Position numbers and translations under genes: made by a program. DNA of 64,000 nucleotides from assembly GCA_024679065.1 (NCBI GenBank), contig JAGIQG010000003.1, positions 48,360,001 through 48,424,000 of the forward strand, given 5' to 3'. Positions 1-64,000 of the stretch are shown one piece after another. The DNA is from Sphyrna mokarran (Eukaryota). How positions within the stretch are numbered: position 1 is the first letter of the stretch; the number at the start of each line of letters is the position of its first letter. The notes beneath the pieces were generated by a model. It saw only the letters and a program-made list of their open reading frames with translations, had not been told where the DNA came from and searched no databases.

Positions 1-56
1 ATGGACAAGTTGGGCTAAAGAGCCTGTTTCCATGCTGTAAACTTGTATGACTCAAT
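1..56 (+). mobile_element. 3' tail of a CR1/HER1-type LINE (truncated by window edge)
   Basis: ATGGACAAGTTGGGCTAAAGAGCCTGTTTCCATGCTGTAAAC matches the CR1 tails at 51325-51475 (+) and 51626 (-). Confidence 0.85.
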
Positions 57-99
57 AGCTAACAGTTCAGTGTCACTACATATGCACAGAGGCCTGGAG

Positions 100-278
100 C
101 TGTCAGACTCCAATGTGAATATGACTTACCCCCTGAACTTCTAATGATATTCATGACTGTGACCTCTGCAGTTCTGAGTGGGGAGATTCCAGTCTGAACT
201 CCCAGTCAGAAAACAATCGTGATTTACACCATTTTCCTGCGAATTCAGCACTCAAACTTTATTTGGGATAATCGTCCC
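100..278 (-). mobile_element. End of a Harbinger-type non-autonomous element
   Basis: Reverse complement GGGACGATTATCCCAAATAAAGTTTGAGTGCTGAATTC resembles the left end of the element at 30575 once its nested MITE is removed. Confidence 0.55.
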
Positions 279-279
279 T

Positions 280-905
280 TAGATGTCCACATTTCCACCT
301 GCACTCTTCCTCTTGCATGACAAATTCAACTACCCAGGAGATGCCCAGGACCCTCTGGCTGGAGGGCCCCAGGCTGCTCTCTGACCAGTCCTCTTCTTTT
401 TGGCTTCCTGTGGGCCCCAGTGCTCCACCAAAGGAGTGGAGGGACAGTTGGAATGAGATCCAGAAGCTCCACTGTCCATTAGAGCTGACACTCATGGATT
501 CCCACCAGTGCCTGTGCCATGCAGTCAAAGTCCAGCACCAAGGCCTCCACTGCAGACACCAACTTCACAGTGTTGGCTCAGTGTGCTATTGCGGACACCA
601 TCTTCTTAGATAGGAGGTGATGGGACTCCTCCAATCAGACTTGCACTCTGAACAGGGCTGCTGTCACCTCTTCCTGATGCTCCCAATTCTGCCTATGCAG
701 TTCCAGCAGCTGTGGAATGCCCAGGTCTAGGGGCACATCATCGGCAAGGGGCCCAGCAGAATCACAGGTTCCAGCATGTCTCTGGTTCACTGGGACGTCC
801 CTGACTTTGCCTACTGCGTACCTTCAGCTGTGAGTTGCTAACAAGTGAGTGACCCAGAAGACTGCCTATTTATTGAACCCAAGATATGAGTATCTGTGCT
901 GATGT
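280..905 (-). mobile_element. Decayed remnant of the C-terminal part of a Harbinger Myb/SANT accessory gene
   Basis: GC-rich; minus-strand translation gives short Ser/Thr-rich and NTVKLVSAVEALVL-type segments resembling the downstream part of the Myb gene at ~58050-58500; many stops. Confidence 0.45.
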
Positions 906-1039
906 CAAATGTAGGTGACATGTCTGTTAGTTGTTTCAAGTTACATTTGACACTCTGTTTATCTTTGTTATGCCATTTACACATTCTGATTTTTTTATGG
1001 CTGCTATCAATGGCGGCATGGACAAGTTGGGCCGAAGGA

Positions 1040-1190
1040 TTAGCCATGATCACCATTGACATTTCCTTTGTCTTTTTGTCCATTTATCTTTAGCAACTCC
1101 ATCTGCTCCCTTCATCCTAATAATGTGCATTCCAACCTATTTTCTGTTGTCTTCAGCTCTGATGAAGGGTCATCCAGACTTGAAATATGG
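1040..1190 (+). mobile_element. Penelope-like element 3' terminal (pLTR) fragment, preceded by a short CR1 tail at 1012-1039
   Basis: Pyrimidine-rich pLTR-like sequence ending in CTGATGA-AGGGTC-ATCCA-GACTT-GAAA. Confidence 0.65.
1154..1190 (+). ncRNA. Decayed minimal hammerhead ribozyme motif (Penelope-associated)
   Basis: Core CTGATGA at 1159-1165, stem II GGGTC/GACTT, GAAA at 1182-1185; the expected palindromic stem III (AACGTT) reads AATATG, so probably inactive. Confidence 0.6.
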
Positions 1191-1829
1191 GAAATGATTT
1201 TGAACCTGCACTCTCCAAGCGCGGAAAGGGTGGCATGTGTTAGAAATGCACACAGTACGTTTGTGCCGGCAAGTTCCAAGTTCCAATCTTCCCAGCCTCT
1301 CATCGGTGGGGTAGAGTGAAACATGCCATGGGACCACAGAAAGGCCATTTTAATATATTAGTGAGCACTCTCTCCAGGATTTGCCCCCTCACCTGATATT
1401 CAGCAAGTGCTGGCATGACATCATTCTGGTAATAGCTCTACATCAGTGTGAACCTGCCATCTTCACCTCCAAGGGTGATTACAGAGGGGAGCACTCAGAC
1501 AACCTGCACCCATTAAGTATGAACTGCTCAGGGGGCACCAGGCAGGATACAGATAAGTTCAACTCAGGACCAAGGGTGGAGAATCCCTGAATCGTCATTC
1601 CAGGGGTAGAGGTTGGGAAGGATCATTTGTAGACCTTCCCTTCCCTTATATCAAAGCACCCTTTGCTTTAAAGGGGCTGTGAAGATTAGTATGCAGGCAG
1701 CACTTGCCGTATCCTCCATCCTGAGCACTGCCATTCTCACACTCCACAAAGATGAGGTGCCAGGTGAGTGTGATGGTTCTCCCAATGATGGGTCCATGAA
1801 ACATGGATTTTTGACTACTTTCTTGGCTG

Positions 1830-2790
1830 AAGATGTGTTGATTACAGAAAGGGGGGATGTTGTATCTTCTATGATTGCATGGGAAGATATCAGGGTATTC
1901 TGGAGGGATGGAATGCTGATAGGAGGAGGGAAGGGAAGGTGCGTTCAGTAGTGGCATCATGCTGGAATTTGTAGAAATGGTGGAGGATGATATGTTGAAT
2001 GCAGAGGCTGGTGGGGTAAAAATGAGGACAAAAGAAACTCTATTCTGACTCTGGGAGGAGGGGAAGAGGTGAGAACAGTGGCACAGGAGATGGATTGGGC
2101 ATGTTTGAGAGCCCTGTAAATCACAGAGATTGGGAAACCACATTTAAGCAAGAAAGAAGACATAGCAGCTGTGCCATTTTGGAAAGTAGCATCATTAAAA
2201 CAGATGCAACACCTTTGGAGGCAAAGTAACTGAGCAAATGGGATGGAGTCCTTTCAGAATGTGGGGTATGAAGAATTGTAGTGAGGTTGCTGCGGGAGTC
2301 AGTGAGTTTATAATTGATATCAGATGGACAGTTTACTGCCAGAACTGGAGACAGAAAGGTCAAGGAATAGAAGGGAAGTATCAGAAATGAACCATGTGAA
2401 GATGATTGAAGAATGGAAATTGGAAGAAAAATTGATAGATTTTTCCAGATCTAAACCAAAGAATGAAGCAACAGCAAAAAGTGGTTGATGTACTAATAAA
2501 GGAGTTATGGAAGGGGGCCAGAGTAGGACTGGAACAGGAATGTTCTATATACCCCATAAAAAGACAGGCATAACTAGCATACGTGTGTATCCATAGCCAC
2601 ACTTTTAATTTGGAGGAAGTGAAACAAGTTAAAGAAGAAATTGTTGAGTGAGAGAACAAGTTCACCAGATGGAGGAGAGTGGTGGTGGATGGGGATTGTA
2701 CAGACCTCTATTCGAGGAAGAAGCAAAAAGCTCTCAGGTCATCCTGTTGAGAAATGGAGCAAAGATGGATTGGACATTTTACTGCTTGGA
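1830..2790 (-). mobile_element. Penelope-like retroelement, decayed RT and linker region
   Basis: Minus-strand fragments SYACLFMGYIEHS, QDDLRAFCFFLE and NRVSFVLIF resemble Penelope RT motifs (GPSYACLFVGYVE, DGLRALRFFLE, RVPLVLTYHP); frameshifted. Confidence 0.85.
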
Positions 2791-2954
2791 GCCTCTTTCT
2801 TTGCTCCTCTCTGCAATGGTTCCTACCAGTGGTTTCCTCTTCCCAGTAGTTTGTTCCCCTGTTCTCTCTTTCTGGTGTCTCCCGTCCCCTCTCCCTGTTC
2901 CTTGTCCCAAAACTATATTCCAATATAATGGCCCCATGCCTAGGCGACAGTCAG

Positions 2955-3045
2955 TGTAAAAGCACATATGTCAACTGCAAAGCACTTTGGAATAACCTCA
3001 AGATGTAAAAGAGACTGTACAAATTTCAAATCTATTTTTCTTTCT
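2955..3045 (+). mobile_element. Short L2/Deu-SINE-type 3' tail fragment
   Basis: CTGCAAAGCACTTTGG...GTAAAAGAGACTGTACAAATTTCAAATC resembles the tail of the SINE at 5105 and the fragment at 46990-47055. Confidence 0.45.
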
Positions 3046-3096
3046 GTAATCAAAATCCACAAGTACATTTGGACCTAAAACAGTTGTTATTTTAAT

Positions 3097-3255
3097 AAAA
3101 TAAAAACAGGAAATGCTGGAAAAGCTCTTCAGTTCTGGCAGCATCGTAGAGCGAGAAACATGCTTCCCTCTCCACAGATGCTGCCAGATCTGCTGACTTT
3201 CCAGTATATTTTCTTTTTTGTATTTCAGATTTCTAGCATTTGGAATATTGTGCTT
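3097..3255. mobile_element. Inverted pair of Penelope 3' ends (hairpin with one-sided tail)
   Basis: TCTGGCAGCATC (3134-3145) / GATGCTGCCAGA (3177-3188) perfect IR within ~60-bp arms; extra ~30-nt tail on the right arm only. Confidence 0.8.
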
Positions 3256-3627
3256 GTATGTTGGTTTTCTGGCGTCTATCAGAAACCTAATTCAAAACAC
3301 AACAGAGCAGGAATCGCAAGATGCAGTAATGATGTGGGTGCAATGGACTCCAGCCAAGCTGCTGAAGTAGAAGTTTTAAAAAGAAAGATTATTTTCATAA
3401 TATATACACAGATTGAATTCTAGTGACAAAAGTCATTGCTCTATATACTGATTAATATCCTGGCATGTTTTAAATGAAGGGAAAGAGAGTAGATTAACAA
3501 ACACAGAGGTATTTTAATTAGCAAAAAACCCTTTCTGAGATAACATCATTCTCAGAAACATTTTTTTAAATTAGCTGCTCTAATTCAGGAAAATTGTTTT
3601 TTTTACTGTGTATTCTGTTGGGTCAAG

Positions 3628-3657
3628 TTGAATTGAATTGAATTGAATTGAATTGAA
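3628..3657 (+). repeat. (TTGAA)6 microsatellite
   Basis: Six perfect TTGAA units. Confidence 0.95.
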
Positions 3658-3913
3658 TGGGCTAAATAATCATTATATTATCTGATGTAATCAGAAGCCT
3701 ATCTGAATGTGAGAACTGGATCATGTGACTATCAGTCACTTTCATTGAATTACTGGACCACACTTGTGTCCTATTGCCTTATAGCATTTTGACATAATTA
3801 AAATAAAGAGACTTTCTGAGCAAGGAATCGAAGAGATTTTGTCTTCAGCAAGTTCATATCAACATTGATGAAAGAAACAACTTTTCATATTGATGGCCAA
3901 TATTTCTTTAAGG

Positions 3914-4350
3914 CAGTGGTTCCCAACCTTTTATATGTCTTGGTACACCTTACTCTGTCTTCTTTCCTTACTGGGAATGTTCTTCTTAAATTTCTCACTA
4001 TCCTCTCTCCTTTTTTTCTAACCTTTCTGTCTCTTTTGTTTCTCCTAGGGTTTTTGCATTCTTTTTGAGTTTTTGCATTTTTTGCACGTACATTAGACCT
4101 TTGTCTTCCACTCCAAGTCCTGGGTCTGACTAACATAAAAAGTCTAAAGCATGCATGTGTGGCTCTCTCCCAGCTGACGCGTGCACTGAAGGCTCAAGGT
4201 TCATCGGGTCTAGGAGATGCGGACCACAGAGCTGAAGTTGTTTTAGTTTAATTATGAATTCTGAATCATTTTGAAAATAATTCCATGACATATTTGGAGG
4301 AGTCTTCGCAACACATCAGTGTGCCACTGCACAATGGTTGGGAACCACCA
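3914..4350. mobile_element. Non-autonomous hAT (Charlie-like) DNA transposon / MITE
   Basis: TIRs CAGTGGTTCCCAACC (3914) and GGTTGGGAACCACCA (4336-4350); perfect 8-bp TSD CTTTAAGG at 3906-3913 and 4351-4358. Confidence 0.92.
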
Positions 4351-4529
4351 CTTTAAGGTATTCTGACATCAAGTACAACATAAGTGCAATTAAAAAAACC
4401 ATTGTGAAGCTCCATTCTAAGTGCTATACAATGCTTGAATGGAACCTCAAAAGCAGCTGACAATATCATGTTGCATTTTTGTTGTCCATAATAGTGAAGA
4501 ACAGTTCCCGCTCAAGGGCATCAGGAACT

Positions 4530-4765
4530 GGAAGGCACAAATTTAACATAGTCGATGAAAGGAGTAAAGCGATGTGAGGAAAACAAACATTTCATCCACT
4601 GTAGGGTTGAGGCCAGAATTAAACTCTTGAGAGGGTGGTGGAGGTAGGTTCGATGAAGATATTTGAAAGGAAATTGGGTTGTTACCTGAAACATGGGAAC
4701 GTGCAAGATTATAAGGATAAGGCAGGAGAGTCGGAATGTTCTTTCAAAGAACCAGTACAGACTCT
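4530..4765 (+). mobile_element. Old CR1 LINE 3' fragment
   Basis: GAGAGGGTGGTGGAGGTAGGTTCGATG...TTTGAAAGGAAATTGG...AAGGCAGGAGAGT resembles the 3' ends of the CR1 copies at 32750-32880 and 47830-47960. Confidence 0.7.
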
Positions 4766-5104
4766 ACATACACCTACGAACAGTACCATATGACCCTAGA
4801 AAGATCCTGATTCTCGCTCCCCACACCCCCGCCACAATGGCTCACAACATCTGCAGATTGGTGGGGACCTTTGATCTTGCCCCCATTACCCGGGGAAGTG
4901 CTGACTGGCCCTGATGCAAAGGAAGGCACTGGGAAACAGATTTAAAAAAGGATTACAGGCTGACTAAATTTGCATGACCCTGATTCTTTCAAGTATATGG
5001 TAAAACTAATAGCCTTCTTCTCCACTATAAAGATTATGTATTAACAGTCATCCACTGGCTTTTCTCAATGATGTTGCAAGTTTAATGAACATTACTAAAG
5101 AAGA

Positions 5105-5480
5105 AATACTTGAGTTCATATAGTATTTCTCATTACTATAGAAATACTACAACCAATGAACTACTTATGAAGTGTAGCCACTGTTAATATGTAGAAAATC
5201 CAGCAGCCTACATTCATAGGAAGCTCTCAGAAACAAGTGATAATGGCCAATAATCAATTAATTGAGAACTATGTGCTGGCCAGGACAGCAGAGCTATCTC
5301 AATATTCTTACTCGAAATGGTAGTCTGGTATCATTTATATCCACTGAGAGGGAGCACAAGGCTTCATTATAATGTCTCATCCCAAGGCTGGCACCTCTAA
5401 CACTACAGCATTTCTTTCGTACTGCGCTGGAGCCTATCTTATGTGCTCAAGTTTATGAAGTTGAACTTGAACCCACAATA
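5105..5480 (-). mobile_element. Deu-domain SINE (SacSINE1/AmnSINE1-like)
   Basis: TGAAGTGTAGCCACTGTT...GGCCAGGACA...ATGTCTCATCCCAAGGCTGGCACCTCT...CTTGAACCCACAA resembles the reverse complement of the Deu domain, tRNA B-box and L2-type tail as I recall them. Confidence 0.75.
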
Positions 5481-5545
5481 TTGATATGAGTTGGCATTTT
5501 TCCTTATCTCAGTCCTAAACCCCAATTCCTATTCTCCTCCTGCAT

Positions 5546-5846
5546 CCAGTGGTGCACTAAGGAACTTTCATCTGTTTTTATAGCTAATAACTCCTGGAAC
5601 AGGTCATAGTCTGTAGCCAGAAGCTTATCTGTGATGCTGAGGGGCATCACTCCACATCAAGCATGGCTGGCCTGCTCTTACCATCAAACATTGGCATGTT
5701 TAGAAGGATTTGCAGGTTGGCACACTCAATCTTTGTGGCCATGACATGAATGCACCTTCCTTGGCCAGGAAGTCCTGGGGTTGGGCTCAAGCCCGGAGCT
5801 TCCAGCTCAGAGGCAGAGATATTACTCAGTGTGCCACAAGACCTCC
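5546..5846 (-). mobile_element. tRNA-derived SINE, unnamed family (copy 1 of 4)
   Basis: Minus-strand head GGAGGTCTTGTGGCAC...GGGCTTGAGCCC; body GAAGGATTTGCAGGTTGGCACACTCAA shared with copies at 13700, 33470 and 56081. Confidence 0.75.
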
Positions 5847-5849
5847 TTC

Positions 5850-5960
5850 AGACCTAAATGACTGGTCCTTATTTTGAGACTGTGACCCTGAGTCTAGCTT
5901 TCTTGATCAGCGGAAACACTGGTCCAGCAAGTATCTTGTCAAAATGATTCAGAATTTTGG
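5850..5960 (-). mobile_element. Short CR1 fragment
   Basis: CCTTATTTTGAGACTGTGACCC is the reverse complement of the CR1 GHSLKIRG-coding segment. Confidence 0.55.
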
Positions 5961-6344
5961 ATATTATTTGGAGTCCATGGCTACCAGACAGAGAAATCTT
6001 TGGCACTATTAATTCAAGTTAGATTTAACCCCAAGTGAAAGACTTGGGTGAGAAATTAAATTGGCATACATGACATGCATGCAAAGATATGAGATGAATC
6101 ATGTTAGACACCATATTGATGTGAACATTAGTACACTTGAGTGAATGCCCACCATAGATATGCATAGGAAATCATGATATCAATCAGTATATAACACTAC
6201 TTGGTGGTCAATGGGATCATTTTGGAGATCTATGTTGCAATTGATTCCTTCTTTTAACCTGGCACTATTGAACATGTATTCAGCAACAGGAAGGGTTCTC
6301 CCTACCAGTACAACTGAAATGAGCCATCAATACATACACATTCA

Positions 6345-6980
6345 TTGGTGACTGAATCAGCCATATAAATAATGAGACTACAAGAATAGATGACGCTGGC
6401 AATTCTGCAGAGAATAACGTACCTCCTGTCTCCTCAAGCCTACCTACAATCAACAAGGTACAAGGAGTGTGATGAAATACTCTCCATTTGCCTAGTTGAG
6501 TGTAGCTCTAACAACATTCAAGAAGCTTCACACCATCCAGGCTAAAGCAACCGACTTGATTGGCAGACCATCCAGAAACATGCACTCCATCCATCACCAA
6601 CACACACTAGGAACAGTGTTTAACATCTACAAGATGCACTGCAGCAACTTGCCAAGGCTGCTCAAGCAGCACCCTTCAAATCCATGGCTGCTACAATCTA
6701 AAAGGACAAGGGCACAAGATGCGTGGGAACATCCTCACCTGGAAGTTTCCCTACAAGTCACTCACCATCCTGACTTGGAACTATATCACTGTTCCTTTGC
6801 AATCACTGGGTAAAAAGCCTGGATCTTCCTTCCTACCAGCAGTGTGTGTGTACCTATACCTCAGGGACTGCAGCAGTTCAAGAAATGAGCTCACCAAGAC
6901 CTTCTCAAGGACAATTAGCGATGGGCAATGACTGCTGACCTAGCCAGCAAAACCCACATCTCAGGAATGAATTTTTAAAA
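6345..6980 (+). mobile_element. 3' part of a second non-LTR retrotransposon family ('LINE-B', CR1/L2 group)
   Basis: ORF 6496-6813 TTFKKLHTIQAKATDLIG...YKMHCSNLPRLLKQH is an ORF2 C-terminal region; tail AAGGACAATTAGCGATGGGCAA...CTAGCCAGC...GAATGAA; further copies at 51280-52330 and 56325-56710. Confidence 0.8.
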
Positions 6981-6994
6981 GCCCAATCACATTA

Positions 6995-7112
6995 AGTTTA
7001 ATTAAGTTTATTTATCAGTGTCACAAGTGATCTTGCATTAACACTACAATGAAGTTACTGCGAATATTCCCCAGTTGCCACACTTGACGCCTGTTCGGAT
7101 ACATCAGAGAAG
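6995..7112 (-). mobile_element. V-SINE 3' fragment (alternative tail type)
   Basis: AAGTTTATTTATCAGTGTCACAAGT...AATGAAGTTACTG is the reverse complement of the tail of the 7670 copy. Confidence 0.8.
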
Positions 7113-7185
7113 GTGTAGGTGGAAGCTCAAAATGTACTAACATACTGAGATTTGGGACCGCATCAGGGTGCTTGTGCCCTCCTGA

Positions 7186-7322
7186 GGTGGGATTTTCCAG
7201 TCACATACACACCAAGACCAAATATTCCCATCTGAGGTCAATAGATTTTTAAATTGTCCATCAAGTTGTCTGTCCCCAACTGTGAAAATTTCTGCAGTGG
7301 GTGGGACTGGAAAATGTACTCC
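7186..7322. mobile_element. Small Harbinger-type MITE
   Basis: 11-bp IR ATTTTCCAGTC (7192-7202) / GACTGGAAAAT (7305-7315); internal TGAGGTCAA shared, inverted, with the MITE at 28779. Confidence 0.65.
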
Positions 7323-7669
7323 TTGGAGTACATTAGAACTCAGGCATTCATTCAGGTCCATTGAGAAAAGGCCTCCTCAGGAATTTCCATCCACATGTTT
7401 AGATTGCATCCTTTGCTGGAGCTCAATTATTTGAATGAAAATGTTCATCCTGTGTGTCATTTTTATTGAATCTTCGGAAGCTTATACAAGTGCACAGCAG
7501 ATGTGTCAGCAGAAAGGTTGGAGTTCACTTGAAGGCTAACTGAAATGGCCAGCTGTTTAATACGACCTTTTTGATGGATGATATTTGCAAATGTTCTGTT
7601 GGTTTTGTTATTTCAGGTGTATTTAATTTTAAAATGAGTTTGCTATCTCAGAACAGGTGAACATACAAA

Positions 7670-7954
7670 GGGATGGCATAATGGCACAATGGATAGCATT
7701 GCTGCCTCCCAGTGCCAGGGACCTGGGTTCGATTCCTGGCTCAGGTCACTGTCTGTGTGGAGTATGCATGTTCTCTCCGTGTCTGCAAGGGTTTCCTCTG
7801 GGTGCTCTGGTTTCCTCTCATAGTCCAAAAGGCGTACTGGTTAGGAGCACTGACCTGAACAGTTACTGGAGTGTGGCGACTAGGGGAATTTCACAGTAAC
7901 TTCATTGCAATGTAAATGCAAACCTTATTTGTGACTAATAAATAAATAAACTTT
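7670..7954 (+). mobile_element. HE1-like V-SINE with non-HER1 tail
   Basis: tRNA head (TGGCACAATGG; GGTTCGATTCC), V-domain GTGTGGAGTATGCATGTTCTCTCC...GGTTTCCTCTCATAGTCCAAAA, tail TCACAGTAACTTCATTGC...TTGTGACTAATAAATAAA. Confidence 0.92.
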
Positions 7955-10900
7955 AATGATTCAAGGAGTCATGGGATACTGGTTTCCATTTTTGGATTTC
8001 CCCAAATCGTTGATGTTAGCATCATTATTAGGTAAAGGAGCCAAAAAGAATTGATCCCAAAAGAACAAAATTGGGGAGGATAGATAAAAATTAACTAAAA
8101 TTTTCCCCAATTATTGGTACGCAACTTTTCATGCTTAGTCATACAGAGGGAAAAAAAATGAGTCCAGAATATTTACCTGGATTTCTGACCAAGATATGAA
8201 AATAGACAGATAGACAGACCCAAAAAAAATAAAAAAAACATTAGTTACTTTAAATGAGCCCTTAACCATGTTTGGAATTACTTTATATTTTATGCACATA
8301 TACCACACATACAGTAATGATCATCTGGAAGTATAAATTAGTCAGCAATAGCAAGTGAGGAGTTACTGATATGTTACGAAATATTTGTATGTTACTGCTT
8401 GAAGGCACATTTTTAAGAAGAATGCAGAATAATTCACATGCAGCCACAAATAAGCCAATTGTAATGTGTAGCTGACCATTGTGGTTATGGGCTTTGCAAC
8501 AAACAAACTACGCTGTGTAATTCTGTTCCAGAGTCATCTGAAGCAGATTTTGGCAGGAATGGGGAGAAGCCATCCAAAAAGTGCAGATTCAATTTTGCAA
8601 TCACTGGAAATGTCCAATGGATTGCCTTGGAACTTGTTAAAGTTCATTTTTAAAGCTTACCAATTCAAGGAAAGGTCTCTCAGAAATTTCAGTTTTCTAC
8701 TGAACATTTTACTGGTGATGCCGATGATTAGCAGAGCTTTGCACGTATGCACAAATGTGCATTAACAGAGTTACACTGCCCCTGAACCAAAACCATACAT
8801 GAGCCTGAAGTGTAATTAGGTCTGTGAAGTACCTATTTGTGTTATGAAGCCCAATCACCATTCACCAAAGCATAATGAAATACATATTGAAAAATGTCAC
8901 ATTTTACTCATAATTATTGTTCATGTACTCAAATGTTGACAGAGTTTGAAGCTAAAACCAATCAGCAGATAAGCTGTCCAAAGCTCAGAGTGCATAATGG
9001 GCAAAAACTTAGAGTCAATTGATAAATTAAGAGATGTGGAGGAAAAATATTGATTTTGTACAATTAGAATCAGTTGTCATTTCCTTTTTAATCTTCCACA
9101 GGAATATTTTAATGACTGTACACTTTATTGAATTATTTGTTGGAAATTGGATTCTCTGTGCCTTTATTTCTCCTGAGAGTATTTATTTATTTCTGCAGTT
9201 TGAAGAATCATGAGATTGTTATTCTCTAACCCAGTTTGTTCCACTTTCCTCGCTTTCATCCATGTATCAGCTATGGCTGAAGACAAAGTGAGTGATCTAT
9301 CATATTCATTCAGTGCAGCATAATAACTGGGGAACTCAGGCTGTTTGCAGGAAATGAACACCTGCAGCTTTCACAATCTACCCACATTTAAAAAGATGAA
9401 AGCAGGATGACCAAAAATGCACATTTTTAGTTTGCAAATCCCAGACAGCAAAATTATCTAATATAAGTAATTATGTCAGCAACAATGCTGAAACAAAGAA
9501 TGCAACCATTTGATTTGTTCATTTTAAAAATAAATTACTTAAGTATGACTGACTATAGAACATCAAATTAGCCATTAAGTATCTGCATTCAATATTCTTC
9601 TGAAACCAAAACATAAATGAATACCTTTTGTCTGCACAACTCTACCCACACTGAGGAAGACAGACTTATGCACAATGTGTTTTGCAAATCATGAATTCTT
9701 AATTAGGCTACAGCAACCTCTTTCATTTACTATTATAAACTGAAAAAATAAACCCCAAAATTACAATGAAATACTTATGTCAGCAGTTTTCTGTCAAACT
9801 TCCTCAAATTAGTCATTACAATCGTGTTAGCGAACTCACCACAATAGGTCTGCAAACCAATTGACTCAAGTAAACATTCCTAGACACGCACAATCCACTG
9901 TGTGCTGTACGGCTAAAACCGCTGTAAGTATGTTGGACCAACCACAGTCATTTGAGACTGTGTACAAAATTAATTGGCAAGAGTGCCAAGAAAAACATTC
10001 TAATCAGTTGATTTCCTCTCATTAAAAGTTAATTAGTTTGACATAAGCTTCCTGCATAGGAAAGTATTGGGCACTTAGTGGTCATTAGGACAGAGACAAA
10101 TATCATACAGAGTGAGTTCATCCGAAATACAATCATACAAACAGAAAATTCTCCATGGCATAAATAAAACATACGCTTCCATATGCCGGTGACATCTGAT
10201 TGCAGAGAAATCACATGGTTCTGTAAAAAGAACATAGTTGTTTCAATTTCAGATTTGAAGTGTTCTCTCAAGTTTGTTTTTAAATCAAAGCAAAGCATTA
10301 AAGGTTCCAAATGTATACGTTTCCTCATTAATTTGTTGAAATTGGTTCAGGTTTACAAAATTATTGCATTTTAGGCAAAAAGGCAAATTCTTGTAAATCA
10401 TGTCTTACTCAAAAGGAACTGTAATTAACCAAACTTTAACATAGGAATGTTAAATAGGAATGCAAAATGTATAAACTTCAGCTGGTGAAATTTTCAATTT
10501 GAAATTTTTGAGCACATATCCCGAATGTGATCCAAATGGAGTGTTTTCCAGCACATGCCATTTCTTTGTTTATACCTCTCCCCCATCTGTCTCACTTTAT
10601 TGAATTTCCTCTTCTAAATGAATCATGAAGTTTTAACTTGCACACTAATAACAGTGTTTATGAAAGGAAAATGCTGGTTTATTTTTCTTCAATTAAGAGA
10701 AAAATTCTTGACCTTCATCTCCGAAGAGCTGTTAGATTAAGTGTTGTAACTTAAGGAACAGCTTAGCAGAAAGCAAAAAAAGAAACATTAATTAATATAG
10801 GGTGTAAAACAAATAAGAAACAGACACAAAAGTGAACTGCCCAGGAAACGCATGCACTCAAAGTGAAACTTAATACAATGCTAGGAAATAGTTACGAGGA

Positions 10901-11290
10901 ATAGAAAACCTGATTTATTTTGAGCTTTTGCTGTCACCAGATTAAAGGTATGTTTCAAACTTAAAATGAAACATATTAGCTGAAATGTCTTCAAACTAAA
11001 ATTCAAGACAATCATGTTAAGTGACATTTTTTTAAAATCCTTTTCCATTATAAATGTGAAAGAAGAGAACCATTTATTTCTCAAGTTGAAAATTTGGGAA
11101 ACCAACACTATGATATCCACTTCAACAGAAATAATTATCATCTTGTTCTTTATAATTCAGCTTTTCAATTTAGTTCTTCGAAATAATACAAAAAATGCTG
11201 TTTCAAATAAATGGTATGAATAGTTCTTATGGTATGAATTCCCCAGACAATAAGTTCTTAATCTCAGAGCTATCTATCCAGGCAAGAAAT

Positions 11291-11990
11291 AACAACAATG
11301 TATGTTTGGATAGCACCTCTAATGTAGGAAAAGATCCCTAGGCTCTTATTAGAAGCATAATTAGACAAAAATCAACAGCAGGCTAAGTATGATTCTTGAA
11401 GGGAAAAAGTTCATTTAAGAGGGTAAATTTTATGGCTGAAATGGAGGTTGAGGGGGAAAAGGATAGAGCTTAAGTAGAGCTTAAAGGTAAAGCTTAAGTC
11501 CAGGCAGTTGAACACACACCCATTAATGATATGACAAAGAGGTTACAAGCACAAAATGGAATGCAGAGTTCTTGGAACTCTGTGGGGCTAGAGAAAGTCA
11601 TAGAGATAGAAAGGTATACAAGACCATGAAGCAATTTATGCATGTGGACAATAATTTCTAATTTGAGGCACTGGGAGATTGGAAGACAATGTCAAACAGC
11701 AAATTCAGTGGTAATAAATACAGATAACATCCAACAGCTTTGAATAAACTAAAATTTTTGGAGAGTGGGAGAAGGGAACAGTGGAATTGTCAATATCAGA
11801 TGTAATGAAGATTTGAGCAACAGTTGGGCTGAGGCAGGGGTAGAGCTTTGCAAAAATACAGTAATGAAAGAGGATATGAGGTTGGAAAATCAATCCAGAA
11901 TCAAAGGGGACACAATGGTTATGAATTATCAAGCTCCAACCTGACATAGTAGTGAGGAAGGAGGTGGCATTAGTAACCAGAGAAAATCTA
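11291..11990 (-). mobile_element. Old L2 LINE 3' fragment
   Basis: ORF 11705-11947(-) HYCIFAKLYPCLSPTVAQIFITSDIDNS resembles L2 ORF2 HLRNIARLRPCLS...FVTSRLDYSN; L2-type tail near 11295. Confidence 0.75.
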
Positions 11991-13199
11991 GCAGAAGACT
12001 TACCTACAATTTATTTTCCCACCTTTCCCCCACCATAATTATGCCAATGATGGTGTGGCACTGGACAACCTGCTTACAGGTAGGCCAGTTGTTTAACCAT
12101 TTAAAGGCCTCCTCTCACTGCTACTGAGATTTAACAGTAGCAGGAAAGACCTATAAGAGCAGCAAGGGGAGGGTTATGTCCTTAACCAGCCCTCTTAACC
12201 CACAAGAGAACATCGCTAATGTTATACTTCCTCACCCCCACCAAATTGCCCTCTCCTCAATGCCACTCAAACCCAAACCCCTACCTCCTCTCCACTGTCT
12301 CTGGAGAATGCAGTTTGACATCACCAAAAATGTATCCAAATCCTGATTCAACATAGCACATCTCTGTCCCAAAATCCTGGTGGGTTGGTATCCTCTGATT
12401 GGCTAGTTGGTCTCTGAGGTGAAAATTCCTGATCTAGAAAGGTGGAAGCCCATTAGAAATTGTTAAACTGCTGCAAGACAGTCAATGTTCCCCTTGGTGG
12501 TCTTCTCCACCTTTTTGCTGAGGTGAGATGGGGGATGATATCAGGGAATCCGGTGCCTTGTATAATTCAATTCAATGCAAAAGTCCCTATCTGAAGTTTG
12601 CTACATACTATGACAATCTCCATTAAGAAGTCTGAAACTAATTTGGCTTCACATTAGTTACATTAGTCACCTTTGCTCGTTCAAATGTGGAGTTTTAAAA
12701 ATAGTTGCAACTAGAATCAGTCTCAGGAAAGGTAGAACCAGTAGGATTTTTGACAGAGTGCTAATACAACATGGCCAGTTCACAAAATAGTATCAAATAG
12801 AAGGAGCTGGGTTCAAGAATTGTTCAACTCGTTCTGTCACAATTTAATGACATAACAAAGAGACATTGAGCTAGCAGAATTTGGTCCTGCCTTAAATCCA
12901 TTTCAAGAGTTTGGGGACCTTTATCTTTAATCTTTTTAATCTTAATAGGGAGCTGACTATCATACCAGCTATTTGTTCATTTTAAAATTTAACCAGATGT
13001 ACAAATTCAATGTTCAAACACAAGGGTCACCTCAGAACACAGAGTGTATCATCGGCCCCAACTTCCTTTTAGAAGTTGGACTTACACAAGTATCTATGTT
13101 ATATCAACAAATAAGGACCAATCAAGAATTATATCCCTTGTCTTCAGTTCTCTACCTAAAGGTAGACCCAATCCATCGTTGCCACAATTTGCACCATGG

Positions 13200-13380
13200 A
13201 CAAGAGGCAACATTCAACACAACATTTAAGAAGCACTTAGATGAGCACTTGAAATGCCATAGCAAACAAGGCTATGCATCAAGAGCTCGAAAATGGGATT
13301 AGAATAGATAGGTGATTGATGGCTGGCACAGACACATTGGGCCAAAGGTCTCTTTCTGTGCTGTAAACTTCTATAACTTC
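13200..13380 (+). mobile_element. CR1 LINE 3' tail
   Basis: ACATTTAAGAAGCACTTAGATGAGCACTTG...TGGGCCAAAGGTCTCTTTCTGTGCTGTAAACTTCTAT. Confidence 0.8.
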
Positions 13381-13699
13381 ACAGCTGAAACTTTACAGCT
13401 GTTCATGATGGCAGGATCTTCTGGTCTTGCCAATGGCACACTTCACCATGGGTTACTAGGCAGCAAAGGTTGCATTCAATGGGAAATTGAGTTGACAATA
13501 GCCAGGAGGTCCCTCCACCTGACAATGGAGGGCTGTCTGTGCGAAGTGAAAATCCATCTCTTACTCTAAGGCAGATCTGAAATACAACGCAACCAGAATG
13601 GAATCTAACTCCATGCTTCTGGCACCAATCTGCTCGACATCTAACAGTCATCTAACCAACTGAGCCAACAGTCAGGCATTCACACTGCTGTAGCAACAT

Positions 13700-13969
13700 G
13701 CATTTTTACACCAATCTCGTAGTTCAGTGCTATGGACAGTGATGGTAGAGGCTCCAATTTTCTTTTCTATCACATGGCTGACCAGGAATCTTTTTCATTC
13801 TTCATGCATACCATTGATGTACGTTGGAAAGATTTTGCAGATTAACACTCAACCTGTTCATCTGTATCAAGGACACATCTTCCTTTGCCAACAAATCCTG
13901 GACTGGGACATGAAGCTAGACCTTCCAGTTCAGAGGACAGGACACCACCCACTATACAACAAGACCTCC
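13700..13969 (-). mobile_element. tRNA-derived SINE, unnamed family (copy 2)
   Basis: GAAAGATTTTGCAGATTAACACTCAACCTG...CAAGACCTCC, homologous to 5546-5846. Confidence 0.7.
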
Positions 13970-14214
13970 AGTACTATCATAATGCTTTAAAATTCAGCAG
14001 TTTTTTTACGAATTGGGCTGTATTGATGCTTTTGTTTGTTTAATACATACTATTTTAAGGATCCCCATAAATGCTAAATCCTCTTAATTCATTAAATATT
14101 ATCACATAAACAAACATACTTTTGTAACACGCCTTGCCTATCCTGAGAACAATCAACTGACAGGAAATTATTGACATAGAAAGAGAAAATGGTCTACAAT
14201 GTTAATGAGTTTTT

Positions 14215-14495
14215 AAAGTTTATTTACAAGTCACGAGTAAGACTTACATTAACATTGTAACAAAGTTACTGTGAAATTCTCCTAATCACCACAGTCCGGC
14301 ATCTGTTCTGGTTAATGCACCTAACCAGCACATCTTTCAGAATGTGGGAGGAAACTGGAGCACCCAGAGGAAGCCCACACAGACATGGGGAGAACATACA
14401 AACTCCACACAGATGGTGATTCAAACCAGGAACCAAACCCGTGTCCCTGGTGCTTTGAAGTAGCGATGCTAACCAATGTACTGCCAGGCCGTCCC
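14215..14495 (-). mobile_element. HE1-like V-SINE with non-HER1 tail
   Basis: TGTGGGAGGAAACTGGAGCACCCAGAGGAAGCCCAC (V-domain, reverse complement) plus tRNA head and the same tail as 7670. Confidence 0.92.
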
Positions 14496-17400
14496 ACAGT
14501 TTTGTCCACACAAGAGATGAAACTAACTTTCCTGTCAACAGTCAGATTTGTCATTCCTTAACATTATGACTCTTATCTGAAGCCCAGTCTTCAAGCAACA
14601 AGTTTATTCTTTATCCGGACATTCAATTAGTACAGAACATGTCAGATATTTTACTATAAATCAGGATATTTTGTGTACACAACTTTGTAGTTTTCCTTCA
14701 TTTGAAGTGAATTCCTTACCTTTGGTTTCCTGGCGCATCAATGAACGAGTCTATCCTGACTGCCTGTACTCCTACATTTTGCTTGTCTGGTTTCTCCAAT
14801 TTCCCTTTTCATGTAGGGTAATGCCACAGTCTTCACTGGAGACCTTATTTTGGAGGGCTTTAACAAAAAAACCCAACAAATATAGGAACAATCTTATATT
14901 CAGCCCATAATGTAATGTCACAAATCACCTGGAAATATTGGGCGAAATTTTGTGTAGGTGAGAGCTGGTGGCATTCGGACACTTGACAGGCCAGAAGCCG
15001 ACAGCTCTATTGATGAACAACAGCATCAGGGAAATGTTGGCTCTTGCTAGTATGTCACTAGCAAGAGCTAAAATCCTCACTGGGTCCCAAGCCAGAAATC
15101 AGAGCGAGTGATGACAGGTTGGGCGTCATAGGGGAAAGGGTTTGGCAATAAGTACAGGATAGTGGATTCTTAATGCTTGGTCTCTTGATCAGGCATGAAG
15201 TGTCTCTGAACAAGTAACGCAGCTTGGAGCATGGCAGCAACACTGCAAGTGTTTGTCTGTTGTGTTCCCTGCACGTGGGTCGCCCAATATGGGTTAACAC
15301 CAATGGCAGTGGGGTGAGGCCCATGAGTGAGTAGTAATTAACTATTTCAGAGCCTTAATTGTCAGTTGGGAAGGCTGTCCTCAAATCTTTTCACCACAAA
15401 ATCAGATAGAGCAGGAATTTGGTAGGGTTCCCACACCCCACCCTTCTGTCTGATTAAATGTCATTCCTCATGCCCCCCCCTCCCCCAACAACAGAGCTTC
15501 ATTTTTAACAATAGTGAAATCTAAACTTAATCCATGTGTTTGTTGAATTCAATATTTAGTTTTTTTATACATATAAAATGATTCTTTTGTATCCATCACC
15601 AGGGAAGTTAGCTAAAATTGTTGTCATCATTTTGAACTATTTTATTTTTATACTATTAACTGGAGGTTCCAACTGAGTTGCACAATTTCTTGTGTTCCAT
15701 TCTATTCTCAGAGAAATCAAAGCTCTGAACATTTTTACTTAAATGGTTTTGCCAACTTTTTCTCACTTAAACTTTTAATGTTGTGTAAGAGATCATTTGC
15801 TGTTACCTTTCATCTAACAATTAGTGTCAGAGGGCTCCGGTGATGTGGTTCGAATTATTGTTAAAGAAATTTGCTTTACAGTATGCCCAGCCAGACAATG
15901 ACAAGTGAAGGGGAGAAAGTCGCGAGGCCATCTCTGTCTGGCGGTCTCATCCTGATGCCAAGATATATGATACTGGTTCAGACATAGTTAAATTGCCAAT
16001 ATTATACTGGTGAGGCACTAAAACCATTTCATTGTGACATATACAATGTGTAGAGTAATTATCGTAGAATGGAGTTTTTGTACTTTATTCAAATCTTTGA
16101 AGTTTACCTTTGGAAGAAACTATTTAAATGAAAAGGTCATTAGAAGTCCACATACTGTTCAGTTTCCAAGTAAAACAAATTATTAATATTGTTTACATTG
16201 ACTATCTAACAGTGTGTACATAACTTTAATGTAAATGACTGAGATATATTACAAAAGACATTCTTCCACTGATTTAATGGACACATCCAAAGCGACATCT
16301 TGAACAGCAAAGATCAAATTGTGCATACAAATAACTAATGGCAGGGTATATTATGAATTCAAACATCACAGAAAACTGTCAAGTAATATTTACATAATAA
16401 AATTGCACAATAAAATAGTACATTAATATAAAGAGTGTAATGTATATTTTTATACTAAATTCTGAGACACACTGAGAATTTTCAGTTTCATTTATTTATG
16501 CCATTTTTGAAACAAACTTTTTTTTAGCACTGATTACTCTTAAAGTTGTAATTTAGTGTTTTGGGTGAAGGATTGCTTGGACTGCTTTGTGTAGCGATAA
16601 ATAAAAAAGAGTGCATTTGTAATCTTGTTACAAATGGACACCAGGCTGAATCTTCCATTACTTCTGCATATTAAAATAATTTCCTTTTACAGCTCTAATT
16701 CAGAGACAGTAAGTTTCTTATCATGAACAACTCCTCATGTTGCTGTAACATAGGAAACAACACAAGTAAGAGTTCAAATCACCAAGCCTCCTTTGTGCAC
16801 TTCCTAGGATTATCTTTGTTCCTTTTCTAGCAAGGTTCAAGCTTTAAGTTTCCACTTCACCAAGCTGCATAAGGCTGGAGACGGGCTGTTAGCTCATCTT
16901 TTCAACTAATCAACGAAGGAAAGAGCATTGATGAAAAAATAACCATTGTTACAAATTAATTTCAAAATGTTTTTGGACACAAAAAATATTACAAGAAATG
17001 ATCACAAAATCATTCCTGGAAAGTTTTTAGTATCTTCCAAACACTTAGCATTTGTGTATAAATGATTCCGCCGCAATATGAAAGGGTGAGATTGAATTTG
17101 TGCCTCTAAAAAGCTCAGTTTCAAGCAAGACACTGTAGAGTTCAAAATATATTGGGCTTCTTTACAAAACAGCTCAGCCTTCATAATATTTCACTTTCAA
17201 AGCTAGAAACCATTCGTGCTACACTGCAAAGTTTTGGACCTCAATATCCTTCAGGGGCAGATTTATGCATGTTTTTGTAAACCATGAAATCAAGTAACTG
17301 GATGTTATTCACAAAATTGCTTTTTAAAAGAGATGGTCTGACCAAGTCCCAGTGAAAAGAAAAACTCAATTTAATATGATCCTTTTACCGCAAAGATTTT

Positions 17401-20400
17401 AATGCCCAGCAGTTTGAATTCAGAATAAAGAATTCATTTCCGAAACTGGTGTGTGTTTTACACCGAAACACCACTGTCTTTTTTAAATAGAGTAGTCACC
17501 AATCCTGTCAAATCTTTTTGTGGTTATCGCTCCTATTCCTTTAGTTGGGTCACTTTGTTTTCTGCTCATTAGCAGTAATACTACCTAGGCAGAAAATCAG
17601 TAGTCCATAAACTAAAAGCTTCTTTGGACGCCAAATTACCCCACTAATAGTGTAAAATCAATTAACACCTCCTGGGACATCATTATTGTCACATTATGGC
17701 ACCTGATATCCTCCAGGACCAATAAGTGATTTATGGAAATTCAAATCATATGCCTCAGAAAAACAAACAATGAGGATTACAGAGGAACTCCTAAAGAAAT
17801 GTGAGAGATGCATACAACGGTAAAACACCCTGGAGCAAACTGATTAATTTCAGTTTGCTAGATGTTGCGATATGTTTACTTACATTGTTACTGATGATAA
17901 TACGAGGGTTGTTATGTCAAATCCCTGTCAAAACACTACCTGCATACTTTACCCCATGTTTTTGGCCACATCAGGGTGCTTTTAATTATGGCGATGCTGT
18001 CTGACATGATCTGATATCCCTGTATAAAGATACATTCTTTGTTAGCAATGATCTTAGTTTCAGACTCCTTGGTGTATTTGCAACCATGGCAACAGAATAG
18101 TAAGCTAAAGCCAATGAAATAACCAGAAAGTCTCATAGCAATTGTATTTCATAAGGACACAAGTTCCCAAGGGTGGCAATTCACTGTTTCCCCGCCTATT
18201 AGAATATTTAATAAACACTCCTCATCAGAAACACAAGCTCTTTGCATAGAAGTGTTGTAAATGTTTTTGTGTACTGCACAAAACCAACTGATTTAAGATG
18301 AGCAAAGATTTGTGTTAATGTAATTAGCACACAATCCCTCTGCAATCCTGCTTCCAATTGAGTATGTATAGATACCAAATGTAAATTGAATGAATCTCAG
18401 ACTCACAGTTCTTTAATTTAAATGTTACAGTTAATTGAACTTAGTCTATAGTGTTTGTTCAGAGCACTCAAGCCTCACGTACCCATGCGATACCTGGACT
18501 GGTTTGTGTGGGATCACAGACAATCAGGAGTGTTGCTGCTGCGGAAAGAGTCAGTCATTAGGTGTAAAATGCTAATTAAGCCATTATAATGGGTAAATGT
18601 CAAGTCAGAAATGTAGCTAAAATGGAGTAAAATAGTCCAGACCATGAGAATAACAGGACATGCCTGTTTAGACTGTAGAATAAATTCTATTTTAATGGAT
18701 CTACAGCTGCAAAACAGAAATGCAAACCTCAAAAAAGAACAATACAGGGAAAAGACCTCTCATCCTCGCACTCACCAGCTGGTGGGGCTATTGTGCCATG
18801 TCATTTGTGGATTACACACTTCATCTTCTAGGTCATATTTTGCACAGTTTATTAATTTTAGCAAAAAAAGTAAGTGAATATAAAGAGAGATGATACATTG
18901 ATCAAATTGTTCATCTTTTGTTTAGCATTCCTTTGAGAAGTCTTGCCCCTCCAAAAATGGATAAATGAACATTCATGAGAAGCTTTGAATAGCAAAGAAA
19001 GTGTTACAACATAAGACAAATGAGAAATAGAGATACCTGAGCTGTGGTATTCAAGATTGTTCATAGTTGAAATTGTGATTGCAACCAAAGTGCAGTACTG
19101 ACTTACCTTCCTCTCTCATTTTCCATTTTCTCTCAAGAGCACAAAAAAATCAGAGCAGAGTAGGCCACCCAGTTCCTTGAAGTTGTTCCACCACTTAATA
19201 ACCGCATTGGGCAGAACCTTTTGGTTCCATCAGGAGCACAAACAAAGATAAGGGACACTGAAAAACAATGTCCCTCGTGGGGCTAGTGTGGCAATTTCCC
19301 TGTTGCCATTCTTGCCATCAGGTTGGAAGCACTTTTTAGGATCAAGCAGGAGACTCTTTGGAGGTTGGAGTAAAGCCAATCCTGGAAACTCATCCAATTC
19401 AGCAGTAAGGTCAATTGAACAAATTGAGAAACATGTTGAGCACTTGTTGAGGGATTTTGGTACTGACACATGGATTCTATCTTGAGACAGAGGCAGACCA
19501 GATTCATGGAGGTGGCAAAACAATGGGAACCAGTCATGGCTGACTCCCTGAAATTAGGTCAGCTCTTACAAGAGAGCTCAATTGAAAAAGGCACTCAACC
19601 ATTGGCAAACAGGTGCTGTCAAGTGTCCGTAGTTTGCACAGAAAGTATTTAAAAAAACATTCAGGCAATGCAGGGGTTTGTAACCCTCCTAGCATGAGAA
19701 GGGCACAAACAGAGGGGGTGAAAATTTTACAAGTTATTGGGAATCTAGCTGAGTGCAAGGAAGCCAGCTGCTAATAAATGCAACTTGACTTTCAGATTTT
19801 GGATCCAGCCACAATGAGAAACAATATTCCCACAGGAGAGGTTGAGCCTTGATTATAAAGACAGAGAGAGACAAGGGACAGGAAGACAATGGAAGCTTTA
19901 CCCCTCAGCATAAGATCTAGTGAAAGCTGATGCTACCTAGACATCTAGAGAAGCAGTGCCACAGAAAACTGTGATTCTCCAGACAGATGGTCACAGAGAT
20001 TTTTTTCCTTTGTGATGGGAGGTCCCATGTCTTCCTGCACTGCTCATCATTTCCTGCCAGTAGCTACCTAAGTTCCACGGTCCTGGACTTCCCCACCACT
20101 GCCTTGTTACAAGGTTCAGCTGCGGCTTCTCTGAAACGCACACCATTGCATTTCAGTGGTCACTGGTGCCCTATTTGGAAAAGCTATGTAGTCCATTTGA
20201 TTCCAGACAAATGGGGCCTAGCTGGCAATGGCAGCAGTGGAGATTGCCATTCATCCTCTGACAGTCCAGGCTGCTGAGGCTCTTGGTTCCATCTCCCAAA
20301 GCACTGATCCAGTCATGTTTCAGCAGAGACTTGTGATGTTCAAGATTTAATGGTCTGGAACTCACTTTGTGCTGCCTGTGAGAAGACTTCCATTAAAGAC

Positions 20401-20822
20401 ACAGCCTAAAATAGATTCACTCTTATCACCGATCAATAATGCAGATCTGTCCAATGATTTTGCTGTCCCCTTGAACTTCAAAAACCTTTGTTTTCCTTTA
20501 TCATCTCTTTTCCAGGCTCATCAATAGGGAGTGAAAATTTACATAGTTGGCATCTCATGCCAATATTTCCACTGTGCTGAAACAGAGAAGTACATATGTA
20601 TATGTGAAGCACATTTGTAGTGCCACACTACATAATGGAGGGTATTCTCTACATGAAGATGATTCCTCTCCACAAGGACTAGGTGATGGTCATTCCTATG
20701 AATACTCTCATGGACAGAGCATCTGTTACAGGCAGTTGGGAAGAATAGGGTCAAGAAATATTTTCTTCTTCTTGGTCACCACCTGCCACTCATCCAGTCT
20801 AGCAGCTATGCCCTTTAAAACT

Positions 20823-20976
20823 CAGTAAGAAGTCTCACAACACCAGGTTAAAGTCCAACAATTTATTTGATAGTAAACCCATTTTACTATTAAATAAACT
20901 TGTTGGACTTTAACCTCATGTTGTGAGACTTCCTATTGTGTTTACCCCAGTCCAACACCAGCATCTCTACATCATG
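20823..20976. mobile_element. Penelope-derived mini hairpin insertion with 3' tail
   Basis: ~55-bp arms CAGTAAGAAGTCTCACAACACCAGGTTAAAGTCCAAC.../...GTTGGACTTTAACCTCATGTTGTGAGACTTCCTATTG, 5-nt loop, ~38-nt tail; flanking duplication CTTTAAAACTCAG / CTTTAGAACTCAG. Confidence 0.88.
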
Positions 20977-21568
20977 ACTTTAGAACTCAGCCAGATTGGT
21001 CAATAGTAGTGCTGCTAAACCACTCTTGGTATGGTATTCTGCATGTTTGCCACACTGTGCTTTTGCCAAATGGTTTTCAACATGGAGGATTGCTGATTCA
21101 TCAGTTGAGTTCCAGGGAGGTGGAGAGAGGCAGTAGGTGGTAACCAGCACATGGCTTCCTCAGCTATGTTTGACCTGATGAAATGAGCCTTCATAGAGTC
21201 TAGAGCCGATGTAAAGGACTCCTAAGCCAACTCTTTACTGTATACCATTGTGCCACTGGATTTTATGAAGCAATCCTGCTGAAGGTACAGGGCGTACCCA
21301 GGGATGATGACCCATTGTCTGTAAGGTGTGATTCTGTAAGTATGACTATATAAGGCTGCTACTTTTTCATAGGTCAAAGTATTTTGGCCAAAAACCTCAG
21401 CTGTGAGTAAGAAGGATTTTGCAGGATTGACAGAGTTGGGTTTGCTACTGTCATTTCCGGTGCCTCTGTCAATGCCGGGTGACATCTCTGGTTTCATTCA
21501 TTTTAGACATCATAGCAATTTGCAACAATTTATAATTTATAACAATGTTCAATGGTTTCATAGAATAA

Positions 21569-21830
21569 GGGCAGCATGGTAACACAGTGGTTAGCACTGC
21601 TGCCTCACAGTGTCAGAGACACAGGTTTGATTCTCGTCTTGGGTGTTTATATGTGTGGAATTTGCAAGTTCTCCCCATGCATGTGTGGGTTTGCTCCCAC
21701 AATTTGATACATGTGCTGGTCAGGTGCATTGACCCGAACAGGTATCAGAATGTGACGACTGGGAGAATTTCATAGCAACATCATTGCAGTGTTAATGTAA
21801 GCCATACTTGTGACTAATAAATAAACTTTA
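21569..21830 (+). mobile_element. HE1-like V-SINE with non-HER1 tail (internally deleted)
   Basis: GGGCAGCATGGTAACACAGTGGTTAGCACTGCTGCCTCACAG head; tail CATTGCAGTGTTAATGTAAGCCATACTTGTGACTAATAAATAAAC. Confidence 0.9.
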
Positions 21831-21948
21831 CTTTTTTACTTCACCTTCTTTGCCTTTTTAAACAACTGAGTGCCTTGCTAGGTCATTTCAAAGGACGGTT
21901 AAGAGTCACTCCCATTATAGTGAACCTGGAGTCACATGCGGGTCAGAC

Positions 21949-22307
21949 TTTTTTTTATTCATTCATGGGACACAGGCATCACTGGCTAGCCAGCATTTAT
22001 CACCCATCTCTAGTTCCTGAGGGCAGTTGAGTCAACCACATTATTGTGGCTCTGGAGTCACAAGGAGGCCAGACCAGGTAAGGATGGCAGGTATCCTTCC
22101 CTAAAGGACATTAGGATTCCAGATGGGTTTTTCCAAAAGTCAACAATGTTTCATGGTCATCAATAGATTCTTAATTTCAGATTTTTTTTATTGAATTTAA
22201 ATTCCACCAGCTGCTGTGATGGGATTCGAACCCATTAGTTCATAGAAGATTAGTTGAGTCTCTGGGATTGATAGTATAGCAATAATACTACTGGACCATC
22301 ACCTCCC
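21949..22307 (-). mobile_element. tRNA-headed SINE with LINE-B tail ('SINE-B'), inserted into a homologous sequence
   Basis: Minus-strand head GGGAGGTGATGGTCCAGTAG...GGTTCGAATCCC; tail CTAGAGATGGGTGATAAATGCTGGCTAGCCAGTGATGCC...GAATGAATAAAAAAAA matches the LINE-B tail. Confidence 0.85.
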
Positions 22308-22546
22308 ACAAAGGATGGCAGGTTTCCTTTCCTAAAGGATACTTAGTGAATGAAATGGGCATTTACAACAATTCTTAATGGTTTCATGGACATATTACTG
22401 TAAATAGGTTACTAGTTCCTATTTATTAATTAAAATTAAATTGTATGAAATACCATGGTGGGATTTGAAGCCCTGTCCCTAAAGCATTAATGTGGATCTC
22501 TGGATTACCAGTTGTGACATTACCAGTTGCCACCATTTCCTCTTGT

Positions 22547-22601
22547 AGAAGAGAAAGAGAGAGCGGGGGAGAGACAGAGAGACAGACAGACAGACAGACA
22601 G
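22547..22601 (+). repeat. GA/GACA microsatellite
   Basis: AGAGAAAGAGAGAG...GACAGACAGACAGACAGACAGA. Confidence 0.9.
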
Positions 22602-24591
22602 ATGGCACTGCAGGAACTTGCATGTATCTGCGCCAATCAATCCTCAGCAATGCCAGGGCTCTGAACATAGTCTGGACACACACTCCTATGTTCAGGAGAT
22701 CTCTGCTGGTGTATTAGCAGGAGACTGGATAGCTAGAAAACATTTCTGAAGGTATGACATTGCAATGATCTTGCCAGAGCGAATATTAAACCTTTTCCAG
22801 TATGGAACCAGTTCTTGTTCATCACACTTGATCTACTGAAGGTCTCAGCAATTTCAGTCCAGCCTGCCTTGGTTCGGATGATCTTTTCCTGCCACTCTCT
22901 AGATAAAGGACCTCTCTCATGTCCCTCACTGTCCCAAGGAGGGCCTTCAAGTCTGTGTGAAGTGAGGAGCAGTCTTTCCCTGTGTTCCAGTCTTCTGCCT
23001 TTCCAGTTAAATGACTGCTGCTCAATTCAAGAAGAGAAAAGGCAGCCACAATAATGGATTCTATGGTCATGTGTTTAAATCAGGCCAGCACTCGCTCAGT
23101 TCAGCCTCCATTCCCATTGCCATGGTCACTAATTGGTCAGTCAATGTGCCATCCATCCAATTAAAGGTGGGCCCTGAAACTCAGTGACTGGGACTGCTTC
23201 ACTTTGCCAGGTTGGGATGGGTCGAGACCCACAAACTTCCCATCATGTGTTCCCAACCCCAGGAGATAAATCAGGGCACACCTCAGAAGCAGGAGCTAGC
23301 GTGCTTTACTTAGAATGTCACATCATAGAAGGAGGCCTTTCTGCCCTTTCTGCCTGTACCAGGCACTTGTTTTACTTGTATTTGAGTTCCAGGCAGTTTC
23401 AGGTTCTGAACTCCCAATACCAAAAAATGTCAGTTCAAATCCACTTCCAATACACTTTCAGCAAGGTGATTGAAATCGGCAGAGGTTGAGCAGGAAATCA
23501 GATATTTGAAGATAGCAAGATGGCAAAGAATAGGAACAAGCTGGGAGAGAGTGGGGGCTCTGCTTAGACAGCATGGTCGGAGAATACAAGGAGACCAGGA
23601 GACAGCAAGCAAGGAACATTCCTGGGACTGAGAGGTAAAAAGACAGAGGTCAGGGTAGTGAGTGAGTAAGAATGCCTGGATCTATACCCGGGGCTACAGA
23701 AAAGCAGGAGGCAAGGAAAGGAAGTTAGCAGCAAAGTCAAGGCCTGCCTGAGGTCAGGAAATAGTACAGTCATACAGTGTTCCATCTACCCCCAATATGA
23801 ATATAGAGTGAATGTCCCAATACTAGTATTATCACAAAAATTGCAGCAGCAATACTTTTTTTTAATATTGTCACTGCCTTCAGGCCACAACACATGATAT
23901 AAAGTAAATTTTATTGAAGAAAAGTATTACTGCTGTAATTTTTGTGATGATTCCCAATTGCTTTTCGCTCTCACTAGAGACGTGTCTAGTCTCCATTTGC
24001 TTTCTTATCCTGATAGCATAACTAAGAAACTCAATAAGTTCATAATCACAAATGTGAATCTGCAACTTATTTAACAGTGCACAATCAAGAATTATATAGT
24101 CAGCGAGAGTAAAATCTTGCTGAGATTTCTATAACAATGGATTCAGCATATCAGGAATTAACTACTGTCTGACGATTTGGTGAGGCAATGAAAATTCATA
24201 GTGTTGTGGTAAACAATTCAATCTGAATTTGCTGCATTTTCAACCTTGATATTCTCACGGCACAGTCCTGCTTCTCCAACTACAGACAACGTCCAAAGCA
24301 ACTTCTACTATCAACTAGAGGGATTCTGATCTTGAGACTATTATTTCAAAAAAAAACAATTTGAAGGCTCAGCTTTTCAATCCCTTTTTGGGGCTCTGCA
24401 AACACAACCTTTAAAAGTAGCTGCTCAAATGATGAATTTCCAGTATGGGGTAGAGGGTTGGTGGTAGCGGGGATGTAGTGGTGGTAGGGATAGAGGAGTA
24501 AAAGGTCACAGCAGGTGACCTGGGAAGAATGGAGGAGGATGCAAGCTTTGGAGGCCAGAAGTTAAAAATAAAGATTACAACACGAAACATC

Positions 24592-24950
24592 CATAGAACC
24601 ATAATTTTACAGTGCAAAAGGTACATTTTCCTCACGCTAGCCCATCAGGTCGGCATTGACTCTCCAAAAGGACATACCACCAAGGTCTTCCTCTCTGCCT
24701 TATCCCTGTAACCCCACATATTTATTATGGCTAATCCGACAAACTGACACACCTTTGGCACCAAGGGACAATTTAGCATGGTCAATCCACTTCACCTGTG
24801 CATCTTTGCACTGTGAGAGGAAAATGGAGCACCTGACGAAATCCACATAGAAACGGGCAAAAGGTGCAAATTGCTCACAATCATCCAAGGCCAGAATCAA
24901 ACTTGGATTCCTGGCAGTGCAAAGCAGCCGTGCTAACCACTTTGCCGCCA
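24592..24950 (-). mobile_element. HE1 V-SINE with HER1/CR1-type tail
   Basis: CATAGAACCATA...TACAGTGCA tail, AATTTAGCATGGTCAATCCAC, V-domain and tRNA head (GTGCTAACCACTTTGCCGCC). Confidence 0.85.
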
Positions 24951-24954
24951 AGTT

Positions 24955-26320
24955 GCACTCCCTCTAATCCTCACCTTTTTCGTGCCAATCCATGTCAATC
25001 CATTCCGCATCATTCCCTCCATTTATTCCCACAACCCCACATTCCTTCTGTGCCTACCTCTGCTCCCATCTTCCCCCATAACCCATCATACCTTCATTCC
25101 AACTCATGTCCTCCATCAACCCCCATAACTGACCATTTCCTCTATGCCAATCTATGCCCAAACACAACTCCATAATCTCTCACACTCTCCAAGTCAATCT
25201 ATGCCTCCATCACACCCAATGGTCCATTATAGCCCCAATTCCAATCTGCTGCCAAATAATGCAACAACAGACATCATCATTTGCCCTTACACCAATCAAA
25301 CCAATTTACCCAGTGTCCATCATGGACAAGCCTCAGGACCCATATAGAGATGAGGTAAAATAAGATTCTAGAAATAAAGTTATTTGTGTTGAATGTAGAT
25401 TTGACTATGTTGAACAAAACTTTCATTCATAAAAACCCACTTACTACATTTATATTCCTTCAACTAAATAAAGTTTTATAACACCTTTCATCTGTAAAAT
25501 CTTTTATAACAACAAATATTAGATTTCAAAATCCCAGATCAAGCAGTCTATAATCATTTGTAGCTGTCAATCATATTATGAAAAGTCAGGTACCTTACTG
25601 TGACAATGGATGGTTATGACATCAGTCATGCAGCATTAATCCAGTAATATAAGTGCTGAGACATATGTGAACAGCCAGAGCCAAACACATTCCAGATATT
25701 TTCTTTTAAAGAGATAAAGGACAGGACTTCTAAATGTTTGACAGTTTGCTTTGACCATTCTCCTTGACAGGTGCTTCTTAAAGTTTGATTAGTTCCTTTG
25801 ACAAGTGATTTTTGACTGTCTTAACTGTTGATTTTTACAAGACTGTTGACAGTTTCAATGCGTTTGACAATAATGAGTACAGGTGCACCTTAAACACACA
25901 TTTATGGCTACTTTTAACATTTCCAAAGGGCACTTGACCCACCACAAAGGGTACCTGATTTCCACCAAAGGATGCCTTATTTCATCTAAATGTGTCTTGG
26001 GACCTGATCCAAAGAGTTACCTTGTCTCCCTGAAGGCAAAACCAAGCTGTCCAAACAAACCTGCAAAGTTCATATGCTCTTAACCCGGTCTAATCTGCAT
26101 ACTTCAGGTTTCACACTCCTGGCCTACTAAAATACCAGTTTAATGGCGGCAAATGATACAAATGACTTCCATTTAAAACACACGCAAAATACACTTCACC
26201 ACCCTCCCCATTACTGACCCAGTCAAAATGGAAAGTGCCATGTTCAGGGTGGGACTTAAAGCTTCGGCCATTTCACCACGATGGAGAGGTTGTCTGTCAT
26301 GACGAAAATCTGGGTCTAAA
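24955..26320. mobile_element. Probable old non-autonomous DNA transposon with low-complexity internal repeats
   Basis: C-rich degenerate repeats (TATGCCAATCTATGCC) at 24955-25330, TTGAC cluster at 25738-25868, terminus-like GAAAATCTGGGTC near 26305-26317; family not established. Confidence 0.35.
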
Positions 26321-26387
26321 TTAGAATGTCCATGTGCAGATAAATGGGGCACAATTTTCCATTTGACCATATTATATTTTTTAAAAC

Positions 26388-26554
26388 TTTTTTTATGCAA
26401 TCTGGGTATCACTGTTAAGGTCAGTATATATTGGCTATCTCTAATGTCCCCTGTGAAGTACCTCAGTATTACCTTCTGAAGGGCAACTAGAGTGGGCAAT
26501 AAATATTGGTCTTGCCAGCAATGCTCACACCCCTTGGGCAAGTGAAAAAAAAAA
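26388..26554. mobile_element. Two LINE-B/SINE-B 3' tails in inverted orientation
   Basis: Right arm CTTCTGAAGGGCAACTAGAGTGGGCAATAAATATTGGTCTTGCCAGC...(A)n; left arm is a more diverged reverse complement starting with (T)n. Confidence 0.7.
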
Positions 26555-28778
26555 TCTCTTGTGGTCTGAAGAGTAGAGAATTGATGGTTCAACTGTTCTC
26601 TAAGAGTGAAAGAATGAAATTTCACATCACTACACAATAGGTTAATCAAGACTCAGGTATTTTTCATTATAAATATGACAGCTAATTTAATTAAAAGTGG
26701 GATGTGAACAGGAACAGTGGTACTAAAGCACTCTCAGCATGCTTTTGTTAAGCTCCTAAATGTAACATTATTATGAAGATCTTTGTATAATTTTCCACTG
26801 CGAACAAAATGAGCAATATGTTGATTATATAGATTTCTATAACCCTTCTCACTCCTTAAGCATTTCAATTAACTGACATTTTATATTTTGGGCATGTCAA
26901 GACTACAGATAATGGAAATACATTTTCATGGTTAACTCAAGACTGAGATTCAATAATCTGTTAATCTAGGCATCAATACTTCAAATCTAGAGAGATCATC
27001 TACCAAAGCCCTTTCCATCACAATGCAAAATTCAATTTAAATATTAGTGAAGGATTGTATTAACGTTTCCAGTAATTCAAATTTTAACGATTAAGTAGCA
27101 ACATGCAAGTTAATCTTTTTGAGTATTGTCAGAACACTTATTCACTGAAATTAAAATCATGTCAAGATTTATTTAAAGTACTATAATTGAAGATATAATC
27201 TGTAGTAATGAAGATTGCTCACAATCAACATTATAACATTTTGAAAAATCGGATATTGGCAGCCTGACGTGATGTCAGACAGTTTGCCAGTCTTAGATGA
27301 AATACTTGGGAGAACTATAAAAGGAAGCTCATGGTATGAGTAGATGTTTTGGAGGAGAATGAAAGGAGATGCTAAACTTGTTCCAACTGATCACACAGCA
27401 GAAATCGGATGAACTCATTTCATACCCAAAACATTGCATGTCCCTTTGTAGTGCAGAAGGGGTAATGAATGTTGGATGGAATTGGCTAGGTCAAGGTCAA
27501 AAACCTGCCCAGATAAAGTAGATTGCACTAGAAAAGTAACCTTCCACTTTTCTACCATGCTGTATTTGGATTTAAAATGAATAAACTTCACTGTGATTAC
27601 CCTTTAATTTCAGTAAACAGGGTGACAGCATGATTTGATTGCTGACAATTTCAACAAACACTGTACATTTATGGTTAAGAAAATATATGTGCTCTGAAGT
27701 TTGTTTCATTGTGAATGAAACAGTTAAAAAAAATCTCCAAGTGACAAGATATTGCAGAGTACTAAATGAACTCCATCCAAGGTTCCTACCTAAGGTTTTA
27801 CCAGGAGGCAGGTATGCATAGAATAGAAAGACTCATCAGTCAGTGACAATTTCCAAACTTTCTTTCACTATATTAAAGATCTTCGTAGTCCACTGATGTA
27901 TCACAAGTCCTCTATAAATGTGAAGGAATTGTCATAACTCTTCATTACTGGTAAGGTTCCTTCCCTGGCACTGCATTTTAAAACATATTAGGCTTTTATG
28001 AAGGTCAGAACTTACATCATTTAGAATGAATGGCTGTTTCATTTTTTAATTGCTATCCATTTAGCACTCAAGTACAGTGTATGAGGTCACACTTTTCAGT
28101 AATAAGTATGGAAAATGAAGCATTAAACATTGTTTGCAATAAAACGAAAGGACAGATTGAATTAAGTGTATAAAGAACATGTGACATAAACCTCAGGTCT
28201 TTGATGGAACCATGGATAAATGTACCATCTTGAATGCTAACAGTCTGTGTTCAATTAACTATTCCCAACTGTGATATTATTAAGAGCACTGGAAAAGCCT
28301 CACTGTCCCCAGGATGGGGAGGTGAAAATTTAGTCAACATTCCTCTTCCTAATTGCAATGAAGCAATAATTAATAGAGCATGTATGCATGCAATTGTGAG
28401 AAAGAATAGAATCCATCTCAATTGTTATGATTAAATGCCACCTTGTTGATAGTTTCTGGCAAACAAAAAAATTAAAATTTAAGCAAGGTGTCAAGCCAAG
28501 TGTACTTTGCTTAAATTGCCACTTAGGACCACAGATCTGCATACTAACTTCCTAAATATCCGTTGTGAATCAAAATTAACTCAGTCAATTATTGAAGTTT
28601 TATCTCAGTTAACAAAATGGTTACTATGAATGTCCTCAAACAGCATCTAATCCAAGGGTGTTATTCAAACAATATTAACTTAATGATAGTCCAAAATCCC
28701 TTTGCATGCCAGAAATACTCAATTTGAGAACAAAAGAAACATTTTTTGACTTTGAAATCATTAGGAGACAAACCTTTT

Positions 28779-28900
28779 GGCCAGAATTTTACCATCCCGC
28801 CCGTCATGAGAATGAAGTGGGCAAGAGATAAGTCATGGAAAGGTCTGTTGACCTCAGGTGAGATTTTCTGGTTTTGGTGCAAGGCCAGACAATCCTGCCC
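28779..28900. mobile_element. Small Harbinger-type MITE
   Basis: Ends GGCCAGAATTTT / CAATCCTGCCC; internal GTTGACCTCAGG homologous to the MITE at 7186. Confidence 0.65.
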
Positions 28901-29261
28901 TTTATTTCTTGAATTAAAGCTGAGGCAAACTGAGTAAAAGATTTCTGAACAAGACTGTTAAAGCAATCACTGAGACTGTTGACTTATAATCAAAATCAAA
29001 TCACATGCAATTTTCCTTCATCCACTGTTTCATACTCATGAATACAGAGAAAAAAAGAACATCGCTTTCCATGTCATTACCATTCTTCCTAAAAGTTAAT
29101 GTGCTGTAGAGTCCATCATTGATGCTTAATATCAGTTACAAGCCACATGACCATTCAATAATTTATATGAAATGCTGTTTGCTGATTTAAGAAACCATCG
29201 GTTAGGTTTTTCATCTGTTGGTATCTGAAAACGACTGCACAAAATTTAACTTACTGAACCA

Positions 29262-29674
29262 TTTTTTATTTTTTCCATGAGTTGTGGGTGCCACTGGCAA
29301 GGCCAACATTTCATGCACATCCCCAAGTTCCCTTGAACTTAGTTTGCCAGACTATGTCAGAAAACATGTAACAAAATCAACCACAGTGCTGTGGGCTTGG
29401 AGTCACATGTAGACCAGACCTGGAAAAGATGGTTGATCTACCTCCCTTAGGGACATTAGGGAGCCAAATGGCTTTTAATGACAATTGATAACAGTTTCAT
29501 GCTTAGCGTTACTAAAGCTAGCTTTTTGATTCCAGATTTCTTATTAATTGAATTTATTAAATATAAATTCCATTAGTTGTCGTGATGGGATTTAAACATA
29601 GATCTCCAAAACATTCTGTTTGGGCTTTGGCTTAACTAGTTCAGTGACATTACCACAACGCAACCATCTTCCCC
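29262..29674 (-). mobile_element. SINE-B (tRNA head + LINE-B tail)
   Basis: Body TCAACCACAGTGCTGTGGGCTTGGAGTCACATGTAGACCAGACC...CCCTTAGGGACATTAG and both ends homologous to 21949-22307. Confidence 0.82.
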
Positions 29675-30574
29675 ATCTGTTTATTGCAAAAAGGTTAGTT
29701 CTCTAAACAAAAATACTCTCTATTCTTGAGGGACTTAAAGTCGGTACAAATTTTCATATTTCAATTCAGAAGTCAAATGGATATGCAAGTTTTTATTTAT
29801 CTGCTTGCAAAAGTATTCAGGGACAAAAATCTAACTGATGGTTTCTTAAATCAGCAGACAGCACCTCAAAGAAATTATTCCCAGCAAAAAAAATTTACTG
29901 AATAGTCACATGGCTGGAAAGTGATATTAAGCATCAGTGACTGATTCCATAGCATATTAACTTTCAATAAGGGTAGCAATGGCATGGAGACTTTGAAAAC
30001 TGATGTTCCTTCTTCCTCTGTGTTCATTAGCACTTTATTGCTTCTCTCCAGCTCCTGCCATATCGGTAATTTAAATGCATTATATTTCTATAAGAGCATG
30101 TTTAAAGTGTTTTGCTAGTATGAAGTCTACCTTCAATTTGCCAGTCTTTAACCCTGGAATTTATCAGTGTTCTGCTTGCTATTCCACCCCTTAATTACAA
30201 GGTTAAGTGGCATTTAATCATTTTGCCTGCCAGAATTAACACTAGTCATTGTTGCCAACTAAGAACTTCACACTGCCAGAAATTATATCATGGACATAGG
30301 ACACTTGGAAGTCTAGGAACAACAAGTAGGCTATTTAGCGTCCTGTGCCTATTCTGCCAGTCACTGATTCACAGCTGATTCTTTCCATTAACTCCATCGA
30401 CCCATCTTTGGCACTTATCTCTTAAGATCTTTGGTCAATAAACATTTATCAATCACAGGTTTAAGATTCATCCAGCATTAATTGCCTTTTCCTGAAGAGA
30501 GTTCCAGTTATCTACCATCCATTGTGTTAAGGTGTTTCCTTAATTTCACACATGAAAGATCTGGTGGGGTGGCG

Positions 30575-31844
30575 GGGGGCAATTCTCCCAGAAAAATCCT
30601 AAGGCAGGAATTTTATTCATATCCATCCCAATTCTGGAGATGGGCAAGGCTCGAGAACGGCATTCTCTATTCATCTTGTGTGGGATCATACAAACTCGGG
30701 AGCACATGCTTTAATACATAGTAAAATTCTGCCCTAAGTGTCAAATTCACTTAAAAACTAAAGTAAATCTTGCTGGGTTTTTTTCAGCGGGAATTTCAAA
30801 ATGAACCTCTCACACTCTGTGCACTGCAGAGTGCACTAATGAGATTCATGCAAAAATCAGTGGATGGGCCTATTCCTGGTGGAGAGGCTAGCAGCATAGT
30901 GCTAAGTGGGCCATTGTGCGTGCACTAATCTGACAGGGCTGAGATCAGTGCATACTAAATGGCCCACACTGCCGGCCTCCCAATCATTGCAGCCCGGTGC
31001 CCGCACGTCACAGCCTCACTGATTCCACACCCTTCCCTGCCCAAGGCCTGATCGCTGACCGCCCAGACCGACCTCAACCTCCACCCCCCACAACTGGCAG
31101 TCCCAGTCTTCTCCTGCCCCCACGGGTAATCCCAATCTCCCCTCACCACCCATAGACAAAAATCCTCACCCTCCTGCAGCTCAACTGCCCTGGCAGGCAA
31201 ACACCTCTCCCTCCACCCCAATGGCCAGTCCTGATTGCTGGCCTCCCACCATTTCACCAAGCCCAAGTGCAGACTGTCTGTGGGACCACCCCCACCCCCA
31301 TCAATCATCTCCTGAGGCCCCTATCCCATTAGGACCCGTCCCCCATTAAGCCCAACCTGCTTGGGACTCCTCGATGCCCAGGGGGCAGTTGCAAGATGAC
31401 CCTGGGCATTGCCACTTTGCCCTGGGCAGTGCCCGGGAGCCAGGCTCACACTGCCAAGCTGGCATTGCCCAGGGGCACACACCTTACCCTAACCTCCTGG
31501 GGGAGTTTCAATTTCCCCCTTCATTCCAGCAGTGTCCAGCCACCAGTTCCCTGCATGAGGGAGTAAATCCTGCTGGGGTGGAACACTCCTGGCAGTGGGG
31601 AGGGCCCAGGACTGAAATCTCTGGGCCCACTAACAACATTCAAATTGCACTGAAATGTGTATTTAGATAGTTTATGGAGCTCCACGCCAATTTCTGGGAC
31701 AGAGCTAATGGCACCAGAAATCCAGCTGCCAGAGACTCGCAGAGGTTGTAGCATCCAGCAAGAAGCCTGCGAAATGGTCTCCGCTTGAGTCTCATGGCTC
31801 ACTGCACTGCAAAAGCAGTACAGCAAACTGGGAGAATCACCGCC
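30575..31844. mobile_element. ~1.3-kb non-autonomous Harbinger-type element
   Basis: Terminal IR ATTCTCCCA (30582-30590) / TGGGAGAAT (31829-31837) with G-rich/C-rich outer ends; GC-rich interior without a credible ORF. Confidence 0.75.
30603..30734. mobile_element. Harbinger/PIF MITE nested in the larger element
   Basis: Ends GGCAGGAATTTTA / TAAAATTCTGCCC with TAA on both sides (30600-30602, 30735-30737), the canonical PIF/Harbinger TSD. Confidence 0.85.
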
Positions 31845-31982
31845 ACCACCACCCACCACCTCCCCCCACCCCCCCTCCCGACTTAAGTTTTCAAACTTTT
31901 CCTCCATTTGAGTCCGGAACCAGCAGAAAGAGTCTCTTCCAATTTGTCATCTTAGTAATTTGAAAATTTCTATCAACTCTAT

Positions 31983-32978
31983 TGGTGCTGGGGCCTCAAC
32001 TGTTTACCATTTACATAGACGATCTGCAGGAAGGGACTGAGTGTAGGGTAACGAAATTTGCTGATGACAGAAAGATGAGTGGAAAAGCAAATTGCGTGGA
32101 AAGTGCGGAAAGTCTGCAGAGAGATCTGAATAGGCTGAATGAGTGGGCGAGGACCTGGCAGATGGAGTATAACGTTAGCAAATGTGAGGTTATCCACTTT
32201 GGAAGAAATAATAGTAGGAAGGATTATTATTTAAAAGGCAAAAAGCTGCAGCATGCTACGGTGCAGAGGAACCTGTGCACAAATCGCAAAAACCCAGTCT
32301 GCAGGTGCAGCAGGTGATCAAGAAGGTAAATGCAATGTTGGCCTTTATAGCTAAGGGGATAGAATACAAAAGTAGGGAGGACTTGCTGCAACTGTACAGA
32401 GTATTGGTAAAGCCGCAATTGGAGTACTGTGTGCAGTTTTGGTCGCCGCATTTGCGGAAGGATATATTGGTCTTGGAGGGATTGCAGAGAAGGTTCACTG
32501 GGCTGATGACAGAGATGAGGGGGTTAGCCGATGAGGAGAGATTGAATAGACTGAGTCTGTACTCGTTAGAGTTTGGAAGGCTGAGGGGGATCTTATAGAG
32601 ACATATAAGATAATGAAGGGAATAGATAGGGTAGAGGTAGAGAGATTCTTCATGCTTAGAAAGGATAGCAGAACTAGAGGGCACAGCCTCAAAGCAAGGG
32701 AGGGACAATTTAGATTGGAATTGAGGAGGAACTTCTTCACTTAAAGGGTGGTGAGTCTCTGGAATTCTCTGCCCATTGAAGCAGTGGAGGCTACCTCACC
32801 GAACATATTTAAGTTACGGGTAGATAGATTTCTGATAGACAAGGGAATTAAGAATAATGGGGAGAAAGTGGGAAAGTGGAACTGATCCACTTCAGATCAG
32901 CCATGATCTTGTTGAATGGTGGGGCAGGCTCAAAGGACCAGATGGCCTATTCCTGCTCCTATTTCTTATATTCTTATA
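31983..32978 (+). mobile_element. 5'-truncated CR1 (HER1-like) LINE: RT C-terminus and 3' UTR
   Basis: VLGPQLFTIYIDDL..KFADD..WQMEYNVSKCEVIHFG and LYRVLVKPQLEYCVQFWSP; frameshifts; tail CCTGCTCCTATTTCTTATATTCTTA. Confidence 0.95.
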
Positions 32979-33469
32979 ACTCATCCCATAATCTTCTAAA
33001 TCCCTTAGTAAATCTCTCCTGGTGAGTTAACCCTTAAGAGTTCAGGTATTTTGCTGGTAAATCCACTTCAAATTCCATCCAAAACCAATATATCCTTCCT
33101 GATGTCCAGAACTTTTTCTAATGCAAATACAAACATTTATTGTGCTGATTTAGAAATCCCAAATTTCTTTTTATTCTATCTTTCTGTCGCTGTTACTGTT
33201 TTATTCCCCTTTGTGTTCTTTGTGTCTCTTCCATTTCCTAGATCTTTTTACATCTACTGTTTACATCTTTGTACACTTCTTTGTCTAATTTATTATCATC
33301 TCTGACCTCTTTCGTTGTCCATGGCTGTTCACATTTTTGGCAAATGGAGTTCCTGTCCCTTACGGATACAAACCATTTCTATAATCACGAGGTGTCCTAT
33401 AGCCAACTTCCACTTAAATTATTCCCTATTCCTTAAATCCACCCATGAAAATAATTCAAAGACGTACTT

Positions 33470-33773
33470 AGTGGTGCACTAAGGCACTTTTATCTGATTC
33501 TATAATTACTAATTCCTTGAATGGGTCACTAGTCTGTAGTCAGAGACTTATAACTTGAGAGATGCCATTCACATCAAGTGTGTCTGACCAAGAGTATTTC
33601 CCACTCTTATTGTCAGCTATTGGCATATTCGAAAGATTTGCAAGTTGACACACTCAACCTGCTTGACTGACTTACGACGTACCTTCCTTGGCCATCAAAT
33701 CCTGGGGTGAGATCCGAACCCAAAGCTTCTGCCTCAGAGACAGGGATGTTACTCATTGCATCACAAAACCACC
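33470..33773 (-). mobile_element. tRNA-derived SINE, unnamed family (copy 3)
   Basis: AGTGGTGCACTAAGGCACTTT...GAAAGATTTGCAAGTTGACACACTCAACC, collinear with 5546-5846. Confidence 0.78.
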
Positions 33774-36752
33774 TCATTAAGATAACACTGCCTTCTTACC
33801 TCTCCTTATATCTTCTCTTAACATTGAAGTTTTTCATCCTTAATCACCAAAACTGCTCCTCTGATTGACTTATTTTTCCTAACTTTGCTGGGGAGCTTAT
33901 AACCTGGCAAATTGGTTCCCAGTCCTAACTGTTTGCAGCCACATCTCAGTAATGATTATCATACCTTACCCTCCAAGTTGAATTTGTGCCTGTAATTAAT
34001 TTCTTACATGCAAACAGTTTATTTAAAAAACAATGATATCTGCCCTTTTGTTCTAATGTTTTACTCACACAATTCTTATTTCTTTTTTGTTTTTTCCTCC
34101 CCCATATTCATGGGGTCACCATGCATTTTTGGATTTGGCAGGGGCAGGGTGGAGTGGGATGTGCTCCATGCAACCATTATTAACCCTTCACATTACTTAC
34201 TTGCACTAATGACTAAGTTCTTCCATGGCTAATAGGGTCCTGGAGTAGGGCTCAAACTGTGGCTACTGAGCCACAAGACTCCACATTTCTTACTACCGGC
34301 TCCTTCTAAATTAAATAATATTTACCTATTTTTTTTTCCTTTATCTGTAGCACCTAAAGCATGATTTCTGATCAAATTTCATGTTTTTCTCTTTTGGTTG
34401 TCGAACTATTATGTGCATTATCTTTTCCAAACATGTTTTCTCTGTTTACTTGTTTAAAATCTTTGGGGGCGAACTTAGGAAAACAATTCTAAGTGCCAAA
34501 CGAGCATGAAAATAGGAGAGTTCCAGATTTGTTTTTGTGAGAAAGTTTAAAAATGCTATCTTACGCCACTTTGTACATCATTTTTTGCACAATCTGTGCA
34601 ACCAAACAGAGAGAAATCTGTCACGCATCTGTCCCTAGATATCATGCGCCTGGACTGCAAGTGATCTTACCAGCTCGCCTGCCCATCAATCGGTGGGACG
34701 AGAACGTAAGGTCACTCCTTAAGTCACTCAATCTATTCATCCTTTCTGCAAAGTCCCTAATCCTGACCCAGTTCAGGTCAAAACCATCCCAATATTATAC
34801 CTCTTTCCTGTTCCAACACTGGTATCAGTATTCCCTATAATGGAATGCCTCTTTCCAACACTATTTCTTCAGCCATATACTCGTCTTTATAATCTGCTCA
34901 ACTCTACACCAATTTGCATGTGATGTGTGTAATAATCAAGAGATTAAACCCCATGAACGCTTTGATCTTTAATTTAGTTTCTAGCTTCTGGCACTCTCTA
35001 AACAAGCCTCTTGCCTACACTTGCTTATGTTGTTCAACCCAGCATGGACAACAATCTTCCACATGCATTACAAATATCCTTTCAAGCTGGTTTGAGATAT
35101 CTCTAACCCGAGCACTAGGCAGGCAATATGCATCAGGGACTCTGAATTATCACTGCAAATGGTGCTATTACTGAGTCCACTACAACTACCATGTAACATT
35201 TCTTCTGATCTCGCACTCCTTGAACAGACACTGCTATGAGACACCATAGTCAGATTTTGGCTGCCCTTCCAACAGTCTTTAGTCTTATCCTCTCAGGATA
35301 CATTGTTCCCATTTTGTAGGATTAGCTTCTGCAGATCCTTATTCTGTATCATAGCTGGATTCCGTTTAGTGCGTCACACCAAATGCAGTCTAAACCTGCA
35401 TCTCTCTGAAAGTGTGACCAAGGTCTGCAGCAAACTTTTCACCTATTTCACTCTCTCCCTTACATGTCAGAGTGTCTCCAACTCACACTCCCGCCACAGT
35501 GACTGAGTCAGAGAGATCTGAGACAAAGACATCTATTGCAGATATGCTTCTCTCTCAGTCTCACTATTTACAAACTCCCATATACTGCAGTCCAGGCACA
35601 AATACAGCAATCCAAACAGTCAGTTTTGCTGCCTCAAGAACTTCATATCCATATTAGCATTAAGGCAATTACAAGAATATAGACCTGTATCTGTAACAAT
35701 ATGTACTTTCATATAACACAGATAAATGCTACTCTGTGTTGGTGCATATATACCACACATGTACTTTCTGTTTATATCAAAATTGTGAATATTGATCTGT
35801 TATAGCCAAAAGAACTAAAAATGAGGGTTACACAGACTATTAACAAACACTTTGCACTCCAGAATCTGCAGAATTTTTACACTCCACAAGAAAAGGACAA
35901 AAAGTTAATTCTCCTGTTCAAATTTTCCCTATTTTTTAAGCCACAGTCATACAGTTAATGATCTTGTCACGTCAATTTTATTTATTTATAAACTGAGTTC
36001 AATGGCAGAATGTGACAAAGTGATGCAATGTATTTCACAACTTACGCCGTTTATTCTCCCTGTACTGGTCACTGAATGTTGATAGAGAACAATATCTGGC
36101 TCTGAGAAGACTAGGCAAAAAGACAAAATGAGATATCAAAGCTTTTACCAACAGTCTATAATAAAGACAACAATCTTGTTTAGTTATGTTTTAAAGTATT
36201 TTGCCCTTGTTGCTTTGTTGAAAGCAGTGTTGTTTGAGAAAGGTAAAAAAATATGCCTAATGTTACATTACTGGAATCAAATCCTGGAACTGACTCTGGA
36301 AAATGTAATAATTCTTTTCTGGGACAATATCCCATGAAAACAACACTTCACACATTAAGACTGTAATGTGCAACATCATTAATTTTATAGGCATCGACTC
36401 TAATATTGCATTATGTGCATATTAATGTTAATGCATCCAAATATTCAGCAAATTCATGAGCAATTAATGTTTGATTGCCATTAAGATAGAAAACAAATGA
36501 ATTGTATATAGACATGAAACAGTCAAGATGTCAACATTAAAGTCCCAGAACAATTGTCTCATGAATTTATCCCTCCAAACTGTACTCTACAAACCAAAGT
36601 CCCAGATCTGATTCCAAGTCTCTGTTAGAATAGTAACGGGCACAGATTCCTGCTCCTGATAACTAACCAGCAACCCCTGCTGGAAAATATTTGTGCGTCT
36701 TGTCAAATAGTATCAAAGTTGGGCAGAACCTGCCAATACTCAACTTGCAACT

Positions 36753-36894
36753 TGTAGATTAGATGGATTAGCCATAGGAAATGTGTGGGTTGCATAGATA
36801 AAGTGGGGGAGAGGGCATGGGCTAGTTACTCTGTCAGGGAGTCAGCACAGACTTGAAGGGCCAGCCAGTCTCTTCTGTGCTGTAGGGATTCTAT
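36753..36894 (+). mobile_element. HE1 V-SINE 3' half, near-identical to 38948-39089
   Basis: 8 substitutions over 142 bp versus the 3' half of the copy at 38741. Confidence 0.88.
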
Positions 36895-37656
36895 AGGGCT
36901 AAGAATAAATGGAACCCATAAAGAAAAGAAACATGGGTATGTAATTTGGTATCTGACCTACATTGGGTAGGTGGCTTGCAAGGACATTTTGCTCACTCAA
37001 CGACATCCAGAAAAGGCCCAATTGACTACCGTGATTAGAGGAGCAATGGAGTCGCAGATTGCAATTATGGAGAAATGTAACAAATATAGCAAGCAACTAA
37101 GATTGGAAATAAAAGAAACTTGTAAAAGCTTTGAAGCTCAAAAATTATGAATTGTCATTTCTACTCATGTTCCTACGTTTGTTTAGTTCAGCTTATGATC
37201 CCTGAAAAGAGGTGCTGTAAATATCCACCTCCCACATGGACAGCCCAAAGCTGAAGGCTCAAGAATAGTAATGCTATTTGACATTAAAATTGCATTTAGG
37301 TCCAAAGACTAGTTGGGTTTTTCATAGCACAGCAGTAGTTTAATGGTCACAATTGCTAACATTAGCTTTTTGTTCCAAACTTTGGTTAAACTGCCACTGG
37401 TCAGTTTTGAACTCATATCTCCAGATCATTAGGCTATGCCTGCAGATGGACTATAAGGTCAGGAACATTTTGTCATATTCCTAACTCTTTAAGCCTCCTT
37501 TTTTAAAATATATTAACTTAAATCTCATTGATTTTGAGAAGAAATTGCCATGAAAATCACACATTAGTAAGTCAACAATTTTCTTTCTTGAAGTTTTTCT
37601 TTCTGTACATTCCTCCTTATGCCAAAAAAAATCAAGAGCTGGTGGTGATGGATAGC

Positions 37657-38163
37657 CATAATGTGGAAATGCTGCTCTTGCACTGGGTAAGTACAGTAAG
37701 AAGTCTCACAACACTAGGTTAAAGGCCAACAGGTTTATTTGGTAGCAAAAGACACAAGCTTTCGGAGCACTGCTCCTTCATCTGGTGAGTGGGCGTCATG
37801 TTCACAAACAGGGCATATAAAGACACAAACTCAATTTACAAGAAAATGGCTGGAATGTGAGTCGTTACAGGTAATCAGGTCTTAAAGGTACAGGCAATGT
37901 GAGTGGAGAGAGGGTTAAGCACAGGTAAAAGAGATGTGCTTAACCCTCTCTCCACTCACAGTGTCTGTATCTTTAAGACTTGATTATCTATAAAGACTCG
38001 CATTCCAACCATTATCTTATATATCGAGTTTGTGTCTTTATATGTCCTGATTGTGAACACAACTCCCACTCACTTGATGAAGGAGCAGTAATCCAAAAGC
38101 TTAAGGCTTATGCTACAAATAAACCTGCTGGATTTTAACCTGGTGTTGTGAGACTTCTTACGG
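37657..38163. mobile_element. Penelope-derived long palindrome (inverted pLTRs) with one-sided tail
   Basis: Arms 37694-37923 and 37935-38163 are reverse complements, 11-nt loop GGTAAAAGAGA; 37-nt tail at 37657-37693; same family as 20823. Confidence 0.92.
37753..37787 (-). ncRNA. Minimal type I hammerhead ribozyme motif with one core mutation
   Basis: Minus strand CAC-CAGATGA-A-GGAGC-AGT-GCTCC-GAAAGCTT-GTG: stem I CAC/GTG, stem II GGAGC/GCTCC, palindromic stem III AAGCTT; CUGAUGA reads CAGAUGA. Confidence 0.75.
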
Positions 38164-38740
38164 CAATGGGTAGCATAACTCATCCTGTGTCCTTTATTTG
38201 CATTGCAAGAAAGCTTTCCAAAGCAATAACACAACTTCTAAGCATTTAAGAACCAACAAATAAAAATAATATAAAAATCTCAACAGCACCTGGACCTGGT
38301 TGGTCTACCCAGCTGAGTTTCTGTGGCTTGATTATGTATTCTATCTTTCTCAGTGAGATCAACCACAGTTGATCCATAGACACTAGCATGCAGATATTTA
38401 TGTGCTCTTTTTGGTCTGTAGAATAATGGTTCATCAGAAGAAGAAACTGTCCAATTTCTTTCTGAGTATAACATCCAAGAAGAGGGCAGGCTTGATCGCT
38501 GATCACCCTGAGTAAATTGGAAAGGAAATCAGTAAAACAATTGTCTTGATGGATAAGCTATATAAATATATATAATTGGTTTTTCCAGGAATCAACAATA
38601 TTATAATTCAGGATCTCATTCTAGGTAAGACATTATATTTCTTGGTTTCAGTTATGGATACCACGAGGGAGAAATTTTACTTTCGCTTATGTGCAGTGGT
38701 TGGAATGAGATTTGTGTTTAAATGCTATTTTTACTGGCTG

Positions 38741-39089
38741 ATGGGTGGCACAGTGGTTAGTAATGTTGTCGCAGAGCTCCTGGGACCTGGGTTCAGTACT
38801 GGCCTTGAGTGGCTGTCTGTGTGGAGTTTGCACATTCTCACTGTGCCTGTGTGGGTTTCCTTTGGAGGTGGTTTCCTCCTGTAGTCCAAAGGTGTGCAGG
38901 TTAAGTGGAATAGCTATGCTAAATTGTCCCTCAGGAGTCCTAAGACATGTAGGTTAGATGGATTAGCCATAGGAAATGTGTGGGTTGCAGAGATAAAGTG
39001 GGGGAGAGGGCATGGGCTAGTTACTCTGCCAGGGAGTCAGTACAGACTTGAAGGGCCAGACAGTCTCTTCTGCGCTATTGGGATTCTAT
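38741..39089 (+). mobile_element. HE1 V-SINE with HER1/CR1-type tail
   Basis: GGTGGCACAGTGGTTAG head, V-domain GTGTGGAGTTTGCACATTCTC, tail GGGATTCTAT. Confidence 0.9.
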
Positions 39090-39617
39090 TTCAGCAGATC
39101 TAACACGGTAAGAGGATGTCTGTTCAAGTCAAAAGTTCAGGTACAGTGCAAAACAAGCTGCTGTAGTTCCCTTTACATGTTTTCATTGAAAAACAACTTC
39201 ACTGACCAACTTCCATTTATATAATATTCTTTAGGTGAAAGAATTTCTAATAATGTTTCATACAGTGACCATACAAGAAAAAGAAAATTACGGTGACAGT
39301 CTGAACATACATTCAAAAACATATTTTTCAAAAGGTTTTTGAAAGCAAAGAGGAAGATAGTAAGGTACTATGACTTTGGGAGGGGGGTTGATGTAGTTTC
39401 AGAGCTAAGGGTGTGGAGTGGAAAATATGGTTAGAGGAAACTTCCAAAGTTTTGCACCACCCAAAGAAGCAGCCAGAAAAGTGAGTGAAATTGGAACCAA
39501 ATATACATAAGTGCCAGGGAGACCAAAGAATGATTTCTGTTAGCACTGAGCTGCAGAAAATTAACTGTCAGAGGGCACAATGCATTTGGACAGTGGCAGT
39601 AGGACAGTACTGTGCTG

Positions 39618-40391
39618 AGGCAGAATTTTCCATTCCCCAGTCGATAGTTTTGTAAATGGGAACGGGATGGCCCTAAAATTCTTTGAATAGCTTTCTCAAT
39701 GGACTGTCACAATTTTACATTGGGACTGTGAGGCCCAGACTGCTGCCCACTCCACCCTTGCCCTAGTTGAGGTTCCTTTAAGCGAATCAATTAATGATCA
39801 TTTAAGTGCTGTTTTCTGCCCAGCCTCAATTTTTAGGCTGTTGGGAGAAGTTCAGGGACAGGAAAAAAGTCTGTAAAACTACTGTGCTCAGGCCTCAGGA
39901 GGAAGGCAGGCACATCCACCAGTAGTCTACTTTAAACATTGGGTGACCCCTATAATAAGTCTGGCTGCTATGGATGCTTCCACTCTGTTGGTCCTTTCAT
40001 CAACATTCTACTCTTTCTCTGCCACCACCTCTCCGTTTGTCACCACCACTATACTTCTACCTCTCCCTTGGATTTTACCGACCCACCCCGTCCTATGACG
40101 CCCAAATCTTATCTAATCTTGGATCCGGGGGATAAACTCTTGCAATCCAATGTCCTGCAACTTCTGGCATTGCTGATACTAGATAACTACTGGCCAATCA
40201 GATTAGAGTGCCAGTATCAAAAGGGATTTGTTCACTGCAAACTCCTCAGATGGTAGAAAGGGAAACTCAGCTATCGAAACATTCCTAGCCCTGGAGCAAA
40301 TGGCTAGCAAAGAAATGGGAGTACATTTTCAATTTGCTGTCTGGGCATAAAACTAATGTATGGATCATCTGCCTGTTATTGAAATTGCCCT
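39618..40391. mobile_element. Probable old Harbinger-type non-autonomous element
   Basis: Starts GGCAGAATTTTCC, ends TGAAATTGCCC; GC-richer than its flanks. Confidence 0.4.
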
Positions 40392-42329
40392 TCTAGAATT
40401 TTCAGTGATTGCAGCTTTCTTGCCAATGATTATAGATATGACGCATTTATGTAAATATATGAGAATAGATCATTCAGATTCTACTTTACAAGCTAATACA
40501 GAATATCCTTAACAAAATAACTGTTGAAATAATTCTAAGGTCATATTATGTTAGAGGAGTAAATGTCAGGCACGCCATCAGAAAACTTAAAATGGAATAA
40601 TTAGAGATTCCTTCTTTTTACCTTAGTATCAACTTGTATGCAAAAGTCAGTTCTCAAAACTTTGATAATTTATGGACTAACTGCAACACATCCCAATGTT
40701 AGTGCAGTTACCTTGGCAATCAAAGTTTTAATTGAAAACAAATTTGAGACAAGACACACTAATATCTCTTTAAAATCTAAAAGCAATAATGGGAACACCT
40801 CAGCTAATAACATGTTCTTTTCATCCTTGTCTGATTGTGGATTATGTTTTCGTGCTGGCAGATATTAAAACATTATAAAATCAATGTGATTGCTTCAGAG
40901 TCAGATTGGGACTCTGGTAAAAGTAGAGCAAATGGAAGATTGAAGCTGAATTAATTTCACACCACAAATAATCAAATCTCCTACCCTCAACCATATGGCT
41001 TGTTCCACTATCCATTCAACTGCTTTCTAGAAAGTGCAGAGGTAGAGTGTTCTTGCAGAAATAAAGAGAAGGAACATTGAAATAAGCTTTATTAAAATAT
41101 ACACTTTGTTAAAAATTCAATAACAGCCCTCACACAATCATACCACTTTGCCAATTAATTCCCTAATCTCTGTTAAACCTGGGCGGTGTCACTAACACAA
41201 CAATCATTTTATTGCTTTTACTGATTTGGCTTAAACGTTAAACTTTTGCAGGGACAGAGCGAGAAATAATACAACCAGCTAAAACAATTCTAAAGACATA
41301 AATTAAGCTAAGAGGTTTCAAAGAAATGAAAACATTTTTAAAGTGTTCTGATTTACGCAACATATTATTTTGGTGAAGAGCAATTTTGCAATTAGGTATG
41401 CACAGCACACTTCATGGAACAGGAAACAGTTACTTGGCACAATGTGTACAGGTAGTTTTAAGCCAAGTACAATATAAGTTCACAAAAAAAAATCCCTATC
41501 CAACAGTAAAACATATCATGGAAAAATTAAACTGTTAATTTTACATCACAAACATTCACGGAGGTCCAAAATTGAGTTGGGGAATTTGTCTGTCATAACA
41601 TCCGATGTTCTTCTTGGAATTCATTCAATGGATCTCCCATTGAAAAATAACTTGTAATGTCTCATTTTTGTTTCATTCAGATGAATTTATTTTTGCAGGA
41701 CAAAGTTTTGAAACCAGTTCACTTCCAACAAGTCACTGATAGCTATGCACATGAATAATGCATTTATTTTCACCCAAAATCAAAATTGCTCAGGCTGTTT
41801 TATTTTTGATTCCCTCCCCTGCTCAGTTATAGCTGACTGGACACCAGCAAACCTCAGGTATTGCACCCATCACCATTCTAACATGTAAAGCTATTACAGC
41901 TGAACTTTTCCTACAGTTGCACCCAACATTCCAATACCAATTTTCCAGTAACAGTTAAAGCCAGAGGGGCCAAGAATAATTTTCCCCTTCACTTCTAAAG
42001 CATTTCTAAATGTTGAAGAGCACAAGTCATGAAGCAGCCGGAGATGTGGACAGGTAAATGTTTAAATTTTGGAAAGTCGCCTTGTGACTCAGAAGGAGCA
42101 AGAAGTTCAACATGATAACCTTGGAGCCCCTTTAGCTAGGTTTTTCCTCAACTTCCTCTGGCTAAGACCAACTTACTTAACTAACCTTCCTGCACTGCTT
42201 CTTTTTGGTCAGCTAGCAGTTCATTCTTTAATTCCCACTCCCAACTGCAATGATTTAAAATCCTGCTAGGGGATATGGAGGTTAAAGTGACCTGGCCACT
42301 TCACACAGCAGGAATGTAGATATTCATCA

Positions 42330-43140
42330 CAGGTTACCTGAAGTCACCATACCAGGGGTGATCTTCACATCTACGTAGGCTAGAAAGGGTGTCCAGCCCC
42401 ATTTTAGCAGAGAGTGATTAGGCCAACTCAGTGCCGCCAACCCAAGCCCACCCAATTGCCAGGACCCATCCTTTTCAGCTTGCCAGCAGCAAGGGCATAT
42501 GGCCACTGGACCTACCTCCTTGAGCCCCCTTGGGACCCGAGGCATCAAGGCAAGGTGTCAGTGCTAGGGTACCAGTGGGCAGTGCACTATTGGCATTGCC
42601 AGGACACATGGCTTGAAGGAAAGCTGAATGGAAGGTCTGAGGGGAAAGGCAAGCTGAAAGAAGCATCTGGAAGGGAAGGGGGCTGTGTGAGGAGGATCTG
42701 AGGAGGGAAGGGGGGCTGTGTGAGGGGGAATATGAGGGGGAAGAGGCCTTGGGTGGGGCTGAGTAGGATAACCTCATGCCTGTGTGATGTAGGGAGGGAG
42801 AATGCCTCTCATTGCTGAAGACTTAGGCGGTTCTTCCTCAACCCTCAGAATCCAACATGCGAGGACCTGTACGAAAGCCTGCCTGCTCTAGGTCGCGCTG
42901 GGGAGGCAGGCCAATAGCAAGAACTATTTGAATTGAGCTTCAAGCCCAATAATTACATCTAATATAGTGAATCTGAATTCCCGTAAATGGCAAGATCCTG
43001 AACGAGGTTGGTAGCTTGACTTGGGAGGTCACAATAGGTTTGGTGAATAGAGCAGGACCCAGTTTTTTGGGCCATCATAATACACACCAGGAGCTAACAG
43101 ACCGGGAAAGTTTCCGCACCCCCCTTCCCGCCATGATCTT
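42330..43140. mobile_element. Decayed relative of the 30575 non-autonomous element
   Basis: GGGCAGTGC/GGCATTGCC motif cluster as at 31375-31480; ~33-bp tandem duplication at 42672-42742. Confidence 0.45.
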
Positions 43141-43755
43141 TAGTGGTTTAATATTTTATGCTGGCCACTGTTTGCTGTTTCAAAAATTGCAAGTATAATT
43201 CTATATAATAAAATTTTATCTTAAATATTTTACATAAAGCTACAGGAAGAATTAACATTTTTAAATGATCCAACTCTTTCTTTTAATAAATAACAGTAGA
43301 TTATTCAAAACATCATAGAATCTTTTTGATTCAAAGCCACTTTATTATTCTAAAGTAATTAATATTATTTCCTGAGTGGAAAATCTGTTCTTGCAGCCAA
43401 CATCAAATGTGGAAAATGTTCAGATTCACATTCTGGCCAGCATCTGGAAATGAGTGTATTGCCCAGAATCAGAAATAGTTTGTGGGAAAATTAAGTTTAA
43501 AGCAATTGCGTACTAGGGCATAGTTCATGCAGATAAGGAGTTCCGTGGATGCTCCACCATTCATTGTTACACAACTATTTGTAAGATTTATGATGAGAAA
43601 CTATCTGTATCATTATTCTTTGAATAGTGTTCATATATTCCACATCCCAAAATGACTTTCTCAACTACCAACAGATCCTTAATTAAAGGTAAACATGTCT
43701 ACCATATCTTGCCAAATAAAATTCAAACTTGTTTTGAAAATTCTTCATTGTGAAA

Positions 43756-44110
43756 TTTTTAAAATTCTGCCATAGGAAATGAGTGTTGCTGGCAAAGCAA
43801 GAATTTGGTGCCTACTTCTAATTGTCCTTCAGGACAGTTAAGAGTCAAAACATTGATGTGGATCTGCAGTCTCAGTTAGGCTAAACCAGGTAAGGATGGC
43901 AGATTTCCTTCCCTAACAGACATTAGGGAACCAAATGGGTCTTTATGATGACAATAGTAGCTTCACAGCTACCACTACTGAGATTAGCTTTCAATTTCAG
44001 ATTTATTAAGTTTCATCAGCTGCCATGGTGGGATTTGAACGCATTTCCCCAGAACATTAGTATGGGCCTGGGGATTATTAGTCCAATGACATTACCTCTT
44101 CACCATTGCC
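43756..44110 (-). mobile_element. SINE-B (tRNA head + LINE-B tail)
   Basis: CAGTTAAGAGTCAA...CCAGGTAAGGATGGCAGATTTCCTTCCCTAA...GGTGGGATTTGAAC, homologous to 21949-22307. Confidence 0.85.
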
Positions 44111-45574
44111 ACTAATACACATTTTTTAAATAAATTATGACACATAACTTCCTGGCTCCCCAGCACGCATTTGGTGGTGGATGCCCCAGGAAGATGCTGG
44201 GGTAAGTCATCCAGGAAGTTCAACATTAGGGTTTACTCAGCCATCATCCATTAGGGCTAACCTCCCCTGAGCATTTATGCCGGTCGACTAAATGAATTAA
44301 ATCGCAACTTCAGATGGTTCTGTCAGTTTTGTCCAAACAGCTACTGTGGAAGAGTTAGAAGGAAAAAAAGCATATCTAACTATCATTCTAAACACCCAGA
44401 TGGAGCCCGGCATGGTACACTCCTCACACCCACAACTTCATCTCCACTCCCACCCTCATCCCTGATCCTGCCCCACGAGATGTTCCACACTCCTTATCCT
44501 AATCAAGCACACCAACTCCTCTGGCCCAGCCTAACACAACCCAACTTTGGATATCCCCTTCCACACTTTCCCAACTTTCTCCCCCCTTCTCCAGATCCAA
44601 CTCTGATTGACGCCCTCCTCCACAGTGTGACTCCCTGCCCATTCTTTCCAACCATCTGGGTCTCCATACGCTTTTGACTCCACCACCCCCAGATCTCCCC
44701 TCCTTCCATAGAGGAGAATGGGCTTTAGTAGGTGACATGAATCACAGAGGTGTTATGAATCATGGGTGGACTATAGTTCAGGGATGGAAACAAAATGAAT
44801 GCTCAGGAGAAAAATGTTGCCTACTTCATATGTCACAACAAAGTGCTGCTGCATCAGTTACATTGGTTTTTACTACAATGATTAATCAGAGTGCTTTGCT
44901 TTGAAAAGATCAGTAACAATTAAGTTATGTGTTTGCCAGGTTGCTACTTCTAACAACTGGCAAGCAGACAAAGAAAAGTACAGCATTGGAAAAATGAAGA
45001 AGCCATTAGTTTGCAGTTATCCAAAGCCAAAGTGTGATTCCGCATTGTCTACCATTGAAATCCAGATCTGTTAGTGTAATATTTCCCCACTGTTTTTTAC
45101 TCCTTTGAAGTCCAACTCACCTATCTATTTGGCTGTTTCAAAGATTTGACAGATGACTGAGCTTCTGCCTATCTTCAAAGGCTCCAATGGATTCTGCTCA
45201 CTGAGGATAATGTATACTGTTATTCAGTAGAATTTAATTATGAATTCTTGGCTGCTTTCTAACCTACTAATGGATTCTGCTCATCAGGGTTTCATGACAC
45301 AACTGCCGAGGGGCATGTGAGCTTGTTTATCTTGACAGATTTATGGACTTTTCAAAGAGACTAATGGATTTTAAGTCACTATTCAAGTAATGTTTGTATG
45401 TATTGACTGATTTATACATTTGAAAACTTCCAAATGCTATTATAGGGATCATAAGCTTTGTTTGTAATAATGAATTGAAGGAATATATGGTGTGTGGGAT
45501 ATATCGGAGAGGAGGGTTGGGATTGAGGATTAAAGGGGATACTTCACACACACCTCTAGAACTAAGTCAATTGC

Positions 45575-45852
45575 ATGGAGAATTGAAGTGGACTTTTTAA
45601 TCTGGCCACCTAGGCAACTGCATAGGTTTCTTCCAGATGCTCTCGTTTCCCCCCACAGTCCAAAATGTGCAGGTTAGGTCGTTGGTCATGTTAAATTGCC
45701 CTTAATGTGTATGTTAGGTGAATTAGCTATGAGGGATGTGCTGTGTTGCAGGGATAGGGCAGGAAGGTGAATCTGGATTGGATGCTCTTCGGAGGGTCAG
45801 TGCAGACCCGATAGTCTTCATGGCCTCCTTCTTCAGTGTCGGGATTCTATGA
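45575..45852 (+). mobile_element. HE1 V-SINE lacking most of the head
   Basis: GTTTCCCCCCACAGTCCAAAATGTGCAGGTTAGG...GGGATTCTATGA. Confidence 0.8.
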
Positions 45853-46489
45853 TCAGCTCACCTTCCATCTCTGCCTCAGGCTTGCTGTCAGAAGTGGAAG
45901 GACTAATGTTAGGCTGTCTCCACCTCTACCAGCTAGAAGACAGGACTGCAACATTGGGAAGCCTCCTAATGACTAATTCCCACCCAAAATAAAAATTCAG
46001 CCCAATTTTTCCAAGGTCAATAACAATTTACCAAAACTGGGCTACAACCAAGTTTGAGGTTCTTCTCTCATTTGCTTAAACACCACATTGTGATATATTT
46101 TCATTTTGTCACCAGTGTGTAAAATTGATGTGCTAGATCTTCTGCTCAGGATGGGAACCAACAGTTTTTACTTTCATCAATTCATTTGAACATGGAAATC
46201 ATTGGGCCAAATTGTCTGGTCTCGAATGGTTGGAAACTGGATGTAAGGGTGAAGATGCAATTTGGGACCCTATGGAAGTCCTGATGAAGCCTCGGATGTT
46301 TAAATATCCAATAGGCAATTCTTGTGCTCCCCAGAACCCTCCACAAATGCCTCCAACTCTGACCTAGAGCCAGAGGCTCGAGAGATAGTACTTACCTGAG
46401 TAGCAATCCAGGAACTGTTAGACACTATCAAACCTAATCTCTCACCTGGGAAGTTCCCCCACTAACCTGCATTCAACTTCCCAACACCA

Positions 46490-46980
46490 CAACAACTTTG
46501 GACCTGTCCTGATCCGAACACCCCTCAATCACCTGATTACATCTCTGACCACTCAACAATCCTCTCCCCACTCAACAACCTGCTTAACAAGAGCCAACTA
46601 ACCCCGACCACCCAACAGCCCCCTGACCACCTGACTACCTCAACCTCCACACTGGTCCAATTTGATTAGCCCTTAATCCAACAACCCCATTACCCAATAG
46701 AACCATCCTCCCTACCACCTGACTTTCCATCAACCCAGCCTGATTATCCCCTGATCACTCGACTGCCCACAAATGCAATCTTACTACCCCCGGGACACCT
46801 GACTATATTCAATGACCCTACTAGCCCTAACCACCCTCAATCAATTAACTATTCCTCGACACTACCTGGCCTTTGCCCTAACCAGACCATACTACTACTG
46901 CTGACTCAAATATCCATCCATGCACTACCCACCCTACCTACCTCATCCACCTAACTACTTACCCAACTTACCCACTTGAC
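46490..46980 (+). repeat. Degenerate C-rich minisatellite (CCGACCACCTGACTACCC-like units)
   Basis: Recurrent ACCTGACTA / ACCACCTGAC / CCTGATTA motifs; follows a GGGCCAAATT terminus-like sequence at 46204. Confidence 0.6.
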
Positions 46981-47411
46981 AATTTGTTTGAAAATCGCTG
47001 TTGTGAAATACCTTTGGAGTTTTAGTATATTGAAGGAGCTATATAATACAAGTCACAGTATTTTTCATCATGAATTACTTCATAATGTCTGTATGTTTTT
47101 TATTCACTCGCCACAATTACTTGTAGCTCACAAAGCAGATTGATGGGCTTTTCACAAAAAGAAACACAAAATTAATTCTAGCACATGCTTTGGTAAATTG
47201 ACACCTACAGTGTTCAGGGTTATAAAATGCCACTTTTGAAAGGGGAAGTGCAAATTAAGAGTGAGAACCACTGATACAGCCTTTAAAATTATTAATTTTA
47301 CTTTGACAAATACTAGATTTTCTTTGAAACTGGTTATAACTGTCTACTTACGTGAATTAGTCATACGGACTAAATCAACAGATCCTGGAGTTGTCACCCT
47401 TCCAGTAAATT

Positions 47412-48306
47412 AATAGAATGATAGAATCCCTACAGTGCAGAAGAAGGCTATTTGGGCCAATAAGTCTGCATTAACTCCCTGACAGAGTATACCCCCTGCC
47501 GTATCCTGTATGCAATTTTGGTTCACATATTTGTGAAAGGTTATATTGGCCTTGGAGGGAGTGCAGAGAAAGTTCATCAGGCTGACACCGGAGATGAGAG
47601 GGTTAGCTTATAAGGAGAGATTGAGTAGGTTGGGCCTGTACTCGTTGGAGTTTAGAAGGCTGAGGAAGGGTCTTATAGAGACATGTAAGATAATGAAGGG
47701 GCTAAACAGAATAGAGGCAGAGAGATTATTTCCACTTAGAAAGGAAACAAGAACTAGAAGGCATAGCCTCAAAATAAGGGGGAGTCAATTTAGAACAGAG
47801 TTGAGGAGGAACTTCTTCTCTCAGAGAGTAGTGAATCTTTGGAATTCTTTGCCCATTGAAGCAGTGAAAGCTACCTCGTTAAATGTGTTTAAGTCACAGG
47901 TAGGTAAATTTCTGATCAATAAGGGAATTAAGAGTTATGGGGAGCAGGCGGGTAAGTGGGACTGAACCACTATCAGATCAGCCATGATCTTATTGAATGG
48001 CGGGGCAGGCTCGAGGGGTTAGATAGCCTACTCCTGCTCCTATTTCTTATGTTCTTATCCCTGTAACTAATACCAATAGCTAATTATTCTAACCTACACA
48101 TCTGTAGATACCAAAGCAGAATTTAGCATGGCTAATCCACCTAACCAGCATGTCTTTCAGACTGTGGGAGGAAACTATAGCACCTGGAGGAAACCCACGC
48201 AGACATGGGGAGAACATGCAAACTCCACACAGACAGTGACCCAATGTTAGAATTGAACCCGGATCCTGGGCACTGTGAGGCAGCAGTGCTATGCACTGTG
48301 CCACCC
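47412..48306 (-). mobile_element. HE1 V-SINE split by a CR1 insertion (pieces 47412-47506 and 48056-48306)
   Basis: Tail ATAGAATCCCTACAGTGCAGAAG on the left, V-domain and head on the right; TATCC(C)TGTA at both junctions. Confidence 0.88.
47506..48058 (+). mobile_element. 5'-truncated CR1 LINE, same subfamily as 31983
   Basis: ORF 47546-47965 ALEGVQRKFIRL..LGLYSLEFRRLR..FFSQRVVNLWNSLP; tail CCTGCTCCTATTTCTTATGTTCTTA. Confidence 0.95.
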
Positions 48307-48935
48307 CAGAACCGAAATCCAAACTGATCAACTGTGAATTCACATCTCTACATATTCAGGATTTATGGATTTCTACCATTAACATTCTAGCCTCTGAGAC
48401 AGACCCCCTCTCTGATCCCGTTTTAGCTGTTCCCTTTTGTCAGGGCCTACAACACGGGGATGAAATCATAATCATTGTATAGTAGCAACAAAATTACCAG
48501 AATGTCAGCGTTTGTCTTTTAAACTAAAGAATACAGCTCCAGGGTTCTGTAAAATAATTATTTGTTGAGATTTCAGTTTAATCTCTCTCTTTGGATTCTG
48601 CTACAAATGTGGGTTTACTTGATTACTGGACACATGTTTCAGCAGCTCAGACTGTTCTGGGTGGTCCTCCTTTACAAATTCACTAATTCCTTTCCCAACT
48701 TCCCCAAATCAAACCATAAACGAATGCATTGAATCACTGGTTCGACATACCGCACAATATTTGCTGCTTAGACAGGCTGTGAGATCCAGACTTTTATTGC
48801 CTAATTCAAAAACAATTTACCGAACAAGACCTTACAGAACAACACTTTTGAACAAGGGCTAAATTGACTTTTTAAGGATTGATGAATGCAATAGAGAAAA
48901 AAAACCAAATCCATTCATCATTTTACATTGTTTTA

Positions 48936-51276
48936 AAAGAACAAAGAAGAAAAAAGCAAAGTACAGCACAGAAACAAGCCTGCGCTGATCATAGTGCCTA
49001 CCTAGAGTAAAACCGTATGCACTTACAGAGTCCATATTTTTCCATTCCTATCCTGTTCATGCATCTGTCTAGTTGCCCCTTAAACGCCACAATTGTCCCT
49101 GCTCCCATAAATACCTCCTTAGCCAGCGCGTTCCAGACATTCACCACCCACTGTGTAAAAATCTTGCCTCACACATCTCTTCTAAACTTTTTCCCATGCA
49201 GTTTAAGCCTATGCCCCCTAGTACTTGACTTTTCGACCCTAGAAAAGTGTATCTGACTAACTACTCTGTCCATGCCACACATAATCTTGTAAACTTCTAA
49301 CAGGTCACTCCTCAACCTCCATCATTCCAGTGAAAACAAACTGAGTTTATCCGACCCTTCCTCATGGCTAATACCTCCAGACCAAGCAACATCTGGTAAA
49401 CTGCTTCTGTACCCTCTTTAAAGCATTCACATCCTTTGGTAGTGTGGCAACCAAAATGTGCATCGTATTCTAAATGAGGCCTAATTAAATGTTCTGTATA
49501 GCTGCAGGATGACCTGCCAATCTTTATACTCAATACCCCGACTGATGAAGGCAAGCATGCCATATGCTTTCTTGACTGCCTTATCCACCTGCATTGCCAC
49601 TTTCAATGATTGACAGACATCGATCTGTCCAGATGCACCCAGATCTCTCTGCCTGTCAATATTTCTAAGGGTTCTATCATTTACTGTATAACTCCTACAT
49701 GAATTGGATCTTCCAAAATGCCCTCTCTCATACTTGTCTGAATTAAACTCCATCTGCCATTTCTCCACCCAAGGCTCCAATCAGTCTATATCTTGCTGCA
49801 TCCTCTGACAATCCTCACTACCTGCAACTCCACCAATTTTTGTGTCGTCTGCAAACTTACAAATCAGTCCAGCTACATTTTCCTCCAAATCACTGACAAT
49901 ATACTACAAACAACAAAGGTCCCAGAACTGATCCCTATGGAAAACTGCTGATCAGAATCTTCCATTCATGCCACCCTTTGTCTTCTATGGCCAACCTAGT
50001 TCTGTATCTAGCTTGCCAACTCTCGGCTGATTCTGTGTGATTTCATCTTTTGTACCAGTCTATCATGAGATACATTGTCAAAAGCTTCCCTGAAGTCCAT
50101 GTATACAATGTGCACTGTCTTTCCCTCATCTATCATCTATCATCTAAATCACTTCATCGAAAAACTCGATCAAGTTAGTGAGGCACAAGCTCCCCTTCAC
50201 AAAGCCATGCTGTCTATCACTAATGAATTCATTTGTTTCCAAATGTGAGTAAATCCTGTCCCCAAGGATTTTTTCCAATGCCGCAGCAATTTCTGCCCTT
50301 GCCTCCCTCGGTATTCTGGGATAGATCCCATCAGGCCGTGGGGACTTATCTATTTTAAGGCTTTTTAAGACACCTAATACCTCCTCCTTTTTGATATCAA
50401 CATGACTCAGAATATCTACACACCCTACCTCAACTCTTCATCCATCAAATCCCTCTCTTTGGTGAATACTGAGGCAAAGTATTAATTTTAGTATCTCGCC
50501 CATTTCCTCTGATTCCATGAATAGTTTCCCTCTACTATCCTTGAGTGGACCAACCCTTTCCCTAGCTATCTTCTTGCTCTTTACATTCTTGTAAAATGGC
50601 TTAGGATTTTCCTTAGTCCTGTTTGCCAAAGACTTTTCATGACGCTTTTTAGCCCCCTTAACTTCTTTCTTAAGTTCTCTCCTATATTCTTTATATTTTC
50701 AAGGGCTACATTATCCTCAGCCTTTTAGCCCTTACAAATGCTTTCTTTTTCCTTTTGACAAGGTTCATAATATCCCTCGTTATCCAAGGTTCCCGATACT
50801 TGCCACAATTATCCTTCATCCTCACAGATACACACCAGTCATGAATTCCAATCAAATGACCTTTGAAAGACTCTCACATGTCGAATGTCGATTTACCCTC
50901 AAACAGCCTCTCCCAGTCTATACTCTCCAGATCCTGCCTAATGTTATTTTAGTCAGTTTTTCCCCAACTTAATACCTTCGTCTGGGGACCACTCTTGTTC
51001 CTGTCCACAAGCACCTTAAAACCTAAATGGAATTATAATCACTGTTCCCGAAATGCTCTCCTACTGAAACTTCAATCACTTGGACAGGCTCATTCCTCAG
51101 TACCAGGTCTAATATGTCTCCTTCCCAAGTTGGGTTATTTACATACTGTTTCAACAAATCCTCCTTACAAATTCTGCCCCAGCTAAGCCCCTAGCAAAAA
51201 GTGAGACACAGTCAATATAGGGAAAGTTAAAGTTGCCAATCACAACAACCCTGTTGTTTTTGCATCTTTCCAAAAT
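48936..51276 (-). mobile_element. CR1 LINE, ~2.3 kb with internal deletions (endonuclease to 3' tail)
   Basis: WVEKWQMEFNSDK, KAVKKAYGMLAFISRGIEYK, KENPKPFYKNVKSKK, and VVIGNFNFPYID near 51215-51250; (AAGAAC)-type tail at 48936. Confidence 0.92.
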
Positions 51277-51324
51277 AAGACCACATTCACTACCTGCAAT
51301 GTTTACTCTCTCCATTTTGTACAA

Positions 51325-51475
51325 TTTTGTCTTTTAAAAAGCATTTTGACAGTTATGTGGGTAAGATGGGATATGGACCAAACATGGGCAATTGGGATTA
51401 GCTTGGAGGTTTAAAAAAAAGGGTGGCATGGACAAGTTGGATCTAAGGGCCTGTTTCCATGCTGTAAGCCTCTAT
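51325..51475 (+). mobile_element. CR1 3' tail
   Basis: GGCATGGACAAGTTGG...GGGCCTGTTTCCATGCTGTAA. Confidence 0.88.
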
Positions 51476-51625
51476 ATATAAAAAAATAAACAAAATGATT
51501 TGCAGCAACTCCGCAAGGCACCTTTGACAACATGTTCCAAACAAACAACTTCTGCCACCTAGAATGACAAGAGCATCAGGTGTATGGGAAAACCACCACT
51601 TCTGAGACACACATCATCTTGACTT

Positions 51626-52158
51626 AGAGTCATAGAGGTTTACAGCATGGAAACAGACCCTTTGGCCCAACTTGTCCATGCCGCCCTTTTATTTTAAACC
51701 TCCAAGCTAATCCCGATAACCTTCATTTGGCCCATATCCCTCGACACTCATCTTACCCATGTAACTGTCTAAATGCTTTTTAAAATACAAAACTGTATCC
51801 ACTTCTAATATTACCTCTGCAGTTTGTTCCAGATATTCACTGTCCTCTGTGTGAAAAAATTGCCCTCTGGACACTTTTGTATCTCTCCCCTCTCATCTTA
51901 AATCTATGCCCTCTAGTTTTAGACACTCCTACCTTTGGGAAAAGATAATGACCATTTAGCTGATCTGTGCCCCTCATTATTTTATAGACCTCTGTTAGAA
52001 CACCTCTCAGCCTCCTCAGCTCCAGAGAAAAAGTCCCAGTCTATCTAGCCTCTCTTTATAACTCAAAACCATCAAGTAGCATCCTAGTAAATCTTTTCTG
52101 CACTCTTTCTAGTTTAATGATATCCTTTCTATAATAGGGTGACCAGAACTGTATACTG
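51626..52158 (-). mobile_element. 5'-truncated CR1 LINE
   Basis: ORF 52056-52238(-) YSIQFWSPYYRKDIIKLERVQKRFTRML; tail GAGTCATAGAGGTTTACAGCATGGAAACAG. Confidence 0.92.
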
Positions 52159-52399
52159 TAGGATACAGTTCTTGGAAATATATTGTTGTTCTTCAGTGTT
52201 GCCATATGAAAATTCTGGAATTCCCATCCAAACAGCACATGGACTGCAGCAGCTCAAGAAGGTGGCTCATCATTACCTTCTCTAGGACAATGAGAAGGGG
52301 AAATCTGGCAAAATAGAAGTGACACCAATAATCTGGTAATGTACTGAAAGGAAAAAGCAAATGCCATCCAGGGTGAAAACCACCCTAATAACTATGTAT

Positions 52400-52870
52400 T
52401 TCAAATGGAATCCCTATGCCACTGCACCCATTAAGAAATTTGTTTGACCTAGTTGTGAAAGTTAATTAGGAAGAGGAATAGTCTTGACAAGAAACAGGGG
52501 GAGGAAGAAATGTAATTGAGGTAGCTATGGGAGTCAGTAGATTTGTGGCAGGTACTGGTTCAAAGCTTATATCCATCAGTGGAGATAAAGAAGTGAAGGA
52601 AGGGAAGGGGAAAGTTAGAGATGAACTGGGCAAAAGTAAAGAAGGTTTGGAAGTGAAAAACAAAATTAACGAAGCTTTCCAGCTTGGTGAAAACAGGAAA
52701 CAAAAGTCTTCATACCAGAAAAAAATAATCAGGGAGCCTGATTCACACTAGAACAAAAAAAATGCAATACATCCTGCAAAAAGGCAGACATAGCTGGGAT
52801 CCATGTCGGTTTCCATAGCGACACCTTTCATTTGGAGGAAGTAAGTGGAGTTAAAGGGAAAATTGTTCCA
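52400..52870 (-). mobile_element. Penelope-like RT fragment
   Basis: 52780-52868(-) translates NNFPFNSTYFLQMKGVAMETDMDPSYVCLF (Penelope RT GVAMG..GPSYA motif). Confidence 0.8.
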
Positions 52871-55800
52871 TATAAACTTGATCTGTTACAGAGACAGATA
52901 AGTCAGTGCCAACATAAAATTAAAATGCATAGACAAAGGCTAGAGGTGGAAAAGAAGTGGCACAATTGTAAATTGGCATTATACCAATAGGAAACTGAAA
53001 GGCTATGACTTAAGCAAAGCAGGTCTGGAAAGTTTTCTTCTACAGATGGCAGAATGCACCAAAATGACTATAGATCAGGAAATAGATGTCCAGAGATCTA
53101 TTTAAGAGTCTGGTGCATGATAAATTTATCAAAGCTAGCAGTATTCAATTACGAATGGGGACGACAGATTGTTTGAATTCATAGCTCCCTAACACTGAGC
53201 CTTAAAGATCTGGTCAGAGAAGCTGAAATGAGTATTCAGTGGTCAAATAATGATTGGACTTCTTTTGTGTTAATCCCACTTCAGTTGCAAATTATGATGC
53301 AATGAACTAAACAATTGGGTCATTTATTCCCACTCAAGCACAGGAGCATACATTTAAAATACTATGTAAAGACCAGAATCTGTATGTAATAGGTCACTTT
53401 ATAGGAGACTTACAGGTAAATCCATCAATGGAGCTAAAGAAGTGGAGGAACACTGTATCAGACAGTCAAGAGAGCTGAGCATCATGTGGATTCCTGAGGG
53501 CAAAGGAGAAGACAAGCAGAAACTACCATTCAACAGCTCCAAGATTCACTTAAAATAACTGATTGGTTGCAAGATGAAGAAGAGGATATTGCGTAGTTTT
53601 GCAGGCATTAAAAGGCATAAATTCTGCAAAGCAGGTCTGAAAAGTTTCCTTCCACAGATACTATTCAACCCAATTGTTATCCAGTATTTTCAAAGTGTAA
53701 ACATTGTTTAGCGACACAGTGCCATCAAACTTCCAGGCCATGGTCGAGAGTGAACTAATGATGAAAGACAGTTGGATCATTAACAATGTTTGAAATGAAA
53801 CACAGGCAAACAACCTGGAATCTACAGCTGATGGCCGTATCTTAGGCACGATGTGGGCAGCTATTTTAAAGTTACCCACAATGCTGCATTCTTAGGAAAA
53901 CAGGATAAAGGGACTGGTGTGAGGCAGGGCACCACCATCAGGTGAGCAGCGCACCTTGAATGTGTATCCGAAGATATCAGTCCAAGATACATGGCTGACT
54001 GGAGCATTTCTGTTTCTCCTGACTCAACATAAATATAAAGGAAAAATCGTAATAGCCTTACTGTTTAGTTAATGACCTCTGGAAATTCCTTTAATTGTTC
54101 ACTAACATTTGCTTAATATTCACATGAAAATCTGTGTTTTCTCAACTAGAATGATACTGATGATGTTGCAGCATAAGAATGGACTTGTACTACTGTAGCA
54201 CATGCAATTTGCAACAGTCGAAAGCTTGGCTGCTTTTTTGTGGTCTGATATTAAATTAATATTGATCTTTCACTGCTGGCAGAAATGTAATATTAAGTCC
54301 CAGAACTTCTTTAACCCACATTTATTAGATCACGACAAATGTTATGATGTGAAGCTGTATGTGAAAAATATTAATTGTAGGTTTATTATCAAACAACCAA
54401 AAAAATCAATACAACAGTAATGAAATAAGCACTCAACTACATTTGTTTTACATTACCATAAATTCACTATAAAATTATTCTATGGCATTTGAAATTGGCC
54501 AAAATGTCTACGGTGAAGGTTATTTCTAGTAACACGAAGATAAATTGTTCAAAGATGAAACAAAAATAGTTCTTTGTCTTGACATCTTAGACACGTAAGC
54601 TAAAATAAATTAGCACAACAATTTTGATATTTCAAACATCACTCACTCTGCCGCCACTGTCACAGCTCTAATCACTGCTCATGCAACCTGAGGCTGGTCA
54701 CTAATGCACCGAAACATTGCTAATGACACCAAGCTATGACAAGATAAGGACATGTTCATAATGAATTACTTCAGCAAAGCAATGTAGTCAGAATAATTAT
54801 AGAATCACATGTCCTTCTGGCCCTCGATTGTCACAATCATCACTTCCAATGCTAAAGCAATATTATGATAACCTTATGTTCAACAAAAGCTGCAACTGTT
54901 TAATAGTGTTGTACATGTATACTGTAGTTTAAAGTCCTGCTTGGCTACTAGTGGCATTTGGCAGACTGAGGTTTTATATGTGTTTTTATATCTCTATTAA
55001 AAATCCAAGATCCTTGGGAATGGTGTTCATAGTTTAAGAAAAAGCTTTTGCAAGTGTTTCCCTACCATATCTCACAATGATCTTGAAGTGATTGTCTTAA
55101 CAAGTTTACTTTGATAATGAGATTTTAATATTTCAAATTTGGGGATAATTACACTTATACCTATCATTTAAAACACATGCAGCAGCTACAGGGTTAAATC
55201 CATTATAATAGTTTCACTGCTTCCCCAAGAGGCTCATAGCAAGGAAAATATCTAGCCACACCAATAGCGAGATAGAGTTATCTCTCCATACTGTAACTAT
55301 CTGCCAAACTGTAGCATCCTGAAAATGTCAGACAATGTCATCACTGCAAATTGCCCAGATTTCCCAGCTACCATATTGTCAATAGGCAGCTGTCAAGCAA
55401 GAGATAATGTAAATGTAGCAGGCAGTGGAAAGCAAGTGATATCGCTGAAAGGAGTCCAAAGAAATTGATTTTTAAAAAATCTAATAACCTAAAGAATATC
55501 CCATCATATGTCTTAAGCTCATTATCTTTATTAAGTCATTATCAATTCAAAACAAAATAGTAATTTTGTGAGAATAGTGGAGAAATAAGAAAAATAAAGA
55601 CAAATGGAATAAAATATCACTTGGAACATAAGTTATGTTTTTTGAGGTAAAGTTTCCATTTTTAGAACAATCAACAATCCATACACAAATTGTGTTCAAT
55701 ATTACCATAATTTTCCAAACTGATTATACGGTTAAAGTTTTCATTCAACCTCACTTGCAAATCAAAGTGTAAATTCATCAATGCACGCAACTGGATAGCA

Positions 55801-56080
55801 TTTTAGCAGGTTTTTCTTGCATGAAAAGGTGTTCCTTGTTGAACCGAAGAATGGTAACCCAGTTCAATTTTAAAAATACAGATGAAAATGTGTTTATCAC
55901 AAAAAAAGCACTTTTAATAAGTGTCTAATCCATTTCTTAAGTAAGCTGATTTTCAATAAAATTAGTTAAGAAACAATACAGAACTACTTACTAATTTAAT
56001 TGATGTATAGATAGTCAGCTTTTTAATAAATTACACTTTTTTAATGTTTAAAAGCTCTTCAAAGGTACCTATTCTGGCCT

Positions 56081-56300
56081 GGTGATACTGTGGACAGAGC
56101 CCCTGCTTCTGAGTCAGAAGTTTTGAGTTTGAGTCCCACCTCAGGGCTTACGGTCAAGAAAGGTACGTTTACAACATGACCAAACAGATTAAATGTCGAC
56201 TTGCAAATCCTTTCAACATATACCAAGAGCAAGAGAGATTCATCAGCCATGTGACAGGAAGATCATTGGAGCTTTCACCTTCAACGTGTATAGCTCCAGA
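56081..56300 (+). mobile_element. tRNA-derived SINE, unnamed family (copy 4)
   Basis: CTGCTTCTGAGTCAGAAG...GAGTTTGAGTCCCACC head and CTTGCAAATCCTTTC body, reverse complement of copies 1-3. Confidence 0.7.
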
Positions 56301-56324
56301 CGACAACATGCATGTAGTCAAGCT

Positions 56325-56710
56325 AGCGTTGACTGGTACCACATCCACCACCTCCGACATCTACTCTCTCCACCATCTTGCATAGTGACAGCAGTCTGTA
56401 AAATCAACAAGATACATTGCAGCAACTCAACAAAGTGCCTTCGACAACACCTTTCAAACAGACAGTCTCTGCCACCTAGAAGGACAAGGGCATCAGAATG
56501 CATGAGAACACCATCACTTCTGAGGCAAACATCATCTTGACTTGGAAATTTATTGTTGTTCCTTCAGTGTTTCTGGCTCAAAATTCTTGAACTCCCATTC
56601 AAACACTGCAGCAGCTTAAGAAGGCAGCTCACCACCATCTTCTCTCAGGCAATTAGGAATGGACAATAAAGAATTGACCTAGCCAGTGACACCCACATAC
56701 CATTAAAGAA
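56325..56710 (+). mobile_element. LINE-B 3' fragment
   Basis: CAAGATACATTGCAGCAACTC...CCACCTAGAAGGACAAGGGCA...GGCAATTAGGAATGG...CTAGCCAGTGACACCCACAT. Confidence 0.85.
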
Positions 56711-57345
56711 CTCTTACGAAGCCATTCACAAATTCCAGTTCCCTTGTGATGCATTCAGACAAAAAAAGTTTCGATAGAAATGCCTGCACATGGAAATCAT
56801 TGTAAACAACAGGCAGTATAAATTTAACATACTACCTGTGATGCAATGTACAGGCACAGGTTAATCGCACATTGTAATCCCAATGCTGGTTTTCAGGGAT
56901 TAGCTAAGCGAGCTCCCAGTCTCCCTGTACACAAAAAAACTGTGGGCGGAATTTAATCAGTGCATGCTATTCCTAACAGCAGAACCTGAGAATGGTGCCA
57001 CTTCTATTCTGGTGTCAGAATCCGGCATCCACATGATTCATATGAAAATTTAAAAGGCTGGCTCCATGCACATGAAATACACGCAAATATGTGGCAGGGA
57101 CAGGTTTCAACAGGACAGTCCTGCTTTTGGGCAAACTATAAAAGAGCCACCAGGACAAATAAGCAAAGCTGTGCATCAAAGATGGAGGCTGCATATCTGT
57201 TCATTTTTCAGTCTGCAACAACTTCTTTTCTTCACAACCTTCAACTCCTTCAAACTTTGCCCCCCCCCACCTTTCACTGCACCCACTCTTAAAATCCATT
57301 GACTTCAGGTCCCTTTCCCCATCATTTTATGTCAAAGCCAACAAA

Positions 57346-57885
57346 ATGCCAAAGTAAAGATAAGCCTCGTGGTTCAATGATGCCTTAGTGCACATTGTCC
57401 TCAAGGGTGTTTCAGAATGGTACCAGGTACTCTTCCTGAATGGTAGTAACAGAATATCCTTCCACCTAACCAAGATGGCCTGGGTGGAAGTTGCAAATGA
57501 GGTCAGCAACAGTGGCATCCATGCAAGAACACTGAACAGTGCACTGCATCTATCAGCTGTGTAAATGCCACATTGGCATCGGTTTGTCTCTGATATGGGC
57601 ATCAGGCAAATGTAACTCTGGAGTTAGGCAGGTGAATGCATTATCAGCCTTAAGATTACGGAACACTTGAGGCCAAAGCATGTGACAGCAATTAGATATG
57701 GGCCATTACGTGTGATGGGCAGACAAATAGATATATAATCTGAAAGAAATGGTAAAGGTGGGCAGGGGAGTGTCTGATATGAAAGTCCTCACCCCTGCTA
57801 TGGAGGAAGCCATCCAGATCATTGGGGAGGAGGATAGCAAATCTGCTGCTGATGGTGAAGTTAGTGTGGAAAGGCAGCAAAGTGA
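57346..57885 (+). pseudogene. Harbinger Myb/SANT DNA-binding protein pseudogene (two recognisable coding blocks)
   Basis: 57364-57561 reads ASWFNDALVHIVLKGVSEWYQVLFLNGSNRISFHLTKMAWVEVANEVSNSGIHART; ~57737-57880 reads NLKEMVKVGRGVSDMKVLTPAMEEAIQIIG; in-frame stops directly after the ATG at 57346. Confidence 0.8.
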
Positions 57886-59389
57886 GAATACATCAAACTA
57901 GACCTGCCATAAAGAGTGTTCAGGATCATGCGAGGAATTGTGCTTCAACTCTGTGGAACCAGAACATGTTTCTGCCAGTTCTCCTGTATAGATGCCTGCA
58001 ATCCAGACCACAGACCTCTGTCTTTGGAGACAGTAGATTCCATCTCTGGGCACAAAGATACAGATGATTCACCATCACCTAACACTCCTGTACTCACTAC
58101 CAGTTAACTACATCCATCCAGGTTGCAGCTGGGTCTCATTTAGAACTGGAGCCACATTCCGGTGAGCACAGTACAGACACATTCCAACAATTGAGGGAAA
58201 CTGTGACAGTCAGGATCCCTGACGCTCAACAGGACTGTTCAGGATCAGGCACCACAGAGTGCCACACTGATGACAGGCCATTCATGGTGGCCACAGAAGG
58301 TTTCTGAACATGCAGCAGAGGTTAGGGGAACAATTGGGCGGAGATGCTAGGCGCTATAGACACTTTGTGAAAGTATAGAAAAGCTAGGAGTTCTGCCATG
58401 TCTTGAACAAATGAGCATACGGAGAACTTGGCAACTGCCATGGGCAGTCAGATCAAACAATCTGTCCATATGATCTGCATTGCACTATTCTAGCCAGGAG
58501 CTTAGTGCATTAGTGACTGGAGGAGAGGGAACAAAGGCACCTGGATCTCCTTGCAAGGGACAATTCCCCTCAGGATTTAGGGAGGTACCACTGTGCACCC
58601 AGATGGAGGAAAAGCACATGACACCTGCTCAGGGACTTACCTCTTAGGATACCAACAGGTGACCAATCCCTCACTTTTCCCTCTGCCACTAACCCCTTCT
58701 CTTCTAATAGGCAAGGCTGAGGAAGTTGCCCTGGGGATGTTCTGGCATCCATCCAGAACATCCCCATTTGGAGACAGCCCTGAAGACCCCAGACTTCCCA
58801 GAAGATACAGGCCAAAGTCATTGCTGGCAACAAGGCTTCACACACTGCAGTCTGTTGCCACCTCTTGCTGCTGATGTTAGGTTTGCAGCAGGATGTAGTG
58901 GTAAAAAGTTGAAGAATTGATGAGAGTAGCATGGGTGTTTTAATGAATTTCACTTCGTCACATATAAATTGCTTAGAACATATTGTTTATTTGTGTTCGC
59001 ATAATTTTCCTTTTCATGCTTTTCCTTTCTATACTTACCTGTATTGGCATGCCTTATGGCTGGGACTCATTAATGGTTGCAGGAGAATATTAGACACTTA
59101 ATTTATTGTGTAGAATATTATGATGGTGTTTCATGTTTGAGATCAGCCTCCATCTAATCTAGCAGTGATTGTTAGACATCAAAATGATGAACCTGCCCCT
59201 CATGAGTTGTGCAAGTTCCTCAAACTTGGATGAATCTCATGTACATAAGATTGTTCCTGGTATCCCTGGCTTTGATATCCATTACAGGCTCACATACAAT
59301 CATGTCCTCTTCATGAGGTTCATTCCATTCAGTTAATATCAGCAAAATACTGTGGATGGTGCAAGCCTGATATCAAACCTGAAATTGCT

Positions 59390-59490
59390 GATGTTCCAAA
59401 GGAGAGTCATATTTGATTCAAAATCTTAATTCTTGTTTCATTCTCCATGGATGCTGCAAGGCCTGCTGAGGATTTCCAGTGTTTTTATTT
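59390..59490 (+). mobile_element. Penelope 3' end fragment with eroded hammerhead region
   Basis: GAGAGTCATATTTGATTCAAAATCTTAA...CTCCATGGATGCTGCAAGGCCTGCTGAGGATTTCCAG, homologous to 3165-3210 and 63701-63800. Confidence 0.7.
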
Positions 59491-59499
59491 ACCTCATCC

Positions 59500-60530
59500 C
59501 ACTTATCTTTCTCTGAAAGTTGGTATTCCATCCCGGCATCCTATTGTCAGGGTTTTCCACGTTATGCAGTTTTCAATATGGTATGAATATCTATGAAACA
59601 CTCTGTGATGCCGACTGCAGAGCCCCTCTAGACTGTATGGACAGCCAAAGTATGTTTTTAACATGCTGATGGCTTGTTTGATAATGACTTTTGTACGGAT
59701 GTTGGTATTGATGCAGTGCTGATCCACTGTTCTCTGGGGATGTCTTACTGGTGTCATCAACCATGTCCTAGTCACCTAGAATCCAGCCCTCAATCTGGGT
59801 TGGAATCTCAAAGGCTATGAATTCCCCAAGATATGTGAACCACAAGAGCACCCTAGGACTATATGATTCTTTGTCCCTGGTTGTAAATTAGTTGGACATT
59901 TAAAGAGTGAAATAACTTACAGTTCACATGTGCATCCGACTGTTCCCTGGGATCTCTAACAGTAACAACCAATTACTCCAAAACAATTACAGTCCAAAGA
60001 TGTGTGAGTTAGGTTGATTAGCCATGGTAAATTGCCCCTTAGTTCCTGGAGGACTAACAGGATAAATACATGGGCTACAGGAATAGGGTCTGGGTGGGAT
60101 TGTGGTCAGAAAAATGGGCTAAATGGCCTCCTTCTGTACTTTAGGCATTCTGTCATACTCCTTGCATTCCAGATAAACAAGCAGTAGCCCCAAACCTCAG
60201 TGCCTTCTCTCCTGGCTGTCTTCACCTTGAATGAATCTCGTGAGCCAATGGCATAATGGAAGAGGACATTGGTCACCTCCTTGATGCAGCTTGTGAGATG
60301 CCACATGTTGCTTGTAAAGTCCTGAAAGCAGCAAGTGGTGGAAGGTTTGAGAGTCACAGTCACTTTGAGAACCACTGACATAGGAGTGCCACTGAATCCA
60401 TGTTTTTTGATGACTGCTTCCTGGGATATTCTCATGCATCTATGGCAGTGTGTCTTTGACGTCAGGAGACAGTTTTTCCACGTCTTGAATACACGCTGCT
60501 CCATAAAAGATCTATTCTCCAATGCCTTCC
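59500..60530 (-). pseudogene. Harbinger (HARBI1-like) DDE transposase pseudogene
   Basis: QRVFK..CHRCMRISQEAV..PMSVVLKVTVTL..CIKEVTNVLF; FHSLNVQL; TWLMTPVRHPQ..IIKQAISMLKTYFGC resemble HARBI1-family motifs; frameshifts and a SINE insertion. Confidence 0.85.
59989..60155 (+). mobile_element. HE1 V-SINE 3' part inserted in the transposase gene
   Basis: ACAGTCCAAAGATGTG..GTTAGGTTGATTAGCCATGGTAAATTGCCCCTTAG...ATGGCCTCCTTCTG. Confidence 0.85.

Positions 60531-64000: not shown

Follow-up and report, generated by a model that had tools for sequence, protein, structure and literature searches.

An Interrupted LINE Copy in a Sphyrna mokarran Contig

The window, by which we mean the whole analyzed stretch of 64,000 nucleotides (contig JAGIQG010000003.1, positions 48,360,001 to 48,424,000 of the forward strand; host genome 2.77 Gb), carries a decayed, thrice-interrupted 5′ fragment of a LINE of ~3.29 kb. 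Minus-strand pieces at 22542-22308, 21948-21862, and 21574-21030 correspond to element positions 1-229, 230-319, and ~320-830, with BLAST identities of 67-79% between window pieces and element. The copy opens with a tRNA-like head (22449-22542, minus strand; element 1-94), placed by alignment to the start of the consensus, its A and B boxes having decayed in the window copy, and continues into the first part of a 5′ UTR “body” (22308-22448, minus strand; element ~95-229; 70% identity over 39-227). A younger SINE of a short type is nested at this point (21949-22307, minus strand); it joins LINE 1-290 to LINE ~3224-3293 at 84% and 88% identity and has 39 further matches in the genome. The second part of the body follows (21862-21948, minus strand; element 230-319; 79% identity), and contains a predicted hairpin with a 7-nt loop, CUAGCAA, at 21881-21875. 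The next insert is an unrelated SINE in the opposite orientation (~21575-21830, plus strand), recognized by repeat copies elsewhere in the window and presumably of the V-SINE/HE1 type. This second SINE is tRNA-headed and abundant, being found also at 7685-7946, 14214-14479, 24699-24949, 38743-38996, and 48054-48306.

Beyond it lie the linker, an out-of-frame ATG, and the decayed start of an APE endonuclease (20981-21574, minus strand; element ~320-910; tblastn identity of 36% over ORF residues 1-170). The endonuclease is split by a palindromic insert of 161 bp (20820-20980; 85% identical to its own inverse), a third insert absent from the list in the first-pass annotation, with copies at 37654-37750 and 38116-38161. 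This ~160-bp element is MITE-like, and numerous copies of it occur in the retrieved loci. The remaining endonuclease region (20600-20819, minus strand, aligned at 20817-20618; element 907-1117; 74% identity) ends where the copy stops, near 20600; the window copy is 3′-truncated, and a search of 14000-20620 for the remainder of its ORF found none. With the inserts taken out, the pieces are collinear with element ~1-1117 and have no tail between them, so that the first-pass observation of a head and body leading into an APE region without an intervening SINE tail is upheld.

Two stand-alone SINEs, both old, lie elsewhere on the minus strand, one of a long type (29258-29670; LINE 1-317 joined to LINE 3220-end) and one of the short type (43752-44116; 72% identity over 6-289, its tail aligned by eye only). 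Together with the nested copy at 21949, they consist, as had been proposed, of the same head and body (70-84% identity) and end in the LINE tail. The same LINE is represented on the plus strand by two 5′-truncated 3′ ends, at 6361-6972 (element 2669-3286; 77%) and 56329-56695 (element ~2870-3270; 68%). The window also contains the 3′ part of a canonical CR1 LINE (31985-32977 and 47506-48058), the source of our control, and, at 49493-50115 on the minus strand, a piece of a further, more distantly related reverse transcriptase (24-26% identity).

Head, Body, Endonuclease, Reverse Transcriptase, and Tail in One Element

A genome query with head plus endonuclease gave 40 matches, 38 of which were retrieved. 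From the head, 26 of the 38 reach the same tail, and 10 of the 38 do so in a single alignment, which bears out the earlier assumption that the endonuclease and the 3′ pieces are of one family. Querying with the endonuclease alone yielded 29 other loci, collinear into the head in 12 cases and into the body in 7, and stopping at positions 307-535 in the other 10. These ten have no alternative 5′ end in common (a repeat common to one pair lies at a different distance in each), and in one of them, L024, head and body were found further upstream. Of these 29 loci, selected without the head, 19 reach body or head. When 20 of the 29 were extended, a subset mostly picked for showing head or body, 10 ran from head to tail.

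The consensus, built from 47 copies, is 3,293 nt long and consists of the head (1-94), the body (to ~320), a single stop-free frame of 979 codons (294-3233) that is preceded by 293 nt, a short 3′ UTR, and an A tail; there is no ORF1. Pfam RVT_1 and Exo_endo_phos_2 match natural fragments, three of five of which gave matches. Across 29 full-length copies, the 3′ end is an A-rich run, while the flanks upstream of the head are unrelated, and the element therefore starts at the head. Target-site duplications score at least 8 in 3 of the 29 copies, compared with 0.5% of 812 mismatched pairs, which indicates that they are mostly absent or short. The order expected by the first-pass annotation, tRNA head, body, APE, RT, and tail, is hence confirmed for one element on long copies. 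A SINE that happened to land upstream of a LINE fragment could be imagined in the window, where both repeats are abundant and the copy is heavily interrupted, but the identical in-register junction recurs at dozens of loci and in published consensuses, and the translations of two whale-shark gene models, P0124 and P0161, run from body through linker to endonuclease, so chance adjacency is already refuted.

Other forms of the element were also seen. Four loci (L033, L041, L167, and L169), 1.9-2.5 kb long, keep head and tail with large internal deletions at differing points, and L066:1860-2370 consists of about six tandem copies of a 72-bp segment from the LINE 3′ region.

Relation to Elasmobranch CR1-Zenon

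Judged by its sequence, the element belongs to the CR1-Zenon LINEs of sharks and rays and has a single ORF. The available part of a recent report (Stuart et al. 2026; PMC13343379) describes Zenon from sharks, rays, coelacanth, and hagfish as lacking ORF1 and ending in poly-A, and its elasmobranch members (CarCar, HypSab, RhiTyp, ScyCan, and SquAca_Zenon) resemble our element in their single ORF, missing ORF1, A tail, and length of 2.9-3.3 kb. The RhiTyp consensus has the same length as ours (3,293 nt), and motif matches to the element occur in the supplement of that paper. A comparison by eye of the first 400 nt shows the head, body, and linker at the start of seven published Zenon consensuses from elasmobranchs, whereas three from hagfish and coelacanth have no such head (PMC13343379). 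Since shark and ray consensuses both begin with it, the head would predate the shark-ray split. That split took place about 250-300 My ago.

A quick protein tree (41 rows, no named Zenon among them) places the element outside the clade of the canonical CR1 control and gives it no firm position among the unnamed relatives. A protein search with an RT alignment returned relatives at 29-41% identity only; a first metagenome scan and a viral scan gave no matches and a prokaryote scan gave one contig.

The suggestion that this was an undescribed system holds in part. The LINE family and its head-bearing consensus sequences are known, having been published as Zenon; not found in print are the tRNA nature of the head and the derivation of SINEs. 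In the available material of PMC13343379, the text is without “tRNA”, “polymerase III”, or “start codon” and the supplement without “tRNA”, and the one occurrence of “SINE” shows no link to derivatives. In the literature covered, we found neither a Pol III-type head described for Zenon nor its link to SINEs; this coverage does not extend to entries in Repbase, Dfam, or SINEBase, to subscription journals, to the Zenodo deposit of PMC13343379, or to supplements on bioRxiv, any of which could contain such a description.

The tRNA-Like Head

In the consensus, the A box stands at position 11, the element beginning 10 nt before it, and the B box at 74; both are retained by eye across the published shark and ray consensuses. 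ARAGORN folds a cloverleaf in one of seven group consensuses at its default score, namely the older-LINE head with a long variable arm, and in six of seven at a relaxed score, the heads measuring 88-89 nt; on the window and on 50 metagenome loci, it reports no tRNA genes. Aligned with the 82-84-nt tRNA-Ser(AGA) genes of the genome, the only tRNA compared, the head shows 49-54 identities (z 3.6-5.2). Rfam, searched with seven loci and two stretches at E≤5-10, gives a single weak tRNA match on the head (E=0.56), its other matches being chance. The boxes, the cloverleaf folds, and the identities to tRNA-Ser(AGA) indicate a tRNA-derived head with A and B boxes. Directly behind the head, at element position 114 (window ~22428-22423), stands an AATAAA that is kept in most elasmobranch consensuses (by eye).

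Scarcity of Pol III Terminators on the Sense Strand

The minimal terminators of Pol III, as given in the available part of PMC8466645, are TTTT and TVTTT. The CpG-restored consensus, from which our zero counts are taken, has none on the sense strand and 25 on the antisense strand. Recoding of the ORF leads one to expect 7.8±2.3, and none of 1,000 recodings was as low as zero. A canonical CR1 control from the same genome (consensus from 29 copies, 570-codon frame) has 9 terminators against 12.2 expected, and among 44 related ORFs from metagenome contigs, none of which has a B box upstream, none is free of terminators (median ratio 0.98). TTT is the most depleted trinucleotide (3 versus 25), lower than those containing CpG, and Phe codons stand at TTT:TTC 2:16 in the element versus 14:9 in the CR1 control. 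An older-class consensus, with 270 differences over 3273 sites, likewise has no TTTT. Against a dinucleotide shuffle, the absence of TTTT taken by itself falls short of significance (p=0.094), though the scarcity of TTT reaches it (p=0.001); in the raw consensus, there is one TTTT (p=0.36 by the same shuffle), and single decayed copies have 0-6 each. TTTT is somewhat scarce in the CR1 control too (3 versus 7.6).

The sense-strand poverty in T-runs, for which the first-pass annotation had named TTTT depletion as a check, is present (0 sense versus 25 antisense terminators) and survives the controls. Because the sense strand has no terminators, unlike the CR1 control and the 44 related LINEs, we consider it likely that Pol III transcribes the element, and probably from end to end. 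A 3.3-kb Pol III RNA has against it that this polymerase is held to be weakly processive and SINEs to measure 100-700 bp (PMC10886601, available part). Contigs of four sequencing runs cover the element, without giving start, strand, or level, and no run listed is recorded as RNA.

The alternative is that Pol II transcribes the LINE from a 5′ UTR promoter, the head being a relic or an RNA structure and the poverty in T having another cause. The available part of PMC10886601 treats LINEs as transcription units of Pol II, and the poly-A end that PMC13343379 gives for Zenon would suit such a transcript; TT itself, at 0.75 of expected, is low, and the test on TTTT alone is weak. Yet this account would have to accommodate zero terminators where 7.8 are expected, a deficit seen in neither the CR1 control nor the 44 relatives, together with A and B boxes conserved by eye in shark and ray consensuses, an element start just ahead of the A box, and an AATAAA at 114 that would be awkward in a Pol II transcript. 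We judge transcription by Pol II to be unlikely and favor Pol III.

Short Elements Joined from the Two LINE Ends

The SINEs consist of LINE 1-290 or 1-317 joined to LINE ~3220-end (the last ~70 bases). Mapping their junctions onto the LINE, another check that had been proposed, resolved two dominant ones, 290 to 3221-3228 and 317 to 3220, with no SINE-only sequence in between, so the short elements fit a bipartite or SIDE makeup of LINE 5′ and 3′ ends only. One copy with a third junction was seen (L186:1174-1371, minus strand), in which ~320 is joined to 3192 and the tail is longer. The retrieved loci contain 155 distinct head matches, 77 of which end in the LINE tail (~3220-3293), 62 continue to the endonuclease, and 16 do neither, figures that stem from query-selected loci and are not genome proportions. 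In group consensuses, young short SINEs and the young LINE have derived states in common at head and tail, and old long SINEs retain older states; diagnostic sites scored copy by copy were too noisy. A tree of heads (62 rows drawn from 112, after removal of 10 named rows and of low-coverage rows) lacks any branch with good support, and a single SINE clade is not rejected (AU p=0.059).

As possible sources of the SINE body, we compared the central domains of MetaSINE and UCON3 by eye and rejected them, there being no likeness either in two MetaSINE alignments from bivalves or in two rows of UCON3. A search of the hagfish supplement for two motifs of the body found neither.

The pattern fits repeated deletion or exchange. 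The first-pass proposal that the SINE is the internal-deletion product of the LINE stands as to composition, the SINEs being made of its 5′ and 3′ ends; as to direction, we think it likely that the SINEs arose from the LINE in this way. The order of events could be the reverse, a tRNA SINE with a Zenon tail having come first, the LINE having acquired head and body from it through template switching, with sequence exchanged both ways afterwards. SINE monophyly is compatible with our tree, template switching is in the available part of PMC4824008 a standard model for the exchange of modules, and the tRNA part must at some point have come from a tRNA or a SINE. On the other side, the shared part stops, in both SINE types, exactly at the junction of SINE body and tail, and the derived states common to young SINE and young LINE lie at both ends. 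The long SINE moreover carries a hairpin that headless relatives have in their own 5′ UTR, and its hairpin part thus looks LINE-born. We therefore regard the reverse order as rather unlikely, and deletion from the LINE remains our preferred reading.

A Candidate Start of Translation Without AUG

No in-frame AUG precedes the endonuclease, the first in-frame Met being codon 182. The conserved out-of-frame ATG stands at 349, 22 nt past an in-frame GCU at 327, and its own frame closes after 37 codons. Just upstream of this ATG is the predicted hairpin with the anticodon-like 7-nt loop CUAGCAA, whose AGC can pair with the GCU. Two headless relatives, L269 and L270, have different stems with the same loop center AGC; in both, GCU ACA likewise stands in frame, 102-108 nt ahead of the endonuclease. 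These long hairpins lie on metagenome contigs (L269:575-660 and L270:460-500); L269 is the best-scoring of 46 relatives (41% protein identity) and has a Met exactly where the endonuclease begins, and L270 is a short contig of a similar family. An AUG-poor start of this kind may be older than the tRNA head.

The hairpin was noticed post hoc, and the motif rests on two lineages; in its strict form, hairpin plus GCU occurs in 2 of the 46 relatives, L269 and L270, which are mutual kin, against a shuffle rate of 1.5-1.8%. Both-side changes are seen at two of four stem pairs (seven sequences, one of them unrelated). The GCU is kept in neither SINE type, its spacing to the ATG in two published Squalus consensuses differs by eye from that in other species, and Rfam, run on decayed copies (seven loci and two stretches, E≤5-10), matched no IRES. 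We put forward tentatively that pairing of the predicted hairpin with GCU might start translation without AUG, in the manner of the dicistrovirus PKI domain.

Translation could also begin at the out-of-frame AUG, with its 37-codon upstream frame, and continue by frameshift or reinitiation, or begin at a near-cognate codon, the hairpin being unrelated. The ATG is present by eye in six of seven published elasmobranch consensuses and in both age classes here. Against this, no classical slippery heptamer was seen by eye, the basic leader in the endonuclease frame resembles the leaders of relatives, and L270 has hairpin and GCU without a Met. Such a start is a possibility we take seriously while holding it short of probable.

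Interpretation and Significance

The locus leads to what we regard as a real feature, in which a known LINE family combines a tRNA-promoter head that is apparently unreported, a sequence signature pointing strongly to Pol III, SINEs made from its two ends, and a candidate AUG-free start. As a whole, it is best explained, with fair probability, by a headed CR1-Zenon transcribed by Pol III, from which SINEs arise by deletion and in which an AUG-free start is possible. An ancestral headless Zenon would have acquired a tRNA-derived promoter before sharks and rays separated; Pol III would make an uncapped 3.3-kb RNA ending in flanking T-runs, and selection would have purged internal ones. Any deletion leaving the head and the tail recognized by the RT would then yield a SINE at once, with no separate SINE birth. 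In the most speculative step, the uncapped RNA would be translated without AUG, the anticodon-like hairpin pairing with the first in-frame GCU, and such a start, if true, would explain how an uncapped RNA is translated at all.

In the textbook division, LINEs are coding and transcribed by Pol II, and SINEs are non-coding and transcribed by Pol III. If our reading is true, this boundary is blurred by a natural Pol III mRNA kept over the whole age of sharks and rays; SINEs could be born in a single step, and the origin of a SINE “body” would be known. Its furthest form is an autonomous coding retrotransposon wholly off Pol II, with a 3.3-kb Pol III mRNA, an anticodon-mimic start that needs neither cap nor AUG, and a ready-made SINE in every deletion that keeps both ends. 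We consider this form doubtful; should the full RNA be shown to be both transcribed by Pol III and translated, the feature would count as categorically new. Can Pol III drive a coding RNA of 3 kb, and can a tRNA mimic start translation in a cellular retroelement? Both questions are now opened to tests on short fragments.

Comparison with Known Systems

The closest likeness to the putative translation start is domain PKI of the dicistrovirus type 6 IGR IRES (PMC12221177), where an anticodon-codon mimic stands beside a non-AUG start and where GCU and ACA are among the predicted first codons; the available part of that paper has no occurrence of “retrotranspos”. Our element differs in offering only a predicted hairpin together with 3-5 pairs, in that GCU would be paired and not the first codon decoded, and in that no Rfam match on decayed copies points to PKII or PKIII. 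A retroelement with a Pol III promoter derived from a small RNA has a counterpart in the TRIMp3 group (Cassandra, Helenus, and Ajax; PMC10886601, available part), whose members, unlike ours, are short, non-coding LTR elements, and whose autonomous partners are assumed by that author to require Pol II.

A real precedent for a LINE containing tRNA-like sequence is RTE-1_DAn with its relatives (Kojima 2018; PMC5786205), which belong to another clade and for which the source passage is silent on position, promoter role, and SINE derivatives. The bipartite SINEs of the same study, as far as its available part goes, are reported from RTE and Vingi only and include Bov-tA, AfroSINE, and CoeSINE4. They resemble ours in joining a tRNA head to 5′ and 3′ parts of a LINE, but there the head was added to a deleted RTE or Vingi LINE and the autonomous LINE is headless; the source of a SINE body is, according to that paper, usually unknown.

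A counterpart within Zenon is the Persaeus SIDE of Lepidoptera with its Zenon partner (PMC6740152, available part); its elements are likewise short, combine the two ends of a Zenon of 3.3 kb, 5′ and 3′, and arose more than once. Persaeus lacks both homology to tRNA and a Pol III promoter, and a definition of that type, with neither small-RNA head nor Pol III promoter, does not cover the elements described here, in which a tRNA head is present. Because the present LINE has a tRNA head as its own 5′ end, the product of deletion would here be a SINE.
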